The notes under the pieces: model-generated
Databases searched by the model: none
What the model was told of the DNA's origin: nothing
The model's input: only the letters and a program-made list of their open reading frames with translations
From: SAR202 cluster bacterium
GTDB lineage: Bacteria > Chloroflexota > Dehalococcoidia > Lucifugimonadales > VXLM01
DNA length: 64,000 nt
Direction: 5' to 3'
Assembly (NCBI GenBank): GCA_022448725.1
Contig: JAKUTR010000006.1
Span: 14,195 to 78,194, forward strand
Made by a program: the position numbers and the translations under genes
In this document: positions 1 through 64,000 of the stretch, one piece after another
Position numbering within the stretch: position 1 is the first letter of the stretch
Layout: each line of letters starts with the position of its first letter

Positions 1-173
1 GGAGTATATTTTGGACTGACGAATGACCCGACGACGATTGTCGGCAGACCTGTTTCACTTAATGCGTTGAGCAACGCAACCTTGTCAGCAACAGAGATGT
101 TGGTAGACTCGATTTGCATTCCTTCTCGCATCACCTCTTCGCGCCATTCAATGTTTGGCCAACTGAATTGCAC
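1..173 (-). CDS. HMG-CoA lyase-like / pyruvate carboxyltransferase-domain protein, N-terminal fragment (gene runs off the left edge)
   Basis: Hand translation of the minus strand from GTG at 173-171 (preceded by GGAGGGA) gives VQFSWPNIEWREEVMREGMQIESTNISVADKVALLNALSETGLPTIVVGSFVSPKYT and stays open to base 1. The REGxQ ... VGSFVSPK pattern resembles the N-terminus of HMGL-like TIM-barrel enzymes. Too short for the ORF track. Confidence 0.45.
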   Translation of the reverse strand, partial: MQFSWPNIEWREEVMREGMQIESTNISVADKVALLNALSETGLPTIVVGSFVSPKYT

Positions 174-183
174 AACTCCCTCC

Positions 184-216
184 TTAGGCAAGGTTCAAGC
201 TTAGGCAAGGTTCAAG
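184..216. repeat. Tandem direct repeat: two copies of TTAGGCAAGGTTCAAG separated by one C
   Basis: Read directly: ttaggcaaggttcaag (184-199), c (200), ttaggcaaggttcaag (201-216). It lies in the divergent intergenic region between the HMGL-like gene and the lactate permease gene. Confidence 0.9.
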
Positions 217-327
217 TTGAGTGTATGGAGGCTTAAGATCTAGTGTCAAACCTCGACTGGACGGATCACCAGTTGTGGTTCAGCATTGATTGACTGTTGA
301 CGGTGTAGTTTGGCATCGTCTAGTTCG

Positions 328-357
328 TTGACAGGGATTCTCAAGCGCTCATACAAT
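328..357 (+). promoter_or_regulatory. Candidate sigma70-type promoter for the permease gene
   Basis: TTGACA (328-333), 18-nt spacer, TACAAT (352-357), about 25-30 nt upstream of the ATG codons at 383/389. Confidence 0.35.
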
Positions 358-382
358 CGGCCCGCTCGTCAATCTATGGAGC

Positions 383-1984
383 ATGTATATGTCCGGCGAT
401 GGACCTGAACTGACTGTAACCAACGTCGCTTTTGCAGCGATCCCTGTTTTCTTGCTCATCGTTACCATGTTAGTTGGGAAACTAAAATGGAGTGCGCCTA
501 GAGCAGGAGCGGTGTCGTGGCTAGCTGCCGTGGTACTGTCAGTTTTCGTGTTTGGTGCAGACCAGAGCATCGTTGTAATAGGGAGTTCAAAAGGGCTTAG
601 TTTGAGCCTCTTTGTCCTTACCATTATTTGGACGTCAGTACTTCTTTATAACGTGATCGAAAAGATGGGAGGGATCTCAGTAATCGGGACGACGATGACA
701 CGGTTAGTCCGCGATCCTTTGGCTCAAGCACTGATTGTAGGTTGGGCTTTTAGCGGACTTGTCCAAGGTGTGGCAGGTTTCGGTCTCCCGGTGGCTGTTG
801 TGGCGCCCTTGTTACTTATGATGGGCTTCTCGCCCGTCCGTGCTGCTGTGATAGCTCTCGTTGGACACTCATGGGCGGTTACCTATGGTTCCTTGGGGTC
901 GTCTTTCTATACCATCCAGCTAGTTAGCGGCCTTGATCCAGACACTCTGGGTCCACACATGGCGGCGATGTTTGCCGTTCCCACAATCGTCACCGGATTT
1001 GCCGTGGCACATCTTCAAGGCGGATTTGGTGCAATCCGTAAAGGCTGGTTTGCCATTCTCTTGATTGGGGGAGCAATATCTGTCTCGATGTGGTTGACCA
1101 CTGTGGTTGGTGCTTATCAGGTTGCAGCTGTGGTTGCGGGCCTCGTTGGATGTGGGGTTGGATGGGGACTATCACGGATTCCGAGGCTTGGTTTATATGG
1201 AGATCAACCCGTTGATCTGAAGCCTGATAATCAATCCCCTAATTCTCTTACCTTCAACTTAGCATTCTTACCGTACTATGTACTATTTGCTCTCAGTATT
1301 GCTTCACAGATCCCTGTAGTTCGAGAGTTCGGTTCCGATTTGCGGTTTGGGTTGGATTATCCGGAAACGATTACGGCCAAAGGTTTTATAATATCTTCCG
1401 TGGAGGCCTATGCTCCAATTAGGTTCCTAAATCACCCAGGACCTCTGATACTAGCTTCTTTGGGGATCTCATATTTGGTCTATCGTTTCAGAGGTGTGTG
1501 GCACAGTGGGGTAGGGATTAGCGCGGCTAAGGCAACGTACAGCCAGGTTGTTTCAAACAGTGTGGGTGTAGGGACAATGGTCATGATGGCACTCCTCATG
1601 ACCACCGTTGGGATGACAACTTTGCTAGGGGAGGCAATAGCTAGAGCTACTGGCCCAGCGTTTCCACTATTGTCACCGTATATAGGGGTTTTAGGAACGT
1701 TTATGACAGGTAGTAACACCAATTCAAACGCGATGTTTGGAGCTCTGCAAATAGGCACGGCGCAGGCTTTAGGGATCGGCTTGGTTACTATTGCGGCCAC
1801 TCATTCGATAGGAGCCTCGTTTGGATCAGCCATCGCAATGTCAAAGGTTATGGCAGGTACGGTACTGGTCGGTCTTTCAGGAAAAGAACGTGACGTACTG
1901 GTTAAAGCGATCCCGTACTGTATTCTGGTTGTTTTGACTGTCGGGATACAAGCTTGGGTCATCATTAACGTGCTAGACGAATGA
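383..1984 (+). CDS. lctP: L-lactate/glycolate permease (LctP family)
   Basis: 533-aa polytopic membrane ORF. LIVGWAFSGLVQGVAGFGLPVAVVAPLLLMMGF aligns by eye with E. coli LldP [33 protein letters not shown]. C-terminal SPYIGVLGTFMTGSNTNSNAMFGALQ aligns with LldP [26 protein letters not shown]. The true start may be the ATG at 389 (GGAG 7 nt upstream). Confidence 0.9.
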   Translation: MYMSGDGPELTVTNVAFAAIPVFLLIVTMLVGKLKWSAPRAGAVSWLAAVVLSVFVFGADQSIVVIGSSKGLSLSLFVLTIIWTSVLLYNVIEKMGGISVIGTTMTRLVRDPLAQALIVGWAFSGLVQGVAGFGLPVAVVAPLLLMMGFSPVRAAVIALVGHSWAVTYGSLGSSFYTIQLVSGLDPDTLGPHMAAMFAVPTIVTGFAVAHLQGGFGAIRKGWFAILLIGGAISVSMWLTTVVGAYQVAAVVAGLVGCGVGWGLSRIPRLGLYGDQPVDLKPDNQSPNSLTFNLAFLPYYVLFALSIASQIPVVREFGSDLRFGLDYPETITAKGFIISSVEAYAPIRFLNHPGPLILASLGISYLVYRFRGVWHSGVGISAAKATYSQVVSNSVGVGTMVMMALLMTTVGMTTLLGEAIARATGPAFPLLSPYIGVLGTFMTGSNTNSNAMFGALQIGTAQALGIGLVTIAATHSIGASFGSAIAMSKVMAGTVLVGLSGKERDVLVKAIPYCILVVLTVGIQAWVIINVLDE

Positions 1985-2148
1985 CGAATTTACGACAAAA
2001 TAAGTTAAAGCAGATTTCACTGTGGATTATCGCAGTTGACTTTCCTGTAATGTATCTTGCTGCGGTGACCTTTGAAAGCACGGTGCTAACCTTAGTGGCT
2101 TTGGCTTTTATGGCACTAGGAGCTGTTGCGGCAGCGGTCGCGTTCTAA
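1981..2148 (+). CDS. Small hydrophobic protein, 55 aa, two predicted TM segments (not in the ORF track)
   Basis: Hand translation: MTNLRQNKLKQISLWIIAVDFPVMYLAAVTFESTVLTLVALAFMALGAVAAAVAF*. The ATG overlaps the permease stop codon (gaATGa, 1981-1984), the classic translational-coupling arrangement. It fills the otherwise empty 170-nt gap before the next gene. Confidence 0.4.
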   Translation: MTNLRQNKLKQISLWIIAVDFPVMYLAAVTFESTVLTLVALAFMALGAVAAAVAF

Positions 2149-2153
2149 AATCA

Positions 2154-3323
2154 ATGGGAACACTGCTTGTCACCCAGTCAGGCGGACCAACTCCGGTGAT
2201 CAATCGGAGTCTTTACGGTGTTGTCACCGAGGCGTTGAAGTCCTCTAGGTACGATCAAGTACTTGGGGCGAGGCATTCTGTTGATGGCATTATTAGTGGT
2301 GAATTTGTCGACCTAACATCTGTCACCAGTGATAGGTGGTCCTGCATCAAGTCTGCCCCGGGTTCTGCAATTGGGACATCACGTCGAAAACTAGTTGATG
2401 CTGATGTTCCCATGATATGGGATCGTCTCGATGAGAATTCCGTCACTTGTTGGGTGATGATCGGAGGCAATGACTCTGCTGAGAACGCTCTCACTATTTC
2501 AACCGAGGCTGCCACAGCAGGCTATGATCTCCTACTCGTACACGTGCCTAAGACCGTTGATAATGATCTTGCAGAGTCCGACCACAGTCCTGGCTACGGG
2601 AGTGCCGCTAGATTCGTTGCCGCCGCTACATTAGGAGCTGGGTTTGATGCTGAATCTATGGGTAGAGCGGCTCCTATCACGGTCCTAGAGGTAGCCGGAC
2701 GAAACAGTGGCTGGTTGGCTGCTGCCGGAGCTCTCGCGAAACGGGATGAACGTGATGCTCCTCATGTAGTAGTTCTCCCAGAGGTTGCCTTTGATGAAGA
2801 AGGTTTCGTTGCTAAAGTGGAGGAAGCATTCGTGCGATACGGTTACGCGATTGTTGTAGCGCAAGAGAATGTTCGAAGTTCAGATGGAGGGCCCCTTGGT
2901 GGGGATGTAGAAAGTACCCATCAGGATGCATTTGGGCATCAGTATTACGAAGGTGCGGGGCGCTACTTGACGAAACTTCTAACAGATACTCTTGGTGTGC
3001 GTGTTCGTTATGATAAGCCGGGGTCCATTCAACGCTCGCTGCCCTCGATGGTTTCTAATGTAGATGCCGAGGAGGCGGAGTTGGTGGGCAGAGCCGCGGT
3101 CAGCCCTTCTTTGGATAGGAGTACAGGTGGTAGCGTTGTTCTCATTCGAGAGCAAGGAGACCCGTACCGATGTACTACAGGTGTGACTTCCTTGGATAAG
3201 GTTGCGGGTATCTCGGTGAGAGTGCCATCGGAATTCATAGATGATTGGATGGTCACTCCGGCTTTTAAAAGATATGCAACTCCACTCATAGGTGAGCCAT
3301 TGCCGCAATTTGGACGTCTCTAG
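2154..3323 (+). CDS. 6-phosphofructokinase family protein, probably PPi-dependent type
   Basis: PFK signatures QSGGPTPVINRSLYGVV (nucleotide loop), IGGNDS (closer to GGDDS of PPi-PFKs than GGDGS of ATP-PFKs), PKTVDNDL, and EVAGRNSGWLA. Confidence 0.8.
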   Translation: MGTLLVTQSGGPTPVINRSLYGVVTEALKSSRYDQVLGARHSVDGIISGEFVDLTSVTSDRWSCIKSAPGSAIGTSRRKLVDADVPMIWDRLDENSVTCWVMIGGNDSAENALTISTEAATAGYDLLLVHVPKTVDNDLAESDHSPGYGSAARFVAAATLGAGFDAESMGRAAPITVLEVAGRNSGWLAAAGALAKRDERDAPHVVVLPEVAFDEEGFVAKVEEAFVRYGYAIVVAQENVRSSDGGPLGGDVESTHQDAFGHQYYEGAGRYLTKLLTDTLGVRVRYDKPGSIQRSLPSMVSNVDAEEAELVGRAAVSPSLDRSTGGSVVLIREQGDPYRCTTGVTSLDKVAGISVRVPSEFIDDWMVTPAFKRYATPLIGEPLPQFGRL

Positions 3324-3633
3324 GCACGCTCGGCCTTAATTCTCGCTGTTGATCTGTAGACGATGTTTTCATACTTTCCGATTCCTACATTTATGGATTT
3401 GAGTGGTGTGCCAAGAGCATTAGACAACGTTTCTCCTTGTGGACAAGATATTGAGAGATCGCCCTCACGGTATTGGTTAAAACCTCCAATCTTTCTATCC
3501 CTTGTCATGTGAAGACGGTATAATTAGGAGTGGCGACATAATGGAATTAGTTTGGGGGAGTGCCTCTGGCTGCTCTCCCTTGAGGTCAGGGCTGTAGATT
3601 CGTTGCCGTAATACGACTAATTGGAGGCAAGAA

Positions 3634-3987
3634 GTGCCTAAAAAAAACGAAGGTGAACCCTACTATCGGCTTACACTTGATGAAGCTGCTGAGATGCACG
3701 GCAAGGACGGGGTGTTAATTGTGGATGTGCGTGGCCCAGATGAGTATAGTACGGGACATGTTGAGGGAGCTATGTCTATTCCTGTCGACGAGGTTTTATC
3801 CCGGGTTGGTGAGCTTCCGACAGATCAAAAGCTACTATTTATTTGTGCAGCAGGTGTCCGTAGCGGGCTTGCCGCTGAAATGGCAGCTGCTATGGGGTTA
3901 GATACAGAGAACTTGTATAACATTGAAGACGGTACCCCTGCTTGGATCGAGCGGCAGTTTCCGACAAGCTATCCTGCGAACGGGTAG
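3634..3987 (+). CDS. Single-domain rhodanese (sulfurtransferase)
   Basis: 117 aa. Rhodanese pattern VDVRGPDEYSTGHVEGAMSIP with active-site loop CAAGVRS. GTG start preceded by TTGGAGG. Confidence 0.85.
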   Translation: MPKKNEGEPYYRLTLDEAAEMHGKDGVLIVDVRGPDEYSTGHVEGAMSIPVDEVLSRVGELPTDQKLLFICAAGVRSGLAAEMAAAMGLDTENLYNIEDGTPAWIERQFPTSYPANG

Positions 3988-4098
3988 TTGAGTGAGCGTT
4001 TCACACAACCCCGGATATCTAGTTGGCAACATCCGCCCTAACACCCAACTAAGCATGAAAGATCAGTATAAGGTTGGGGGGTAGTTAGTAGATCTGCA

Positions 4099-6341
<2,243 letters not shown>

Positions 6342-6425
6342 TACAAAACGTTTTGTAAACCAACCTATTAGCAATTTGCTGAACGGTTACATGGAATGAG
6401 ATTTTTATATTTAAGAGGTATCTAA

Positions 6426-7640
6426 ATGCCATTTAGTTTCGCTGATTCGCCGTCCTACCTTTTCACTTCCGAATCTGTGACTGAAGGTCACCCTGACAAG
6501 TTGTGTGATCAAATTTCTGACGCGGTTCTGGATGCTCATCTCAAGGATGATCCCATGTCACGAGTAGCGTGCGAAGCGTGTACGACTACCGGACTCGTAG
6601 TAGTAATGGGGGAAATCACTTCGAAGGCACAAGTTGACATCAGGAAATTGGTGCGTGAGACGGTTCGTGCGGCAGGCTATACCGATCCTAGTTACGGCTT
6701 TGATCACAAGTCGTGTGCGGTTGTAGTATCAATCGATGAACAATCCGGCGATATTTCTTCTGGAGTCACGCACTCGACGGAAGTGCGTGATCAGAGCATC
6801 GTTGAAGAAGACCAAGTTGAAAGTCTTGGTGCTGGCGACCAAGGGATGATGGTAGGTTACGCTACTACTGAGACAGAGGAGTTAATGCCCCTCCCAATCG
6901 TTTTAGCACATAAGCTGTGCTTACGAATGTCCGAGCTGCGGAAAAACGGCACGATTCCGTACTTGCGTCCTGATGGGAAGTCACAGGTGACGGTTGAATA
7001 CTCCATGGGTAAGCCCAAGCGTGTCACTACGGTTGTTATGAGTTCACAACATAGTCCTGATGTAGATCAGTCTGTAATAAAGCGCGATCTTGTTGAACAA
7101 GTTGCTCTCCAAGTTATTCCAGCAGAACTTTTGGATGAAGAGACCTCATACCATGTGAACCCTTCTGGTCGGTTTGTCATAGGAGGTCCCGTTGGTGATG
7201 CGGGCTTGACTGGACGTAAGATTATCGTGGACACGTACGGAGGATTTGCCCGCCATGGTGGGGGAGCATTTTCTGGTAAAGATCCGACCAAGGTAGACCG
7301 GTCAGCGGCATACGCTGCACGGTGGGTTGCTAAGAACCTTGTAGCAGCGGGATTAGCCGAGAGACTCGAGGTACAACTCGCGTACGCAATCGGCGTTGCT
7401 AAGCCCATGTCAGTATCTGTGGAGACCTTTGGGTCTAACCACGTAGATGACTCTGTTATTGTGGATATGGTGGACAAGCATTTTGATCTACGTCCCGGAG
7501 CAATTATTCGAGACCTAAACCTCCGACAGCCCATATATAGCCAGACAGCAGCATACGGCCACTTCGGACGCACAGATCTCAACCTACCTTGGGAGAATTG
7601 TGACAGGGCCGCAGCGATCAAAGCAGAGGCGTTGAACTAA
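6426..7640 (+). CDS. metK: S-adenosylmethionine synthetase
   Basis: 404 aa. [65 protein letters not shown]. Confidence 0.97.
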
Positions 7641-7674
7641 TAGAGTAAGATTCTATCCTTCCAAAGGTTGCAAG

Positions 7675-8823
7675 GTGTCTATAACCACTTCACAAACCAT
7701 CCAGCGTCTTAAGGAACAAGGGGCTGTGTATGAACGTTTGGGCATCCGTCCGATCATAAACGGTAACGGCACTCAGACAACCCTTGGTGGTTCAATCATG
7801 GACCCTGAAACCGCGCAGGCGATGCATGATGCGAGTCGAACGATGGTTGTGATCGAAGAGCTAAACCAGAAGGCCGGAGAGATTATCGCTGAGCATACGG
7901 GGGCGGAATCCGGGATCGTCACAGCCGGTGCTGCTGCGGCACTTTTGGTACAGGCAGCAGCAGTCATAGCTGGGCTTGACCCTGAAAGGATCTTTAGGCT
8001 GCCTGACACTACAGAGATGCCCAACGAGATTGTGATCAAACGGAGTCATCATAGTGAGTTCACTCAGTCATGGCGAGAAGCCGGTGCTGAACTTGTGTGG
8101 GTTGGAGGAGACGATGATGAGATAGAAGCAGGCATCTCTGAGCAGACAGTTGCTCTCGGGTTCATCGCGTCTCGGTGGAACCCGGACTCTTTCGAGGGGC
8201 TCGATTCTATGATCAGGATTGCCCACCGGTACTCCTTGCCAGTACTGGTTGATGCGGCAGCGATGCTGCCGCCAGCTGAGAACCTCAGAAGGTTTATCGA
8301 TCATGGAGCCGATCTCGTTGTATATAGTGGGGGGAAGGCGATTCGCGGACCGCAATCCACAGGAATACTTTGTGGGCGACAGGAATTAGTTGTAGCTGCA
8401 GCTGCCAACAATAGCCCGAATCACGCTATCGGCCGACCTGCCAAGGTGGCCCGGGAGGAGATTGTTGGTCTTGTCGTAGCCCTTGAGCGTTATGTCCAGA
8501 GAGACCATGAGGCTGAAATGCAGACGTGGCATGATCAGGCACAAATTATTGCGGATACAGTGTCTACCGCTTCTGGTGTTAAAGCCATGATCGTACAGGA
8601 CGATTGGGTTCGCCCCGTGCCTGAGGTTTCAATCTCCTTTACTAGTCAATTTTCAGGTCGGACTGCTCACCAGATAGTGGAAGATCTTGCTAAAGGAGAT
8701 CCAGCGATCATCATTGAGGCGAGTCGCAGGGCAGACGAGGATATTTTCGTAAATCCCATCAACTTGATGCCCGGTGAAGAAGAACTACTTGCACAGCGTC
8801 TCTTAGCTGCGATGGTGCGTTGA
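7675..8823 (+). CDS. SelA-like / DgaE-like fold-type-I PLP-dependent enzyme (stand-alone, short form)
   Basis: 382 aa. YSGGKAIRGPQSTG resembles the PLP-lysine region of SelA-family proteins (FSGDKLLGGPQAG). GTG start. Function not assignable by eye. Confidence 0.55.
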   Translation: MSITTSQTIQRLKEQGAVYERLGIRPIINGNGTQTTLGGSIMDPETAQAMHDASRTMVVIEELNQKAGEIIAEHTGAESGIVTAGAAAALLVQAAAVIAGLDPERIFRLPDTTEMPNEIVIKRSHHSEFTQSWREAGAELVWVGGDDDEIEAGISEQTVALGFIASRWNPDSFEGLDSMIRIAHRYSLPVLVDAAAMLPPAENLRRFIDHGADLVVYSGGKAIRGPQSTGILCGRQELVVAAAANNSPNHAIGRPAKVAREEIVGLVVALERYVQRDHEAEMQTWHDQAQIIADTVSTASGVKAMIVQDDWVRPVPEVSISFTSQFSGRTAHQIVEDLAKGDPAIIIEASRRADEDIFVNPINLMPGEEELLAQRLLAAMVR

Positions 8824-8824
8824 A

Positions 8825-10246
8825 GTGGCGATTAAGTTTGGTACGGATGGGTGGCGTGGCCTCATCGGAGATGATTACACACTAGACAACGTGCGCCTCT
8901 GTGCTCAAGGAACTGCGAGGCTTTTAACTGAGAACCCGGATGAGAACAGGCCGCTGATTGTTGGGTACGATACTCGTCGGGGTTCGTTAAAATTCGCACG
9001 AGCGGTTGCAGAAGTAGGAGCGGCAAACGGGATCACCGTTCTACTAACTGATCGGGTTACTCCAACCCCAGTTATAAGCTACAACCTCGTAGCACGTAAT
9101 GCGCGGGGTGGTGTCGTTATTACAGCTAGCCATAATCCACCGGAGTGGAACGGGTATAAATTCAAACCAGATTATGGAGGAAGTGCATCCCCAGATGTGG
9201 TTGACAGGCTTGAATGCTTCATTGCAGAGGTAGAGTCTACCGGAGTCGCAAAACGTATCCCGCTAAGAGCTGCGGAAGATCAAGGACTCGTCACATATAT
9301 TGATCCTGAACCGCTTTATATGGAGAACATTGAGCGATTAATTGATATTCAAGCCATCCGTGATGCAGGTCTTGTGGTCATAGTAGACTCGATGCATGGT
9401 GCTGGTGGCGGGTATTTTAATAAGATATTGAGTGGTGGGTCGACGGTTGTTAAGGAGATACGTGGTGAGCCAAATCCAGCTTTTCCTGGGATGGCGCAGC
9501 CGGAGCCTCTGGCGGGGAATCTTTCTCAGTTGATGGGTGATGTAGTAGGGCAGGGGGCACATATAGGGATAGCTATGGATGGTGACGCTGACCGTCTTGG
9601 TGTGGTTGATGAGAATGGTCGGTTTATGACTACCCTCGAGACCTTCGCTCTACTTTGTTACTACCAACTTGAAATTTTAGGCAACCGTGGCCCCTTAGTT
9701 CGGTCGATCACGATGACGAGTATGGTTGACAAACTCGGGGGTCTCTATGGTGTGCCAGTATTTGACACTAAGGTAGGGTTCAAATATTTAGGACCTTTGA
9801 TGGTGGAACATGATGCTATTGCAGCTGGAGAGGAGAGTGGGGGGTATGCTTTCAAAGGTAATATCCCTGAACGTGACGGTATTCTCAGCGGCTTAATGGT
9901 ACTGGATATGATGGTTAAAACTGGTAATTCTCTTTCGGCATTGTCAGCAGTATTGGGACGCAAAGTTGGATCCCATCACTACAAGCGTGTGGATCTGTCC
10001 TTCAACGAGGACGATAGAACATTAATTAAGCAGCGGATTGTAGAGTGTCTACCTGACCACTTGGGTGGGAAACCCGTTAAAACAGTGGATGTACGAGATG
10101 GGGTTCGATTTGTTTTGGAGGATGGGTATTGGGTCCTTATTCGTTTTTCTGGGACAGAACCAATATTGCGTGTGTATGCAGAAGATGATTCTCCTGAAGG
10201 TGTAGATAGGTTACTGCAAGAGGCGCAAGATTTAGCCAGAATTTAG
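8825..10246 (+). CDS. Phosphoglucomutase/phosphomannomutase family protein
   Basis: FGTDGWRG N-terminus, phosphoserine loop TASHNPPEWNGYKF, metal loop AMDGDADRLG, GEESGG sugar loop. Confidence 0.9.
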   Translation: MAIKFGTDGWRGLIGDDYTLDNVRLCAQGTARLLTENPDENRPLIVGYDTRRGSLKFARAVAEVGAANGITVLLTDRVTPTPVISYNLVARNARGGVVITASHNPPEWNGYKFKPDYGGSASPDVVDRLECFIAEVESTGVAKRIPLRAAEDQGLVTYIDPEPLYMENIERLIDIQAIRDAGLVVIVDSMHGAGGGYFNKILSGGSTVVKEIRGEPNPAFPGMAQPEPLAGNLSQLMGDVVGQGAHIGIAMDGDADRLGVVDENGRFMTTLETFALLCYYQLEILGNRGPLVRSITMTSMVDKLGGLYGVPVFDTKVGFKYLGPLMVEHDAIAAGEESGGYAFKGNIPERDGILSGLMVLDMMVKTGNSLSALSAVLGRKVGSHHYKRVDLSFNEDDRTLIKQRIVECLPDHLGGKPVKTVDVRDGVRFVLEDGYWVLIRFSGTEPILRVYAEDDSPEGVDRLLQEAQDLARI

Positions 10247-10331
10247 CAGTTTCGGATCCGCTGATGTGTATAACCTCACGGACGTTACCTGAGTTTGATC
10301 ACTGTATAAAAGGCAATCTGTTTTTGCACTA

Positions 10332-13166
10332 GTGCTCCCGTTTACACGTAAGATACCTCCGGGCGCGTATAATCCACGAATGCCGCCTGACGTAAAGCCG
10401 ATATCACGAGCAAAGCCGCTTCTAATGCTGATGGATGGGCACGCTCTGATTCATCGTGCTTTCCACGGGATTCAGACTCCGCTTAGTATCAGTACCACTG
10501 GTGAGGACGTCCGAGGTGTTTACGGTTTTCTCAACACGTTACTCCGTAATTTGGCAGATTTGAATCCAACCCACTGTGCGGTTGCATTCGATCTCTCGGC
10601 TCCGACGTTTAGACATACACGGTTTAAGGAATACAAGGCGCAGCGTCCTCCTACCCCACCCGAGTTACGTCCCCAGTTTGATCGAGTAAGGCAACTCGTC
10701 CACGCATTTTCAATACCAATCTTTGAATGTGAGGGTTTCGAGGCAGATGATGTGATTGGCACACTTTGCCAGCAGGCTGAAGAAGACGGTATTGACGTCA
10801 TCATTCTTACTGGTGACACGGATACTCTGCAATTAGTGTCCTCGCGGGTCCGGGTGTCTATGGCTCGTAGTGCGAGAGATACGAAAATTTATGATATCGC
10901 TGCAGTAAAAGAGCGGTTTGGAGGTATAGGGCCTGAACTTGTCGCAGATATAAAGGCACTGCAAGGAGATGCTTCCGACAACATTCCAGGGGTACCAGGC
11001 GTTGGTGCAAAGACAGCTGTAAACCTAGTGAAAGCATTTGGAGATGTCGAAGGGATCATAAAAAACGTTGATGAGGTCACTCCGCCCAGAGCAAAAAAGA
11101 ACATTAGTGAGGGAGTAGAAAATCTTCGAGAGAGCAAAATACTCACGACGATTTCACGAGAAGCTCCTGTCAAGCTGGATCTAGTAGAAGCTAAGTTTTG
11201 GGAATATGACCGTGCTGCAGTGATCGATGTGATGCGGGAACTTGAGTTTAACAGTGCAGTTAGCCGTATCCCTGACCCACGCACTGAATCTGGAGATACT
11301 CAGCAGGCGGTGCGTACAGAGACCAAGGACCTAGTAGAGGCTGACTACCAGATAGTCGATAGAGAAGTCGATCTTATTGCCATGGTCAGTAAACTCTCAG
11401 ACGTTGGAAGCTTTTCTTTTGATATACAGACTACGGCTAAGAACCCAATGTTTGGTGATCTCGTCGGGATTGGTTTGTCAAACGAGCCTCACCGAGGTTG
11501 GTATATCCCGATTGGTCATGTCGAGGGAACTCAACTGGCAAAATCAACCGTTCTCAGTACCCTAAGGCCACTGTTCGAGAGTACTGAAACTCTCAAGTTG
11601 ACTCACAATGGTAACCACCAGATGACGGTACTGCTTAACCACGATATTAACGTTCAAAACATTGGTTTCGACACTATGGTTGGTGCCTCAGTGGTTGGAA
11701 GGAAATCACTTAGTCTAGATGCGCTTGCACTGGATATATTAAGTGTAGAGATGGAAGGGATTAGTGAACTTGTTGGGACAGGACGGAAACGAGTACCTAT
11801 GTCTGAGGCACCCATAGCCGAAATGGCCGGTTACTGCGTAGCAAAGGCAGATGTGATTAACCAACTGTGGTCGTTACTTAGCCAAGAGATCAATGAGAAG
11901 CAAGGTGCCAAGGCGTTTCGCGATATTGAGATTCCGCTGATACCAGTTCTTGCACGGATGCAGTTCAATGGCATTACCGTTGATGTAGAACCGCTTGAGA
12001 GTATGTCGGCTGAACTTGGGGAACAGATGGTAAGGATGGAATTAAAGGTACATGAAGTGGTTGGTCATGAGTTTAATCTTAACTCTTCACAGCAACTCAG
12101 CGACGTTCTATTTAATGAGCTTCGTTTGCCTCCAACAAAGAGGACTTTGAAGGGTTACTCAACTGATGCGTCATCCCTACAAGGTATGAAAGAGATGATG
12201 GATGCAGGGCGTATTGAAAACATTGAACCTGGGGCCTATGAAGTTCTTGACCATGTGCTAAATTACCGCAGAATTTCCAAGATAAAGTCTACCTACACAG
12301 ATGCTTTACCAGCCCTTGTGAACCCCAATACAGGTCGTATACATACCATCTACAACCAAACGGGTTCAGCCACGGGGAGATTGTCTAGTAATGATCCGAA
12401 CATCCAGAACATCCCGGTACGGACCGAACTTGGCAATAGAGTACGCAAGGCGTTTGTCGCGCATGACCCAGACTGGCAACTTTTCTCTGCAGATTACTCT
12501 CAACTCGAGGTGCGCCTCCTCGCTCATATCTCCCACGATGCGGGCGTGCTCGAGGCTTTTCATACAGGACAGGACATCCACGACGCAACGGCTTCTGCGG
12601 TGTACGCTGTACCAATCAATAGTGTAGATCCTGAGATGCGTCGTGTTGCTAAGATTATGAACTTTGGAGTGGTGTACGGTCTTAGTGCCTTCGGTATTAG
12701 CCAGCAGACGGGATTCACTGCCCAAGAAGGGAAGGAATTCATAGATGCTTATATGGGTAAGTACCCTGGTATTCAGAAATATATCGATGACATAACCACC
12801 CAAGCTAAGAAGGATGGATTCGTTGAGACATTGAATGGCCGGCGGCGTTATGTCCCTGAAATCAATGCACGTAACTATCAAGTCCGGGCAGCGAGTGAGA
12901 GAATTGTTATAAATACACCAATCCAGGGGACGGCTGCTGATATCTTCAAGATAGCGATGCATAGGGTCCAACAAAAGATGGATCAAATGAATCTGCAATC
13001 AATGATGATAGTACAGGTTCACGATGAATTGATCTTTGAGGTACCTGATGAGGAGATTGAGGATATGCAGGCGGTTGTGTTGGAAGCGATGCCGAAAGCG
13101 ATGAAACTCCTTGTCCCTCTAGAAATCGCATTGAAATCTGGGCCGACATGGGGAGATATGGGATAG
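10332..13166 (+). CDS. polA: DNA polymerase I
   Basis: 5'-nuclease N-terminus (LMLMDGHALIHRAFH, LTGDTDTLQL, GVPGVGAKTA). Pol domain motifs DYSQLEVRLLAH (motif A), RRVAKIMNFGVVYG (motif B), QVHDELIFE (motif C). The true start is probably the ATG at 10380 (MPPDVKP...). Confidence 0.95.
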   Translation: MLPFTRKIPPGAYNPRMPPDVKPISRAKPLLMLMDGHALIHRAFHGIQTPLSISTTGEDVRGVYGFLNTLLRNLADLNPTHCAVAFDLSAPTFRHTRFKEYKAQRPPTPPELRPQFDRVRQLVHAFSIPIFECEGFEADDVIGTLCQQAEEDGIDVIILTGDTDTLQLVSSRVRVSMARSARDTKIYDIAAVKERFGGIGPELVADIKALQGDASDNIPGVPGVGAKTAVNLVKAFGDVEGIIKNVDEVTPPRAKKNISEGVENLRESKILTTISREAPVKLDLVEAKFWEYDRAAVIDVMRELEFNSAVSRIPDPRTESGDTQQAVRTETKDLVEADYQIVDREVDLIAMVSKLSDVGSFSFDIQTTAKNPMFGDLVGIGLSNEPHRGWYIPIGHVEGTQLAKSTVLSTLRPLFESTETLKLTHNGNHQMTVLLNHDINVQNIGFDTMVGASVVGRKSLSLDALALDILSVEMEGISELVGTGRKRVPMSEAPIAEMAGYCVAKADVINQLWSLLSQEINEKQGAKAFRDIEIPLIPVLARMQFNGITVDVEPLESMSAELGEQMVRMELKVHEVVGHEFNLNSSQQLSDVLFNELRLPPTKRTLKGYSTDASSLQGMKEMMDAGRIENIEPGAYEVLDHVLNYRRISKIKSTYTDALPALVNPNTGRIHTIYNQTGSATGRLSSNDPNIQNIPVRTELGNRVRKAFVAHDPDWQLFSADYSQLEVRLLAHISHDAGVLEAFHTGQDIHDATASAVYAVPINSVDPEMRRVAKIMNFGVVYGLSAFGISQQTGFTAQEGKEFIDAYMGKYPGIQKYIDDITTQAKKDGFVETLNGRRRYVPEINARNYQVRAASERIVINTPIQGTAADIFKIAMHRVQQKMDQMNLQSMMIVQVHDELIFEVPDEEIEDMQAVVLEAMPKAMKLLVPLEIALKSGPTWGDMG

Positions 13167-13321
13167 TCTCTCATGCGCGTATCCGTTGACACGTAAACTG
13201 CTCCTCAACTACCATTGAGTGGTCCCTCCCGCCCGTTATCTACTCCCTAGTCCCTTTTGGGTGAGTGTTATGAGGGTCTTAGACGTACGAGCCATCAGAG
13301 CTGGATGTTAGGAGGATATGC

Positions 13322-14137
13322 TTGGTTGAACTCAAAGACTCAGCAACGGTTCTGGACGCGATTGGCATATATGCGGGGGCCCTAAAGACCAAGGAGGTAC
13401 AAGCGGATCTCCAGAAGCAGCTCATGCGATTTGGCCAATGGTGTGGCCCAGAGCGGAAACTGAGCGACCTGGAACCCTCTGAGATTGGTCTGTACGCAGA
13501 GCACTCGAACGGTACAGGTAATGGCATCCAAACGGCTGAACGACTTCAAGAGGTAAAAAAATTCTTAGCTTTTGCCAAAAAGAAAGGGATGATTGAGCAA
13601 AATCTCGCACAGCATCTAAGAATTAGGAAGCCTCGGACGCGAACGTCCGCGAAATCCAGTGGAGATCGTAAGAGAGACGTTATAGAGATGACTGCTGAAG
13701 GGCACGCAGAATTGCTGCAAGAAGTAGAGCGACTTCGGGCAGAGCGTGGCCCGATTACAGAAGAGATTCATAAGGCGGCAGCTACGAAAGACGTTAGAGA
13801 GAATGCTCCCCTTGAAGCAGCTCGTGAACAACTTGGACAGGTTGAATCGCGAATCAGAGAAATTGACGCCACATTGAACTTGGCGGTCATAGTAGACCCT
13901 TCTCAACGTAGAGGGCAGTCGATTCAATTGGGATCCCAGGTAGTACTGAAGGATGGGAGCTCCTCTCGTGAAACTAGGTACACGGTCGTGAGTGCGTCAG
14001 AAGCGAAGCCCTTGGATGGTAAGATTTCCGACGTGTCTCCTGTCGGGAATGCGCTCATGGGGAGGCGAGCAGGCCAGCAAATATCCGTCGATACCCCACA
14101 GGGTAAAATCCAGTACAAAATAGTTCGTGTCAAGTAG
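13322..14137 (+). CDS. GreA-family transcript cleavage factor with about 115-aa N-terminal extension
   Basis: Residues about 120-271 align by eye with E. coli GreA: coiled coil with KDVRENAPLEAAREQLGQVESRI against [23 protein letters not shown], and C-terminal domain SDVSPVGNALMGRRAGQQISVDTPQG. TTG start 7 nt after AGGAGG. Confidence 0.8.
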   Translation: MVELKDSATVLDAIGIYAGALKTKEVQADLQKQLMRFGQWCGPERKLSDLEPSEIGLYAEHSNGTGNGIQTAERLQEVKKFLAFAKKKGMIEQNLAQHLRIRKPRTRTSAKSSGDRKRDVIEMTAEGHAELLQEVERLRAERGPITEEIHKAAATKDVRENAPLEAAREQLGQVESRIREIDATLNLAVIVDPSQRRGQSIQLGSQVVLKDGSSSRETRYTVVSASEAKPLDGKISDVSPVGNALMGRRAGQQISVDTPQGKIQYKIVRVK

Positions 14138-14161
14138 ACACTAAGACATAAGGATTCATTG

Positions 14162-14192
14162 AAGGGTCTGCATTAGTAGCAGGCCCTTTTCA
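14162..14192 (+). terminator. Candidate rho-independent terminator after the GreA-like gene
   Basis: AAGGGTCTGC (14162-14171), 7-nt loop, GCAGGCCCTT (14179-14188). 10-bp stem with one G-U pair, followed by TTCATT. Confidence 0.45.
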
Positions 14193-14216
14193 TTATGTGA
14201 GGGGATTCTCGTTTCG

Positions 14217-17099
14217 ATGACAGCAATCGTGGATGTAGACACTCATGAGTTAGTTGAAGAACTGCGCCGTAACGTGATTGGCGAGGTGCGTTTCGATAAG
14301 GTAACCCGTCTTCTCTACAGTACCGATGCGAGTATTTATCAGGTTGAACCGATAGGTGTTGTTCTTCCGAAAACTGCTGAAGATGTGATTGCGGTTGTTG
14401 AAATAGCAAACCGCCACAGCGTTCCGGTACTCCCCCGAGGTGGTGGTACAAGTTTGGCTGGCCAAACGGTTGGTCAGGCAATTGTCATAGATTTTTCAAA
14501 ACATATGCGGGATGTAATAGACATAAATCCTGAGGAAGGCTGGGCCCGTGTACAGCCAGGGATCATTCTCGATGAATTGAATGCACGCCTAAGACCGAGT
14601 GGGTACCAATTTGCTCCAGATCCAAGTACGAGTAATAGGAGTAATGTCGGTGGAGCTCTTGGTAACAACTCATGTGGGTCTCACTCCATAGTGTGGGGCA
14701 AGACTGTTGACAATGTCCAAAGTATGGAGGTTGTCCTATCGAATGGTGATGTTGCTACTTTTGGACCCCTTACAGAGACAGGCCTAGAGGCTAAATCACG
14801 GCAAGATAATTTTGAGGGGGAAATCTACCGTGGTCTTCTCAACATAGGCGAGGCTAATCGGGACGAAATTATGTCTCGCTACCCTAAAATCCAGCGACGA
14901 GTTTCTGGCTATAACTTGGATGAATTTGTTGGGGATCAGCTTTTTGATATGGCTCGTTTTGCTGTTGGTTCCGAGGGGACTCTGTTGACGATCACTGAAG
15001 CTGATCTTCGAATTGTACCCGTCGCCAAGCATAAGGGTATTGCGGTGCTACATTTTTCCGAGCTTATAGAGTCAATGGAGGCGACGGTTGCTATTCTCGG
15101 TCTTCAGCCCGCTGCTGTTGAGCACATAGGTAGCATGATCCTAAACCAAGCGCGTTCAAACCTTGCTTACTCACGCCAAATGGACTTCATAGATGGTAAT
15201 CCCGATTCGTTGCTAGTCGTGGAGTTCACAGGGGAATCCGCTACAGAAGTGGATTCTAAACTTGAAGAGTGCCGTAGGCTAGTTGAGCAAGCTAGACTTG
15301 GCTATTCCGTTAAGAAACTTGTTACTCCGGATGATCAAGCAAAGCCATGGGCAGTTCGTAAAGCTGGATTGGGACTTATGATGAACGTTCCTGGTGACGC
15401 AAAGCCCCTTCCATTCGTTGAGGATACGGCGGTAGCTCCTGAAAAATTGCCAGAATTCGTACGACGTTTTGATGAAATAGTCCGATCTCATGGTACTGAG
15501 GCGGGATACTATGGGCACGCGAGTGTTGGCTGCCTTCATATCCGGCCGTTGATCAACCTAAAACTTCAGACTGACATTGAAAAAATGGTCACGATAGGTG
15601 AAGAAATAAGTGATCTTGTTCTGGAGTTTAAAGGGTCAATGAGTGGAGAGCATGGCGACGGGTTGGTTCGGAGTGTTTGGCACGAGAAAATGTTTGGTCC
15701 AGTGCTATACGAAGCCTTTCGCCAGGTGAAGAAGACATTTGATCCTAAGAATATTATGAATCCGGGCAAGATTGTCGAGTCACCACCAATAACCGAAAAT
15801 CTTCGAATTAATTCATCCTATACCCCAGTGGAGATTGAAACAGGATTCAGTTTTTCACGGGAAGGAGGGTTTACCCAAGCACTAGAGATGTGTAATGGGC
15901 AAGGAGCGTGCCGTAAGCTTGATGGGACGATGTGTCCATCGTATATGGTGACTCGTGACGAGGAACACACTACTAGAGCTAGGGCAAACGTTTTAAGGTC
16001 TGCAATATCAGGGGCCTTACCCATTGATTCACTAGCCTCGAGCCGTCTTAACGAGGTGTTTGATCTTTGTCTAGAGTGCAAGGGTTGTAAAGCAGAGTGC
16101 CCCTCAAATGTAGATGTTGCGAAGCTCAAATACGAATTCTCATACCGTCACCGCCAATCAAATGGGTACTCGCTTAGAGATCATATGTTGGCGAACGCTA
16201 GCATCCTTGGGAAAATAGGGTCTTTCTTTGCCCCTTTGTCAAACTGGACACTACGGCATTCTGCGGTGAAGGGTTTGTTGCGAGATCATGTTGGCATCGA
16301 CGCACGGAGAGACATGCCTGCGTATGCGAGCCAGACCTTCTCACAATGGAACCGAGCTCGTGGGCAGACCCCTGATAGAGGTCGTGGCACGGTAGTACTG
16401 TTCCCTGACACTTTCATGAACTATAACAAGCCGTATATGGGCAAGGCGGCAGTGAAGGTTATCGAACATCTAGGCTATAACGTTATCGTCCCGAATCCAA
16501 TTTGTTGTGGGCGACCGATGCTTTCCAAGGGTATGTTGGACAAAGCGAAGGATAACGCACGAAAAAATGTTGCTGCTGTACTACCTTACGTCGAAGCTGG
16601 AGCTAAGTTAGTTGGTATAGAGCCGAGTTGTATCCTGAGTTTTCGTGATGATTACGTTGACCTGCTAGACGATGACGCTTCAGCGTTGGTTTCTAAGAAT
16701 ACCATGCTAATCGAGGAGTTCGTCATTCATGCTACTGATGATGACGGAGCTGAATTGAAATTTCGTAATTCCCCCGGCCAAATATTGTTCCATGGTCATT
16801 GTCACCAAAAGGCGCTCGTCGGTACGAGTAAGGCGATGCGTCTACTTAAATTGATACCAGGGTGTGAGCCAACAGAGATACAGTCTGGCTGCTGCGGGAT
16901 GGCGGGTTCGTTCGGTTTCGAAGTGGAACACTATGACCTTTCAATGAAGATTGGTGAGCACAGTCTCTTTAAGCCAATTCGATCACAGCAAGGGGAGTTC
17001 ACTGTGGTTACTGAGGGGGAGTCTTGCCGCCACCAGATACTAGATGGCACAGGAGTGAAGGCAAAACACCTAGTTGAGGTGCTAGCAGACGCGCTTTAA
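14217..17099 (+). CDS. FAD-binding oxidase fused to a (Fe-S)/CCG-domain module (GlcD-GlcF / D-lactate or D-2-hydroxyacid dehydrogenase type)
   Basis: 960 aa. N-terminal FAD-PCMH region (VLPRGGGTSLAGQ) and GEHGDGLVRS. The central part has one 4-Cys ferredoxin-type motif, CLECKGCKAECP. There are two C-terminal CCG motifs, PICCGRP and SGCCGMAG. Confidence 0.9.
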   Translation: MTAIVDVDTHELVEELRRNVIGEVRFDKVTRLLYSTDASIYQVEPIGVVLPKTAEDVIAVVEIANRHSVPVLPRGGGTSLAGQTVGQAIVIDFSKHMRDVIDINPEEGWARVQPGIILDELNARLRPSGYQFAPDPSTSNRSNVGGALGNNSCGSHSIVWGKTVDNVQSMEVVLSNGDVATFGPLTETGLEAKSRQDNFEGEIYRGLLNIGEANRDEIMSRYPKIQRRVSGYNLDEFVGDQLFDMARFAVGSEGTLLTITEADLRIVPVAKHKGIAVLHFSELIESMEATVAILGLQPAAVEHIGSMILNQARSNLAYSRQMDFIDGNPDSLLVVEFTGESATEVDSKLEECRRLVEQARLGYSVKKLVTPDDQAKPWAVRKAGLGLMMNVPGDAKPLPFVEDTAVAPEKLPEFVRRFDEIVRSHGTEAGYYGHASVGCLHIRPLINLKLQTDIEKMVTIGEEISDLVLEFKGSMSGEHGDGLVRSVWHEKMFGPVLYEAFRQVKKTFDPKNIMNPGKIVESPPITENLRINSSYTPVEIETGFSFSREGGFTQALEMCNGQGACRKLDGTMCPSYMVTRDEEHTTRARANVLRSAISGALPIDSLASSRLNEVFDLCLECKGCKAECPSNVDVAKLKYEFSYRHRQSNGYSLRDHMLANASILGKIGSFFAPLSNWTLRHSAVKGLLRDHVGIDARRDMPAYASQTFSQWNRARGQTPDRGRGTVVLFPDTFMNYNKPYMGKAAVKVIEHLGYNVIVPNPICCGRPMLSKGMLDKAKDNARKNVAAVLPYVEAGAKLVGIEPSCILSFRDDYVDLLDDDASALVSKNTMLIEEFVIHATDDDGAELKFRNSPGQILFHGHCHQKALVGTSKAMRLLKLIPGCEPTEIQSGCCGMAGSFGFEVEHYDLSMKIGEHSLFKPIRSQQGEFTVVTEGESCRHQILDGTGVKAKHLVEVLADAL

Positions 17100-17102
17100 C
17101 TA

Positions 17103-18320
17103 TTATTGGTTGAGGTAGATACAATCACTCCTCCAAGATCCAAGAGTTATCGTCAAGTTCTTGGGTTGTCCGTTGCGTACGATAGCAAGGGAGATTGGAT
17201 CGCCGGGTTCGTAATCGTTCAAAACTAGCACTAGGTCAGACATCGTAAAAACGGGATTCCCATCAATGCCATTGATGATGTCCCCTCTCCCTGTGATGAG
17301 ATTTGTAGTAAGCGATACAGGGTCCCCGCGTAGACCTCCAAGGGATGCAGGGCTGCGACTGCACACACCCCGAACGTAAATTCCTGCTTCTGTAGCGATT
17401 CTTGATCTATTTAGGAGAATGTCCTCGATGTCGTCCCCCGCGAACCCAATCCAAGGTCGTTGATACACCACTGGCACTTTCAGTTCGTCAAGTAAGCTGA
17501 TAACCGTGTCACTGGGTATAGCGAATCCGACTCCGATCTGCATCCCACTTTGGACCTGTACCGAGGAGTTAACTCCGATGACCTCCCCGGATGAATTGAG
17601 GAGAGGCCCACCAGAGTTGCCCGGGTTCAGTGCTGCGTCCGTTTGTACCATATTGGGGATTGGTCTTGAGCCCCCGCGTTGACCGGGGTTACTCGGACGA
17701 CTCCTCCCAATGCCACTGACAACGCCTACACTTATCGAATTTAAGTTGAAGAATGGACTGCCTATAGCGATAGCGAGCTGGCCGACTGTCACAGATTTTG
17801 ATTCGGCCAAGGGTAAACTCGTCAAATTGTCTACGGAGCTGGGATCAATTTTGATGAGCGCAAGGTCGTCCTGAGGGCTTGAACCCAGCGTTTGTGCAAG
17901 GATTACTTGGCCATCGTACAGGCGAACATTGATTGTTGTGGCTCCATCAACAACGTGATTATTAGTGATGATGTGACCTTCGTTGTCCACGAAGAAACCA
18001 GATCCTGAACCTTCAGCAACACGTCTCCCAGATTGAACGATCGTCCGTATTTCTACGACGGCACGACTAGCATTTTCAAAAATCTGTTGTACTTGGTTCT
18101 CATCGTAGAGTGACGGTAATTCCTCTACATTATCTGAGTAATACCCAAAAGCGAACCAACCAATTAAAAAGCCGGCTAACAGTGCAACACCGATACTGAG
18201 AGGGATTATTGGCGCATCGATCTTGACAGGTCTTACAGGAGTAGACTCATGAGTATTTTGATCGACTTGGTTGTTAGGTTCAGTGTCGGCAGATGGATCT
18301 CTATCGTGACGTCTATACAT
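17103..18320 (-). CDS. HtrA/DegP-family serine protease with N-terminal membrane anchor and C-terminal PDZ
   Basis: Catalytic triad contexts TNNHVV, DDLALIKI, GNSGGPLL. One TM segment near the N-terminus. PDZ-like C-terminal region. Confidence 0.9.
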   Translation of the reverse strand: MYRRHDRDPSADTEPNNQVDQNTHESTPVRPVKIDAPIIPLSIGVALLAGFLIGWFAFGYYSDNVEELPSLYDENQVQQIFENASRAVVEIRTIVQSGRRVAEGSGSGFFVDNEGHIITNNHVVDGATTINVRLYDGQVILAQTLGSSPQDDLALIKIDPSSVDNLTSLPLAESKSVTVGQLAIAIGSPFFNLNSISVGVVSGIGRSRPSNPGQRGGSRPIPNMVQTDAALNPGNSGGPLLNSSGEVIGVNSSVQVQSGMQIGVGFAIPSDTVISLLDELKVPVVYQRPWIGFAGDDIEDILLNRSRIATEAGIYVRGVCSRSPASLGGLRGDPVSLTTNLITGRGDIINGIDGNPVFTMSDLVLVLNDYEPGDPISLAIVRNGQPKNLTITLGSWRSDCIYLNQ

Positions 18321-18438
18321 GTTCTCTAAAGGATACCTTGGAGTAGTAACTATGCTTATTGAATGAAAGAAGCTTAACCGTTGTGTCGTATTTGAGTTTC
18401 TTTACCCACGATAATTTGCTTTTTGTTCGTTTTGGGGG

Positions 18439-18467
18439 TTGACAGACTCAATTTAGCGCAATACCAT
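18439..18467 (+). promoter_or_regulatory. Candidate promoter for the HU gene
   Basis: TTGACA (18439-18444), 17-nt spacer, TACCAT (18462-18467). Leaves an approximately 110-nt leader before the ATG at 18587. Confidence 0.35.
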
Positions 18468-18586
18468 CCGGTCCGTAGCTAGCCAAGATGCCACAGCGTC
18501 ATAGATGCGGAGCCAGGTATAGGCTCTGCACGAGCTCTATGGCGAGGCCGAGGCAAGTGTAACACCTACGGAGGAGGGCTCGTTAA

Positions 18587-18877
18587 ATGGGAGACCTAAG
18601 GAAAAGCGATATAGCTGGATGTGTAGCGGATAAGCTTGGCGGTTCCAAGGCTGAGGGAGAGCGTGCCCTTAATGCTGTCTTGGAGAGTGTTCATGAGGCA
18701 CTCGCTAATGGAGACAAGGTGGTACTGACAGGATTTGGATCCTTTTCTATCCGGGAAGTGAAGGCGCGGAAGGTTAAGCCTATCCGTGGAGGCCAAGCTG
18801 GGCAATTAATAACGGTTCCAGCCCATAAGCGAGTAGGTTTTACTGCTGGCGCGGATCTCAACAAGGCAGCTCAGTAG
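18587..18877 (+). CDS. hup: HU/IHF-family nucleoid-associated DNA-binding protein
   Basis: 96 aa. Pattern VVLTGFGSFSIREVKARKVKPIRGG...VPAHKRVGFTAG is typical of the HU arm region. GGAGGAGGG Shine-Dalgarno upstream. Confidence 0.92.
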   Translation: MGDLRKSDIAGCVADKLGGSKAEGERALNAVLESVHEALANGDKVVLTGFGSFSIREVKARKVKPIRGGQAGQLITVPAHKRVGFTAGADLNKAAQ

Positions 18878-18900
18878 CCGGGTTACTAAGGTATTTGTAC

Positions 18901-18934
18901 GACAAAGGGCAGGCCTCGAGGCCTGCCCTTTGTC
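18901..18934 (+). terminator. Rho-independent terminator after the HU gene
   Basis: Perfect 15-bp stem GACAAAGGGCAGGCC / GGCCTGCCCTTTGTC with loop TCGA, followed by a T-rich stretch (GTTGTATATTT). Confidence 0.85.
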
Positions 18935-18988
18935 GTTGTATATTTAAGATGAGAATGCTACCGAACTCTCCCGTATAATAAAGGTAGC

Positions 18989-20215
18989 TTGGAATCTATT
19001 GATAAGTTAGACGGGATGACGCAAGACACACTTCCCGACAGCATGGGGCGTTTCGGACCTTTCGGAGGCAAATTTGTCCCCGAGACATTGATGCATGCCC
19101 TTGACGAGCTCGAGGAAGCATATAGAACAGCTAAAGCAGACGAATCATTTCAGGTTGAACTTGACCGACTGTTACGTTTGTACGTGGGACGTCCCACACC
19201 GGTGTACCACGCAGAGAACCTTACTCGAGAACTAGGTGGCGCACAGGTTTATCTGAAACGTGAAGACTTAGCTCATACAGGTGCTCACAAGATTAATAGT
19301 GCACTTGGACAAGGTTTGCTGACTGCTCGCATGGGGAAGAAACGCATTATTGCAGAGACCGGCGCAGGCCAGCACGGGGTCGCCACTGCTACTGTATGCG
19401 CGATGCTGAACCAGGAAGCGATTGTGTATATGGGTGAAGAGGATATAAAGCGGCAGTCACTGAATGTTTTTCGCATGAAACTATTAGGGGCTGAGGTACG
19501 TCCTGTAACCTCAGGAAGTAAAACTCTAAAAGATGCTATCAATGAGTGTATCCGTGATTGGGTTACCAACGTTGATACAACTCACTACTTGATTGGTAGC
19601 GTTGTAGGACCTCACCCGTATCCCGAGATGGTGAGAGACTTTCAATCGATCATCGGACGGGAGAGTAGAGGACAGTTGGGGTCTGGGGGTGGCAAGCATC
19701 CGGATTATGCAATTGCGTGTGTTGGAGGCGGTAGCAACGCGATGGGCCTTTTTTCTGATTTCGTGCCTGATGAGTCAGTTCGGCTAGTAGGAGTGGAAGC
19801 TGGTGGTAATGGGATTGAGACTGGTAAACATGCCTCCACCCTAGTTGCTGGTGAAGTAGGGGTACTTCATGGTACTAAGTCCTATTTGCTTCAGGATAAT
19901 GATGGTCAGATTATGGAAGCGCATAGTGTGTCTGCTGGGCTTGACTACCCTGGTGTCGGGCCTGAACATAGTTATCTCAAAGATACTGAACGAGCAGAGT
20001 ACGTAAGTATCACAGATGAAGAAGCGATCGAAGGGTTTCAATTGCTATGTCGGACGGAGGGTATTATTCCCGCTTTGGAGCCTTCGCATGCGATCGCATA
20101 TGTTTCGAAACTCGCTCCGACTTTGCCGCGGGATGCTGTAATTCTGGTTGGGTTAAGTGGTCGGGGTGACAAAGATATAAATACGGTAGCTGAAGTCCTA
20201 AACGTGACCATATAG
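18989..20215 (+). CDS. trpB: Tryptophan synthase beta chain
   Basis: [19 protein letters not shown]-lysine motif [33 protein letters not shown]. No trpA adjacent. Start uncertain: TTG at 18989 or ATG at 19016. Confidence 0.95.
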
Positions 20216-20221
20216 TAGTTC

Positions 20222-21043
20222 ATGATAACTATTGAGGACGTCACCACAGGTGCTCATTACGCGGGACTTGTAGATCTTCCAATTGTCGTCCACTCATCAT
20301 TGAGATCGTTCGGTTGTGTTGAAGGTGGTGCTGATACGGTCATTGATGGATTGCTTGAGTTGGGCTGCACGGTTGTGGTACCGACCTTCACATACGATTT
20401 TCGACTCCAGCCACCATGTGGTCAGCGACTGGCTAGGAACGGGTGGAGATATGATGATACGTTGCTAGGTATGCGGTCCGATGTGTTTAGTCCTGCGCGA
20501 AACTATATTTCGCCAGAGATGGGAGTTATTCCTTCTGCTTTGCTTCGCAGGCCTAACAGAACTCGAAGTTCTCATCCGGCCAACTCGATGGCTGCTCTGG
20601 GGCCTCTTGCTAACGAGATAATTGATACTCAGACATACTTAGATGTGTACGGTCCTTTTCAAAAAGTAGCTGAATTAGGCGGTAAGTTTGTACTAATGGG
20701 AGTAGGTTTAACTTCTCTCACAGCTATTCATCTGGCTGAGAAACTTTCCGGTAGAGAACTGTTCCGCAGATGGGCTAAGGGGACAACAGGTGAGTTGATC
20801 GAGATTGCTGTCGGTAGTTGTTCCGGGGGATTTGATAGCCTGAACGATTCAATTGAGCCCATTGAGAGTACTGTGATTGTCGGCGACAGTTGTTGGAGAG
20901 TGCTTCCCGCTGAGCTAGCACTCTGCCGTTTTACAGATGCAATTTCAAGAGAGCCCGCGATCACCCATTGCAAGAGCCCTAAATGCCAAAGATGTCCAGA
21001 TGCTATTGCTGGAGGTCCGATCTTGGCTGAAGCTAGGGGTTGA
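20222..21043 (+). CDS. AAC(3)-family (aminoglycoside N3-acetyltransferase-like) protein
   Basis: 273 aa. Family hallmarks VVHSSLRSFGCVEGGADTVIDGLLE...VVVPTFT, RSSHPANSMAALGP, VLMGVGLTSLTAIHLAE. Cys-rich C-terminus (HCKSPKCQRCP). Confidence 0.75.
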   Translation: MITIEDVTTGAHYAGLVDLPIVVHSSLRSFGCVEGGADTVIDGLLELGCTVVVPTFTYDFRLQPPCGQRLARNGWRYDDTLLGMRSDVFSPARNYISPEMGVIPSALLRRPNRTRSSHPANSMAALGPLANEIIDTQTYLDVYGPFQKVAELGGKFVLMGVGLTSLTAIHLAEKLSGRELFRRWAKGTTGELIEIAVGSCSGGFDSLNDSIEPIESTVIVGDSCWRVLPAELALCRFTDAISREPAITHCKSPKCQRCPDAIAGGPILAEARG

Positions 21044-22076
21044 TCTGTACTTTTATTGATCCACTGGTTTTGTCGAAAGCTGTCTCGAATGCTTGCTTAG
21101 CTTCAACTAGAGGATAATTGTGGGTTACCATTTGCTTTAGATCAATGCGACCACTAGATAGTAGATCTATCGCAGATTCAAAATCATGGCGTCCGGTTGC
21201 GATTGAGTAGCATGTCGAAGTGATGATTGACTGTTCTTTCATTAGGACATCAAACCAGTTAGTGGTGACTGGTTCGTGGAATACACCGAGGAGTACGATC
21301 CGGCCAGCGATCCGAGTTAACTCTATGGACTGATCCAGTGTCTCACCGGAAAATCCACCTACAGTCTCAAATGTAATGTCTGATCCCAGACCATGGGTCA
21401 GGTCTGCGAGGTTGTCTACAAGTTCAGGATCATCCGGATGCAAAGCGATATCTGCGCCGAGTCTTCTTGCCATTTGCGATTGGTGCGGGTGACGCGCTGT
21501 GGCAATGATGGTACCTGCTCCCATAGCTCGAGCAGCAGCGATAGTTGTAAGCCCAATGTTGCCCGCACCAAGTACGACAACCGTTTCACCCCCTTTTAAA
21601 CTGCTACGCCGCATTGCATGAATTGACACTGCTAAAGGCTCGACTAGTGCACCATCTTTCCATGTCAACGAAGTATCTAACGGATAGCATGCCACGGCTT
21701 TACGGACGACATATTCAGCAAATCCGCCACCAGGGTAATCATCTGATTTATCAATACAGTTACGGTACTCTCCGATGCGACAGTAATAACAAACAAGGCA
21801 GGCTCGCCCATGGCCAACTACCTCAGCAGCGACCCTTTTGCCGACCAGGCTACTATCGACATTAGCACCTATCTCCACCACTTCCCCTGCTGTTTCATGT
21901 CCAGCTGGTAAAGTCTCAGGTTCTGTAAGCTTCCGAAGCAAGTTTAGGTCAGAGCCGCAGATGCCCTCCGATCTGACCTGGATGAGTGCGTCGTCTGGTC
22001 CGACTGAAGGCTGTTGGATTTCCCTGACCTCCATTGAACTAATGCCGTCATAGAGGGCTGCTAGCATGGATGGCAT
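21033..22076 (-). CDS. Zinc-dependent medium-chain alcohol/polyol dehydrogenase (MDR family)
   Basis: GICGSDL catalytic Zn motif, GHETAGEVVEIG, structural-Zn Cys cluster CLVCYYCRIGEYRNC, Rossmann VVVLGAGNIGL. 25 nt downstream of the membrane-protein gene on the same strand. Confidence 0.85.
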   Translation of the reverse strand: MPSMLAALYDGISSMEVREIQQPSVGPDDALIQVRSEGICGSDLNLLRKLTEPETLPAGHETAGEVVEIGANVDSSLVGKRVAAEVVGHGRACLVCYYCRIGEYRNCIDKSDDYPGGGFAEYVVRKAVACYPLDTSLTWKDGALVEPLAVSIHAMRRSSLKGGETVVVLGAGNIGLTTIAAARAMGAGTIIATARHPHQSQMARRLGADIALHPDDPELVDNLADLTHGLGSDITFETVGGFSGETLDQSIELTRIAGRIVLLGVFHEPVTTNWFDVLMKEQSIITSTCYSIATGRHDFESAIDLLSSGRIDLKQMVTHNYPLVEAKQAFETAFDKTSGSIKVQINP

Positions 22077-22101
22077 TGACCGAACTCCTATCTTCCTATG
22101 G

Positions 22102-23637
22102 CTATATGATTGGCTGAGCTATTATCCAGAGACTGGTAGCTGTGTAGATTAGCATGAGGATCAGCATTGGGTACTGGGTTTTGATGGCGAGATTCGGGTT
22201 ACGCATACGACGCAAGGCAACCACATGTGCAATGTAAACAGACACTACATGACCGGTTACGATGGATAGGATCGAAACCCACCAAACGAACGTTGCAGAA
22301 ATAATGGTCAAATTGAGCCGGTAATCCGATGTGCCAAAGATATCCCAGCCAAATCCAAACGGATCTGATGCAAGCGGAATGAGCCCTTGGCCTTGGATAG
22401 CAAGTAGAGATACAAAGTGCGCTAGGTTATAAGCAAGCGCGATTGGGATTAATGAAAAGACAAAGGCCTTAGCGATATCGAAGGGAATATCCCCACGACC
22501 TTCTAGTTTTCCGATGAACCAAGAAAAGATTAAATAAACAGTCCAGAATATTATCTGTACGGCTAGTAGGCCCAAAGAGTCAACTACGTCAAATGGATCC
22601 CAAGGTAGAAACTTTACGATTGTAATAATGCTTGTCTGGATGTCCATCCAAGGAGCAGTCTCCGAAACCCCATCAAAGGTTACGGTACCTAGCATTAGGA
22701 CTACGAATATTGCCATTGAGGCTGTGACATTATGCTTATTGGTCAGCCCAATGGCGTATGGGCGGAGATTAAACTCTTGTGCTGAAGGTTCCGACCGCTC
22801 GAAGCATTCATAGCAGTCCACACAGTCCTCGGATTGAATCCCGCAATTACAGCACTCTCGGCAGACTCTCTGCCCTGTTACACGAATTTCTGAAGGGGAG
22901 AACCGTGCGAAGAGGCTAAATAGAATGGAGAAGGCTTCCCCATGTCTAAGCCAGGTATGTTTACCGAACGTGATCATGCCCGCCCATGTAATAGTCGAAT
23001 AGACCATTATCAGGATGCCCAGTCTTGAAGGGAGCGCTGCATCGTTATACACATTCTCCATCCAAGCAAAGATAAACAGTAGAATTAGCCCAGGCCATAC
23101 GCCAAGGCGATCAGGGTAGCTATACAAGCCGTTGTTTCCTTGGGCAGTGCCCATTGATGTCAGCTTCTCAACCCATTCGAAAATGATTTTCCATGGATTT
23201 AGCAGGTTCCATAGATTTCCAAATAGTGCGGATATATATCCCATCCCAACCCACCAAATGATCCATACAAAGACGACAGAAAAATTTTCAACGGGCCGGT
23301 TGACCCCTAAGAAAGCTGTGGCGAGGGTAAGGCCAAAGACCGCGATTGCTAGGATGCGGATAGCGATCAGTAAGGTGGGGTGGCGAAGTACTGAACCGAG
23401 AATAGGGATGGCGAATAAATTGAGCCTTGAGTAACGTAAATCGTGACTTGTATCTCGGACGAAGAATCCCAAAATGATAAAGGAAAGTAGTACAGTCGCA
23501 GCGGCCGCTAGGATAAAGTAATTCAGGGGTATTGGAAGATCGTACCGTTGCCCGAAGCCGTGTGCTGATACCGGGACTGCAATGCATGCAGTTGCCAATG
23601 CAACAGAGATAGCAGTAATTTTTCCCTTGAGGGTCAT
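22102..23637 (-). CDS. Polytopic membrane protein of unknown family with signal peptide, N-terminal His and a 7-Cys loop
   Basis: 511 aa, about 12 hydrophobic segments. Predicted signal peptide ending VSA followed by HGFGQRYDLPIPL. Loop VCRECCNCGIQSEDCVDCYEC. The start overlaps the stop of the CopCD gene by 4 nt (ATGA). Confidence 0.7.
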   Translation of the reverse strand: MTLKGKITAISVALATACIAVPVSAHGFGQRYDLPIPLNYFILAAAATVLLSFIILGFFVRDTSHDLRYSRLNLFAIPILGSVLRHPTLLIAIRILAIAVFGLTLATAFLGVNRPVENFSVVFVWIIWWVGMGYISALFGNLWNLLNPWKIIFEWVEKLTSMGTAQGNNGLYSYPDRLGVWPGLILLFIFAWMENVYNDAALPSRLGILIMVYSTITWAGMITFGKHTWLRHGEAFSILFSLFARFSPSEIRVTGQRVCRECCNCGIQSEDCVDCYECFERSEPSAQEFNLRPYAIGLTNKHNVTASMAIFVVLMLGTVTFDGVSETAPWMDIQTSIITIVKFLPWDPFDVVDSLGLLAVQIIFWTVYLIFSWFIGKLEGRGDIPFDIAKAFVFSLIPIALAYNLAHFVSLLAIQGQGLIPLASDPFGFGWDIFGTSDYRLNLTIISATFVWWVSILSIVTGHVVSVYIAHVVALRRMRNPNLAIKTQYPMLILMLIYTATSLWIIAQPII

Positions 23638-25892
23638 TCCAGCGTCCGTATGTAGTTGATAACGTGCCAGATTTGGTCGTCCGTTAAGCTATTCCCGAGA
23701 CCAGCCATAGAAGTGCCTTTAATACCGTCATGGATGAAGCTAAACAAGATCATATCTGGATGCAGCGGTACGTGTACTACAAGATCTGCCGGAGAAGGGT
23801 TTAGCGCTTCGGAGGATGGTCCATCACCTTTGCCTGAGATACCGTGGCAAGTTTGACATTTCTCAGTATAAACGGTAGAGCCAATCGTTAGGGATGCCTG
23901 ATCAGGCGGGAAAGGATTGCGTTCAGTTTTAGAAGGTTCGGCCAACTGCGCGTTGACGATTATAACGGAGCCGATAACAGCCACCGCGACCCCAGGAGTC
24001 ATAAAGCTAAGTCCTCGGTAGGAGTACCAGCCCCCGAGAGGTATACCGAACGCAAGCAACAATACGCCAATTGCTCCTAACTCCACACCCAGTAGTAGAA
24101 TGCCAGTTCCGGGGTCCGGGGTAAGAATAGAGCTTTTCGAGGACCCAATTCCCGGAATGCTAAAGCGAAATGCGGTCCGCGCATCAAAAGCATCTGGTCG
24201 CCGGACGGCTAATTCTATTTGGTAAGCTCCCTCGATGTTGAATTTACCGTCCTCGACGATGTAGGAGCCTTTACCAACGTGTTCAGCTTTCAAGTATGGT
24301 TCTCCGAAATCCGCGTCGAGGTAAGATATTCGGATGTCGACTCCAGTAGCATTTGTGACGGCATTGCCCTGACGGTCTCTTAGAGAGGCTGCGATGCGGT
24401 TTGAACCGATAGTTCCAGGGACTATTTCTAGGCTGATCTCAGTTCCTTCAACAGTGTCTTTAAATTCGAGAGTTTTACTAGTGCTAATTGCCTCGCGCGC
24501 AGCAACTTGCCGGGCTGGTTCTAGGCTTGTGAGGTAGCCAACTGTCAGCATTACAAACACCCCGATTAGGGCCTCCACAACGACAATCCGAGTTAGCCAC
24601 TTTGTGGCTCCGGGATGTTTCCGAACAGCTGGAGTAATCCATATTAAATTAATAGCGCCCAGGGAGATTAATAATCCGGTGAGGGTAGATTTGCCCAATA
24701 GTGTGAGGCCATACGGTGTACCTAAAGCAGGGATTATTGCTACCTGGGCCCATGCGCTAAATAAGCCCGTGATCACAAGTAGTCCAACACTCACGCCGGC
24801 AATTACCGAAAAACGCGGCAAGATGGCAGTTAGGAGTGCTTGACGTGGTGCAGGGTCCATAGTGAAGTAGCTAACTGAAGCTGTAAGTGCCAGTGAGAAT
24901 AGACCGCCAATCCAAAAAGAGGCTGCCAGTACATGAATGAAATCAGTGATCGTTGCAGGCAACCAAATACTCGATATTGCAGCAGCATGACTAGTCTTGC
25001 TTATCGTTAGTAAGGCGAGTCCTGCAGCAATAGCGCCAACAACCGGTAGGTATTTGTTTCTGGTTTTTCCTCTCCGGTGCTTGATAGCGTTAGTAGTCAC
25101 AATCGTGCCTAATGCCAATAGCAGCCAGAGGCGTTGGCTCCATGCTATACCCCAGTCTGTATTACCTAAAACAAATGAGATTGGCTCTCCAATTGCTTTG
25201 AAGAAGGAAACTTCGTATGCAGCTGATGCTTGTACTATCAGTGCCAGAATTGATCCTGCTAGTGCTATACACGTTCCCCCGATCAGTAGCCAATCAATAC
25301 AAGTGTCGAATTGATTAACCGTGTCTCGAGGTGTGCTAGGACGTAGTACAGTCATGACAAATAGCAGGCTTCCCAACACCGCCAGCAGGCCCGTTAAACC
25401 CATCCAGCGAGCAAATGGTTCGATGGGCGATTGAATTAGTGATGTCTGCGGGAGGTCAATAGGCTCACTTTTGGAAACTGAATCACCCACAAAGAATACA
25501 AAACTTCCTCGAATGGTATGTCCGTCGATTGTCGAGAGAGTTTTCCAACCAACGGTATAGGTGCCTTCCGGCAGCTGAGGCATGAGTGTAACGGAGATAA
25601 TGGTCGTGTCGTTAGCATCAACTGTACTGTCATCGTTATCGACTCGTTGGCCAGTGGAATTTAGAATCTGGATATAGCTACGCGATGGCTCTAGTTGCTC
25701 CGTAAACCAGATGGTGAGGCGTTCCGGGGGATGGCTAAGAACTGCGTTAGGCACAGGCTCCGAACGGACAAAATTTGAATGGCTAAAGGCAGTATCAGGT
25801 GTTAGCAGCAGCGTCGCCACAAAGGATGCGCCTATCGTGGCGACGTATACTTTCTTGAGAAGATTCATTTTGTCTTTCGGAGGTGGTCCCAA
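23634..25892 (-). CDS. CopC-CopD fusion protein with extra Ig-like (YtkA/FixH-like) domain and C-terminal class I cytochrome c
   Basis: After a signal peptide (..TAFS/HSNF), the CopC domain aligns by eye with PcoC/CopC (HS..SEP...LPEGTYTVGWKTLSTIDGHTIRGSFVFFV). A multi-TM CopD-like core follows, then a soluble beta-rich segment, two more TM segments and CQTCHG ... TSMAG (heme c with Met ligand). Start either TTG at 25892 or ATG at 25868. Confidence 0.85.
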   Translation of the reverse strand: MGPPPKDKMNLLKKVYVATIGASFVATLLLTPDTAFSHSNFVRSEPVPNAVLSHPPERLTIWFTEQLEPSRSYIQILNSTGQRVDNDDSTVDANDTTIISVTLMPQLPEGTYTVGWKTLSTIDGHTIRGSFVFFVGDSVSKSEPIDLPQTSLIQSPIEPFARWMGLTGLLAVLGSLLFVMTVLRPSTPRDTVNQFDTCIDWLLIGGTCIALAGSILALIVQASAAYEVSFFKAIGEPISFVLGNTDWGIAWSQRLWLLLALGTIVTTNAIKHRRGKTRNKYLPVVGAIAAGLALLTISKTSHAAAISSIWLPATITDFIHVLAASFWIGGLFSLALTASVSYFTMDPAPRQALLTAILPRFSVIAGVSVGLLVITGLFSAWAQVAIIPALGTPYGLTLLGKSTLTGLLISLGAINLIWITPAVRKHPGATKWLTRIVVVEALIGVFVMLTVGYLTSLEPARQVAAREAISTSKTLEFKDTVEGTEISLEIVPGTIGSNRIAASLRDRQGNAVTNATGVDIRISYLDADFGEPYLKAEHVGKGSYIVEDGKFNIEGAYQIELAVRRPDAFDARTAFRFSIPGIGSSKSSILTPDPGTGILLLGVELGAIGVLLLAFGIPLGGWYSYRGLSFMTPGVAVAVIGSVIIVNAQLAEPSKTERNPFPPDQASLTIGSTVYTEKCQTCHGISGKGDGPSSEALNPSPADLVVHVPLHPDMILFSFIHDGIKGTSMAGLGNSLTDDQIWHVINYIRTLE

Positions 25893-25912
25893 GGATTCTG
25901 CGAAATTTGAGA

Positions 25913-26974
25913 TTATGATCTTCTAGGAGCTAAGAACCAACTGGCAGCGCCGACAGCTACACCAATTATCCCTAGAATTACGCCAACGATTCCAATAGTT
26001 ATAGCTGTCGTGACACTCGTCGAGGCATCCGATGCTAGGTTTTCAGTGCCTCGGATACCAGCTTCAAGTTCACGTACACTTTTTACAGTATGCGGGAATT
26101 GCAAAACTGAGTGGGCCTGAACGTCATCAAAATCACCGCCTCCTCCCTTGGACATAAACGTCTCACTGATTTTGTGGCTTTCAATGGTTCCAAACAACCG
26201 GAGTTTGTACACACCTTGTGCCGTTGGGATCAATGCAGCACTGTAGTGACCCGGCTCTTGATGTACGGGGACGAGGTCCATGGTTCTTGAGATGTTTGTT
26301 TCGACATGAGTAATCTCGACCCTCAAAGTTGTCTCTAACCCCTCTACGGCTATTGTCGTAGAATCAGAATGTTCTTCGGGAGCCTTTCCCGATGTTATAG
26401 AAGATACCTTCTCGGTCTTATTGAGCCACATGATCTTGGTGCCAGGCTTAACATGCACTTCGCCATTGCGGTACCTATCCGGGTATATCTCGATCATAAC
26501 CATTTCGGAAAGGCCAGCGTTCTCTGAGACCTTAATTGAACCTACCATTTTGTGATCCAAATGGTTGTGGAACGGGATGGTCAGGCCTAGATAGTTATCT
26601 GAAGCGATAAATTCGAAGGTGCCCCCAGCGGGCAACGCAGAGTTAAATAAAGCCCCATGTGCTTCTACGCTATCCGATGTGGCCGCGTGGCCGTGTTCTT
26701 CGTGGGTTGAGTCATGTTGCTCTTGATGTCCGTGGTGCTCAGCATCATCCTTTTTTGTTACGCGTACAGAGATGCCATTCGGAATCCCTTCATATGCGGG
26801 CTCTTCCATGAATCCAACGGTTAAATTGTATTTACCAACTTCGCGTCCCTCGTGCGCAGTCGTGTCCTTGGTCAATGCCAATAGTAGTAGTAGGGTGATG
26901 ATGACAGGGGTACATTGTTTTAGCATTTGGGTTTCCTCAAAGTCTTGATATTTATTTTTTTCGTGCAGTCCCAT
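25913..26974 (-). CDS. Exported, C-terminally anchored His-rich multidomain protein (cupredoxin-like / Ig-like repeats)
   Basis: The likely true start is the ATG at 26926 (GAGGAA 6 nt upstream), giving signal peptide MLKQCTPVIITLLLLLALTKDTTA followed by HEGREVG. His-rich linker DDAEHHGHQEQHDSTHEEHGHAA. Segment FHNHLDHKMVGSIKV resembles a cupredoxin C-terminal loop lacking Cys. C-terminal TM anchor. Confidence 0.7.
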   Translation of the reverse strand: MGLHEKNKYQDFEETQMLKQCTPVIITLLLLLALTKDTTAHEGREVGKYNLTVGFMEEPAYEGIPNGISVRVTKKDDAEHHGHQEQHDSTHEEHGHAATSDSVEAHGALFNSALPAGGTFEFIASDNYLGLTIPFHNHLDHKMVGSIKVSENAGLSEMVMIEIYPDRYRNGEVHVKPGTKIMWLNKTEKVSSITSGKAPEEHSDSTTIAVEGLETTLRVEITHVETNISRTMDLVPVHQEPGHYSAALIPTAQGVYKLRLFGTIESHKISETFMSKGGGGDFDDVQAHSVLQFPHTVKSVRELEAGIRGTENLASDASTSVTTAITIGIVGVILGIIGVAVGAASWFLAPRRS

Positions 26975-27491
26975 GGCGACCTAAGGATGCACGGATGGCG
27001 AGTCCTAAAACCACCAGAAAAGCTGTTAAAGTCATCAGTGTAACGATTCCGGCGATTGGGCTAGCATTCTTGACAGTAACTTCGAAATCTGCCGAATACT
27101 GTTTTTCGATGCTTTGAACTGTGGTTGTAAAGGTCCAGATTCCCTCCTGGTCAACAACCGTGTTCACATCGTAGAATGTTGGGTCTTGAAGGTTTGTTGT
27201 CGCATGTATCGGGCCGATTTTCTCAGATCCCGATTCTGGTGGCGGCATACCACTCACAGTGACCGTTGCTCCAGTAATCAAGGTGTCGCTTGCGATTTCA
27301 GTTAAGCTAATCGTGATGTGTAGGTTACCCACTGAAGGGGTTCCGGGTATTGTTCCGAACGCAATTTCATAAGGACCAATGACCTTTGATTCAAAGGACA
27401 CAACCCGGCCATTGCCTAGCACCGTGCTAGGTCCGAACGCAATAACGGTTATAACAAATACGGTAACAAGCCGGAACAAGATACCTGTCAT
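26952..27491 (-). CDS. Exported beta-rich protein with C-terminal TM anchor (YtkA/FixH-like by appearance)
   Basis: 179 aa. N-terminal signal/anchor, soluble beta-strand-like middle (LHITISLTE...TVTVSG...WTFTTTV), C-terminal hydrophobic segment plus basic tail (GRHGTARKK). Confidence 0.6.
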   Translation of the reverse strand: MTGILFRLVTVFVITVIAFGPSTVLGNGRVVSFESKVIGPYEIAFGTIPGTPSVGNLHITISLTEIASDTLITGATVTVSGMPPPESGSEKIGPIHATTNLQDPTFYDVNTVVDQEGIWTFTTTVQSIEKQYSADFEVTVKNASPIAGIVTLMTLTAFLVVLGLAIRASLGRHGTARKK

Positions 27492-27545
27492 CTAAATATC
27501 ACCACTCTCACCTGAATCACTGTGGTAAGGCCGATTAAACGGAGA

Positions 27546-27926
27546 TTAAGCAGTGTTTTGGGGTGGTTGTGTTGGCCTGGGAAGGAATACTTCGTAAATC
27601 CTAGGGTTTATTGGAGAAGGCATAATAAACCCGACCGAGGGTTCGAAGTGAACCAAGTGCCTCGGATCATCCTTGTCTAAGGTGATTAACAAGCTACCTG
27701 CCGCAAGGCCATCGTAGGAGTAAATGGAGTCATTTGTAGGGGGAAGCGCTTCTGGTAGATGACTGTGTGGGCTGTTGTGATAATGCGAGTGCGGAGAGTT
27801 GGTAACTATATGGGTGTGATGAGGATGTCTTTCAGCGAAATGATGGTCTACTAATGGACCCACTGTAGGGAATAGTAGGGCACCGTATAGTGCCCAGGAG
27901 ATTGCTTGAAACAGGCGGTACCTCAT
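27546..27926 (-). CDS. Small membrane-anchored His-rich protein
   Basis: 126 aa. N-terminal hydrophobic segment, then DHHFAERHPHHTHIVTNSPHSHYHNSPHSH (13 His in 30 residues, tandem NSPHSH). Lies 36 nt downstream of the 596-aa gene. Confidence 0.6.
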   Translation of the reverse strand: MRYRLFQAISWALYGALLFPTVGPLVDHHFAERHPHHTHIVTNSPHSHYHNSPHSHLPEALPPTNDSIYSYDGLAAGSLLITLDKDDPRHLVHFEPSVGFIMPSPINPRIYEVFLPRPTQPPQNTA

Positions 27927-27962
27927 TCAGGTATGTTACCTTTCTCAAGCCTTCTGCATCGA

Positions 27963-29753
27963 CTATGCAGCGTAGAGTCCCAATCCAAGGTTTACGATCA
28001 TCTCATGAATAGGGAATCCCTCGGGCAGTTCAAATTGAATATTGGGCTCTACCGCCTGACGTCCCAGGCGTCCTGCAATTGCTGAAGCGAACTCTGACCT
28101 ATTGCCGATATGGGTTCCAGTTGTGACCACAGGTACTCTAGAGTTGAGTGTGTCCTGGATATCTGTAGTTCGGTTGGCTACCGCCACGGCCCGATCGGTG
28201 ATCTGAGATGGTCTTAGGGAGCCACTCTCCCAGTGGATCGACTGGTATGCAATTGGAACCCAATCATGGATCACTATAGCGTCACATCCGTCGGCAGCTA
28301 TCCAGATTATGAGTGCTTCTTGCATGTTGACTGCCCTGGCGATAGCAAAAGGACGTAATTCAAGTGCGTCGAGTTTGTACCCCGAACGATACACAACATC
28401 TGTGATTGATGAAACAGAACGGTTCGTTGCTGATACTATAAGCCAGCGTCCGATCTGTGACCGTCCGGGTAGGCGCGTCCAGTTCATTGTTACAAGCTCC
28501 GCTGGGATACCAAGAGTACGGGCGACTTCTCGGGAGAATATCGCCTCGGGATCAAGTTCTCGGGCGTTTGGCAATTCAACGTTGCTGAGAGCTGCCTGGT
28601 AGCCAGGCACAGCTGCTACTAGACGTGCGTGTGGCGCAGCGGACTCAGTAAGAACTTGGTCAAGGTTACGGGCCACTTTTTGGGTATCCTGTACAAGGCC
28701 AGCCAGGTATGATTCCAGTCCAAACTCGGTTATCGAATACGACATTACTTCGACTCCGCGCATAGACAACACCTTCAACTCGTTGTGTTCTAGAGTTAAG
28801 GTCGTTATCTCCTCGGGGGGAGAAGTGAAGATCCCTTCGATCAGTTTCCGCTCCCTGCCAGTCGAAGGAGCAGTTCTGTTTCGGAAGAAAACGGACAAGT
28901 TTCTTATTGAATCTGCCAAAGCATAAACCAACCCCCGTAACCTCAATGATAGATTTGATAGGTACTGTGTGGAGGTGCTACTCGCTTTGTTTGATAAGGT
29001 GGGTACAGTCGGATCAGTTTCCTGTGGTTGCCCGAATTCATGCGAAACTGGATCGGCTAAGTCAGGGTTTTCAACACCCCTGGTACTGTCACGTCTTTTT
29101 GCGAGTTGATTAAGCGCTCGAAGAAGTGCAGATTCTTCACTGGTTGCCTCCTCCGATTCTGATTTTTGGGATGAGCTTGTTTGAGTCTCAGCCGTTTTGT
29201 CTGGACTTGTCTTATCGCCAGATATGAGATGTTGTAATAACTCTAAGGCATCTTGCTGCTCAGGAACTCTTTCCTGATAACCTCGAGTGGGATCGTGGGA
29301 ACTGGAAGGATTTTCATTTGAATCAGAATCCAACTCCCCATCTGGACCCGGTAGATTTGGTGTGCCGAGAGATTCAGGATTTGGAACAGTGGTTGCTATG
29401 TGATCGTGTATATGATTTTGTGCTTTGGGTTCATCTGTAAGCTCTGTGGTGCATACCAAACACTGGAAGCTGTCACCCCTCTTCTCGTACAAGCCTAGGT
29501 CATAAAGTGTACGTGGATCGGATTGGTATCTGTTATGGAATTGATGAACCATCCATTCACTGATACCAAGGGCGTCTGCTATTTGATCAACCGACCATCC
29601 TTCAGTAAACCCCCAAAAAATAAACCGCTTCTCGTCGTCGTCTACCCAGCGGCCCTTTTCATGAGCGTCTCTAGTCGGTCCACCTCTTGCGAATCTTTCA
29701 TGTAGGGTTGGCTCTGACAAATGATCACCACAACAACCGAGATCTCCTAGCAC
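27963..29753 (-). CDS. Multidomain protein: HTH + C2H2-like motif + acidic/Ser-rich linker + PilM/actin-like domain
   Basis: 596 aa. HTH-like FTEGWSVDQIADALGISEWMVHQFHNRY. FQCLVCTTELTDEPKAQNHIHDH fits C-X2-C-X12-H-X3-H. About 150 aa of low complexity. The C-terminal approximately 300 aa shows a PilM-like pattern (LTLEHNELKVLSM..., AVPGYQAALSNVELP, LELRPFAIARAV). Confidence 0.7.
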   Translation of the reverse strand: MLGDLGCCGDHLSEPTLHERFARGGPTRDAHEKGRWVDDDEKRFIFWGFTEGWSVDQIADALGISEWMVHQFHNRYQSDPRTLYDLGLYEKRGDSFQCLVCTTELTDEPKAQNHIHDHIATTVPNPESLGTPNLPGPDGELDSDSNENPSSSHDPTRGYQERVPEQQDALELLQHLISGDKTSPDKTAETQTSSSQKSESEEATSEESALLRALNQLAKRRDSTRGVENPDLADPVSHEFGQPQETDPTVPTLSNKASSTSTQYLSNLSLRLRGLVYALADSIRNLSVFFRNRTAPSTGRERKLIEGIFTSPPEEITTLTLEHNELKVLSMRGVEVMSYSITEFGLESYLAGLVQDTQKVARNLDQVLTESAAPHARLVAAVPGYQAALSNVELPNARELDPEAIFSREVARTLGIPAELVTMNWTRLPGRSQIGRWLIVSATNRSVSSITDVVYRSGYKLDALELRPFAIARAVNMQEALIIWIAADGCDAIVIHDWVPIAYQSIHWESGSLRPSQITDRAVAVANRTTDIQDTLNSRVPVVTTGTHIGNRSEFASAIAGRLGRQAVEPNIQFELPEGFPIHEMIVNLGLGLYAA

Positions 29754-29914
29754 TATAGCTTAGGCTACTCATTACAAATAATAGTAGGCCTTTAGGCTTG
29801 GAGTGTGAAGGGATTTCCCGTATCTATTTGAGCGAGCGACTAAATTGGTCATATGGGCATCCTGAACATTTGCTAGCCTACAAGGTATATTATGTCTCCG
29901 TTCAGCATCGGAAT

Positions 29915-30000
29915 GCCCAGGTGGCGGAATGGTAGACGCGGCGGACTTAAAATCCGCTTCTCGCGAGAGAGTGGGGGTTCGAGTCCCTTCCTGGGCACCA
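29915..30000 (+). tRNA. tRNA-Leu (anticodon TAA), class II with long variable arm, encoded CCA
   Basis: Acceptor stem GCCCAGG/CCTGGGC. Anticodon stem GCGGA/TCCGC with loop CTTAAAA. Long variable arm CTCTC-GCG-GAGAG. T-loop GTTCGAGTC. 3' ACCA end at 30000. Confidence 0.9.
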
Positions 30001-30017
30001 GGTGTTTACGGAAAAAT

Positions 30018-30683
30018 ATGGAGGGTGTAATGAGTTCGAAAAATCTAATCGGTTGGGCATTAATCATTGGGCCGCTCTCTGCGTTCCTCTTTGGAGGTCT
30101 TTTGACTGGGATATTGATAGGGCCTGGAGAAACCGCTGCGGAAGCCGTCAGTGAAATGCAGGCAAAGATAGGACTGAAGTCTGTATTTACTATCTTAGGT
30201 AGCTTAGGATTTGTATTCGCTTTTATTGGGACTGTTTTACTGAGTAACTCGATGCGTGGCGATGGTAAACCAGGTAGTTTGTTAGCTAGTATAAGTACTG
30301 TTATTTTCATCGCACTTACAACGCTTGCGATGGCAGCGACAATGTCGGACTGGGCAGCACTGGGCTCTCTACAAAATGATAATTTGGATGCTGCAGCACA
30401 AATTAGTAATGCCGTTACAATAACGCTTGTAGGCAATGCGTTGTGGGCAGGCTTGTTCTTCTTCTGGGGTATTGGCTTCCTTACCTTAGGAACAGCTTTG
30501 GTTATGCAACGGAAATTGAACGTCATTGTAGACTGGATTTTTGTTGTGTTTGGAGCACTGTTTGTTATTCTGCTGCTTATGCCTTGGGACCTTGCACAAA
30601 ATGTAGGCTTCTTGATTTTCGGCGTAATGGTCCTAAACACTATCGCCGCTGGTGTATTCCAGCTCAGAGCAGATGAGAGCTAG
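30018..30683 (+). CDS. Integral membrane protein, unknown function (about 6 TM segments)
   Basis: The ORF-track entry 29892..30683 starts inside the tRNA. The first plausible starts after the tRNA are the ATGs at 30018 and 30030 (MSSKNLIGWALIIGPLSAFLF...). Hydrophobic throughout. Confidence 0.65.
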   Translation: MEGVMSSKNLIGWALIIGPLSAFLFGGLLTGILIGPGETAAEAVSEMQAKIGLKSVFTILGSLGFVFAFIGTVLLSNSMRGDGKPGSLLASISTVIFIALTTLAMAATMSDWAALGSLQNDNLDAAAQISNAVTITLVGNALWAGLFFFWGIGFLTLGTALVMQRKLNVIVDWIFVVFGALFVILLLMPWDLAQNVGFLIFGVMVLNTIAAGVFQLRADES

Positions 30684-30747
30684 TGTGAGTGCTTAGTTCA
30701 AATGAATGTGTATTTGTTTTTCTGGGACCGAGACACTAGTTTAGAAC

Positions 30748-30789
30748 GGAGACTCCCTCACTATCGAAAAGGGGAGGGGTCTCCTTTCT
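30748..30789 (+). terminator. Candidate rho-independent terminator
   Basis: GGAGAC-T-CCCTC ... GAGGG-GTCTCC (11 bp with one bulged T, 14-nt loop), followed by TTTCT. Confidence 0.45.
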
Positions 30790-30870
30790 GAGAACAAGAC
30801 TCCATGACATTGCAATATCGGACTACAGCTAGATTGATAGTGCACAAAGCGACATAGATGGAGGTTTCAA

Positions 30871-31161
30871 ATGTACGGAACGATCTTCAGCCTAGATATT
30901 AAGCCGGGACATCAAGACAAACTATTGGCCACCATGGAAAAAGAGGCCGCTTCCAAACCACAAGGAATGTTAGCTTGGTTTGTTATGAAACCAGACGATA
31001 AAGAGGAATGGACAGGGGTCGCAATTTTTGAAAGTAAAGAAGCATATGTGGCTAACGCGAACAGACCAGAGCAGCATGAATCATTTCTAAAAATGATGGA
31101 GCATCTTGCATCAGAGCCTACATGGAATGATGGGACATACGTTATCGCCGAGATAGCTTAA
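30871..31161 (+). CDS. Small cytoplasmic protein, possibly dimeric alpha/beta-barrel (ABM-like)
   Basis: 96 aa. GGAGG Shine-Dalgarno 7 nt upstream. The pattern ...WTGVAIFESKEAYVANANRPEQHESF... resembles ABM/stress-responsive barrel proteins. Weak call. Confidence 0.5.
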   Translation: MYGTIFSLDIKPGHQDKLLATMEKEAASKPQGMLAWFVMKPDDKEEWTGVAIFESKEAYVANANRPEQHESFLKMMEHLASEPTWNDGTYVIAEIA

Positions 31162-31401
31162 CGGCATACTACCTTAGGGAATCGGTAAGGAATACAGTTA
31201 GTAATCAGCCAAAGGGGGCCGAAGATCAAAGAAATCCCGACCGTCAAAGCAACTCGAATTGACCCTCCTCCAGCCTGGGCGCTACTTCAGCGTAAACTCA
31301 TCACCACCCTCGAGGATGCGGCAGATATTTTTGTAGAGAAGTATTGCCGCTCTGACCTCAGTACCTACTACGTTCAAGACGTCGATGACATTTACGAGAT
31401 C

Positions 31402-33306
31402 ATGCACAACTGGGGCCTCTTCTACGCACTAGGTGGGGATGACCGTATTCTGGACTATGCACTTGGCTTCTGGAATACCACTACACGCTACTATGAAGAG
31501 ACTCAATCAGAAGCTTCGAGCGTTAATCGACACCCCTTCTATATGCCTCAGCTTCATAATGAATTTTGGAACCTGAATATTCCATACAATTCTGACTGGT
31601 TTCATATCGGTGAAGGATCCCAATCTTTTTATGACTTCGGGCTTGCTGATCCCAATCTTGAAGAGAATATGCGTCGCTCCGTGCGATTTGCCGGGCTATA
31701 TATTGGCGAAGATCCTCAAGCTCCGAACTATGACCCGAATTATCGTATTATCCGTTCTCCCTATCACGGCAGTGAGGGGCCGTTGCACCGTGCTGGTAGT
31801 AAGATCCCACTACTCCATTCATTGGGAGAGACGACCGACGATCTGGACTATGTTAAAGCATGGTTAGACCATGCCTCCTATGGTGGATTTAACCATCGTT
31901 CAATTACACGTGACTGGGAGCGCTGGCAGCAGAAAGATGGTCGTCCTATTGGAGGGGATAAAGACAATCATCTGTATCCAACAGTCAAGAATCTTGAGAG
32001 AGAGTGGTGGAACACACCCCAACGGGCTCAAGAAATAGCATCTGTTTTCGACAAAATGGCACTGGATGGTGACGTGCCAGAAAACCTCGGCGCAACAGCA
32101 ATGGTCACCAACGCATATCTTTACACAGGAGACGAGAAATATAGACGTTGGGTTCTAGACTATGTTGAAGGGTGGATCGAACGGACAAAAAACAATGGTG
32201 GTGTTATCCCAGACAATGTTGGGCCAACTGGCAAAATAGGTGAACATCGTGCCGGACAATGGTGGGGGGGACTTAAAGGGTGGTCCAGCGATGATGGTGC
32301 TGCGAGCAATCTGCTGATCTCAGTTGCGATAGGAGCGGAGTCAGCACACCTTCTCACAGGTGATGACGCATATCTTGATTTGTTACGTTCCCAGTTGAAC
32401 CTTCTTATAGAGAATGGAGATAGGGACAAGGACGGGCAGTTTGTTGTACCCATGCGATATGGGATTGATGGATGGGATGATTTTCAGCCATTGAAGATAT
32501 ATGAGATGGCACATCTCTATCATGCTTCTTTGGAGAAGAAGGACTACGATTCCCTTGTGAGCTTGCGTGATGGCAACTCCAGCCGAGATTGGAATGCAGT
32601 GGATAGTCAGAGGGACCGTCGGAGCGGGGATGCTGAATACGGTCGTTTTCAATATTACGATGGTAGAAACAAGGACTGGCCTGTAAAGATCCAGGATGCT
32701 GAACTGAACTTTGTGTTAACCATGATAGAGGCGATGCGTCAGGATATGCGTAGTACTGAGGAAATCATTTACGGCAATCATTGGCCACCTAAACATTCCG
32801 AATACCCTTCGCGACGCGACTACGGTTGTGAGGCAGCTAACCCGTTAGTCGTGAAAGGATTGACTCAAGTAATGACGGGGGCGCCTCAAAATATCTACAA
32901 CGGAGGTTTACAACGAGGCAGTGTTCGATATTTTGATCTTGATCGGTCTCGGCCTGGATTGCCACTGGATGTAGCAGCACTAGTGTATAAAATCGAATCA
33001 GATGTGATTGGCATACAACTTGTGAACACAAGCACCGAGAAGGTTCGAAGGTTAGTTGTGCAGTCGGGTGTGTTCGGTGAACACAATTTCACGGACATCA
33101 GGATTGAAGATACTCAAAGTGATGTTTCTATTTTAGATCCGCTTGCCTGGCTTCAGGGGCAGCGAACTTTTTCCGAGCAGGTTATTCGTGTCAACGGAAG
33201 ACATTTCATCGTAGAACTCCCTCCTTCAAGAACCATTAGGATAGAAGCAGGCGTTGATCGGTTTGCAAATCAGCCTAGCTACCACAACGAACTCACGATG
33301 CGATAG
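31402..33306 (+). CDS. Large cytoplasmic protein of unknown function (possibly an alpha/alpha-toroid enzyme); 5' end probably upstream of the first ATG
   Basis: 634-aa ORF from the first ATG. The frame is open back to 31189 with protein-like translation (see finding). No signal peptide and no motif I recognise. Confidence 0.7.
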   Translation: MHNWGLFYALGGDDRILDYALGFWNTTTRYYEETQSEASSVNRHPFYMPQLHNEFWNLNIPYNSDWFHIGEGSQSFYDFGLADPNLEENMRRSVRFAGLYIGEDPQAPNYDPNYRIIRSPYHGSEGPLHRAGSKIPLLHSLGETTDDLDYVKAWLDHASYGGFNHRSITRDWERWQQKDGRPIGGDKDNHLYPTVKNLEREWWNTPQRAQEIASVFDKMALDGDVPENLGATAMVTNAYLYTGDEKYRRWVLDYVEGWIERTKNNGGVIPDNVGPTGKIGEHRAGQWWGGLKGWSSDDGAASNLLISVAIGAESAHLLTGDDAYLDLLRSQLNLLIENGDRDKDGQFVVPMRYGIDGWDDFQPLKIYEMAHLYHASLEKKDYDSLVSLRDGNSSRDWNAVDSQRDRRSGDAEYGRFQYYDGRNKDWPVKIQDAELNFVLTMIEAMRQDMRSTEEIIYGNHWPPKHSEYPSRRDYGCEAANPLVVKGLTQVMTGAPQNIYNGGLQRGSVRYFDLDRSRPGLPLDVAALVYKIESDVIGIQLVNTSTEKVRRLVVQSGVFGEHNFTDIRIEDTQSDVSILDPLAWLQGQRTFSEQVIRVNGRHFIVELPPSRTIRIEAGVDRFANQPSYHNELTMR

Positions 33307-33337
33307 ATTTGGTTATCTTAAGGACATTGTCGAGAGA

Positions 33338-33970
33338 TTAAGTCTGATTTCCTTCATCCCAGTTAGGTCTAGCCATTGAGAAAGTGTTATTGACCTCAAC
33401 ATACTCCAAGTACCCGAGCCTGCCGATGGCTCGCATTTTGAGGAAATCAATCTTTCCGTCAGTCAATAACTCGTCCTTGATATGAACGCCAATAACCTCT
33501 CCAAACACTACGGTATTTGGGGCCGTGACGTCATCTGAAAGGACGCTTAAGGACTGGACGTACCTGCATTCTAAGTGAATTGGGGATTCCGCGACTCGCG
33601 GGCAGTTGACCAAGATACTGTCTTCTTTGGTAAGTCCACAGTATGAGAACTCATCGACGTCGTGCGGCGCCGCCACGGATGACGCGTTCATCTGCTCTCT
33701 CAGTTCCCACGTGGCAACATTGATTACGAATTCCCCAGTACTTTGGGCATCGGCCACTGCGTCTTTCAAACCTCCATAACTGTGGTTAGTTGTGGCTGAA
33801 AACATTACTTGTGGGGGGTGATAGGCAACGGCATTGAAGAATGAGTATGGGGCTAAATTAGAGGTTCCCATGGCGTTGAGTGTAGAGACCCAGCCTATAG
33901 GCCTCGGTACAACTATCGCGTTTAGTGGATCATGGGGTAATGGGGCACCGTGTTTTGGTTCATAGAACAT
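33338..33970 (-). CDS. Flavin reductase-like (FMN-binding split-barrel) protein
   Basis: 210 aa. PRPIGWVSTLNAMGTSNLAPYSFFNAV is the characteristic N-terminal motif of the Flavin_Reduct family. Confidence 0.85.
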   Translation of the reverse strand: MFYEPKHGAPLPHDPLNAIVVPRPIGWVSTLNAMGTSNLAPYSFFNAVAYHPPQVMFSATTNHSYGGLKDAVADAQSTGEFVINVATWELREQMNASSVAAPHDVDEFSYCGLTKEDSILVNCPRVAESPIHLECRYVQSLSVLSDDVTAPNTVVFGEVIGVHIKDELLTDGKIDFLKMRAIGRLGYLEYVEVNNTFSMARPNWDEGNQT

Positions 33971-34299
33971 TTCTAGTCGTCTCCAGTTGAGGGTGTTGCC
34001 TGAATTTTAACTTCCATGTGGTGATATCCCAGTGGTGTGGTCGATATCTTTTACCTATAAGTGGTCAATGACAATAAGAAGGGTCTGTGAAGAAGTAGAT
34101 TCTTGTTATCTATGAGTTGTAGAGTAGATTAGTTACAATAGGTGTTCAATTATGTGGTGACTCGTCGCATTGTCATCCACCAATGGACCTACTACCTCCG
34201 AGGTATTGGCGTCAAGTGGTGCTAGCCAGTGACTCGTGACGAATATCAGATAATATTTACTAGATTTATAAAGCATTGGAACGGTAGCGTAGCAAGTAT

Positions 34300-37200
34300 A
34301 TGGAACAGTTATTCGGAATACCGACCCTGTGGTTAGCTTTGGGCCTCGCCCTAGTACTACTAGTTCTATTGGGTGTTGTGGCGTACTTTGCAAATAGGCA
34401 TCGCTTTCTATTTAAGCTAGGGGTTCGGAATGTCCCGCGTCGGAAGGCCCAAAGCGTTTTGATAGTAATGGGTCTCATGTTAAGTACGACCATTATCGCC
34501 TCGTCTTTAGGTATTGGTGATACGGTCACCCATTCCATTAGAGTTGATGCGTTTACAGCTCTAGGTCATACGGACGAGATCATCTCGTCGCCTGAGGCTG
34601 TACTCTTTGGGGGAGCTTTCCTCCCGGAGGGTGCACTTGATCAGATTCAGAGCGTTGTTAGTGCAAATGATCAGATTGATGGCATTATGCCTCAGACTGA
34701 CTCACAGTTTATAGCGATACTGCCTAGAACAGCTCGAGCCGAGGCAGAAATGCGTGTCATCGGGTTTGACCCGAACCTTCAAAAGCCGTTCGGCGAACTG
34801 ATTACAGCTCAGCCGGAATGGGATGGTTTGTCAAAGCCGGGCAACGTCGTAGAAATTGACGACCTCTCGCGTGTGCTAACTACTGAGAGGGCCCGCAACG
34901 AAATGTTCCTCAACCAAGACGCTGCACGCGAATTGAAAGCTAAGAAGGGTGATCGGATCATACTAGTCACCCCCACAGATTCTTGGCAAATGAGAGTGCA
35001 TTCAATTGTGAAAAACGGAGGACTCGCTGGTGGTGGAGGTAATTCCCCAGTAGCAATCGTAAGGCTTGATCTTGCACAGGCTATGTTAGGAGTGGAAGGG
35101 AAATTCACCAAGGTTCTTGTATCTAACCGTGGTGGTGTTGAAGGAGGAATCAGAGAATCAGCCGATGTCACTAGAGACCTGCGTCTTGCTTTCTCGAACA
35201 GAGACGTTGCTCAGCAAATCTTTGAAATTCTTGGAGGGGCTAGATCCCTGGCCTTGCTTGATTTTTCTAAGGAAAGTTCAGTATCCCCTGGGCTTCGGGA
35301 TGATATCTCATTACTGAAGTTAGAATTAGGTCGTGATGCTATGTCCGATGATTTCATCTCGATCGTAGCTGACCAGCAATTTGTCGCGACATTAGTCACA
35401 GTTCTGAATCGTGGAGGCTTAGAAGAAAACTCGGAACGTTTAAACACACTGAGTTCACAACTCTTTAATCTCACTGTTGATGATATAAAGGCTGACAGAC
35501 TTGAACTCGCCGAACAGACCGGGAGTCAATTTGTCTCGCTCTTTACCATCTTTGGGTCCGTTTCAATTATCGTTGGTTTGCTCCTTATCTTTCTGGTGTT
35601 TGTACTACTGGCGGCTGCACGTTCGTCGGAAATCGGGATCGGAAGGGCTATCGGTCTTAGGCAGAGTCATGTCGTTCAGGCGTTTTTATACGAAGGTTTA
35701 GCTTACGCTCTGGCTGCAGCAGTGTTAGGGACTATTTTGGGAGTCATTGCTAGTATCGCTCTGTCAGCGATATTGCAGAGTGTCGTGTCGGCTGAGCAGT
35801 TCACAATTCACTCTAAATTTACGACTAATTCGGCGATCATCGCCTTCTCAGCAGGTATGGTACTTACGATTGTGACGGTTTTCTTATCTTCACTTTGGGT
35901 GAGTCGTCTAAACATCATAGTAGCAATTCGTGGCCTCCGCGTTGACCCCAACCGAGATGTCAGTACTCCAGTTCGAATACTCCGACAAGGCTGGCCGGTG
36001 GTAGTGGTCGGTGTTGCATTAGCCGTTGGGAACTTGGTGCTCAATAGTGCCGTTGATTTAGGCGTTGCATTGAGTATGTTTTACATTAGCATCAGCGTCA
36101 TAGTGATTGGTGTTGGGATGTGTATACGTTGGGTTTTAGGTACGACCGGAATGGAGTACAGCCGGACATCACGTATTGGGGGTTCATTTCAAGGTCTTGT
36201 ACTTCTTCTTTTATGGTCACTTCCGCTTGATACTTTCGAGTCGATAACCGGAGAGTTATCGACGGGAGCGGAGATATTCGTATTGAGTGGGACAGCAATG
36301 GTAGGGTCTGCTGTGTGGCTCATCATGAATAACACCGGGGTTATTGTGTGGATTTTATATGCTGTCCCTGGTCGAATTCATCGTCTGAAGGCTGTTATGA
36401 AGACAGCCATTGCTTATCCAATGGCGGCCAGATTTTTGACGGGATTGACTGTAGTTATGTTCGCCATAATCATTTTTAATCTGACGATTTTTGCGATCAT
36501 TAATAACCTTGGAAATCTTGCACGGGAGGACCCCAGCCGCGTAACAGGCGGCTACGATATCTCTGCTATTGTGAGACCAGAAATCCCGATATATGACTTT
36601 AAGCGTACGCTTAATGATGAGGCGGAGGGGTTCCAGAACGACATACAAGTAAACTCAGCTGACTGGGTAAGGCGTCGCGTTCATGATGCAAGTGCTTCCG
36701 TGACTATACCCGTTGAAGCTCGTCAAGTAGCTGGATTAGATATTGAGTTTAAGGCTCTTGATCTTACGGCTGTTGACGATACTTTTATGAAGACTAGCGC
36801 ATGGCGTGTAAGCCATTTTGACCCCACTTATGAAACTGGGTCTGGCAATATTGACCGTGATATGTGGTTAGCTTTACAGCGTGATCCAAGTCTCGCAATT
36901 ATTAATAATACGGCGTTGGAGCGTGATGATTCTTTTGCTCCGAACGACCCATTTAACCCGAATTTTGGAGGTTTCACGGCAGAAGGTCTCAAAGCAAGTT
37001 CACCTCGAGAGATAGCCCCCTTTGAGATCGAGATGAGGCCTGTAGGCGGTGATGAAAGGATAGTACGTCGACGTGTAATAGCTGTTCTTGAATCTCTAGC
37101 AGACCAGCTTTCCACAGAGCGGCGTACCCGCGCTGAAGCCCTTACCCAAGCGAGACCGGCGACTCTTTTCACTAGTGCAACGGTTCTTATGGAGATCTCG

Positions 37201-37770
37201 GATGTTGAAGTGCCGTTTACAAACTGGCATATTCGGAGGAGTGGCAAGCAAGAATTAGGGGTTACCGACGAAGATGTGGCGGCTCGGATGGAGACGGCTT
37301 TCATGGACCGGAGCATGGTTGCAGTGTCTACTGCTCTAGAATTTGCTTTGACTCTCTCTGAAGACGATGCCTTTAACCGGCTATTTCAAGGTTTCATGGG
37401 TATTGGACTAATTGTTGGTGTTGCTTCAATCGGCGTTCTTTCTTTCCGTGCTGTAGAGCAACGCCGTCAGTCAATTGGCATGCTGCGTGCCATAGGGTTT
37501 CGATCACGGCATGTTGTTATTCAGTTTCTTTTGGAAGCCTCGATTATTACCTTAATTGGAACCATTCTTGGTCTAACCTTGGGAGCGATCACTTCATGGA
37601 ATATTTTTAACGAACTTGCTAAAGAGACCGACGGTCTCCGCTATGATATTCCATGGCTGAACGTTATTGTTATAGTTGGTATCGCGTGGTTCTTCTCTGT
37701 ATTAATGACCGTGCTACCTGCACGTCAGGCCGGTACTATCTATCCTGCTGAGGCTCTTCGATACGAATAG
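34300..37770 (+). CDS. Very large ABC-type permease with two FtsX/MacB-like modules
   Basis: 1156 aa. N-terminal R-rich segment plus TM, large extracytoplasmic region, 4-TM FtsX-like block (IGIGRAIGLRQSHV), extra TMs, a second large loop and a second FtsX block (IGMLRAIGFRSRHV). No ABC ATPase gene adjacent. Confidence 0.85.
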   Translation: MEQLFGIPTLWLALGLALVLLVLLGVVAYFANRHRFLFKLGVRNVPRRKAQSVLIVMGLMLSTTIIASSLGIGDTVTHSIRVDAFTALGHTDEIISSPEAVLFGGAFLPEGALDQIQSVVSANDQIDGIMPQTDSQFIAILPRTARAEAEMRVIGFDPNLQKPFGELITAQPEWDGLSKPGNVVEIDDLSRVLTTERARNEMFLNQDAARELKAKKGDRIILVTPTDSWQMRVHSIVKNGGLAGGGGNSPVAIVRLDLAQAMLGVEGKFTKVLVSNRGGVEGGIRESADVTRDLRLAFSNRDVAQQIFEILGGARSLALLDFSKESSVSPGLRDDISLLKLELGRDAMSDDFISIVADQQFVATLVTVLNRGGLEENSERLNTLSSQLFNLTVDDIKADRLELAEQTGSQFVSLFTIFGSVSIIVGLLLIFLVFVLLAAARSSEIGIGRAIGLRQSHVVQAFLYEGLAYALAAAVLGTILGVIASIALSAILQSVVSAEQFTIHSKFTTNSAIIAFSAGMVLTIVTVFLSSLWVSRLNIIVAIRGLRVDPNRDVSTPVRILRQGWPVVVVGVALAVGNLVLNSAVDLGVALSMFYISISVIVIGVGMCIRWVLGTTGMEYSRTSRIGGSFQGLVLLLLWSLPLDTFESITGELSTGAEIFVLSGTAMVGSAVWLIMNNTGVIVWILYAVPGRIHRLKAVMKTAIAYPMAARFLTGLTVVMFAIIIFNLTIFAIINNLGNLAREDPSRVTGGYDISAIVRPEIPIYDFKRTLNDEAEGFQNDIQVNSADWVRRRVHDASASVTIPVEARQVAGLDIEFKALDLTAVDDTFMKTSAWRVSHFDPTYETGSGNIDRDMWLALQRDPSLAIINNTALERDDSFAPNDPFNPNFGGFTAEGLKASSPREIAPFEIEMRPVGGDERIVRRRVIAVLESLADQLSTERRTRAEALTQARPATLFTSATVLMEISDVEVPFTNWHIRRSGKQELGVTDEDVAARMETAFMDRSMVAVSTALEFALTLSEDDAFNRLFQGFMGIGLIVGVASIGVLSFRAVEQRRQSIGMLRAIGFRSRHVVIQFLLEASIITLIGTILGLTLGAITSWNIFNELAKETDGLRYDIPWLNVIVIVGIAWFFSVLMTVLPARQAGTIYPAEALRYE

Positions 37771-37771
37771 G

Positions 37772-37966
37772 ATGTCTTTAGACGATCAGATCCAGGCAGT
37801 TCTAGGTGTTTACTATCAGGGTCTCGCCTGTAAGGAATGTGGTGCGTCTGTACGCATAGGCGAGTATGAGTGTGCACATTGCGGAACGGATTTCGAAGAG
37901 CTTCTACGAGAATGGTCTGGGGTGATAGTCAACGAACTTGAGGCCCAATGCGGCCTCGATACCTGA
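37772..37966 (+). CDS. Small zinc-ribbon protein
   Basis: 64 aa. CKECG...(10)...CAHCG gives two CxxC pairs. The ATG begins 2 nt after the permease stop codon (TAG-g-ATG). Confidence 0.5.
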   Translation: MSLDDQIQAVLGVYYQGLACKECGASVRIGEYECAHCGTDFEELLREWSGVIVNELEAQCGLDT

Positions 37967-39954
37967 GCGATCCAGTGGATTGTCAGTTTGGACACAATAG
38001 GGAAATTCCCGAGATACTTTGGTCCCCTTCTGAAGAGGTCATAGCGAACGCAAACGTAACTAAATTTATGCGTTGGTTATCAGAATTCAAAGATCTGAAT
38101 TTCCCAAAATACGAGGATCTCTGGGAGTGGTCAGTAACTGACCTTGAGGGTTTTTGGAGTTGTGTTTGGGACTACTTTGAAATCATAGAACGCCAACCTT
38201 ACACGCAAGTGTTAGGACCTCGTTCAATGCCTGATGTGGAATGGTTTGCTGGTGCTCAACTCAACTATGCTGAGCATGCGCTTCGTCGCATGGATGATCA
38301 CGTTGCCATTGTGTCACAATCCGAGGTGCGCCCCCGCTCTGAGATGACTTATCGGGAACTACATCAACATGTCGCTCAATTTGCGGAGGGTTTAAGAAAG
38401 CTAGGAGTAGGGAAAGGAGACCGGGTCGCAGCTATATTACCCAACGTTTGGGAGGCAGTTGTGGCTTTCTTGGCGACGGCAAGTGTTGGTGCGATTTGGT
38501 CAGCGTGTTCGCCTGAATTTGGTACCCGGAGTGTGATAGATAGGCTTGTCCAGATTGAACCGAAACTCCTTCTTGCCGTAGATGGTTATCGGTATGGCGG
38601 CAAAGACTTCAACAAACTTGGTGATGTGAGGCAGATTCAGAAAAGTCTCCCCACTCTTCGACAGACCGTTGTACTTAGTTACTTACGAGACGACGTTACT
38701 CTTGATGGACTTACCAATGCGATGCATTGGTCGGATGTTCCTGTCGATGGCAGTACCATTACCTTTGAGCCTGTGTCGTTTGACCACCCATTGTGGATTT
38801 TGTATTCCTCGGGTACGACGGGTCTTCCTAAACCAATAGTGCATGGCCACGGCGGTATAGTGATTGAGCATCTTAAAACCATAACGTTCCACATGGATCT
38901 AACGGAGCAAGATCGGTTCTTTTGGTTTACAACAACTGGCTGGATGATGTGGAATTTTCTTGTAGGAGGCCTTTTAGTTGGCTGCACTATCAATCTCTAC
39001 GATGGCAGCCCGGGTGAACCGAACATGAACGTCCTTTGGGAGATAGCCGCTAATGATGGGGTCACCTACTTTGGAACGAGCGCACCTTACATACAGGGAT
39101 GTATGAAACAAGATGTACATCCTAGCCAGGAATATGACCTTTCTAGGATTAGAGGAGTCGGGTCTACAGGGGCGCCTCTCACTTCGGAGGGATTTGATTG
39201 GGTGTATGAGAATATAAACTCTAACCTCCTCCTTGGATCTTTCAGTGGAGGGACGGACGTTTGCACTGGTTTTGTTGGTCCGATCCCCTTACTACCTGTA
39301 AGATCCGGTGAAATTCAGGCTTCATGCCTCGGGGCCAAAGTTGAAGCTTTTGATCCGAGGGGGCTCTCATTGGTTGGGGAAGTGGGGGAATTAGTATTAA
39401 CTCAACCTCTTCCTTCGATGCCGTTGTATTTTTGGAATGATCCTGATCATAGACGGCTCCACGAAAGCTATTTTGATATGTTCCCGGGTATTTGGAGGCA
39501 CGGCGACTGGGTCGAGTTCACAGACCGAGGTTCATGCGTTATATCTGGTAGGTCCGATTCGACTTTGAACCGAGGGGGCGTCCGTATCGGGACTAGTGAT
39601 TTTTACCGCGTGGTCGAAGAATGTGACTATGTTGTCGATAGTCTTGTGGTCGATACGGGATCTATCGATAACGAAGGCAGTATCCTCTTATTTGTAGTGT
39701 TGAAAGCGGGGCTCAATCTGAGTTCTGAGTTAGTTAGTGAACTGCGATTGAAACTACGGACTGATCTTTCCCCAAGGCATGTGCCCGATGAAGTTCATCA
39801 GGTGCTTTCAGTACCCCGAACACTGAACGGTAAGAAGCTAGAGGTACCTATCAAGCGTATTCTATCTGGTACACCTGTGGAACAGGCGATCAGTAAGGAT
39901 GCTATGGCCGATCCTAGAGTTCTTGATCCATTTGTGGAAAGGGCGGCATCATAG
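37948..39954 (+). CDS. Acetoacetyl-CoA synthetase (acetoacetate-CoA ligase)
   Basis: N-terminal ILWSPSEE...F..W pattern typical of AACS. AMP-binding motif ILYSSGTTGLPKPIVH. Also GSTGAPL and SGRSDSTLNRGGVRIG. The true start is likely the GTG at 37975, after the zinc-ribbon stop. Confidence 0.88.
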   Translation: MRPRYLSDPVDCQFGHNREIPEILWSPSEEVIANANVTKFMRWLSEFKDLNFPKYEDLWEWSVTDLEGFWSCVWDYFEIIERQPYTQVLGPRSMPDVEWFAGAQLNYAEHALRRMDDHVAIVSQSEVRPRSEMTYRELHQHVAQFAEGLRKLGVGKGDRVAAILPNVWEAVVAFLATASVGAIWSACSPEFGTRSVIDRLVQIEPKLLLAVDGYRYGGKDFNKLGDVRQIQKSLPTLRQTVVLSYLRDDVTLDGLTNAMHWSDVPVDGSTITFEPVSFDHPLWILYSSGTTGLPKPIVHGHGGIVIEHLKTITFHMDLTEQDRFFWFTTTGWMMWNFLVGGLLVGCTINLYDGSPGEPNMNVLWEIAANDGVTYFGTSAPYIQGCMKQDVHPSQEYDLSRIRGVGSTGAPLTSEGFDWVYENINSNLLLGSFSGGTDVCTGFVGPIPLLPVRSGEIQASCLGAKVEAFDPRGLSLVGEVGELVLTQPLPSMPLYFWNDPDHRRLHESYFDMFPGIWRHGDWVEFTDRGSCVISGRSDSTLNRGGVRIGTSDFYRVVEECDYVVDSLVVDTGSIDNEGSILLFVVLKAGLNLSSELVSELRLKLRTDLSPRHVPDEVHQVLSVPRTLNGKKLEVPIKRILSGTPVEQAISKDAMADPRVLDPFVERAAS

Positions 39955-41343
39955 TTCTTTAACGCCTGTGATCAAGTTTGCTAGAGACTCACTAGCATCT
40001 CCGAAAAGCATCATGGTGTTATCTTTGTAAAAGAGTTCGTTGTCGAGACCTGCAAAGCCAGGGCTCAGACTACGTTTTAAAACGAGGACTTGTCTGGATT
40101 TGTCCACTTCCAGAATGGGCATACCATAGATTGGGCTGCCTGCCTCGTCGCGTGCCGCTGGGTTCACAACGTCGTTTGCTCCAATAACAACAACGATGTC
40201 TGTCTCAGAGAATCGACTGTTGATTTCATCGAGGTCGTACAGTTGATCGTAAGGGACATCAGCCTCGGCGAGAAGGACGTTCATGTGCCCTGGCATCCTG
40301 CCCGCTACGGGGTGGATTGCGTATCTCACATCAACGCCGCGTGCTCCAAGAAGTTCCGCTAGGTCTTTGAGTTGGTGTTGAGCTCTGGCGACTGCTAGGC
40401 CATACCCTGGAACGAAAATCGCGGTTTGGGCATACCCTAAGGAAATAGCAGCGTCTTCAACGCTGGCTTCGCGTACCGCCTTGTCGGCTGATTCTCCAGT
40501 AGCAGTAGCAGCGCTTGCTCCAAATGCACCAAAGAGTACGTTGAAAATTGAACGGTTCATCGCCTTAATCATAATTTGAGTCAGGATAAGTCCTGCAGCG
40601 CCGACTAGTGAGCCGGCGATAATGAGCATGACATTACCTAGTGCAAACCCTGCCATTGCTGCTGCAACCCCTGAATATGAGTTTAGTAGAGAGATGACAA
40701 CAGGCATATCTGCGCCCCCAATAGGGATCACAAGCAACACGCCCAAAAGCAGACAAATTACTACCAAAATGTAGAAGAGCTGCAGATTTGGTTCGATCAC
40801 CAACAGCGCAATGAGGGCCGCTATTACAAGGAAGGCTAGGGCAGTCACTATTTTCTGTAGTGGGAATATGAAGGGGCTTCCACCGATGATTTCCTGAAGT
40901 TTGGTAAACGCAATCATGCTGCCTGAGAAAGTAACGGCCCCGATTAGAGTTCCCAGCATTATTGTGATAGAGATTTCGATAGGTATGTTAGTTTCGAGGC
41001 CCTCTAATCTGAAATATTCAGCTGATGCGACGACAGCTGATCCCGCTCCACCGAGCCCGTTAAATACTGCGACTAGCTGAGGCATAGCGGTCATTTTGAT
41101 CTTCCGGGACATGACTACCCCAATTAAGGAGCCAACGACCACCCCGGCGATGATCACTTCGAAGCGAACAATTTCTCGATCAAAAAGAGTCACTACTACT
41201 GCGATCAGCATTCCTAGTGCAGCTAGTCTGTTACCAGATTTGGCAGTTGCCGGGGAGCCCAGTTGCTTTAACCCATAGAAGAAGAGAATTGCGGATACTA
41301 GATAGAATGCCGCGATTATAAGATCGAAGTTGATTTCTGCCAT
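39949..41343 (-). CDS. pntB: NAD(P) transhydrogenase subunit beta
   Basis: 464 aa. Multi-TM N-terminal half plus dIII domain with VPGYGLAVARAQH, AIHPVAGRMPGHMNVLLAEA, VIGANDVVNPAA. Confidence 0.95.
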   Translation of the reverse strand: MAEINFDLIIAAFYLVSAILFFYGLKQLGSPATAKSGNRLAALGMLIAVVVTLFDREIVRFEVIIAGVVVGSLIGVVMSRKIKMTAMPQLVAVFNGLGGAGSAVVASAEYFRLEGLETNIPIEISITIMLGTLIGAVTFSGSMIAFTKLQEIIGGSPFIFPLQKIVTALAFLVIAALIALLVIEPNLQLFYILVVICLLLGVLLVIPIGGADMPVVISLLNSYSGVAAAMAGFALGNVMLIIAGSLVGAAGLILTQIMIKAMNRSIFNVLFGAFGASAATATGESADKAVREASVEDAAISLGYAQTAIFVPGYGLAVARAQHQLKDLAELLGARGVDVRYAIHPVAGRMPGHMNVLLAEADVPYDQLYDLDEINSRFSETDIVVVIGANDVVNPAARDEAGSPIYGMPILEVDKSRQVLVLKRSLSPGFAGLDNELFYKDNTMMLFGDASESLANLITGVKEL

Positions 41344-41345
41344 GG

Positions 41346-41642
41346 TTAGTTCGATTTCGGATCTTTCCTAAACATTTGAAGCATACGGTCCGTGACCATA
41401 AAGCCCCCTACTACGTTAATCGTAGCTAATACAACTGCCAGAAAGCCCAGAATCACTCCCAAGAGTCCGTCATCTCTTCCTGCTACAAGTACAGCACCTA
41501 GAATGGTTATACCCGAGATAGCGTTCGATCCTGACATTAGTGGAGTGTGTAGTGTAGGAGGTACTTTGGTAATCAGGTCGAACCCAATAAATACCGCTAG
41601 TACGAAGATGTAGAGTTGGATTAACGTAGGACTATCGAACAT
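41346..41642 (-). CDS. pntAB: NAD(P) transhydrogenase alpha subunit part 2 (membrane part)
   Basis: Start trimmed to the ATG at 41642 (MFDSPTLIQLYIFVLAVFIGF...). Three TM segments with PLMSGSNAISGI. Sits between pntAA and pntB, 2 nt before pntB. Confidence 0.88.
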   Translation of the reverse strand: MFDSPTLIQLYIFVLAVFIGFDLITKVPPTLHTPLMSGSNAISGITILGAVLVAGRDDGLLGVILGFLAVVLATINVVGGFMVTDRMLQMFRKDPKSN

Positions 41643-42771
41643 TTTGGTCTCCCATAGCGAGAACGGTGGCCTCGTGGACAATCTCTCTATTATGTGTGAT
41701 CAGACAGCCCGATGTAATGTCGTCGTTTAGGTCGACCACAATGGATGATTCTGTAACCAGATGGTTTAGGAAGTTAATCATGTTGCGTGAGTACATTTGG
41801 CTGGCATGAGTTGGTAAAGAACTCGGTAAGTTCAGAGGGCCATGTATGGATATTTTGTCCTTCACGACTATCTCGCCAGGTTGTGTTAACTCACAGTTAC
41901 CACCACCTTCGGCTGCAATATCGACAATGACCGAGCCGGATTTCATATCGGCAATCATATCCGCTTCAATTAACACCGGGGCTGGGCGACCGGGAATGGC
42001 TGCTGTTGTGATAACGAAATCCGCTTCCTTGACTGCATTGTGTATTGTGTGTCGAGCTTTGTCCTGTGATGTAGCTGACAGTTCCCGAGCATAGCCGCCA
42101 GAATCCTCGGATTCTTCGTCAAGTTCAACCTGCAGGAAGGTTGCTCCCAAACTTTCAACCTGCTCTTTTACGGCTGTGCGAACGTCATAAGCTGATACAA
42201 CAGCACCGAGTCTCCTCGCAGTTGCAATAGCCTGCAGGCCCGCGACACCAGCTCCAAGAACTAGTCCCTTTGCCGGTGGAATTGTTCCAGCTGCAGTCAT
42301 CATCATTGGGAAGAATTTCGGCAGAGCATCTGCGGCGATTAGCACAGATCTGTAACCCGCAATGGATGCCATTGATGAGAGAACATCCATACTCTGGGCC
42401 CTAGCGATCCGAGGTACGCTGTCCATACTGAAACTGGTGATGTTCTTCTCTGCTAACGCTTTCACCAACTGATGGTCAGTAAGAGGCTGTAAGACCCCGA
42501 TTAAGGTTGTCCCTTCTCTCAGTATGTTAACTTCCTCAACTGATGGTGCCTGGACTTTCAGGATTGTGTCAGAAGCATACACATCAGTAGTGGATTTGGA
42601 GATTAAAGCGCCGGAAGCTTCGTATGCGTCATCACTGTAAGACGATGACAGGCCAGCTTGTGATTCGATGAGCACATTATGGCCAGACCGTACCAAAAGT
42701 GGTACTACACTTGGCACCAAGGCAACACGCCGTTCGTTCTCTACTGTTTCTTTCGGCACACCGATCTGCAT
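41632..42771 (-). CDS. pntAA: NAD(P) transhydrogenase alpha subunit part 1 (dI, alanine-dehydrogenase-like)
   Basis: MQIGVPKETVENERRVALVP N-terminus (ATG at 42771 after GAGGAA), Rossmann VLGAGVAGLQAIATARRLGA, then ITTAAIPGRPAP. Confidence 0.92.
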   Translation of the reverse strand: MQIGVPKETVENERRVALVPSVVPLLVRSGHNVLIESQAGLSSSYSDDAYEASGALISKSTTDVYASDTILKVQAPSVEEVNILREGTTLIGVLQPLTDHQLVKALAEKNITSFSMDSVPRIARAQSMDVLSSMASIAGYRSVLIAADALPKFFPMMMTAAGTIPPAKGLVLGAGVAGLQAIATARRLGAVVSAYDVRTAVKEQVESLGATFLQVELDEESEDSGGYARELSATSQDKARHTIHNAVKEADFVITTAAIPGRPAPVLIEADMIADMKSGSVIVDIAAEGGGNCELTQPGEIVVKDKISIHGPLNLPSSLPTHASQMYSRNMINFLNHLVTESSIVVDLNDDITSGCLITHNREIVHEATVLAMGDQNVR

Positions 42772-42909
42772 TGTTCCTCGCACAAAAACGGACGGGTGTC
42801 TGACCCGCCCTGGTATTTATCATACAGGATGCTTGATAAACCTATAAGAAATGTGATCATAGCTGGTGCTGTACTACAGGTAACACCTATAATCATGGTG
42901 AACCAACTT

Positions 42910-43416
42910 ATGACAACCAACTACTCTAAATTCAGAGTCGCCATTTTGACAAGTAGTGATGCTGGCTCTAAGGGCGAACGTGATGACACGAGCGGGGATG
43001 CTATTAGTGAATTCATAGCTCGCCATCTCTTTGAAGAAGTTGCAAGAGATCTTCTACCGGATGAACAGAATTTGATTGAGAACAAACTTGCGGAGTGGTG
43101 TGATAGTGGCAAAGTTGATCTGGTTCTCACTACCGGAGGTACTGGCCTAGGACCTCGAGACGTGACACCTGAGGCAACACGTAAAGTTATAGATTTTGAG
43201 GTCCCAGGTCTCACAGAGGCTATTCGAATAAAGACGATGAGCCTCACTCCTATGGCAATGCTGAGCCGAGCTGTTGCCGGAGTTCGTATGGGCACACTCA
43301 TCCTTAATTTGCCAGGTAGTCCCAAAGGAGTAGTAGAGTGTTTGGAGGTTGCGATTGAAGTGCTGCCGCATGGGCTAGAGGTGTTAAAAGGAAGGCGTGG
43401 TCACCCATCACATTAA
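42910..43416 (+). CDS. mogA: Molybdenum cofactor biosynthesis protein MogA/MoaB family
   Basis: Start trimmed to the ATG at 42910 (the track ORF extends over the pnt promoter region). FRVAILTSSDAGS...DDTSGDAI and LVLTTGGTGLGPRDVTPEAT. Confidence 0.82.
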   Translation: MTTNYSKFRVAILTSSDAGSKGERDDTSGDAISEFIARHLFEEVARDLLPDEQNLIENKLAEWCDSGKVDLVLTTGGTGLGPRDVTPEATRKVIDFEVPGLTEAIRIKTMSLTPMAMLSRAVAGVRMGTLILNLPGSPKGVVECLEVAIEVLPHGLEVLKGRRGHPSH

Positions 43417-43444
43417 ACGCAGCATGGGACTAGGAATATAGCCA

Positions 43445-44191
43445 TTGAATTTTCATGTGTTAACGATCTTTCCAAGTATGTTTGATGAAGCTTTCCAAGA
43501 AGGGGTTGTTGGGAAGGCGCTTGGTAGAGGGTTAATTACGCTGAATGCACACGATCTACGTAGTTTCGCTCAAGACCACCATCGCTCAGTCGACGACTAC
43601 ACTTTCGGAGGCGGTCCAGGCATGTTGATGAGTCCTGGCCCTCTTTTTGCTGGTGTTGAACACATTAAAGAAAGTTATGAGATACAGGATAGTCCTGTCG
43701 TACTGTTAACACCCCAGGGAAAGACATTGAACCAAGTGGATATTGAACAGTTTTCCACTAAGTCTGATCTGATATTGATATGCGGTAGATATGAAGGGGT
43801 CGACGATCGTGTACGTCAAGAGCTCGTGACCCATGAGGTAAGCATTGGGGATTACGTCTTGAGTGGCGGTGAGCTCGCATCTATGGTCCTCATTGATGCA
43901 GTTTCTCGCTTAGTGCATGGAGTAGTCGGGTCAATCGAATCTACACAGGATGATTCTTTCACCACAGGTCTTTTACAGTTTCCACAGTACACTCGGCCCG
44001 CTGAATTCCGAGGTCATAAAGTTCCAGACATACTAGTTTCTGGGCACCATTCTGAGATTGCCAAATGGCGACGGCGTGAAGCACTTCGTCGGACACTCAT
44101 ACGCCGCCCAGACCTACTGGATTACGCTGACCTAACAACGGAAGATCGTGAATTTATCGATTCTATCTCTGATGAGACGTTGTCTATTTAG
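43445..44191 (+). CDS. trmD: tRNA (guanine37-N1)-methyltransferase
   Basis: [48 protein letters not shown], and C-terminal [11 protein letters not shown]. Confidence 0.93.
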
Positions 44192-44211
44192 ACCCGTTAT
44201 CTTTGTCTCAA

Positions 44212-44240
44212 TTGACCACTGCTGGCCCGCAAAATATAAT
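44212..44240 (+). promoter_or_regulatory. Near-consensus sigma70-type promoter upstream of the 202-aa hypothetical gene
   Basis: TTGACC (44212-44217), 17-nt spacer, TATAAT (44235-44240). A short hairpin GATGCC...GGCATC lies in the leader. Confidence 0.45.
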
Positions 44241-44282
44241 CTGTTGGATGCCTGACCCTCCACGGCATCATAGAGAGGTCTT

Positions 44283-44891
44283 TTGGGACTAGAAAGAGTA
44301 ATCGAAGATAGAGCTTTGGTATGGTCCGGCGAGCACTGGATTGCTTACCTACGTGAACAAGATGACGCTCCTGACAACGGGCGCGTTAGTCTTTACCACA
44401 TCCGTTTCAGTGGAGCTGGGGAAGGGAAAGTAGCATTTGTAGATATTCCCCGTGAGACTGGCGGCCTAATTGGAATCTATACGGATAATCAGGATGTTGC
44501 ACAGTTTGTGATAGAACATGTAGTTAGAGGGAATAGTAATAATCCATATTATGATCACGAGCTTCCAATCGTGGACGCCAGCATAAATCAGGTTGGCGAT
44601 ATCAGGACGGACCCTTCTTGGGAGATTGAAGCCGGCGATGACAAAGTTGTTGTTACCTGGACTAGTATCCACCCGGCTCTTATCCTGGAAGGTCCAGGTC
44701 CCTTCATAAAAGGTGCTTCTGTCACGCATTCAATTCTTTTTTTCACCAACGAGGCTACCATAACGCTGAACGGCGCCTTGACGGGAGGGGTCCCTTACGT
44801 CCGTTCAGAATGGATGCCTGCTATCGGCCGTCAGGGTATGTCGACAGTGTTTGCTATATCCGAAACAACGACTTCAGTATCAAGTTCCTAG
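44283..44891 (+). CDS. Hypothetical protein
   Basis: 202-aa ORF, TTG start after AGAGAGG. No motif recognised. Its 3' end overlaps the convergent DUF3500-like gene by 4 nt. Confidence 0.55.
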   Translation: MGLERVIEDRALVWSGEHWIAYLREQDDAPDNGRVSLYHIRFSGAGEGKVAFVDIPRETGGLIGIYTDNQDVAQFVIEHVVRGNSNNPYYDHELPIVDASINQVGDIRTDPSWEIEAGDDKVVVTWTSIHPALILEGPGPFIKGASVTHSILFFTNEATITLNGALTGGVPYVRSEWMPAIGRQGMSTVFAISETTTSVSSS

Positions 44892-45865
44892 TGAGCTTCC
44901 TCATAGTGAGATTTTAACGGGTCTAATCCGAAGTCGTTCTCCAGGTCTCTCCACACTGTGTGGATATGATTTGCTTCATTTTGGGTGTTGTCGTACTCAA
45001 TTAGGAAACTTCTGCTGTGGATTCTGTAGTAGTGTGGTTGCCCGTGACGTATGCTTCCAGCCCAACCGAAGGTGATACTTTTTGCCTCGTTATTTAAGCG
45101 TTGTTTACATTTCTTCGCGATATCCTTGGGCATTCGTCCAACATACGTACTTATAAGCCGATTCAATAAATCGCCTTGTGTCTTGGTCATCTCGGTAGCT
45201 GGCATTCCTTTTATGTAGTCGATTTCAGCACGAACACTAGCCCGAGACAGGATGTCTGATGGCGCCATAGGATAGATCAGGGCGCGTTGTTGGGACGTTC
45301 CGTCGAGTGCAGCAAACAAATCGCGTCCATACTCCTCTTCTTCACGTAGAATTCGTAAACCCCTATGGGGTCCTTGTTTAACTTCTGCTGGATTGGACCC
45401 AAGGAACGAGGGTGTTACAGAAACGATGTTGTCGTCCACCAACGTATAGTTAACCGAAAGATGATGCCCGTCGACTTGCCAACCCCACGGACCATCTCCT
45501 GGTGTCCCGAATATACTGAAGTAATACAGGTTGGGATCACGGACTAGCAGTAGTGTGCCAGCGCTCAATTCTATTTCACGAAGGATGTTTTCGTGCTGCA
45601 TTATCGCCTTTGCCTTGGTGAAACAACTTTCCCCTAGGCTTGCTTTCAGTAGAGTGTATGCAGACCTGGTTTGAGTGTTATCCATCTCACTAAGGGGGAG
45701 GCCTGTTCTAGCTCTTGGGATATAGTGCCAGTTTGTGCGCTCATAATGTTCGAATGGGAAAGTCGCCATTTTGTGTAGCTTGGAATTGTCTAGTGAAGCT
45801 AGAAAATTCTTCGCTTCGAGTGTGACTCGTTTAGCAGTCCGACCACATATGAAGGCTGATTCCAT
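44888..45865 (-). CDS. DUF3500-like protein
   Basis: 325 aa. WHYIPR near the N-terminus, WGWQVDGHHLSVNY, and C-terminal HYYRIHSRSFLIEYDNTQNEANHIHTVWRD match my recollection of the DUF3500 family. Confidence 0.7.
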   Translation of the reverse strand: MESAFICGRTAKRVTLEAKNFLASLDNSKLHKMATFPFEHYERTNWHYIPRARTGLPLSEMDNTQTRSAYTLLKASLGESCFTKAKAIMQHENILREIELSAGTLLLVRDPNLYYFSIFGTPGDGPWGWQVDGHHLSVNYTLVDDNIVSVTPSFLGSNPAEVKQGPHRGLRILREEEEYGRDLFAALDGTSQQRALIYPMAPSDILSRASVRAEIDYIKGMPATEMTKTQGDLLNRLISTYVGRMPKDIAKKCKQRLNNEAKSITFGWAGSIRHGQPHYYRIHSRSFLIEYDNTQNEANHIHTVWRDLENDFGLDPLKSHYEEAH

Positions 45866-45979
45866 TCGTTTCGCCTTGAGACAAATTTAAGGTTGGGAGT
45901 ATACCAGTCACTGTACATCTTGATAGCCTTGGTCTAGCCGTGTACCTTAAATTGATTCTAAACGGAGGGGCCGATAAAC

Positions 45980-46432
45980 ATGGAGGGCAGAGCAGTGCGT
46001 CTTATGGTGAACCCGGGCACTCGCCAACCAATGCGTCATGTTGGGGAGGCTCATTTTGTTGTTGGCCAAGGTATCGAGGGCAACAAGAACTTTGGTTCAG
46101 GTCGTCGCACGCATCGTCAGGTTCTTCTGATTGATGAAGAAACACTAGATGCAGTTGGTATGGACCCCGGAGTCGTTAAAGAAAATATCACAACTTCTGG
46201 TTTGGATTTAAGCTCATTGAGGCCCGGCGATGTTATTGAACTTGGTAATGAGGTGAGGCTTCAAATAACAGAACCGTGCGAACCTTGTAGTCGTCTAGAC
46301 GAGGTTCGTGATGGACTCCAAGCTGAATTAGCAGGTCGACGAGGAATGTTAGCAACGATAATAACAGGCGGAATCGCCTCAACAGATGATCGTATCCAAG
46401 TCAGTGATTCGGAATTATTACCATCAGAATAG
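45980..46432 (+). CDS. MOSC domain protein
   Basis: 150 aa. RQVLLIDEETL, ENITTSGLDL, and the conserved Cys context ITEPCEPCSRL. Confidence 0.8.
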   Translation: MEGRAVRLMVNPGTRQPMRHVGEAHFVVGQGIEGNKNFGSGRRTHRQVLLIDEETLDAVGMDPGVVKENITTSGLDLSSLRPGDVIELGNEVRLQITEPCEPCSRLDEVRDGLQAELAGRRGMLATIITGGIASTDDRIQVSDSELLPSE

Positions 46433-46441
46433 GAGATACAG

Positions 46442-47488
46442 TTGCCGAATGAACTAAGAGGTAAGGCGCAGACGGTACTAGGACTAATTGATCCCCTGAC
46501 TTTGGGGATGACGACAACCCATGAGCACGTGCTCATTGATTTTGTTTGCATGTATGTCCCACCCACAGACGCGACATTGAAGTATCGGGGAGAGGAACAA
46601 GTTGCGCTCCACAATGTTGGTTGGATCCGCTACGACCCGTTTCGTAACCGTGACAATCTTGAACTGATGGACGAGGATACGGCGATTGAGGAGATTGCAC
46701 TTTTCGGAAGGGTCGGTGGGGGAACGATAGTTGACGCAACGACTTTCGGTATTGGACGCGATCCGATGGCTTTGGCCCGCATTGCGCGAGCCACCGGAGT
46801 TAATATTGTGATGGGGGCGGGATACTACGTTGGGTCAGTACATCCTGAAGACATGAAAGATAAGACGGAGGATGTAATCACTCAGCAAATTATTGATGAA
46901 CTCACGGTAGGCACTGATGGAACCGATATAAAGGCGGGAATTATTGGTGAATTGGGATGCTCATGGCCGTTGCAAGATAATGAGCGAAAGGTTTTACGTG
47001 CAGGAGCACGGGCGCAGCAGGAGACTGGGGCGGGGATCTTGATTCACCCTGGTCGTAGTCCCGAAGCTCCGTTCGAAATTCTCAAGGAACTCCAAAGTGC
47101 TGGAGCTGATCTTAGTCGTGTAATTATGGGCCACTTGGACAGGACGGTACTTGAACATGAGACTTTGTTGAAGCTAGCTGCCCAAGGCTCAATGCTTGAG
47201 TACGATTTGTTTGGCTGGGAGACTTCACACTACTCCCTAGGCTCGATTGATATGATGAACGATGGGGAACGAATAGGCTATGTTCAACTTCTAGTAGAAA
47301 ATGGATACACGGACCAACTGGTTCTTGCTCAAGATGTATTCTGTAAGACACGGATAGCAAAATATGGTGGCTATGGGTATGGTCACCTAATTGAGAATAT
47401 CGTTCCACGTCTCCGGCGCCGCATTGGTGATGCTGCAACCGAAACGATTATGGTGGATAACCCAGCTAGGATACTCACATTCATATAG
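46442..47488 (+). CDS. Phosphotriesterase-related (PTER/PHP family) amidohydrolase
   Basis: LGMTTTHEHVLIDF (the HxH metal motif), GIIGELG, ILIHPGRS, MGHLDR, VLAQDV. TTG start 6 nt after AGGAG. Confidence 0.85.
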   Translation: MPNELRGKAQTVLGLIDPLTLGMTTTHEHVLIDFVCMYVPPTDATLKYRGEEQVALHNVGWIRYDPFRNRDNLELMDEDTAIEEIALFGRVGGGTIVDATTFGIGRDPMALARIARATGVNIVMGAGYYVGSVHPEDMKDKTEDVITQQIIDELTVGTDGTDIKAGIIGELGCSWPLQDNERKVLRAGARAQQETGAGILIHPGRSPEAPFEILKELQSAGADLSRVIMGHLDRTVLEHETLLKLAAQGSMLEYDLFGWETSHYSLGSIDMMNDGERIGYVQLLVENGYTDQLVLAQDVFCKTRIAKYGGYGYGHLIENIVPRLRRRIGDAATETIMVDNPARILTFI

Positions 47489-47498
47489 GGAAGGAACT

Positions 47499-47963
47499 AT
47501 GGGGATAGAACAAAAACTGAAGGAACTCGGCATAAAATTGCCACAAGCGCAACCTCCGGCAGCCAATTATGTGCCGGCAGTACGAACAGGCAACTTACTA
47601 TATCTTTCAGGAGTGGGGCCGGCTAAACGACCTGATGGGAGTATTCCGACAGGTAAGGTTGGAGCCGATCTTTCTACAGAAGAAGGATATGAAGCAGCTA
47701 GGCTAGTTGGCCTAAACGTCTTGGCGCGGTTGCGTGATGAAATAGGTAATCTTGATAAGGTCACCCGAATCGTTAAGTTGCTGGGTATGGTCAACTGTAG
47801 TCCTGATTTCAGTGAACATCCTGCAGTTATTAACGGTTGTTCCGACTTGATGGTTGAAGTATTTGAAGAACGTGGTCGACATGCTCGCTCGGCAGTGGGG
47901 ATGCAAGCACTGCCATTTGGAATAGCTGTTGAGATAGAAGCTATTGCTGAGGTTGAAGATTGA
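47499..47963 (+). CDS. RidA/YjgF-family protein
   Basis: Start trimmed to the ATG at 47499 (the track ORF overlaps the PTER gene). YVPAVRTGNLLYLSGVGP and C-terminal RSAVGMQALPFGIAVEIEAIAEV. Confidence 0.8.
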   Translation: MGIEQKLKELGIKLPQAQPPAANYVPAVRTGNLLYLSGVGPAKRPDGSIPTGKVGADLSTEEGYEAARLVGLNVLARLRDEIGNLDKVTRIVKLLGMVNCSPDFSEHPAVINGCSDLMVEVFEERGRHARSAVGMQALPFGIAVEIEAIAEVED

Positions 47964-48019
47964 CAGTCGACCGCTGCCTATAGACCGATACAGGCACGAC
48001 TTAATGTAGTTTAGGAAAC

Positions 48020-48205
48020 TTATACCTTCGACTTGAATTCAGTTCGAAGACACCGAGCGCAGACCTTCATCCGGGTGGGTTCGCCATTTCTTAGCAGGGT
48101 CGTTTTCTGAACGTTCGCAAACCATCGGCGGTTTGTACGACGCTTCGAATGGCTAACGTTATGCCCTGACATACCAGTTTTCCCGCAAATCTCGCACTTT
48201 GCCAT
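48020..48205 (-). CDS. rpmB: 50S ribosomal protein L28
   Basis: 61 aa. [34 protein letters not shown] is the L28 signature. Confidence 0.93.
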
Positions 48206-48207
48206 CT

Positions 48208-48237
48208 TTGACTGTCCTGATGTTGGTTAAGTAGAAT
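48208..48237 (+). promoter_or_regulatory. Candidate promoter for the DAK2/DegV operon
   Basis: TTGACT (48208-48213), 18-nt spacer, TAGAAT (48232-48237). Sits in the divergent region next to rpmB. Confidence 0.4.
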
Positions 48238-48309
48238 CGTGCCGCGTAGCGCACTCATCGAGTTCGTCACGACACCGTATACGATTATACCAGAGTTCGA
48301 AAAGCGACT

Positions 48310-49968
48310 GTGGCTAATATCCAATCCCAAAGTCCAATATCTGACTCAGCGACCGGCGCGGAACTCGCCGGTATGTTCGAAGCTGCTACTAATCTTCTTC
48401 AACAACATGTTGATGAAATAAATGCCTTAAACGTATTCCCGGTGCCAGATGGCGATACAGGGACAAATATGTTCCTAACGATGCAGAGCGGTGTACAGGG
48501 AATCAACGATACGCAAGCGGAAACAGTTAGTGAAGTAGCTACTGCAATGTACCGCGGTACTTTTATGGGAGCACGGGGGAACAGCGGAGTTATCCTTTCC
48601 CAATTTCTGAAGGGGTTAGCTGACGGGTTTGATGGGCTTGAAACATTTAGGGTCAAAGACATCGTTATAGCTTACGAACGGGCTCGCCAATGTGCCTACC
48701 AATCGGTCGGTAAGCCGGTTGAAGGAACAATGCTGACTGTAATATCCAGTATCGCTGACTCTGCTAAGTCGATCGAGCTATCTGGTGGCAACTTGAATGA
48801 TCTTCATGAAGCAGTCTGCATTGCCGCAAGGAATAGCGTCGCTGAGACACCTACTTTGCTAAGTACTCTCCGCGAAGCGGGAGTGGTGGACGCCGGTGGC
48901 CAAGGTCTAGTTGTGATTCTTGAAGGGCTTCGAAGGTACGTAACCGGTCAAGGGATGGAAGGACTCAAACTTGAAATGATCGAACCTTCAAGCCTGGAGA
49001 GTGCCGATGGTGTGGTCTCCGAAGAGTTCCTAACTGAACATGAGGAAGACGAATACGGATACTGTACACAGTTTGTGATCCAGGGAGACGCACTAGATCT
49101 CAAGCAGATTCGGTCTCAATTGGATGAGATAGCTCACTCGACTGTGGTCGTTGGTGACGAATTTGCAATCATGGTCCATGCACATGCCGACGATCCTGGG
49201 AACCTTATCTCCATGGGGGTATCGAACGGCCAACTGAGTAAAATCAAGATTGAGAATATGGACGTACAGCATAATGCGTTTACAGCAGCACGCAGAGATG
49301 AAATGGAGACGTTCACCTCTTCTGTTGTTGCTGTTGCTGCGGGCCCGGGTATAAGTGACATATTCCGTGAACTTGGGGTTTCAGAACTTATTGTTGGCGG
49401 AGATACGATGAATCCTAGTGTCGGCGAGATCGTTTCAGCGATTGCCAAAGCACCATCAGAAACCGTCTTTGTCTTGCCTAACAATAAGAATATTGTTCCG
49501 GCAGCAAGAGCAGCGGCAGAGCAGTCGCCAAAGATTGTGAATGTTCTTGAGACCTTGACTATCCCACAAGGCATATCCGCTATGTTTTCCTTTGATCTTC
49601 AGGCTGATGTTGATACAAACAGCGTCGCTATGTCTGCAGCAATGACTGATATCAAATCAGCTGCAGTCACAGTTGCAGTTAGAGATGCAACGATCGACGG
49701 GATATCGACTAAAGAAGGACAATATATTGGTTTGCTTGAAGGCGACATTGTGATTGTTGGTGATGACATCAAGAAACTAACTTTGGGTCTTCTGGGCAAT
49801 GTCGGAGTGGATGATGGTAGTCTTGTTACCTTGTACCAAGGTGACCAACTGAGTGAAAATAACGCTGATGTGATTGGTGGAGCGGTAATTGATGCATTCC
49901 AAGGAGCCGAAGTAGAGGTTGTTCAAGGTGGCCAGTCACACTACCACCTAATCATTTCTATAGAGTGA
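48310..49968 (+). CDS. DAK2 domain fusion protein (YloV family)
   Basis: 552 aa. LNVFPVPDGDTGTNM, ARGNSGVILSQ and DAGGQGL are the Dak2 phosphatase-domain signatures. GTG start. Confidence 0.9.
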   Translation: MANIQSQSPISDSATGAELAGMFEAATNLLQQHVDEINALNVFPVPDGDTGTNMFLTMQSGVQGINDTQAETVSEVATAMYRGTFMGARGNSGVILSQFLKGLADGFDGLETFRVKDIVIAYERARQCAYQSVGKPVEGTMLTVISSIADSAKSIELSGGNLNDLHEAVCIAARNSVAETPTLLSTLREAGVVDAGGQGLVVILEGLRRYVTGQGMEGLKLEMIEPSSLESADGVVSEEFLTEHEEDEYGYCTQFVIQGDALDLKQIRSQLDEIAHSTVVVGDEFAIMVHAHADDPGNLISMGVSNGQLSKIKIENMDVQHNAFTAARRDEMETFTSSVVAVAAGPGISDIFRELGVSELIVGGDTMNPSVGEIVSAIAKAPSETVFVLPNNKNIVPAARAAAEQSPKIVNVLETLTIPQGISAMFSFDLQADVDTNSVAMSAAMTDIKSAAVTVAVRDATIDGISTKEGQYIGLLEGDIVIVGDDIKKLTLGLLGNVGVDDGSLVTLYQGDQLSENNADVIGGAVIDAFQGAEVEVVQGGQSHYHLIISIE

Positions 49969-49974
49969 GGTTAT

Positions 49975-50820
49975 ATGACAATTAAAATTGTTACCGATAG
50001 TGCTTCAGACATGCCGGTCGAATTGGCTGATAGCTTGGGGATTGAAGTGGTGCCTGTTAACGTTATCTTTGGGCCTGAACAATTTAAAGACGGAGTAGAA
50101 CTATCGGCTGATGATTTTTATGAACGTCTTATCGACGGTGAGCATCATCCGACGACCTCGGCGCCATCTATCGGCGAGGTTGTTCAAATTTATGAGAAAC
50201 TAGGCCAGGATGCAGATGGGATTGTGTCAATTCATGTCTCATCTAAACTAAGCGCAACATATGGTGTTGCGGAGCAGGCTGCAGCCCAGGCAAGCGTGGA
50301 CTGTCCGATCAAGGTTATCGACTCATTGCAAGCTTCACAAGGGGTTGCTATGAGCGTGATCGCAGCTGCTAAAGTTGCCAATTCCGGAGCTGGCTTAGAT
50401 GCAGTAGTTTCTACGGCAATGAGTACTGTGGAGCGTTCTCAGTGTTTTGTTTTATTAGACACGTTGGAGTTTTTACAACGCGGTGGCCGTATCGGAAAAG
50501 CTAGAGCGCTGATTGGGACTTTGTTACGTATAAAACCCATGATTATTGTGCGCGAAGGGGAAGTAGATACGCTAGGTAAAGCTAGGACCTATAGTAAAGG
50601 TGTTGAGTTTCTTAAGAATACAGCTGAAGGTTTTGGGGATGCTGATGAAATTTCGGTAATTTACAGTACTGAAAAAGAAGTTGCGGAGCAATTAGCACGC
50701 TCGCTAAGCGATTTACTCCCTGAAGGTAAAGAGCCGTTCATCGCCCGGATTGGTCCTGGGGTGGGCACCCATGGCGGACCAAGAATTGTGGGAGTCGCAT
50801 TACTACAATCTGCGGTGTGA
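49975..50820 (+). CDS. DegV family (fatty-acid-binding) protein
   Basis: IKIVTDSASDMP N-terminus, TSAPSIGE, SSKLSATY, LEFLQRGGRIGKA. Starts 6 nt after the DAK2 gene. Confidence 0.9.
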   Translation: MTIKIVTDSASDMPVELADSLGIEVVPVNVIFGPEQFKDGVELSADDFYERLIDGEHHPTTSAPSIGEVVQIYEKLGQDADGIVSIHVSSKLSATYGVAEQAAAQASVDCPIKVIDSLQASQGVAMSVIAAAKVANSGAGLDAVVSTAMSTVERSQCFVLLDTLEFLQRGGRIGKARALIGTLLRIKPMIIVREGEVDTLGKARTYSKGVEFLKNTAEGFGDADEISVIYSTEKEVAEQLARSLSDLLPEGKEPFIARIGPGVGTHGGPRIVGVALLQSAV

Positions 50821-50930
50821 ACGCTCCCTCGAACGAATCTTCATAAACCCCGTCACGGTTATATACATTTACATCTATGGCCACGCTATATCCAGGCCTT
50901 AAGGGTAGAAGAGCGGTACCACGAGTTTGC

Positions 50931-51623
50931 CTAGAAGAAGCGGTATTTTAGAAGGGTATAGATTGTTTCAACCCCATCGATCCACGAGATTTTTTTACCT
51001 TCGTGAACTGTCCTAGGAGTGTATGAGATAGGTACTTCCAATATTGAGTGTCCAGATTTCAGTAATTTTGCAGTGATCTCAGCTTCAATGTCGAACCCAA
51101 CGCTACGTAGGGTGATGCTTTTGATCACTTTAGTACGAAAGACTTTATATGCTGTTTCCATGTCTGTGAGGTTCCCTCTATATAGAAGATTACTCAGCCC
51201 AGTGAGGAACCTATTCGCGACCTTACGGAACAGTGGAATGTTTGTGATGGGCCGCCGAGCGAATCTAGATCCATAGACGACATCTGTCTTGCCTTCGATG
51301 ATGGGTTGAATTAACTGTATGTATTCGTTCGGGTTTAGTTCCAAATCAGCATCCTGAATAATAACCATGTCACCGGTGACGTATTCAAGACCAAATCGTA
51401 TCGCCGCTCCTTTTCCGAGATTGATCATTGACGTATGAATTTTTGTAGTACTTCCTGCTTCATTGGCCTTCTCGATAATCTGGGGTGATTGATCTGTACA
51501 GCCATCGTCTGCCACGATGATTTCTTTCTCGATGTCACCGAGATGTACACCGTTAACGAGGTCGATGACTTCAGCAATGGTCGACTCTTCATTGTAGACC
51601 GGTATGATGATCGAGAGTTTCAT
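50931..51623 (-). CDS. Family 2 glycosyltransferase (polyprenyl-phosphate sugar synthase-like)
   Basis: LSIIIPVYNEESTI, ADDGCTDQS, IQDADLE (DxD), YGSRF. Confidence 0.88.
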   Translation of the reverse strand: MKLSIIIPVYNEESTIAEVIDLVNGVHLGDIEKEIIVADDGCTDQSPQIIEKANEAGSTTKIHTSMINLGKGAAIRFGLEYVTGDMVIIQDADLELNPNEYIQLIQPIIEGKTDVVYGSRFARRPITNIPLFRKVANRFLTGLSNLLYRGNLTDMETAYKVFRTKVIKSITLRSVGFDIEAEITAKLLKSGHSILEVPISYTPRTVHEGKKISWIDGVETIYTLLKYRFF

Positions 51624-51915
51624 GATGGTTACGCCAACTATAAGGAACGTGGGCCTCTATCTCAACGGTATATGGCCATAGTTTAGTTAGTGTTTCTAGT
51701 TGGCTATTTGGACCACCATACAACATAGGAGACTGATTCCGGGGAGGAACTTGGACAAAAGAGTATCGCTTGCCGATCCCCCGAGGCTATAAAGATTATC
51801 AATATGGGTCTCAAACAGGTACTTATCAAACTCAGGAAAATACGTCATGCCTTTCACCGTTGACACTGATCTTGCTGAAGCCGATACTCTCACAGGCTTT
51901 GATATGAGGTGATAT

Positions 51916-54015
51916 GTGACCAAACAGGCTGGACAATACAGAGTAGCTGCCGATATTGGAGGTACCTTCACAGATGTCGTGCTGCTTGCCCCTTCAGGCA
52001 ACTATTGGACTAAGAAAGTTTCCTCGACACCTCAAGATTACGGTGAAGGTATAGCGGCCGCGATAATACAAATCCTTACTGACAACAGTGTTAGTAATAG
52101 TGCTGTAGACGAGATTGTTCACGGTACTACTGTAGCTACAAACACCGTTCTTGAGAGTAAAGGTGCTAAGACCGGATTGATCACGACGAAAGGGTTTCGT
52201 GACGTGTTGGAGATGCGGCGTCTACGTGTTCCTTCACTTTACAGTCTGCTGTATGACCCGCCTAAACCCTTGGTGAAACGCCGTTGGCGAATGGAGGTCA
52301 ACGAGCGCATCAGTGCCGATGGAGAAGTGTTAGTACCTTTGGACGAAAGTTCTTTAGGCTTGGTGATCGATCGTTTCCAAGAGGAAGATGTTCAGGCGAT
52401 TGCGGTCAGTTTGTTGCACTCTTATCGATATCAACAACATGAACGCAGGGTAGGGGATCTCATACGGCAAGCTATTCCTGATGCTTTTGTAACTCTTTCC
52501 GTCGATGTGTTACCAGAAATACGAGAGTATGAGCGGACTAGCACGACCGTTATCAATGCTTATCTCGGCCCCACGGTTAAGCACTACATAGACTCGCTGG
52601 TTTCCCGGGCCCAATGTGCAGGTATAGATGCACCAATTCGAATAATGCAATCCAATGGAGGCATAATGTCGGCTAGGACAGCGGCTGAGACTCCAGTCCA
52701 GATGCTGGAATCTGGTCCGGCTGCTGGTGTGGTCGCAGCACATGAACTGGGGATGCGACTTGGAATCGGTAACATCATCAGTTTTGATATGGGGGGGACT
52801 ACCGCTAAAGCAGCACTCATTGAGAATGGTGAAGTGAGCTTCACCACGGAGTATGAGGTGGGGTCTGGGATTTCGCTTTCGAGCCAACTCATCAAGGGAG
52901 GTGGTCATGCTGTCAAGGTGCCGGTAATTGACTTGGCTGAAGTCGGTGCTGGCGGAGGGAGCATTGTGTGGGTAGATCCCGGAGGAGCACTGAAAGTTGG
53001 ACCACAAAGTGCGGGAGCAAGTCCTGGACCTGCTTCCTACGCGGCAGGAGGTAGGGATGCAACAGTCACCGATGCTAATGTCGTGCTTGGCTATATTAAC
53101 CCACGTCAGCTTGCTGGGGGTGAAGTTAGCCTTCAACCTGAACTCGCCTGCTCATCTGTGAGAGAGATAGCAGCTGATCCGCTAGGTATGTCACTCCATG
53201 ATGCAGCTTATGGAATTCATACGGTAGCAAACGTTACCATGATCCGCGCCATTCGTGCTGTGTCTACTTCTCGCGGGCGGGACCCACGCGATTTTGCGAT
53301 GGTAGTGTTTGGAGGCAGCGGACCTATCCACGCAGCTAACATGGCTCGTGAGATGAGTATCTCAACAGTCATTGTTCCTCCTGCACCTGGGGTTTTTTCT
53401 GCAGTCGGTTTGCTGGAGGCGCGTCCTGAGCATCACTTTGTACAAACTTTCATCACTCCCGTGTCGAATATTGACCTTGAGGCAATCAATGAAGCGCTCA
53501 ATGTAATGGTTAAGCGTGCGTCGATATCTTTAGCCGAAGATGGTTATGGAGTGGATCAAGTTCGATGGACCCGACAGTTAGATATTCGCTACATAGGACA
53601 AGCGCATGAATTGACTGTTCGTACCCATGCATCTTTTATTGATTCGCTGGGGATGGAGAAGATGGTCGAAAGCTTTCACTCGGACCACGATCGTACCTAT
53701 GGTCATCAGGCTCCCGAGGAGCCTGTAGAGGTGGTGAATTTGAGACTCAGTGCCCGCAGTACGGTTGGTAACGTTATGCCGCTCAGATCACTTGATGATC
53801 GTAGTAGTGACGAGGCGGTGCGGGATGCTTACTTCGGGCCTCTGCAGGGCATACTTTCTACACCTGTCGTAGGACGCGGATCACTCACGAGTGATTCCAG
53901 AGACGGGCCTATTATTATTGAAGAGTACGATGCCACGACAGTTGTTCCACCAGGGTGTACGGTCGAAATTGACGCCGAAAACAACATGGTGATCAAGGTT
54001 GGCTCGGATGAATGA
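51916..54015 (+). CDS. Hydantoinase/oxoprolinase A-family protein (HyuA-like)
   Basis: 699 aa. RVAADIGGTFTDVV, ISFDMGGTTAKAALI, AEVGAGGGSI. GTG start after AGGTGA. No HyuB partner adjacent. Confidence 0.88.
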   Translation: MTKQAGQYRVAADIGGTFTDVVLLAPSGNYWTKKVSSTPQDYGEGIAAAIIQILTDNSVSNSAVDEIVHGTTVATNTVLESKGAKTGLITTKGFRDVLEMRRLRVPSLYSLLYDPPKPLVKRRWRMEVNERISADGEVLVPLDESSLGLVIDRFQEEDVQAIAVSLLHSYRYQQHERRVGDLIRQAIPDAFVTLSVDVLPEIREYERTSTTVINAYLGPTVKHYIDSLVSRAQCAGIDAPIRIMQSNGGIMSARTAAETPVQMLESGPAAGVVAAHELGMRLGIGNIISFDMGGTTAKAALIENGEVSFTTEYEVGSGISLSSQLIKGGGHAVKVPVIDLAEVGAGGGSIVWVDPGGALKVGPQSAGASPGPASYAAGGRDATVTDANVVLGYINPRQLAGGEVSLQPELACSSVREIAADPLGMSLHDAAYGIHTVANVTMIRAIRAVSTSRGRDPRDFAMVVFGGSGPIHAANMAREMSISTVIVPPAPGVFSAVGLLEARPEHHFVQTFITPVSNIDLEAINEALNVMVKRASISLAEDGYGVDQVRWTRQLDIRYIGQAHELTVRTHASFIDSLGMEKMVESFHSDHDRTYGHQAPEEPVEVVNLRLSARSTVGNVMPLRSLDDRSSDEAVRDAYFGPLQGILSTPVVGRGSLTSDSRDGPIIIEEYDATTVVPPGCTVEIDAENNMVIKVGSDE

Positions 54016-54090
54016 GCTAACAGAGTAAATGTAATAGCTCGCTATAGTGCTAGATGGTTGGTATCGATTGTTTTCATTGGGGGAGTGGGA

Positions 54091-55680
54091 ATGGGCTTTG
54101 ACCTAATAATCCAGGGGGGAACGGTTGTTGATGGTACTGGCGGAGCTAGTTATTGCGCAGACGTGGGTATCAAAAACGGCCAGATTACCGGAATTGGCGA
54201 TCTGTCAGCTTCAGAATGTCCAACGGTTTTGAATGCTACTAACTTAGTTGTCGCACCTGGATTCATCGATATACATAGCCACTCAGATTTCACAGTGCTG
54301 GTTGATCCAAGAGCACAAAGTTCTATTTACCAGGGCATAACTACTGAACTTATTGGTAATTGTGGGCACGGGTGTGCCCCAATTACAGCCCCTGATCAGT
54401 TCATCGGCAACATCTATGGTTACACCACTGATCTTTCGATCGATTGGCATTCATACAAAGAGTATACCGAACGGTTGGTAGACGTACGTCCGGCTATCAA
54501 TTTAGCTCCGTTGATCCCTAACGGCAATCTTCGTATTGCTAGTGTGTCGGATCATACCCGACCTTCTACTGGTAGTGAAATTGTGACAATGGTCAACGTA
54601 TTAGAAGAAGCGATGCAGCAAGGTGCGTACGGTTATTCAAGTGGTCTTGATAGTGCTGTGGAAAAGGAGAGTTCTCAGCTAGAGCTTATAGAACTAGCTA
54701 AAGTGGTTGCTAAACACGACGGTATTTATGCCTGCCACACTCGAAATAAGGAAGTGGAAGCGGTAGAGGCAATTGAGGAAGCGATTGACGTTGCTGAATC
54801 TTCAGGCTCGGCCCTGCAAATTTCCCATATTATTCCACGTAGAGGAGGTGCCATCGGTGCTCGTGAGCGAGCTATTCAAGCTATGGAAACCGCATTGGAC
54901 CGTGGTTTAGATGTGGGTTTTGACCAACACACTCGGGAACATGGCATAACGAATCTAAGTGCGGCACTTCCACCTGGATCTCTCGCCGGTGGTATCGCGA
55001 GAAATTCCGCTCTATTAAAAGAATCATATTTCCGTGACTCTGTTAGAGCTCATGAAAGTCTTATAGCAAGTTTTGGGCGAGGAGGTTGGGATCATGTTTA
55101 CGTGTATAGAGCTGATCTCCAGAACCATTTAGTTGGGAAATCCATAGCTGATCTAACATCTTCGAATTACGATGCTTGGGATGTGATTCTAGACATATTG
55201 CTAGCACATGTGGAAAAAATGGAAAACCCAATGGTGGTGTGTCATTCATATACGCGACAAGAGATAAAGGAAACCCTCCTACACCCAATGTGTACTGTTG
55301 GCTCTGATGCTACTGCTCTTTGTTCTGATGGCCCCCTGTCTGGGACGGATTTCCCGGGCTCTTATACTTGGGCGGCGTGGTTCTACAGACATTTTGTTAC
55401 AGAGGCTTCTGATCTGACGCTTGAACAGGCTGTGCGGAAACTAACAGGCCAACCTGCAGAAAGACTTGGTATCCACGGCCGGGGCCGTCTTCAATTAGGA
55501 GCTCACGCCGACGTGGCTGTTTTTGACCCCGTGTCCTTCCGACCAATGGGGACTTTCGACAACCCGAGTGTACTTGCTGAAGGAATGGCCCACGTAGTTG
55601 TCAACGGTGGAGTGGCTCTCAGAGATGGAGTAGAGACAGGAGCTAGGTTTGGTCGGGTGCTGCGAAAGGGTAGTGCTTGA
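54091..55680 (+). CDS. N-acyl-D-amino-acid deacylase (D-aminoacylase) family amidohydrolase
   Basis: Start trimmed to the ATG at 54091. FDLIIQGGTVVDGTG, PGFIDIHSHSD, LQISHI, GSDA, and C-terminal HVVVNGGVALRDG. Confidence 0.85.
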   Translation: MGFDLIIQGGTVVDGTGGASYCADVGIKNGQITGIGDLSASECPTVLNATNLVVAPGFIDIHSHSDFTVLVDPRAQSSIYQGITTELIGNCGHGCAPITAPDQFIGNIYGYTTDLSIDWHSYKEYTERLVDVRPAINLAPLIPNGNLRIASVSDHTRPSTGSEIVTMVNVLEEAMQQGAYGYSSGLDSAVEKESSQLELIELAKVVAKHDGIYACHTRNKEVEAVEAIEEAIDVAESSGSALQISHIIPRRGGAIGARERAIQAMETALDRGLDVGFDQHTREHGITNLSAALPPGSLAGGIARNSALLKESYFRDSVRAHESLIASFGRGGWDHVYVYRADLQNHLVGKSIADLTSSNYDAWDVILDILLAHVEKMENPMVVCHSYTRQEIKETLLHPMCTVGSDATALCSDGPLSGTDFPGSYTWAAWFYRHFVTEASDLTLEQAVRKLTGQPAERLGIHGRGRLQLGAHADVAVFDPVSFRPMGTFDNPSVLAEGMAHVVVNGGVALRDGVETGARFGRVLRKGSA

Positions 55681-55681
55681 G

Positions 55682-57049
55682 ATGGCTGGTCGGTTGCTCC
55701 CCCAGTTCCTAACGGAATGGAATCGACGGGTCTGGGTCATCGCGATCCCGATGGTTTTAGCGAACGTGACGACTCCATTATTGGGTATTGCAGACACGGC
55801 GGTGATTGGACACTTGCCGGACCCGATTTATCTTGGGGCAGTGTCGGTGGGGGCAACTATTTTCAGCCTTTTCTTCTGGGGCTTTGGGTTTCTCCGTATG
55901 GGCACAACAGGTCTTACAGCCCAAGCATACGGTGCCTCTAATACAAGGCAGGTCCGATCTGTAATGGTTTGGGCGATGATTATCTCTGTCTCCGCAGGGG
56001 TACTACTTATTGCTGCCCGACCATTGTTTGCTTCCTTAGTGTTTCCTTTGATCAATCCGAGTGATGATGTTGAGGCTAGCGCACGGATCTACGTTTCAAT
56101 CCGTATGTGGGGAGCGCCGGCGGTACTAATCGGCCACTCGTTTGTTGGATGGAGTCTCGGGATACAGCGAACGGATCTAACGCTGGTAGTGATGGCGTTC
56201 ACAAATATCGTTAACATCTTCCTCGATGTTTTGTTCGTAATAGGCTTAGGCTGGGGGGTTGAAGGTGTAGCAATTGGGACAGTGCTGGCTGAGTGGGTCG
56301 CTGTTTTGGTAGTGATCTATGTGACTACTAAGGTACTTCGCAAAGACTTTCCAGGACAATGGACTACGTCTGAGATCTTCGATACGAGTATCTTGCGACA
56401 ATTCTTCACAGTAAATTTGGACATCTTTTTACGGACCTTGGCCCTGATTGCTGCGATGCTGTGGTTCACCAATCGAAGTGCCCAGCTTGGTGATATTGTG
56501 TTGGCAGCAAACGCCGTTCTTCTGAATTTTACAATGTTCACAGCATTTTTCCTCGACGGGATAGCTTTCGCAGCTGAGGCACTTGTTGGCGAAGCTAAGG
56601 GAGCTCGTGATTCTGGGGCTTTTCAAAAGGCTGTCATTGTGTCTGCGGGATGGTCGCTCTTCTTTGCAGTGGTGGGGGCGTTAGTTTACCTGGTTGCAGG
56701 GCCAGTCATTATCGCTGCGCTTACAGATATTCAAGCTGTGCGAACCGAGGCGAACCGATATTTGCCGTGGGTGGTTGGTCTTCCTCTTCTCGCAGTTTGG
56801 CCATTTCTTTTTGATGGGATCTTTATCGGGGCAACACGTACAGTTGCCATGCGTAATGGTATGTGGGTGTCTTTTGCTGGATTCATTGCTTTGACAGTAG
56901 TAGTTGTTCCGCTTTGGCAGAACCACGGCCTGTGGTTAGCGTTCGCACTATTTATGGTTCTACGTGCGTTAACCTTGGCTGTACGGTTCCCGGCATTGGC
57001 GCGCTCAATTACAGATGGGGAACATACTAGTAAAGTCTCGTCTATCTGA
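55682..57049 (+). CDS. MATE-family efflux transporter (DinF-like)
   Basis: Start trimmed to the ATG at 55682, 2 nt after the preceding stop. 12 TM segments. IAIPMVLANVTTPLLGIADTAVIGHL is a typical MATE N-terminus. Confidence 0.88.
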   Translation: MAGRLLPQFLTEWNRRVWVIAIPMVLANVTTPLLGIADTAVIGHLPDPIYLGAVSVGATIFSLFFWGFGFLRMGTTGLTAQAYGASNTRQVRSVMVWAMIISVSAGVLLIAARPLFASLVFPLINPSDDVEASARIYVSIRMWGAPAVLIGHSFVGWSLGIQRTDLTLVVMAFTNIVNIFLDVLFVIGLGWGVEGVAIGTVLAEWVAVLVVIYVTTKVLRKDFPGQWTTSEIFDTSILRQFFTVNLDIFLRTLALIAAMLWFTNRSAQLGDIVLAANAVLLNFTMFTAFFLDGIAFAAEALVGEAKGARDSGAFQKAVIVSAGWSLFFAVVGALVYLVAGPVIIAALTDIQAVRTEANRYLPWVVGLPLLAVWPFLFDGIFIGATRTVAMRNGMWVSFAGFIALTVVVVPLWQNHGLWLAFALFMVLRALTLAVRFPALARSITDGEHTSKVSSI

Positions 57050-57060
57050 AATCCAACAGT

Positions 57061-57693
57061 CTATTCCTCAAGGATAGATATACTGTTAATTACGTCGCCT
57101 TGGAAGGCAGCTCCCGGATCCCGAGCAGTTATTGCGTCAATATGCTCCATCCCACTGACCACCTGTCCAAAGACTGGATGACAGGACTCCCGGGTACAGT
57201 CTTTGGGCGAGCCATCAGAGTTCAGCCCATCGAGGTGCGGCTGTGCAGAGAATGTTATGTAGAACTGACTGCCATTAGTTCCTCGGCCCCCGCGAGCTCC
57301 CGAGTTCGCCATTGCAACAACACCTGGGCCATCGTGTCGTAGGTTAGGGTGGAACTCATTATCGATTTTGTATCCGGGATCACCGCTACCAGTTCCAGTG
57401 GGATCACCGGTCTGGGCCATAAAATTTGGGATGACCCGATGAAAAGTTACCCCATCGTAAAAACCTTCTTTGGCCAAGAAGACAAAGTTGTTAACCATGT
57501 TAGGGGCTTCAGCCGCGTGTAGTTTGATCTTGACATCCCCACTTTCGAGAGCAAGAATGGCTGTATAGTCTTTGTCGGTCTCGATTTGCATTGCTGGTGG
57601 TGTGTTCCACTGCATATCTGGTTTCTCCCCGCAGGCAACTGCTGCAGTGACCAGTACGATAGCTAGCAGCAGATGTGCGATTTTAATTTTCAT
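57061..57693 (-). CDS. Cyclophilin-type peptidyl-prolyl isomerase, lipoprotein
   Basis: Lipobox LVTAAVAC. FHRVIPNFMAQTGDPTGTG, VVAMANSG, NGSQFYITF. Confidence 0.92.
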   Translation of the reverse strand: MKIKIAHLLLAIVLVTAAVACGEKPDMQWNTPPAMQIETDKDYTAILALESGDVKIKLHAAEAPNMVNNFVFLAKEGFYDGVTFHRVIPNFMAQTGDPTGTGSGDPGYKIDNEFHPNLRHDGPGVVAMANSGARGGRGTNGSQFYITFSAQPHLDGLNSDGSPKDCTRESCHPVFGQVVSGMEHIDAITARDPGAAFQGDVINSISILEE

Positions 57694-57716
57694 GCGATGT
57701 TTATGATGCGGCTACG

Positions 57717-58136
57717 TTACCGTGTCGGCTTTGCTGCGACCACCTCAATCTCGACAAGCATGTCGGGTTCAAATAATCCAGATACAAAGACGAGAGTGTT
57801 CGGCGGGTAGACAGCATCTGGGTAGAGTTCGGTGAAGAGACTCTCTCTTTCTTTGAGGTATGGACCCAAGTTTTCTTGTCCTACCAGGTAAGTCCTGACC
57901 TGTACGATGTCGCGGTATGAAGCACCCGCATCTGACAGAATCCGTCCTATATATTCATATGCGATTCGTGTCTGTGCCGCTGCGTCTCCTTTCGCAAGTG
58001 TATTGCCGTTTTCATCGACAGCAACTTGGCCAGCAAGAAACAGCAATTCCTCAGCTTCAACCCGTACGAGATGCGAGTACATTCCAACCGGCTTTGGAAC
58101 CGTTGGTGGATTCGCATGTAATCGACCTACTCCCAT
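57717..58136 (-). CDS. RidA-family reactive-intermediate deaminase
   Basis: 139 aa. YSHLVRVEAEELLFLAGQVAVDENG, then VRTYLV and MLVEIEVVA. Confidence 0.88.
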   Translation of the reverse strand: MGVGRLHANPPTVPKPVGMYSHLVRVEAEELLFLAGQVAVDENGNTLAKGDAAAQTRIAYEYIGRILSDAGASYRDIVQVRTYLVGQENLGPYLKERESLFTELYPDAVYPPNTLVFVSGLFEPDMLVEIEVVAAKPTR

Positions 58137-58151
58137 GGTTGTTCCTCAAAT

Positions 58152-58185
58152 CCAAAAGGGTGGGGTCTGAACCCCACCCTTTTGG
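58152..58185 (-). terminator. Strong symmetric (bidirectional-type) hairpin terminator
   Basis: CCAAAAGGGTGGGGT ctga ACCCCACCCTTTTGG. Perfect 15-bp stem flanked by A/T runs on both sides, immediately downstream of the third DapA-like gene. Confidence 0.8.
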
Positions 58186-58208
58186 GAAAAATTACATACT
58201 CAAGTTTC

Positions 58209-59180
58209 TTAGCCAGATACTTGGGCGCTCTCGACGATTGAATCAGCCCTGTCCATCAGGTCTTTGACCATACCCATTACCTCAGGGGTGACAACACTAT
58301 CTCTAGAAGGTAGACGGGATGGCCCCGATGGACGTCCCATGTGTTTCATGAAAGGTTTCACGAATACACCTTCTCCAGCGGTATGTTGTGTTATTGCTGC
58401 TCTAATCTTGCCATATTCAAGATTGAACTCATCAAAAACTCGCTGTGCTTCGTCGTATTGTCCCGCGGTCATTAATTTGTGAACCGCAATCGAGTGCGCT
58501 GGGTAAAAGTTCGGCACGTGACTCACCCATGCTTTGACGCCCAGTTGGTGGCCATAAATACTTAGCGGGCCATTGTTGACGACTGCTGCACGCGGAACGA
58601 AGTACTTGATGCCTGCTAGGTAGTTACCTATATCAGGGGAGCCCCATTTGACTGCGACGGTATTTTTTACTTTGAGTATCTCTTCAGCGACATCCATTGT
58701 CATGTCATATTTTGACCCAGAGTACCAATGACTATATGCAGCAAAGCCCACGCTTGTATGCTTAGCCACTTCGTTTACCCAATCCACGATGTCATCTTTC
58801 AGGATGGAATAGTAGTACGCACTGCTCATTTGAACTATGTCAATACCAACTTCCTCACACCATTGACATAGTTCAATGGTTGTACGGATATCCGTACTCT
58901 GTACACTAGCGAAAGTAGGAATATTGTTAGGTACAGCGACATCAGCGATTGCCTTGATCGCCACCTTTCGTTCTTCAGTACTCATGACAGTAAAATCACC
59001 GCCTGACCCGACCGCAATAAATACGGTATTCCCAGGTGCTGCTCCTTGGTCTACCATCCACTGAACGTTTTGTTGCGTTGCCTCAACGTCTAGCGACCTG
59101 TCTGCATCATCTTTGAAGATTGTCGCGAGCGGGACAACCACCCCATCCATTTTTTGCTTTGCTTCTTCAACTGTGATCAT
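58209..59180 (-). CDS. DapA/N-acetylneuraminate-lyase-family (class I aldolase-like) protein, divergent paralog 3
   Basis: 323 aa. Aligns by eye to DHDPS: GSGGD in place of GTTGE, and AVKW at the Schiff-base Lys position. Confidence 0.75.
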   Translation of the reverse strand: MITVEEAKQKMDGVVVPLATIFKDDADRSLDVEATQQNVQWMVDQGAAPGNTVFIAVGSGGDFTVMSTEERKVAIKAIADVAVPNNIPTFASVQSTDIRTTIELCQWCEEVGIDIVQMSSAYYYSILKDDIVDWVNEVAKHTSVGFAAYSHWYSGSKYDMTMDVAEEILKVKNTVAVKWGSPDIGNYLAGIKYFVPRAAVVNNGPLSIYGHQLGVKAWVSHVPNFYPAHSIAVHKLMTAGQYDEAQRVFDEFNLEYGKIRAAITQHTAGEGVFVKPFMKHMGRPSGPSRLPSRDSVVTPEVMGMVKDLMDRADSIVESAQVSG

Positions 59181-59207
59181 TTTGCCTCCTACGCTTGTGG
59201 TTTTTAC

Positions 59208-60140
59208 TTAGTTAACGACCGGCCATCCAAAGCCGACCAGAATCTCACGAAGTTCATCAAGTTCTTTAATGTTCAGTGGTTTCGAAGGTGGACGTGAGGA
59301 CCCTGCTGGTTTCCCCATCAGATACGAAAGCCCCTTTTTAACTCGGCCTTGGCCACCAGACCGCGTGTCTACTTTCGCGGAATACTCGCGGAGTGGTGCG
59401 TTTATTTCATCCCATAAAGCCTGAGCTTCGGTATATTGCCGCTGTTCTAGTAGCCCCCACATCTTTAGGTCATGAGGTGGGTAAGCCTCAGCAGTGAGGT
59501 TGATATAGCCATTACCACCAAGTTCGTGGCTACGGGCAGGAGAATCACCATTTTCTATTACACTGAAGATGTCAGAAAATTGAGCCATGTCTTCATGGTT
59601 GCCACCAGGTGGTGGACTCCACTTGATTGATGCTACCTGTGGGATATCTTTCATTCTTAGAATGGTGTCTACTTCTACCAGGCCACCAGGCATCCATTGG
59701 GTGCAGTAAACCATAATCCCGATATCGATTGCGTCTGAGAGATCGCTGTAGTAATCGATCAGGTCGTCTTGACTTGGTAGGTTGAAGATAGGGGGACATA
59801 CCTGCAGGCCGATAGCGCCCAGATCTTGGGCTTGTTTTGCATCCTCAATTGTCCGTTTCGTGTCTTTGTAGTGTAGCCCACATACAATAGAGGCTTTATC
59901 GTTAGCGGCTTGGACCGTTGTACGGAGTAGTGCGGGCCACTCTTCATCACTAAGCATCGGGCCTTCACCCATTGCTGCTGCAACTTTGATCACAGCAGTG
60001 CCTTTTACGAGTCCTTCATCCACCCATTGTTGAGTTAGTTCGTGCATTCGACCATAGTCGACCTCAAAGTCGTCGTCGAATGGTGTTGGAACCGTGGCGA
60101 TTGGTCCCTTGATTAATCCGCGTAGTGTCGCTCGGTCCAT
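59208..60140 (-). CDS. DapA/NAL-family protein, paralog 2
   Basis: 310 aa. AVIKVAAAMGEGP in place of the GTTGE region, IMVYCT at the Tyr133 position, SIKW at the Lys161 position. Closely resembles paralog 1. Confidence 0.78.
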   Translation of the reverse strand: MDRATLRGLIKGPIATVPTPFDDDFEVDYGRMHELTQQWVDEGLVKGTAVIKVAAAMGEGPMLSDEEWPALLRTTVQAANDKASIVCGLHYKDTKRTIEDAKQAQDLGAIGLQVCPPIFNLPSQDDLIDYYSDLSDAIDIGIMVYCTQWMPGGLVEVDTILRMKDIPQVASIKWSPPPGGNHEDMAQFSDIFSVIENGDSPARSHELGGNGYINLTAEAYPPHDLKMWGLLEQRQYTEAQALWDEINAPLREYSAKVDTRSGGQGRVKKGLSYLMGKPAGSSRPPSKPLNIKELDELREILVGFGWPVVN

Positions 60141-60208
60141 AGGTTCTCCTTAAGTAATGAGTCCTGATAAGTATACTGGTCAGTCAAGGTCATCGCTACT
60201 TGCACAGT

Positions 60209-61135
60209 CTAGACTACTTCAAAACCCAGGCTGCTAAATACCTGTCGTAAATCTGCCAGTTCATCGGCAGTGAGTGGTTCCGAGGGAGGTCGGGAGTCAC
60301 CTATATCTTTTCCTGTAATCTTCATCAGTCCTTTTTTCATGCGTGCTTGGCCTCCGGACCGTTGGCCGAGCTTTGTCATTATCTCGGTCAGAGGTTTGTA
60401 CACACGGTTCCACTCATTCTCAGCTTTGTCATAGAGTCCTGCATCCATCATTTCGACGATGCCGAGATCGAAAGAGGGTACGATTTCTGAAGTCCAATTG
60501 ATGAAGCCATGTCCACCAAGTTTGTGATTTCGTACAGGATTCTTAGTGTTGTCAATAATGTTGACGCGGTCTTTAAATTCAAAGAGATCTTCATAGTCGT
60601 GGCCAGGTGACGACCATTTGATGGCTACCACATTGTCGTTTTCTACCATGGTCCGGTAGTCATCGATTTTGATCAGGTCTCCTAGCATGCCACCCGTGTT
60701 ATAAATCATGATGCCTACGTCTGAACCGTTCGCAAGATCATCATAGAAACGGATTACATCAGTTCGAGTTGGACCGTTGTGTACCGGGGGAGATACCTGT
60801 ACAGCTACCGCTCCTAGATCTGCGGCGCGATTAGCATCTTCTATTTGCCGTATGGTGTCTTTGTAGTGAAGTCCGCACATGATGGTTGCCTTGCTCCCAG
60901 CAGCCTGAACAGCTGTTTGGAGTAGTGCTTGCCACTCCCAGTCCCGAAGCTGCGGGCCTTCTCCCATTGCTGCTGCGACCTTTATTACTGCTTTACCTGT
61001 CACTAGACCATTTTCGACGTACCACTGGATCATCTCGTACATCCTGCCAAGATCGACCTCGTAATTTTCGTCAAATGGCGTACCTACAGTTGCCATAGGG
61101 CCAACAATGATTTTTCGGAGTTCGTCGCGATTCAT
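60209..61135 (-). CDS. DapA/NAL-family protein, paralog 1
   Basis: 308 aa. AVIKVAAAMGEGP, CGLHYKDT, IMIYNTGG, AIKW. Confidence 0.78.
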   Translation of the reverse strand: MNRDELRKIIVGPMATVGTPFDENYEVDLGRMYEMIQWYVENGLVTGKAVIKVAAAMGEGPQLRDWEWQALLQTAVQAAGSKATIMCGLHYKDTIRQIEDANRAADLGAVAVQVSPPVHNGPTRTDVIRFYDDLANGSDVGIMIYNTGGMLGDLIKIDDYRTMVENDNVVAIKWSSPGHDYEDLFEFKDRVNIIDNTKNPVRNHKLGGHGFINWTSEIVPSFDLGIVEMMDAGLYDKAENEWNRVYKPLTEIMTKLGQRSGGQARMKKGLMKITGKDIGDSRPPSEPLTADELADLRQVFSSLGFEVV

Positions 61136-61164
61136 GATCCCTCCCGGGCTATTCTTTAGTTTGT

Positions 61165-62226
61165 CTACAGTGGTAAATAGACTGTCTTACTTGATTGAGA
61201 GCTGCGGTAGACTGCTTCCGTAAATTCCATGTAGTGAACACCGTCTTCGAAGGTGTGTCGTTGTATTTTCTCTTCGCCCCTGATCGCTCCCACGAATTCA
61301 GCCTCGACCCGCCAAAAAGCCTGTTTCTCCTTGGGGATGTCGAGGATGGTCAGTTCAGTGTCATTTTTAGTCGCGGTTTCCACTCGTTGATGCTGGATGT
61401 CGTAATGGAGTGTGCCTTTAGAGCCAAATATCCAGGCTGCATTGGGCCCGAGGCCCGTTACTTCACTGATACGCATATGTAAAATTGGGCCCGAGTACAT
61501 TTCAGCAAGTATCTCAACAAGGTCGGGAGGAGCAACCGCGCGTTTTTTGCCGCTGATAGGGTCATTTCTCATCTTCACATTCGTGCGTGTGACAGCCGTA
61601 ACACTGGAGGCTGGGCCAAGCCAACGCTCAATAGCCTCATACCAAACTCCCATAAGCATTGTATTGAACCCGTTGAGGTCCCGATCGTGGCGCCACATGA
61701 AAGGTAAATCTTGATTGATGAATGTGCCTGATTGGCCCTCGTGCGCGCCGAATGCCGAGATCGTCAACTCTACGGAGAGAAGGTCACCAAAGAAATCTTC
61801 TGTGACAAGGTCGATGATCGTTTGGTCCACGGGGTATGAGAGAGGGCCTGGTACTACTTGGGTGACAAGGTTAGGTTTCAGGCGGGAAGCGTAGAGCATT
61901 TCACGAGCGTCGGAGGCGTTCATGGCTAACCGTGCTTCTGTCAGCACATGTTTATTGGCATCGAGTGCCGCGAGAACGAAGGGTTTGTGTGTATAAGGCC
62001 AGGTACCTATGCAAATGGCATCAGTATCATCGGCATTAATGAGGTCATAGGGGTTGTCGTAGACATTTGGAATACTAAACTCACTAGCTACAGCTTGACT
62101 TGACTCAATGCTCCTATTTGCAACGCTTACGACCTCAACACCTTCAATTTTTTGGAATCCTGGGATGTGTAGTGCACGGGTGTTTGCGCCCGCGCCAACT
62201 ATTCCTATCCGAATCGTGTTTTTCAT
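61165..62226 (-). CDS. Gfo/Idh/MocA-family NAD(P)-dependent oxidoreductase
   Basis: IRIGIVGAGANTRALHIPGF Rossmann N-terminus. HVLTEARLA matches the family EKP-type motif position. 353 aa. Confidence 0.88.
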   Translation of the reverse strand: MKNTIRIGIVGAGANTRALHIPGFQKIEGVEVVSVANRSIESSQAVASEFSIPNVYDNPYDLINADDTDAICIGTWPYTHKPFVLAALDANKHVLTEARLAMNASDAREMLYASRLKPNLVTQVVPGPLSYPVDQTIIDLVTEDFFGDLLSVELTISAFGAHEGQSGTFINQDLPFMWRHDRDLNGFNTMLMGVWYEAIERWLGPASSVTAVTRTNVKMRNDPISGKKRAVAPPDLVEILAEMYSGPILHMRISEVTGLGPNAAWIFGSKGTLHYDIQHQRVETATKNDTELTILDIPKEKQAFWRVEAEFVGAIRGEEKIQRHTFEDGVHYMEFTEAVYRSSQSSKTVYLPL

Positions 62227-62361
62227 ATGCTTTGATGTGCCTCTTGGTACTTTGTCTTTATCTACGGACTGGTGAACTGATGGACCGGTTGGGTGGATGT
62301 GTTAGAAACCCACTACTATTCGGAGTGATCAATTTGCTTCAAATATGATGAGTTAAAAGTC

Positions 62362-63141
62362 TTAGTGCAGCACCCGTCCTGAGTCTATAACTAGAGTTTG
62401 TCCGGTAACTGTGTCAGTTCGGCAAAACTCGACCGTTTGCCGTGCGATGTCTTCCTTACTCGCAGCCCTTTGTAATAGAGATTCATTTATTGACCGCTGG
62501 CGGTGCTGTTCCGTCAAGCGTTCAGACATTAGTGTGCCTTCCAGGTACCCAGGGGCGATACAATTTACAAGTATGTTAGGTGCGAGTGCTTTTGCGAGAC
62601 AGCGAGTTAGGTGGTTCAAACCTGCTTTCGATACTGCATAAGCTACAGAGGAGCCACCGGCTGTTAGCCCTGCGACCGATGATATATTTACAATGCGGCC
62701 ACCCTCGCTAGACAATCGCATCACCTTCGATGCTGTTTTCGCCATGCGCATCGGCCCGGTGAGGTTTATGTCCATAATCTGTTGCCATTCCTCGAACATT
62801 GCATCGAGGTCCTCGAATGGTATGGACTTGTTGTAAGCTCCATCGTTCACAAGGATGTCGAGTCGTCCTAACTCGCTTTCAGTGGAACTTACTGCTGCTT
62901 CTACTTGGCTATCATCGGTAACATCACAGGCTACGCTGATGGCTCTGGGGCCGGAAGAGGTTAGCTCCTGGGCTAAAACTGTGGACTTCTCTTTACCGGA
63001 TGCGTACCCAACTGCAACGTGCACGCCCGCATTGCATAATTCACGGCATATCAATCCGCCAAGAGTTCCACTTCCACCTGTGACCAGTGCAACCTTCCCT
63101 GCAAGTTCCATCCAACCTCCCGTGGCTAGCAAACCTAACAA
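62362..63141 (-). CDS. Short-chain dehydrogenase/reductase (FabG-like)
   Basis: GKVALVTGGSGTLG, NDGAY, catalytic YAVSKAG, IAPGY. The start is probably the ATG at 63111 (MELAGKVALVTGG). Confidence 0.9.
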   Translation of the reverse strand: MLGLLATGGWMELAGKVALVTGGSGTLGGLICRELCNAGVHVAVGYASGKEKSTVLAQELTSSGPRAISVACDVTDDSQVEAAVSSTESELGRLDILVNDGAYNKSIPFEDLDAMFEEWQQIMDINLTGPMRMAKTASKVMRLSSEGGRIVNISSVAGLTAGGSSVAYAVSKAGLNHLTRCLAKALAPNILVNCIAPGYLEGTLMSERLTEQHRQRSINESLLQRAASKEDIARQTVEFCRTDTVTGQTLVIDSGRVLH

Positions 63142-63352
63142 CCCTGATAAATGTAACTGGACCCGGCTAACGGTGCGCTCGGGATTATACCATCGGTGTT
63201 GGGGTATTAGCAGAGTTGTAACCCTATTTGTCGGGCACCCTACTGATCTTATGAAATCAGTCCGTTGTACTGCAGTGGCACTCGTCTATTTCATTGTTTG
63301 ACGAGCTTTAGAGCGGCTAAGTCCCGTGCACTTTTTGGGTTTCGTTGATGTG

Positions 63353-63637
63353 CTAATTCCCGTAGCCCCCCGCTACAGCTGGAACAATGCTGATTTCATC
63401 ATCTGGGTTTGTGACTGTATCCAAGCCATTTAGGAAACGAACATCTTCTCCATTGATGTACACATTCACGAAATTACGCAAGTCACCCGATTCGTCGCAG
63501 ATGCGATCCTTTATTCCGGGAAACTGGACATTGATAGCTTCAACGACCTCACCGAGAGTGTCGCCATCTACAGTAGTCTTGTCTTGATCGTTTGTGAGAC
63601 GACGTAGCGGTGTTGGGATTCTGACTGTCACGCTCAT
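63353..63637 (-). CDS. MoaD/ThiS-family sulfur-carrier-like protein with C-terminal GG followed by YGN
   Basis: 94 aa. Beta-grasp pattern (VRIPTPLRRL..., NVYINGEDVRFL, DEISIVPAVAGG). Ends AGGYGN*. Starts 11 nt after the thrC stop, with a GAGAGG Shine-Dalgarno. Confidence 0.78.
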   Translation of the reverse strand: MSVTVRIPTPLRRLTNDQDKTTVDGDTLGEVVEAINVQFPGIKDRICDESGDLRNFVNVYINGEDVRFLNGLDTVTNPDDEISIVPAVAGGYGN

Positions 63638-63648
63638 GATCTAACCTC

Positions 63649-64000
63649 TCAGGGTACCTTCAGTTCTGGATTTGCGAGGTCTTGATAGCCTCGTTCATTC
63701 ATTGCCTTTTCAAAGTCATCGTAATCTGGGGAAGTTTCAACGGGATCTATTAGGTCCTCAACCACCTCTTGAGTTTTCAGTCCATTGCCGGTGATAAAGG
63801 CGACGGTAAGCTCATCTCTCTTAATTTTGCCAGATTCTGCCAACCTTCGTAGTCCCGAGATTACCACACCCCCCGCAGTTTCAGTAAAGATACCCTCAGT
63901 TTCAGCCAGGAGTTTTATGCCTTCCACGACTTCTTCTTCTAGGCAAGCTACAGCGGTACCACCTGTTTCTCTAAGTACCTCAAGGGCGAACATCCCAGAG
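63649..64000 (-). CDS. thrC: Threonine synthase (fold-type II PLP enzyme), C-terminal part; gene continues beyond the right edge
   Basis: EGIFTETAGGVVISGL and FITGNGLK resemble the C-terminus of short ThrC enzymes (B. subtilis-type VLTGNGLKD). The frame is open to base 64000. Confidence 0.75.
   Translation of the reverse strand, partial: SGMFALEVLRETGGTAVACLEEEVVEGIKLLAETEGIFTETAGGVVISGLRRLAESGKIKRDELTVAFITGNGLKTQEVVEDLIDPVETSPDYDDFEKAMNERGYQDLANPELKVP

What the first reader, a model, noticed from the sequence alone, without database searches (positions are those of the whole stretch)
22102..29753. Compact minus-strand six-gene cluster: atypical extracytoplasmic copper-handling module built from N-terminal-His, His-rich and Cys-rich proteins
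Six genes lie on one strand with very short spacers: 36, 54, about 25 and 20 nt, then a 4-nt ATGA overlap. A Zn-ADH gene follows 25 nt further on.

Only the CopC, CopD and cytochrome c modules are recognisable by eye. The other products look like lineage-specific exported or membrane proteins.

Three products have a predicted signal peptide whose likely cleavage site exposes His as residue 1:
- VSA/HGFGQRYDLP in the 511-aa membrane protein
- AFS/HSNFVRSEP in the CopC module
- TTA/HEGREVG in the 337/353-aa protein

An amino-terminal His is the defining ligand of histidine-brace Cu sites in CopC, YcnI, PmoD and LPMOs.

The cluster also carries:
- two dense His tracts (DDAEHHGHQEQHDSTHEEHGH and HHFAERHPHHTHIVTNSPHSHYHNSPHSH)
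- a 7-Cys loop
- a heme c domain fused to the putative Cu importer

Together these suggest an integrated Cu capture, redox and import (or detoxification) system. Its composition is not the textbook copABCD, cus or ycnKJI arrangement.
Basis: partly seen in the sequence, partly recalled or inferred. Interest (0 to 1): 0.75.

Follow-up and report, generated by a model that had tools for sequence, protein, structure and literature searches.

The report
Copper-handling operon with unknown membrane protein
Five of the six genes form a conserved envelope operon in marine Chloroflexota that most likely captures and moves copper, and its most conserved member belongs to a very large membrane-protein family with no known function, Pfam model or matching solved structure.

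Summary

g2, g3, g4, g5 and g6 recur in the same order and strand in Dehalococcoidia/SAR202 genomes. The 596-aa head gene g1 was next to none of 80 related loci. The Zn-ADH follows only in the closest relatives.

- **g5** is a YcnJ-like CopC-CopD protein with a probable YtkA-like domain and a C-terminal class I cytochrome c. This fusion is common in Dehalococcoidia.
- **g3 and g4** are distantly related, C-terminally anchored YtkA-like beta-sandwich proteins.
- **g2** is a small protein with eight near-invariant His.
- **g6** (511 aa, about 10 predicted TM helices) has no Pfam, NCBIfam or PDB match by sequence or fold. Its family has over 6,000 50%-identity clusters across Bacteria and haloarchaea.

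The His after the signal peptide is invariant in g4, g5 and g6 homologues. In g6 it joins universal H407, H463, H471, M495, E194 and D322.

g6 pairs with either CopCD-cytochrome c (31 loci) or a three-His cupredoxin-like lipoprotein (36 loci), never both.

Copper trafficking is the best reading. Direction, metal and g6's mechanism are inferred.

The parts
27546..27926 (-). g2: 126-aa small His-rich protein. It has an N-terminal hydrophobic segment, then GPLxDHHFAE and HxH repeats, and a C-terminal PP.
   Evidence: No Pfam or NCBIfam hit. Found upstream of g3 in 35 of the 80 related loci. H28, H29 and H37 are 100% conserved. H39, H46, H48 and H56 are 97% and H54 is 91%. A divergent His-rich variant (cluster c24) occupies the same position in four more loci.
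26952..27491 (-). g3: 179-aa exported YtkA-like beta-sandwich protein with a C-terminal TM anchor. The predicted mature N-terminus is NGRV, not His.
   Evidence: Pfam YtkA scores 17.7 bits, below the 25.9 cut-off. 12 of 36 family members hit YtkA, best E 1.1e-6. The family profile hits PDB 9ll2_A 'Copper resistance protein' at E 4.9e-4. Its cluster has 59 members beside g6 across the 80 loci, two in a few loci. Hydrophobic segments at residues 1-27 and 142-171.
25913..26926 (-). g4: 337-aa exported protein (353 aa if the upstream ATG at 26974 is used). His25 follows the signal peptide. The core is a YtkA-like beta-sandwich split by an insert holding the His tract and a Cys-less cupredoxin-like segment (IPFHNHLDHKMVGSIKV). 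It ends in a TM anchor.
   Evidence: Alignment A3 has H25, E42 and P43 invariant and shows the insert is variable: cupredoxin-like, GHAHIYVDG-type, or absent. The AF2 model has pLDDT 76, is all-beta, has a TM helix at 306-332 and a disordered His tract at 64-90. hhalign of the g4 N-terminus against g3 gives probability 79%, E 1.6e-5. Foldseek gives only non-significant hits to FetP/P19/FtrA and CopC. Strong (window-type) g4 matches occur only in loci that also have g5.
23634..25868 (-). g5: 744-aa fusion of signal peptide, CopC, CopD, a YtkA-like domain, 2 TM helices and a class I cytochrome c.
   Evidence: Pfam CopC, CopD, Cytochrom_C and Cytochrome_CBB3 all exceed their cut-offs. PDB sequence matches are YcnJ CopC 9c14_A (E 1e-11) and cytochrome c552 (E 7.6e-17). 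The gene caller on a near-identical scaffold gives 744 aa. All 120 listed homologue clusters carry the same fusion.
25488..25781 (-). CopC domain of g5 (aa 30-127). His30 is the predicted first mature residue and DGH116 the second ligand motif.
   Evidence: Residues 30-125 align to residues 1-95 of 9c14_A and 5icu_A. H30, G116 and H117 (744-aa numbering) are invariant and D115 is at least 90% conserved in A5.
24513..25412 (-). CopD membrane domain of g5 (about aa 153-452).
   Evidence: Pfam CopD E 3.6e-15. NCBIfam copper_CopD scores 115.7 bits, below the 195 equivalog cut-off. Invariant His, Asp and His lie in the membrane domain (H293, D308, H311 in A5 numbering).
24063..24443 (-). Probable YtkA-like domain of g5 (about aa 476-602), in the position it has in Bacillus YcnJ.
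   Evidence: hhalign of the g3 family against the g5 family gives E 6.4e-4 but probability only 28%. A few g5 homologues carry a precomputed PF13115 hit.
23640..23927 (-). C-terminal class I cytochrome c domain of g5 (CQTCH at aa 671-675, conserved Met).
22102..23637 (-). g6: 511-aa membrane protein of an uncharacterised family. It has a signal peptide, His26 in AHGFGxRYDLPxPL, and about 10 TM helices. It is the most conserved component of the module.
   Evidence: No Pfam, NCBIfam or PDB sequence hit. The AF2 model has pLDDT 80 and pTM 0.81. Foldseek against the PDB finds nothing (best E 0.22, TM about 0.13). The profile finds 6,012 50%-identity clusters at E <= 1e-3. H26, E194, D322, H407, H463, H471 and M495 are 95-100% conserved in 151 diverse representatives. 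It is not related to CopD (hhalign probability 0.7%).
23560..23562 (-). Codon of g6 His26, the predicted first residue after cleavage at VSA/HG.
   Evidence: Invariant in A1 and A2 and 99% conserved in diverse representatives. The AF2 model gives pLDDT below 50 for residues 19-32, which would fit a flexible segment.
22804..22863 (-). Cys-rich loop of g6 (aa 259-278, two CxxCxxC-like motifs). It is a lineage-specific insertion predicted on the cytoplasmic side.
   Evidence: The positions are gapped in about 85 of 151 representatives, and many relatives match the profile in two stretches broken at positions 255-285. The cytoplasmic location is inferred from the helix order, the positive-inside rule, and a C-terminal SodC fusion with only a 25-residue linker.
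27963..29753 (-). g1: 596-aa cytoplasmic protein with a weak N-terminal HTH and a weak PilM/actin-like region. It is adjacent but is NOT a conserved part of the module.
   Evidence: Only sub-threshold hits: HTH_23 at 19 bits, TIGR01175 pilM at 27.7 bits against a 133 cut-off. No PDB sequence hit. Not detected in any of 80 related loci. Present only in the near-identical scaffold L095.
21033..22076 (-). Zn-dependent alcohol dehydrogenase family gene downstream of g6. It is not a conserved part of the module.
   Evidence: Pfam ADH_N and ADH_zinc_N. It follows g6 only in the closest relatives, L001-L007 and L095.

Best explanation
g2 to g6 form one envelope operon for copper acquisition and trafficking. 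It supplies copper to cuproenzymes, probably respiratory oxidases, in an aerobic marine Dehalococcoidia/SAR202 bacterium.

Proposed steps, all inferred unless marked otherwise:
1. Cu(II) is captured outside the cytoplasmic membrane. The capture sites are N-terminal-His sites on the CopC domain of g5, on the anchored beta-sandwich protein g4, and on the flexible N-terminus of g6. The His-rich g2 and the YtkA-like g3 may add capacity. Conservation of these His residues is shown; metal binding is not.
2. The cytochrome c fused to g5 provides or removes an electron, for example reducing Cu(II) to Cu(I). In sister operons a three-His cupredoxin-like lipoprotein sits in place of g5, or a free small cytochrome c follows g6.
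3. The metal passes through or onto two membrane proteins. One is the CopD domain of g5, as proposed for Bacillus YcnJ. The other is g6. In g6 a line of universally conserved residues could run from the outer face (H26, E194, D322, D425), through mid-membrane (H407, H463, M495), to the inner face (H471). This would form a metal path or a buried metal site. The depth of each residue is inferred from the predicted helix order.
4. The YtkA-like modules, like Bacillus CtaK, hand copper to membrane or periplasmic cuproenzymes.

g1 and the ADH gene are neighbours, not components.
For: Operon structure. Spacers are short and g5/g6 share an ATGA overlap.

Conservation across 80 related loci:
- g3 cluster: 59 members next to g6
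- g2: 35 loci
- g5: 31 loci
- cupredoxin-like lipoprotein: 36 loci
- g5 and the cupredoxin-like gene together: 0 loci

g5. It is a bona fide CopC-CopD-cytochrome c protein, and His30 aligns with residue 1 of the YcnJ CopC crystal construct. YcnJ (CopC+CopD+YtkA) is an experimentally supported copper importer for the Qox and Cta oxidases, and CtaK is a YtkA-domain protein implicated in CuA assembly (PMC13344008). YcnI exchanges Cu(II) with YcnJ (PMC12362106).

g3 and g4. Both are YtkA-like.

Conserved residues. The post-signal-peptide His is invariant in g4, g5 and g6. H407, H463, H471, M495, E194 and D322 are universal in g6.

Independent copper context around g6 homologues in other phyla:
- SCO1/SenC in Chloroflexia
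- PCu(A)C in Sulfitobacter
- sigC, a cupredoxin-like gene and the g6 homologue next to pmoCAB-type copper monooxygenase genes on two mycobacterial plasmids. SigC prevents copper starvation in M. tuberculosis (PMC7924339).
- fusions of g6 to Cu/Zn-SOD and to a YtkA-like domain
- a small cytochrome c directly downstream
- the cupredoxin-like gene directly upstream in 10 of 17 further diverse loci

Precedent. N-terminal-His domains tethered to metal permeases bind Cu(II) by a mono-His brace (PMC12537917).
Against: - No metal binding, transport or expression data exist for any member of the g2, g4 or g6 families.
- g6 has no detectable similarity to any transporter, by sequence or fold. It could be an enzyme or a redox protein rather than a permease.
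- No copper-responsive regulator (CsoR, CueR, CopY, YcnK) and no P1B ATPase were seen near the module.
- Several proteobacterial g6 homologues sit in catabolic clusters with no copper genes: nicotinate degradation and a tannase/feruloyl esterase.
- One family member carries the automatic UniRef name 'Fenitrothion hydrolase'.
- Actinobacterial homologues lack a signal peptide, so the conserved His is not always residue 1.
- g4's Foldseek hits also include FetP/P19/FtrA, which serve iron uptake.
- The YtkA assignments rest on sub-threshold or modest scores.
- I could not inspect the coordinates of the AF2 model, so clustering of the conserved g6 residues in space is unverified.
Confidence: 0.55

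Rival explanations
1. g6 is a membrane-bound metalloenzyme or redox protein, not a permease. Its active site would use the N-terminal His and the three invariant TM His residues. The cupredoxin-like protein or the cytochrome c would be its electron-transfer partner. CopCD and the YtkA-like proteins would only load its cofactor.
For: - The recurrent partners are classical electron-carrier folds: a cupredoxin-like lipoprotein, a fused cytochrome c and a free cytochrome c.
- g6 has no similarity to any transporter.
- The invariant cluster of His, Met, Glu and Asp in the membrane resembles enzyme metal sites as much as transport sites.
- Some homologues sit in catabolic clusters.
- UniRef names one member 'Fenitrothion hydrolase'.
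- From general knowledge, an N-terminal-His copper site is catalytic in LPMOs and is present in PmoB.
Against: - The cupredoxin-like partner lacks the Cys of type-1 copper sites and keeps three His instead. That fits a chaperone or type-2 site as well.
- The cupredoxin-like protein is interchangeable with a CopC-CopD importer. This is easier to explain if both deliver the same metal to g6 or accept it from g6.
- Fusion to SodC or YtkA, and Sco or PCuAC neighbours, point to metal hand-over.
- No substrate-related genes are conserved around the Chloroflexota module.
- The FedA name could not be verified here.
Confidence: 0.22
2. The module is an iron uptake system, Fe(II) or Fe(III), of the FtrABCD / EfeUOB / FetMP logic. 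Copper-containing periplasmic proteins (P19-like g4, cupredoxin-like partner) and a cytochrome would oxidise Fe(II). g6 would be the permease in place of an FTR1-type protein.
For: - Foldseek hits of g4, although non-significant, repeatedly list FetP, P19 and FtrA.
- The alternative partner matches Pfam Cupredoxin_1. From general knowledge, FtrB and the N-terminal domain of EfeO also have cupredoxin-like folds.
- One haloarchaeal homologue lies next to a DyP-type peroxidase, which is EfeB-like.
- g6 carries a ferredoxin-like CxxCxxC pair, reminiscent of the polyferredoxin FtrD.
Against: - No FTR1/EfeU, EfeO-M75 or P19 Pfam hit exists in the cluster.
- All Foldseek E-values are at or above 0.016.
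- The Cys loop is absent from most of the family.
- The fused and adjacent partners are copper-specific families: CopC, CopD, YtkA, SCO1, PCuAC, SodC and CuMMO.
- The DyP neighbour was seen once.
Confidence: 0.08
3. The module detoxifies copper, as classical periplasmic CopC/CopD 'resistance' proteins were first described, rather than acquiring it. The His-rich proteins would buffer excess periplasmic Cu, and g6 would export or sequester it.
For: - Databases name g5 homologues 'copper resistance protein CopC'.
- The dense His tracts in g2 and g4 resemble metal buffers.
- A g6-SodC fusion with a periplasmic C-terminus would suit outward delivery.
Against: - No CopA multicopper oxidase, CopB, Cus system, P1B ATPase or Cu-sensing repressor accompanies the module.
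- Experimental work on YcnJ and other CopCD proteins supports import under Cu limitation (PMC13344008, PMC11923076).
- sigC-linked homologues suggest a Cu-starvation context (PMC7924339).
- Open-ocean SAR202 habitats are, from general knowledge, copper-poor.
Confidence: 0.1

Closest known systems
Bacillus subtilis ycnKJI system plus CtaK (YcnJ = CopC-CopD-YtkA importer; YcnI = DUF1775 N-terminal-His Cu(II) protein with a C-terminal anchor; CtaK = YtkA-domain lipoprotein for CuA assembly)
   Same: - g5 has the CopC-CopD-(YtkA-like) order of YcnJ, and its His30 aligns with residue 1 of the YcnJ CopC structure.
- g4 copies the YcnI architecture: signal peptide, N-terminal His, beta-sandwich, C-terminal TM anchor.
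- g3 is a stand-alone anchored YtkA-like protein, like CtaK.
   Different: - No YcnK repressor is present.
- g4 gives no DUF1775 hit and is instead a YtkA-like paralogue with an inserted cupredoxin-like segment.
- g3 is anchored by a C-terminal helix, not a lipobox.
- g5 carries an extra cytochrome c.
- The system contains two components with no Bacillus counterpart: the His-rich g2 and the 10-TM g6.
- g6, not CopCD, is the constant element.
Proteobacterial CopC/CopD (copABCD; E. coli yobA-yebZ-yebY 'AZY')
   Same: A periplasmic CopC with a His1/Asp/His Cu(II) site is coupled to a CopD membrane protein.
   Different: Here the two are fused. They are extended by YtkA-like and cytochrome c domains. 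There is no CopA multicopper oxidase, CopB or YebY-like partner.
'Anglerase' Ang-1/Ang-2 N-terminal-His domains fused to HupE/UreJ permeases (PMC12537917)
   Same: The concept matches. A conserved His is exposed by signal-peptide cleavage at the N-terminus of a polytopic membrane protein, where it could chelate Cu(II) next to a permease. In g6 His26 is invariant, and the low-confidence AF2 segment would fit a flexible tether.
   Different: - g6 has no HupE/UreJ Pfam hit and a different membrane domain.
- The extracytoplasmic part is only a 12-residue motif (HGFGxRYDLPxP), not an Ig-like domain.
- Actinobacterial homologues have no signal peptide.
FtrABCD / FetMP / EfeUOB iron uptake systems (P19-type Cu protein, cupredoxin, permease, ferredoxin or peroxidase)
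   Same: The system logic is similar: anchored or periplasmic beta-sandwich Cu-type proteins, a cupredoxin-like protein, a polytopic membrane protein and a redox module. Weak fold resemblance appears.
   Different: There is no FTR1, P19, EfeO or DyP family member in the module. All detectable family memberships are copper-trafficking families.
FedA 'fenitrothion hydrolase' of Burkholderia sp. NF100 (name propagated in UniRef and in B. cenocepacia BCAM2542, PMC3417382)
   Same: A g6-family member in Candidatus Curtissbacteria carries this UniRef name. The family has Burkholderiales members in Variovorax and Ralstonia.
   Different: Homology to the experimentally studied FedA could not be checked, because neither the sequence nor the paper is held. 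PLSDB records call the homologues 'hypothetical protein'. A hydrolase role would not explain the conserved copper-protein partners.

Membership tests
CopC (PF04234) | Profile match above the curated cut-off | tested here: met
   g5 residues 38-135 (752-aa numbering) score 67.9 bits against a cut-off of 23.3.
CopC (PF04234) | Mature N-terminal His plus a DxH Cu(II) site | tested here: met
   His30 follows TAFS and aligns with residue 1 of 9c14_A and 5icu_A. H30, G116 and H117 (744-aa numbering) are invariant and D115 is at least 90% conserved in 18 homologues. Actual cleavage and Cu binding are not testable here.
CopD (PF05425 / NF033808) | Profile match above the cut-off | tested here: met
   Pfam scores 56.7 bits against 32.1. 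The NCBIfam equivalog scores 115.7 bits against 195. So this is a CopD-domain protein but not the equivalog.
YcnJ-type architecture (CopC-CopD-YtkA) | A YtkA-like domain after CopD | tested here: inconclusive
   The window protein has no Pfam hit there. hhalign of the g3 family against g5 residues 475-601 gives E 6.4e-4 and probability 28%. A few homologues carry precomputed PF13115.
Class I cytochrome c (PF00034 / PF13442) | CxxCH heme motif, distal Met, profile match | tested here: met
   CQTCH lies at residues 671-675. An invariant Met is present. The Pfam score is 41 bits against 21.3. Cytochrome c552 structures match at E 7.6e-17.
YtkA-like / CtaK (PF13115), for g3 | Profile match above the cut-off | tested here: inconclusive
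   The window g3 scores 17.7 bits against 25.9. 12 of 36 family members hit at E < 0.01, best 1.1e-6. The family profile hits PDB 9ll2_A 'Copper resistance protein' at E 4.9e-4.
YtkA-like / CtaK (PF13115), for g3 | Lipoprotein anchoring (lipobox Cys), as in CtaK | tested here: not met
   There is no Cys near the signal peptide end (VLG/NGRV). The anchor is a C-terminal hydrophobic helix at 142-171.
YcnI / DUF1775, for g4 | Profile match to DUF1775 | tested here: not met
   No Pfam hit at E <= 0.1. No PDB sequence hit with the family profile. Only the architecture is shared: N-terminal His, beta-sandwich, C-terminal anchor.
P19 / FetP / FtrA, for g4 | Significant fold or sequence match | tested here: inconclusive
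   Foldseek lists them repeatedly, but E-values are 0.04-0.2 and TM-scores normalised to the query are at most 0.26. There is no sequence hit.
Histidine brace (N-terminal His amine plus imidazole, with a second His) | His is residue 1 of the mature protein | tested here: inconclusive
   The His is invariant after A-x-A-type sites in g4, g5 and g6. Cleavage itself was not predicted by a dedicated tool or measured. Actinobacterial g6 homologues keep the His at about residue 8 with no signal peptide.
Histidine brace | A second coordinating His or other ligand in the right geometry, and Cu binding | not testable with these tools
   This needs a metal-bound structure, EPR or ICP-MS.
Cupredoxin (type-1 Cu), for the g4 insert and the alternative partner | The His-Cys-His-Met ligand set | tested here: not met
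   The g4 insert reads FHNHLDHKMVG with no Cys. The partner family conserves HLHGYD...H, three His and no Cys. The fold-level Cupredoxin_1 match is above the cut-off only for L009, at 36.4 bits against 27.
Textbook copABCD / cus / ycnKJI operons | Presence of CopA multicopper oxidase and CopB, or CusCBA, or YcnK and DUF1775 | tested here: not met
   None was detected among the cluster genes or the flanking genes scanned at 17.1-18.3 kb and 20.2-42.8 kb of the window.
HupE/UreJ 'anglerase' permeases, for g6 | A HupE/UreJ membrane domain | tested here: not met
   g6 has no Pfam hit at E <= 0.1.
CopD or FTR1 permease, for g6 | Detectable homology | tested here: not met
   hhalign of g6 against the CopCD family gives probability 0.7%. 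There are no Pfam or NCBIfam hits. Foldseek against the PDB gives a best E of 0.22.
FedA fenitrothion hydrolase, for g6 | Sequence homology to the characterised Burkholderia sp. NF100 enzyme | not testable with these tools
   Only a propagated UniRef name on one family member exists. Neither the FedA sequence nor the paper is held.

The most novel reading that the evidence does not exclude
g6 founds a previously unrecognised, very widespread class of polytopic membrane metalloproteins. The family has over 6,000 50%-identity clusters in Chloroflexota, Actinomycetota, Pseudomonadota, Deinococcota, a candidate-phylum (Curtissbacteria) member and haloarchaea. Its membrane domain matches no fold in the PDB.

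In this reading, a conserved N-terminal His on a flexible tether and a buried His3/Met/Glu/Asp site act as a new type of copper permease or copper-insertion machine. It would be served interchangeably by a CopC-CopD-cytochrome c protein or by a three-His cupredoxin-like lipoprotein. It would also be the missing copper supply route for enzymes such as actinobacterial copper membrane monooxygenases.
Probability: 0.35. Interest if true: 0.8.

Novelty: new variant of a known kind. Interest (0 to 1): 0.62.

Why it matters
How bacteria bring copper to their envelope cuproenzymes is poorly understood. CopCD/YcnJ, CcoA and a few chaperones are the only handles.

This locus shows a conserved partnership between a YcnJ-like importer, CtaK/YcnI-like anchored chaperones and a large unannotated membrane-protein family. 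That family carries the sequence hallmarks of a metal site. It also sits next to Sco, PCuAC, Cu/Zn-SOD and copper monooxygenase genes in other phyla.

If g6 is a copper permease or insertase, three things follow:
- Thousands of 'hypothetical proteins' would gain an annotation.
- It would explain copper supply in abundant marine SAR202 bacteria.
- It would offer a candidate copper-delivery factor for hydrocarbon-oxidising CuMMOs in cultivable Mycolicibacterium and for cultivable Variovorax, where genetics are possible.

The clean either/or replacement of CopCD-cytochrome c by a cupredoxin-like lipoprotein gives a ready-made natural experiment for function.

Tried and rejected
- **g6 as a distant CopD.** Rejected by hhalign, probability 0.7%.
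- **g6 as a known fold.** Foldseek of a confident model (pTM 0.81) against the PDB found nothing, best E 0.22. Sequence and profile searches of the PDB found nothing except a non-significant eL40 zinc-ribbon-like hit on the Cys loop, E 1.8.
- **g4 as YcnI/DUF1775 or P19.** No Pfam or PDB sequence hit. Foldseek was not significant.
- **g1 as regulator or head of the operon.** It is absent from all 80 related loci. It has only sub-threshold HTH and PilM hits and no PDB hit.
- **Promoter and terminator scan of 20.8-30.2 kb.** Counts were at or below shuffle expectation, so it was uninformative.
- **Rv0102 of M. tuberculosis as a g6 relative.** The paper describes it as a CopD plus cytochrome-oxidase-assembly-like protein, a different family.
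- **The FedA / fenitrothion hydrolase lead.** Three literature searches and one DOI look-up gave no description of the protein. Plasmid records give only 'hypothetical protein'.
- **Extra domains fused to long g6 homologues, compared with g2-g5 by phmmer.** No match. Pfam found only TPR, YtkA and Sod_Cu.
- **A cupredoxin-like HxHGYD gene in the window.** None exists.
- **Model coordinates.** They could not be accessed, so spatial clustering of the conserved g6 residues was not checked.
- **SignalP and DeepTMHMM.** They were not available. Cleavage sites and topology rest on the -3/-1 rule, conservation, hydropathy, AF2 helices and one fusion protein.

Full report
**1. The observation**

The region 22102-29753 carries six minus-strand ORFs exactly as described.

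| Gene | Coordinates | Length |
|---|---|---|
| g1 | 27963-29753 | 596 aa, GTG start |
| g2 | 27546-27926 | 126 aa |
| g3 | 26952-27491 | 179 aa |
| g4 | 25913-26974 or 25913-26926 | 353 or 337 aa |
| g5 | 23634-25892 (TTG) or 23634-25868 (ATG) | 752 or 744 aa |
| g6 | 22102-23637 | 511 aa |

Spacers are 36, 54, 25 and 20 nt. The fourth becomes 44 nt with the ATG start of g5. g5 and g6 overlap by ATGA. A Zn-ADH gene (21033-22076) starts 25 nt after g6.

Both His tracts, the seven-Cys loop (C259, 262, 263, 265, 272, 275, 278 of g6) and CQTCH in g5 are present. Homologue lengths and an independent gene call on a near-identical metagenome scaffold favour the 337-aa g4 and the 744-aa g5. Base composition is uniform across the window, so nothing marks the cluster as foreign.

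**2. What the proteins are**

g5 passes the Pfam cut-offs for CopC, CopD and cytochrome c. Its residues 30-125 align with residues 1-95 of the crystallised CopC domain of Bacillus YcnJ (9c14_A, E 1e-11) and of CopC 5icu_A. The His after TAFS therefore corresponds to mature residue 1. The C-terminus matches cytochrome c552 structures at E 7.6e-17.

Between CopD and the cytochrome lies a domain that the g3 family profile recognises (hhalign E 6.4e-4, probability 28%). This fits the CopC-CopD-YtkA order of YcnJ. The whole fusion is common: all 120 listed homologue clusters carry CopC, CopD and cytochrome c. Source databases call them 'copper resistance protein CopC', 'c-type cytochrome' or 'copper transport protein'.

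g3 is YtkA-like. The window copy is below threshold (17.7 bits against 25.9). However, 12 of 36 family members hit YtkA (best E 1.1e-6), and the family profile finds PDB 9ll2_A 'Copper resistance protein' at E 4.9e-4. It has a signal peptide and a C-terminal anchor helix.

g4 has no Pfam hit. Its N-terminal part is homologous to that of g3 (hhalign probability 79%). Its AF2 model is an all-beta protein with a C-terminal TM helix.

The g4 alignment shows a conserved core (AHEGREVGxYxxxVGFxxEPAYEG ... PG.Y.A.LIPTAPG) interrupted by a variable insert. In the window the insert holds the His tract, which is disordered in the model, and a Cys-less cupredoxin-like segment. Other homologues have a GHAHIYVDG-type domain there, or nothing.

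g2 has no family assignment. It has eight near-invariant His in 36 sequences.

g1 shows only sub-threshold HTH and PilM-like hits.

**3. g6 is the unusual component**

g6 has no Pfam, NCBIfam or PDB sequence match. A word-seeded search nevertheless returned over 2,000 homologues. An exhaustive profile search found 6,012 50%-identity clusters at E <= 1e-3 and 1,374 at E <= 1e-30.

Members occur in these groups:
- Dehalococcoidia/SAR202, Chloroflexia and Trueperaceae
- Gamma-, Beta- and Alphaproteobacteria
- Mycobacteria, Rhodococcus, Pseudonocardia and Nonomuraea
- Candidatus Curtissbacteria and many haloarchaea

Source annotation is almost always 'hypothetical protein'.

An AF2 model is confident (pLDDT 80, pTM 0.81) and shows about ten TM helices. 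Foldseek against the PDB finds no match (best E 0.22, TM about 0.13). hhalign excludes a relation to CopD.

Across 151 diverse representatives these residues are 95-100% conserved: A25-H26 at the signal-peptide junction, E194, D322, H407, H463, H471 and M495, plus many Trp and Pro. The Cys-rich loop is gapped in about 85 of the 151, so it is a lineage-specific insertion.

I infer an N-out/C-out topology with the Cys loop in the cytoplasm. This rests on three things:
- the helix order in the model
- the positive-inside rule
- a natural fusion of g6 to a Cu/Zn-SOD domain through a 25-residue linker

I could not access the model coordinates.

**4. Is the cluster real?**

A scan of one genome per species returned over 569 loci encoding g6 relatives, and the best 80 were analysed. 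The window's proteins were searched against all ORFs of those loci and the neighbours were clustered. The order g2-g3-g4-g5-g6 on one strand recurs in about 20 loci.

| Component | Occurrence beside g6 in the 80 loci |
|---|---|
| g3 | 59 cluster members (two in a few loci) |
| g2 | 35 loci, plus a divergent His-rich variant in four more |
| g5 | 31 loci |
| g1 | 0 loci |
| ADH | only L001-L007 |

g1 is seen only in a near-identical scaffold whose proteins are 92-99% identical. Flanking genes are housekeeping (trpB, purF, purM, purN).

The most informative pattern comes from an HMM of a small lipoprotein with the motif HLHGYDiE...F.A.aTG.F..t.H. This protein is cupredoxin-like (Pfam Cupredoxin_1, 36 bits in one member).

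| Gene found with g6 | Loci |
|---|---|
| Cupredoxin-like lipoprotein directly upstream, no g5 | 36 |
| g5, no cupredoxin-like gene | 31 |
| Both | 0 |
| Neither | 13 |

The same cupredoxin-like gene, usually overlapping g6 by 4 nt, precedes g6 homologues in 10 of 17 further diverse loci. These include Variovorax, four mycobacterial plasmids, Rhodococcus and Pseudonocardia.

So g6 plus one periplasmic partner is the ancient core. The CopC-CopD-cytochrome c protein is one of two interchangeable partners.

**5. Copper context elsewhere**

- Chloroflexia: SCO1/SenC lies directly downstream.
- Sulfitobacter plasmid: a divergent PCu(A)C gene.
- Mycobacterium dioxanotrophicus and M. chubuense plasmids: sigC, the cupredoxin-like gene and the g6 homologue lie beside pmoCAB-type copper monooxygenase genes. 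SigC prevents copper starvation in M. tuberculosis (PMC7924339).
- Fusions: g6 to Cu/Zn-SOD and g6 to a YtkA-like domain.
- A small cytochrome c lies directly downstream in one metagenomic locus.
- Rex regulators lie upstream in a few Dehalococcoidia loci.

Against a universal copper role, alphaproteobacterial homologues sit in nicotinate-catabolism clusters or after a tannase/feruloyl esterase gene. One haloarchaeal homologue neighbours a DyP peroxidase. One member bears the propagated UniRef name 'Fenitrothion hydrolase', which I could not verify.

**6. Mechanism**

Shown:
- the conserved operon
- the CopC/CopD/cytochrome c identity of g5
- the YtkA-like nature of g3 and g4, at modest scores
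- the invariant post-signal-peptide His in three proteins
- the invariant intramembrane His/Met/acidic set in g6
- the either/or partner pattern

Inferred:
- Cu(II) capture by N-terminal-His sites
- a redox step by the cytochrome c or its substitutes
- passage through CopD and/or g6
- hand-over by YtkA-like modules to cuproenzymes

The inference follows the experimentally supported YcnJ/YcnI/CtaK pathway of Bacillus (PMC13344008, PMC12362106). It also follows the 'anglerase' precedent of N-terminal-His domains tethered to permeases (PMC12537917).

I put 0.55 on this copper acquisition and trafficking reading. The rivals are:
- g6 as a membrane metalloenzyme or redox protein with electron-carrier partners: 0.22
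- copper detoxification: 0.10
- an Ftr/Efe-like iron system: 0.08

**7. Comparison and novelty**

The module works like an extended ycnJ/ycnI/ctaK system, but it is not a member of any textbook operon. It has no CopA, CopB, Cus or YcnK, and g4 fails the DUF1775 test.

The CopCD-cytochrome c fusion is already catalogued in databases, so it is not new as a sequence architecture.

What is new:
- the conserved association
- the partner swap
- recognition that the constant element is a huge unannotated membrane family with a fold not represented in the PDB

I classify the finding as a new variant of a known kind. There is a substantial chance (about 0.35) that g6 represents a new class of copper permease or insertase.

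**8. Verdict**

It is a five-gene module, not six. Two of the cited 'copper features' are lineage-specific inserts. Copper is strongly suggested by context but is not demonstrated. Interest is 0.62.

Noticed in passing
L082:3496-11569 (M. dioxanotrophicus plasmid NZ_CP020812.1) and L085:1-7350 (M. chubuense NBB4 pMYCCH.01): g6 homologues, each preceded by the small cupredoxin-like lipoprotein gene and by sigC, lie beside pmoCAB-type copper membrane monooxygenase genes. In one case a zf-HC2 anti-sigma-like gene follows. This is a possible dedicated copper-supply module for actinobacterial hydrocarbon monooxygenases.
   Followed up: partly
L083:44-7380 (Sulfitobacter plasmid), L088:1-12425 (Neorhizobium plasmid), L093:5259-8329 (Sagittula plasmid): Distant g6 homologues (about 26-28% identity) in Alphaproteobacteria sit inside nicotinate-catabolism clusters (6-hydroxynicotinate reductase, nicotinate dehydrogenase, Liv-type ABC transporter). 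One instead overlaps a tannase/feruloyl esterase gene by 4 nt. They lack the cupredoxin-like partner. This subfamily may have a different role.
   Followed up: partly
Protein P0307 (90% cluster of P0241), UniRef100_A0A1F5G396: A Candidatus Curtissbacteria member of the g6 family is named 'Fenitrothion hydrolase' in UniRef. B. cenocepacia BCAM2542 carries the same FedA-derived name (PMC3417382). Homology to the characterised Burkholderia sp. NF100 enzyme could not be verified.
   Followed up: partly
Proteins P0178 and P0182 (metagenomic g6 homologues): These are natural fusions. P0178 is g6 plus a C-terminal Cu/Zn superoxide dismutase domain (PF00080, E 6.6e-34, about 25-residue linker). P0182 is g6 plus a YtkA-like domain. 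P0158 and P0193 carry C-terminal TPR repeats.
   Followed up: partly
window 26400-26650 (g4 residues about 95-180): The g4 insert contains IPFHNHLDHKMVGSIKV. This resembles the C-terminal ligand loop of plastocyanin-type cupredoxins, with His where the Cys would be. It is followed, rather than preceded, by an N-terminal-type cupredoxin strand (VHVKPGTKIMWLN). It may be a circularly permuted, Cys-less cupredoxin.
   Followed up: no
window 27963-29753: g1 is a 596-aa cytoplasmic protein with a weak sigma-70 region-4/HTH-like segment (residues 46-79), an acidic low-complexity linker and a weak PilM/actin-ATPase-like C-terminal half. It was detected beside none of the 80 related loci, only in one near-identical scaffold (L095), and its function is unknown.
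   Followed up: partly
L020:7192-7974, plus the same family upstream in L031, L032, L035 and L064: A Rex-type redox-sensing repressor gene (Put_DNA-bind_N plus CoA_binding) lies just upstream of the g2/g3 genes in several Dehalococcoidia loci. This hints at control by respiratory (NADH/NAD+) status.
   Followed up: partly
L014:6960-7340 and equivalents (cluster c7) between g4 and g5 in about 8 loci: An extra small gene with a weak AhpC/Redoxin (thioredoxin-fold, possibly Sco-like) match sits between g4 and g5 in some relatives. It is missing from the window.
   Followed up: no
window 18989-20215 and 20222-21043: trpB (tryptophan synthase beta) flanks the module here and in many related loci, which indicates conserved synteny. 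Next to it is an aminoglycoside 3-N-acetyltransferase-family gene.
   Followed up: partly
window 29873-30683: Two long ORFs overlap on opposite strands: 29892-30683 (+, 263 aa, membrane-like) and 29873-30640 (-, 255 aa). On the near-identical scaffold the gene caller reports a 217-aa gene in the orientation corresponding to the window's + strand. It has no Pfam hit.
   Followed up: no
window 31402-33306: A 634-aa protein has no hit in this Pfam copy. Its counterpart on the near-identical scaffold is labelled PF26099 (DUF8034).
   Followed up: no
window 1-64000: GC skew is positive in every 2-kb bin up to about 58 kb and turns negative after that. This coincides with a run of minus-strand genes at 57-63 kb.
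   Followed up: no

Follow-up and report, generated by a model that had tools for sequence, protein, structure and literature searches.

The type IV pilus (T4P) alignment complex contains a cytoplasmic actin-fold subunit, PilM, which is usually regarded as a plain cytoplasmic scaffold and is encoded at the head of pilMNOPQ. In 2YCH and 5EOU, PilM clamps the INLLP-type N-terminal motif of PilN. Two further kinds of system serve for comparison with the protein described here. Bacterial Cys2His2 fingers of the Ros/MucR type have C-x2-C-x9-H-x3-4-H spacing and a larger beta-beta-beta-alpha-alpha domain, and some regulators are sequestered at a membrane machine, such as Mlc, which is held by the glucose transporter PtsG, and PutA. 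The gene studied here lies in a 64,000-nucleotide (64-kb) stretch of DNA from a SAR202 cluster bacterium, which we call the window. The 596-aa frame is present in the ORF list, and the four parts that an earlier, sequence-only reading had proposed for it were all found: a helix-turn-helix (HTH), a CCHH motif, an acidic linker and a PilM-like C-terminal domain (Table 1). With moderate confidence, we interpret the gene as a relocated pilM fused to an HTH and C2H2-like module. The earlier reading knew of no described protein with this combination, which agrees with our searches: no source names such a protein, Pfam gives HTH domains only, and the full-text literature search found no description of PilM fused to an HTH or a zinc finger, the Chloroflexota match concerning archaella.

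Table 1. Features of the fusion gene; positions are those of the window and residues are those of the 596-aa frame.
Feature	Position	Strand	Residues or motif	Remark
Longest ORF	27963-29753	(-)	596 aa	Start GTG at 29753
Probable true CDS of the HTH-C2H2-linker-PilM fusion	27963..29720	(-)	585 aa + stop	
N-module	29388..29720	(-)	12-122	AlphaFold2, 20-sequence alignment
HTH	29526..29633	(-)	41-76, EKRFIFWGFTEGWSVDQIADALGISEWMVHQFHNRY	HTH_23 / sigma-70 region 4 / LuxR type; helix arginines lost in this lineage
C2H2-type motif	29400..29468	(-)	F96-x-C98-x2-C101-x12-H114-x3-H118	Alignment, AlphaFold2, PDB profile matches
Acidic disordered Ser/Thr/Pro/Gln-rich linker	28821..29387	(-)	123-311	Three short predicted helices
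PilM-like actin-fold domain (C-domain)	27963..28820	(-)	312-596 + stop	'Mini-PilM' without the 2B-region insertion
C-domain conserved motifs			IEH(G/N) 320-323; AVPGYQ 381-386; ELPNA 393-397	
C-domain conserved motifs, continued			LRPFAxARA 466-474; ADGCDA 487-492	

The close homologues P0002 and P0003 begin with M-[PS]-EPTLHERF, and the TTG at 29718-29720 of the window, which is preceded by GGTGATCAT, aligns there. From this alignment, the true start of the fusion gene is probably the TTG at 29720, giving a product of 585 aa. The frame could also be an artefact in which a small HTH-finger protein and a PilM-like protein, encoded by two or three distinct genes, are read as one ORF; the N-module and the C-domain each occur as independent proteins elsewhere, and three ORFs are called at the locus in the long-read assemblies L004, L005 and L058. 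These split calls are, however, confined to low-coverage long-read contigs (2.8-12.7x), a setting in which frameshift errors are common. The window, L001, L007, L032 and L033 all have a single uninterrupted frame, as do five independent short-read contigs from P0002, a close relative, and the fusion persists at 30-40% identity in no fewer than 14 cluster representatives. The linker of the window gene has no stop in 189 codons, and the dN/dS ratios between the window gene and L024 are below 1 in all three regions (N-module 0.13, linker 0.51 and C-domain 0.11). The unbroken frames, the conserved fusion and the linker's dN/dS effectively refute the two-gene reading, whose probability we put close to nil.

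Single-sequence searches (phmmer, Pfam and NCBIfam) were uninformative, so that family profiles were needed. The whole window protein returned nothing useful from the PDB with phmmer, had no match to Pfam PilM_2 and matched TIGR01175 (pilM) only below threshold (E = 1.2e-6, 27.7 bits versus a cut-off of 133). A profile built from 53 C-domain sequences, that of the window included, establishes homology to PilM for the C-terminal 285 aa: its PDB matches are the PilM structures 2ych (1.2e-27), 3jc8 (2.9e-23) and 5eox (5.4e-16), with all non-PilM families above E 0.5, and Pfam PilM_2 matches 30 of the 53 members (best 2.7e-18). A Foldseek search with the C-domain model places EutJ first (7e-9) and PilM at ranks 2-8, with 5eou and 5eq6 at 1e-8 and the M. 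xanthus (3jc8) and T. thermophilus (2ych) proteins at 2-3e-7, at target TM-scores of about 0.52. The AlphaFold2 model itself is moderately confident, with a pLDDT below 50 over residues 380-448. The resemblance to PilM that the sequence-only reading saw in this part is thus borne out by both kinds of comparison. Its proposal of an 'ATP-dependent or polymerising module' fares less well, as the nucleotide-binding motifs are only partly kept. The phosphate-2 residues D488-G489 are invariant in the near family and phosphate-1 is present as IEH(N/G); the GGG adenosine loop has shrunk to T-G-T, and about 60 residues corresponding to 2ych 226-285 are missing, a stretch that we infer from its position in the fold to be subdomain 2B. 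With partial motifs and no 2B region, the C-domain may therefore behave unlike canonical PilM.

The C-domain family is confined to Dehalococcoidia/SAR202. Its profile retrieves 811 representative proteins at E <= 0.001. Unfused members of about 300 aa sit within type IV pilus clusters between pilO and pilD; twelve such homologues (L009-L015, L019-L023) belong to clusters ordered PilB(T2SSE)-PilC(T2SSF)-PilN-PilO-PilM-like protein-PilD(A24)-HK-RR-pilins. Outside the fusions, the C-domain is most closely related to the pilM genes in these Dehalococcoidia clusters. None of the fused genes is inside a pilus cluster (window, L001, L004, L005, L007, L024-L028, L030, L032, L033 and L058), and PilB, PilC, PilN, PilO, PilD and pilin genes are absent throughout the 64-kb window. 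The sequence-only reading had noted the lack of pilus genes nearby and concluded that this is not a pilus locus; the conclusion holds for the locus and does not imply that the product is something other than a pilus protein, its unfused relatives being in-cluster pilM genes.

The separation from pilus genes is one of several observations that favour another explanation, in which a PilM paralogue was co-opted for a non-pilus job, for example as a membrane or cytoskeletal anchor that uses the HTH and finger to tie DNA to an actin-like scaffold. Such an anchor would work in the manner of RacA-DivIVA chromosome anchoring or of an FtsA-like divisome tether. A DivIVA gene lies just upstream of the fusion in L004, FtsA is among the structural matches of the C-domain (2e-6), the repeated WHxAFERLA/AEFERLR linker helices resemble docking motifs for some partner, and the C-domain has lost its 2B region and part of its nucleotide motifs. 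The DivIVA adjacency is, however, a single instance, the conserved C-domain residues are common to fused and in-cluster forms, and a scan of species representatives found a single C-domain locus per genome, either fused or in-cluster.

Pilus clusters that lack pilM weigh further against co-option, under which they would be coincidental or PilM-independent. Five clusters (L052, L054, L055, L056 and L057) pass directly from PilO to PilD, with an IS66 transposase between the two in L056, and the C-domain HMM has no match in them even at E <= 10. The PilN proteins of all five nevertheless retain the N-terminal motif WRxVP(R/K)(I/V)(N/S)L(L/V) for binding PilM, which implies that a PilM is encoded elsewhere. 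The PilN profile matches M. xanthus PilN at 5.7e-7, in an alignment that begins at the INLLP motif, and Pfam PilN matches 5 of 14 PilN members. Moreover, the PilBs of the five clusters form one clade, with L011 nested inside and L009 next to it; this mirrors the neighbor-joining (NJ) tree of C-domains, in which no in-cluster relatives stand nearer to the main fused clade than L011 and L009. Although its PilB falls within the pilM-less clade, L011 has kept pilM in its cluster, and the fused proteins are not recovered as a single clade in the NJ tree. The pilM-less L052 and the fused L004 come from the same sample, with coverages of 14.3x and 12.7x and a tetranucleotide correlation of 0.976, the highest among the loci compared; as a link to one genome, these similarities are suggestive only. 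Overall, we consider co-option unlikely and favor relocation, whereby pilM would have left the pilus cluster in the fused lineage and would have gained an N-terminal HTH, a C2H2-type finger and an acidic disordered linker.

Fusion is not confined to the N-terminal side of this domain. Among the best 160 relatives, 27 have a C-terminal extension of at least 100 aa, and an (N/D)ILP-type motif followed by a hydrophobic stretch occurs in five of the seven extended relatives that were read. These are apparently PilM-PilN fusions, which indicates that the mini-PilM domain tolerates fusion and that the partner in this case is PilN.

The linker of the window protein is acidic (pI 4.8; 27 Ser, 17 Glu, 16 Thr and 15 Pro) and has an AlphaFold2 pLDDT below 50. 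The sequence-only reading was right about its presence and composition and underestimated its length, giving about 150 residues where about 190 are measured. Across the family, domain coordinates give linker lengths from about 170 to about 840 aa. The WHxAFERLA and AEFERLR motifs occur in the linkers of other members and are degenerate in that of the window.

Upstream of the linker, the HTH and the finger are predicted to form one compact domain, the N-module, which comprises, after the conserved peptide TLHERFxxGxPTR at its N-terminus, an HTH of three helices and a beta-beta-alpha finger. Its AlphaFold2 pLDDT is 75-90 in the full-length model and averages 77.5 when the module is modelled alone, and the alignment of 20 family members (A3) has a mean column identity of 61%. 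The window protein alone scores 19-21 bits against Pfam HTH_23, HTH_29 and Sigma70_r4, below their curated cut-offs of 24-28; HTH_23 matches 19 of the 20 family N-modules (best E 9.8e-8) and AlphaFold2 predicts the three helices, in support of the HTH proposed earlier. A Foldseek search with the N-module alone found no significant structural match (best E 0.2), the small size of the finger and the idiosyncratic make-up of the module being the reason. All of the weak matches are to DNA-binding HTH domains, among them those of DosR and VpsT, the paired domain, and region 4 of the sigma factor in the SigL/RslA complex 3hug, which is 32% identical over 60 aa. Further, the module exists as stand-alone proteins of 123-160 aa, which bear basic tails; the genes around them have no Pfam match, save for unrelated transposases.

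The CCHH motif of the window protein is exactly as first read, F96-Q-C98-L-V-C101-x12-H114-x3-H118, with the aromatic residue two positions before the first cysteine. It fits the pattern psi-x-C-x2-C-x3-psi-x5-psi-x2-H-x3-H (F96-x-C98-x2-C101-x3-L-x5-A-x2-H114-x3-H118), and the family consensus is Y-R-C-L-V-C-G-x-x-(I/V)-x5-(I/V)-E-R-H-x3-H. Among the N-modules, both cysteines are conserved in 20 of 20 sequences and both histidines in 19 of 20. AlphaFold2, which had been suggested as a check of this segment, predicts a strand-strand-helix arrangement (strands 89-92 and 95-98, helix 108-122; pLDDT 80-88). Classical C2H2 fingers, aligned on their ligands, make up the majority of the top PDB matches to the N-module profile; the whole-chain E-values (ZBTB20 6e-5, HIC2 9e-5, CTCF 0.005, SALL4 0.005 and Zif268 0.075) sum several fingers, and the per-finger E-values are only 0.2 or worse. 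The Pfam zf-C2H2 models each match 5 or 6 of the 20 N-modules (best E 0.008-0.06). A Ros/MucR-type finger is ruled out by the x12 spacing, and the Pfam and PDB searches gave no Ros/MucR match, in line with the distinction drawn by the sequence-only reading. In sum, the three points on which that reading had staked itself came out in its favor: a PilM match was found, the CCHH residues are kept in homologues, and the frame is a single gene.

Most family members have a basic N-module, which resembles a DNA-binding domain that reads sequence. The pI is 9-10 in 13 of the 20 sequences and above 7.8 in 16 of them; the only acidic modules are the three from the window lineage (pI 5.1-5.3) and one other (6.1), and beyond the window lineage all except one sequence lie between 7.8 and 10.3. 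The window N-module has a pI of 5.2 and a net charge of -8. The arginines of the recognition helix are lost in its lineage, where VNEATVRRFRxRF has become ISEWMVHQFHNRY (WMVHQFHNRY in the window versus the family consensus ATVRRFRxRF), and the basic DNA-contact surface formed by the recognition-helix Arg/Lys is absent. DNA binding by the window protein is therefore doubtful. The same lineage has gained histidines (HQFHNRY, NHIHDH), so that the module holds seven in 111 residues.

These changes bear on the idea, put forward in the sequence-only reading, that the protein is a transcription regulator or scaffold controlling the downstream copper-handling operon. This operon encodes His-rich proteins, a YtkA-like protein and a CopC-CopD-cytochrome c fusion. 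The fusion gene is co-directional with the His-rich gene and lies 36 nt upstream of it, as had been stated; the arrangement is retained in marine relatives that are 84% identical, and the gained histidines could hint at metal binding. However, 84% identity is too close for shared gene order to be meaningful, and copper genes are missing beside every more distant homologue with a gene table (L001-L005 and L058), the other fused loci having been screened for pilus genes only. Only marine relatives at least 84% identical share the copper cluster, which means that the copper-gene adjacency is lineage-specific and not a family function. Known copper sensor families (CueR/MerR, CsoR, CopY and ArsR-type) have no Pfam or NCBIfam matches in the protein, and CzrA and SmtB appear only as non-significant Foldseek matches to the HTH (E 0.26-0.6). 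With an acidic N-module whose recognition-helix arginines are gone, the window protein is where the regulator idea is weakest, and we consider control of the copper operon improbable. A scan of 27400-30100 found promoter and terminator sites no more numerous than in shuffled sequence. A defence or mobile-element gene was also considered and rejected; in L001, L002 and L004, tRNA-Leu stands between the gene and the integrase islands.

If the gene is a relocated pilM, its C-domain would still clamp PilN at the base of the machine by the conserved N-terminal segment that lies in the cytoplasm (WRxVPxINLLP), and a flexible acidic tether would then keep the N-module at the membrane's inner face. 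Most likely, the N-module would act in DNA binding or regulation while tethered to the pilus platform, and whether it reaches DNA would depend on the engagement of PilM with the pilus machine. In the window lineage, where the N-module is acidic yet under strong purifying selection, a protein or metal ligand would be more probable than DNA. Taken to its full extent, this leads to a tentative and rather doubtful proposal: a T4P basal-body subunit that doubles as a tethered DNA-binding factor, with a PilN-docked PilM, an acidic DNA-mimicking leash of 170-840 residues, WHxAFERLA docking helices, and an HTH joined to a true classical C2H2 finger. If so, the assembly state of the pilus would gate gene expression by sequestering or releasing a transcription factor; alternatively, the module would receive incoming DNA during pilus-mediated uptake. 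The window lineage would be derived, its N-module having exchanged DNA for a different ligand, which could be a metal in view of the gained histidines and the copper-gene neighbours.

A whole clade of abundant uncultured marine and subsurface Dehalococcoidia appears to have moved PilM outside the pilus operon, and if the C-domain still docks on PilN, the pilus machine of these bacteria would have a physical coupling to DNA or gene control built into it. The N-module is among the few bacterial domains with an exact classical C2H2 signature that is conserved across its family and also occurs stand-alone, and it bears on the occurrence of classical zinc fingers outside eukaryotes. For annotation, the family profile allows about 800 'hypothetical' proteins to be called PilM-like, and it flags pilus clusters that seem incomplete only because pilM lies elsewhere.

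Among known systems, canonical PilM (T. thermophilus 2YCH, P. aeruginosa 5EOU/5EQ6 and M. xanthus 3JC8; PF11104, TIGR01175) is homologous to the protein in its actin-like (ASKHA) fold; the protein's unfused family members likewise occur in pilB-pilC-pilN-pilO-pilM-pilD clusters, beside a PilN with an INLLP-type motif. The protein differs from canonical PilM in the size of the C-domain (about 285 aa versus 350-380), in the missing stretch that matches 2ych 226-285, in the change from GGG to T-G-T and the IEH(G/N) form of phosphate-1, in the gene order of the unfused clusters (pilN-pilO-pilM versus the canonical pilM-pilN-pilO), and in its own location outside a pilus cluster with an N-terminal extension of about 300 aa. 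The apparent PilM-PilN fusions of Chloroflexota-type relatives use the same mini-PilM domain, which is there fused C-terminally to a membrane protein, whereas the window protein carries a soluble HTH and finger at its N-terminus, joined through an acidic disordered linker. FtsA and PilM share a branch of the actin superfamily, and Foldseek matches FtsA at 2e-6 to 4e-5; this match is weaker than that of PilM, a sequence-profile match is lacking, the unfused family members lie in pilus clusters, and among the homologue loci with a gene table, none showed division genes. The finger has the spacing, the conserved ligands and the predicted strand-strand-helix fold of classical eukaryote-type C2H2 fingers (Zif268, CTCF and ZBTB); here, it is a single finger packed against a bacterial HTH and not part of a tandem array, and its zinc binding is putative. 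Ros/MucR proteins have in common with it a bacterial Cys2His2 motif and differ in its spacing. Finally, the comparison with Mlc-PtsG and PutA is one of functional analogy only. These systems are non-homologous, and in them either two proteins serve as regulator and anchor or one enzyme does both, whereas the anchor proposed here would be a structural pilus subunit; the logic that they would share is that docking to a membrane complex determines whether a DNA-binding domain can reach DNA.

The 596-aa open reading frame singled out by the sequence-only reading, its four-part layout and the 36 nt gap at 27927-27962 between it and the next gene are all confirmed (the gap from the ORF list; see table). 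Its true product is probably 585 aa long, judging from aligned homologues: those close to the window protein start at M-[PS]-EPTLHERF, and the matching window position is a TTG codon (29718-29720) with GGTGATCAT ahead of it. The C-domain is PilM. In particular, a profile of 53 sequences, the window C-domain among them, matched PilM structures from three species, 2ych of T. thermophilus at 1.2e-27, 3jc8 of M. xanthus at 2.9e-23 and 5eox of P. aeruginosa at 5e-16, with essentially no matches in the PDB other than PilM; moreover, 30 of the 53 family members individually match Pfam PilM_2. The AlphaFold2 model has a mean pLDDT of 57, with most of the C-domain between 55 and 87 and low values at residues 380-448, and a Foldseek search with this model retrieved EutJ (7e-9), PilM (1e-8) and FtsA (2e-6). 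Profile, Pfam counts and Foldseek matches together uphold the PilM/actin-like C-terminus proposed earlier.

Features of the fused gene, its neighbourhood and related loci
Feature	Position	Strand	Details
Copper-handling gene set	23634-27926	(-)	four proteins
Fused gene, longest ORF	27963-29753	(-)	596 aa, from the ORF list
tRNA-Leu(taa)	29915-30000	(+)	divergent from the fused gene
HTH	residues 41-76		Pfam HTH_23, HTH_29 and Sigma70_r4, all under cut-off for the window sequence
Finger motif	F96-x-C98-x2-C101-x12-H114-x3-H118		read from the window translation
Linker	residues 123-311		pI 4.8; Ser-, Glu-, Thr- and Pro-rich; AlphaFold2 pLDDT <50
C-domain	285 aa		alone against TIGR01175 pilM: E 1.2e-6, 27.7 bits (cut-off 133)
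Stand-alone HTH + CCHH module, examples	L043 725-1129; L044 1-378		metagenome contigs
pilM-less type IV pilus cluster	L052 8001-17725

At least 14 cluster representatives, at 30-40% identity, repeat the order of N-module, linker and C-domain, and independent short-read contigs also carry the fused arrangement in one uninterrupted frame. In three long-read assemblies (contig coverage 2.8-12.7x) the gene is called as three ORFs, and these splits are attributed to frameshift errors. Compared with the 84%-identical relative L024, the N-module and the C-domain have dN/dS values of 0.13 and 0.11, and the linker has 0.51. Two syntenic MAG loci, L008 (9851-10927, 358 aa) and L007 (4568-7273, 901 aa), differ in that L008 lacks the N-module together with the greater part of the linker, either through a natural deletion or because the assembly collapsed there.

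Residues 12-122 form one compact predicted domain (AlphaFold2 pLDDT 75-90), with three helices that make up the HTH, followed by two short strands and a helix bearing the four ligands. Across 20 N-modules, both Cys are present in all and both His in 19, and the hydrophobic positions follow the classical C2H2 pattern. Most top matches of the N-module profile in the PDB are classical C2H2 fingers with aligned ligands. Their whole-chain E-values, which sum several fingers, are 6e-5 for ZBTB20, 9e-5 for HIC2, 0.005 for CTCF and SALL4 and 0.075 for Zif268, and single-finger values are 0.2 or worse. A Foldseek search with the N-module returned nothing significant, and its weak matches are all DNA-binding HTH domains. 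A Ros/MucR-type finger does not fit, its spacing being x9 versus x12 here. Further, free-standing copies of the module, 123-160 aa long and ending in a Lys/Arg-rich tail, occur on metagenome contigs (L034-L048), which makes the module an evolutionary unit in its own right. Beside the stand-alone module, on the opposite strand, five contigs (L031, L036, L037, L044 and L048) carry an ORF of about 244-270 aa without a Pfam match.

The window protein departs from most of its family in both module and linker. N-modules in 20 sequences have a pI of 9-10 in 13 cases and above 7.8 in 16, P0005 being one with a basic N-module, and in most family members the recognition helix reads VNEATVRRFRxRF; the window protein and its two closest relatives have an acidic N-module (pI 5.1-5.3, net charge -5 to -8) with a helix that reads ISEWMVHQFHNRY. 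Linkers of the main fused clade hold the short helical motifs WHxAFERLA/AEFERLR once to four times (for example, one or two copies of WHxAFERLA and none to two of AEFERLR in the homologues P0004-P0009, P0012, P0015 and others). The window linker is the shortest of the family and has neither motif, the aligned stretch being a degenerate ESALLRALNQLAKRR. DNA binding by the window protein is therefore doubtful; the N-module dN/dS of 0.13 nevertheless shows that the module still has some function.

An exhaustive search found 811 relatives of the C-domain at E <= 0.001. Among the top 160, three architectures occur: a stand-alone domain of about 300 aa, a C-terminally extended form and the HTH-finger-linker fusion. 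Extensions of at least 100 aa are borne by 27 of these 160 (e.g. P0082, P0120, P0124, P0129 and P0157), and in five of the seven read an (N/D)ILP-type motif precedes a hydrophobic stretch and yet more sequence, the layout expected of a PilM-PilN fusion. All named loci are Dehalococcoidia, SAR202 or Chloroflexota MAGs except one fragment, a partial C-domain homologue (L018, 610-1113) on a 7-kb contig in a MAG labelled Methanobacteriota archaeon, which is probably mis-binned Chloroflexota DNA.

The stand-alone C-domain genes of 12 genome loci share one conserved cluster, in the order PilB (T2SSE), PilC (T2SSF), PilN, PilO-like, PilM-like, PilD (peptidase A24), histidine kinase, LuxR-type response regulator and pilins; at a 13th locus, L016, the pilus cluster is truncated and rearranged. 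PilN is assigned because its profile matches M. xanthus PilN (5.7e-7, the alignment starting at the INLLP motif), 5 of 14 members match Pfam PilN, and the N-terminus keeps a conserved WRxVPxINLLP.

No pilus genes adjoin the fused genes at the fused loci examined, and the absence of nearby pilus genes, noticed earlier, extends to the whole 64-kb window. One of the fused genes lies on contig_11 of MAG CBDFGS01. Five pilus clusters (L052 and L054-L057) are without pilM, and the C-domain HMM has no match on them even at E <= 10. In these clusters the PilO-like gene is followed directly by PilD, with an IS66 transposase in between in L056, which lies on a circular contig of 3.5 Mb, ERZ25766727:ctg362331; their PilN retains the PilM-binding N-terminal motif. 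IS elements interrupt several of the five, breaking up PilC in L054, L056 and L057. Their PilBs form one clade, with L011, whose pilM is in the cluster, nested inside and L009 next. The C-domain tree agrees: of the in-cluster genes, those of L011 and L009 lie nearest to the main fused clade. Moreover, L052 and the fused-gene contig L004 come from the same sample at similar coverage (14.3x versus 12.7x), and their tetranucleotide correlation of 0.976 is the top value of the loci compared. A one-genome-per-species scan found one C-domain locus per genome. The position of fused genes outside pilus clusters, the pilM-less clusters, the agreement of the trees, the L052-L004 similarity and the single C-domain locus together lead us to read pilM as having been relocated and fused in a single Dehalococcoidia lineage, where we infer that a fused gene and a pilM-less cluster share one genome.

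The genes downstream of the fused gene are genuinely copper-related. The largest product, of 752 aa, is a CopC-CopD-cytochrome c fusion; the other three, none of which has a significant family match, are a YtkA-like protein (179 aa) and two His-rich proteins, one of 353 aa with a membrane anchor at its C-terminus and one of 126 aa. Of the homologues, marine relatives at least 84% identical are the only ones to share this adjacency; copper genes are absent beside more distant homologues at every locus with a gene table. Only tRNA-Leu(taa) remains a neighbour over a wider range of homologues: it adjoins those in L001 and L005, accounts by its translation for the N-terminal extension of P0004, and in L004 is separated from the homologue by three genes and about 3 kb. 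Since an island of integrase, HTH_17 and primase/AAA genes lies on the far side of this tRNA in L001, L002 and L004, it is an integration hot spot in the relatives. Two window ORFs run into the tRNA, 29873-30640(-) and, with its 5′ end, 29892-30683(+); they are either spurious or called too long.

Overall, the observation made in the sequence-only reading stands, and the interpretation given with it is supported in part. As the best explanation we favour, with moderate confidence, a scheme in which pilM would have relocated and acquired an HTH plus a C2H2-type module joined to it by an acidic tether; the fused PilM would probably still work at the pilus base. A prior description of an HTH-finger-linker-PilM fusion was not found in the literature. 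Nucleotide binding by the family is uncertain because of two differences from known PilM proteins: compared with 2ych, it is a 'mini-PilM' without the stretch matching 2ych 226-285, which from its position would be subdomain 2B, and the adenosine GGG loop of canonical PilM has shrunk to T-G-T.
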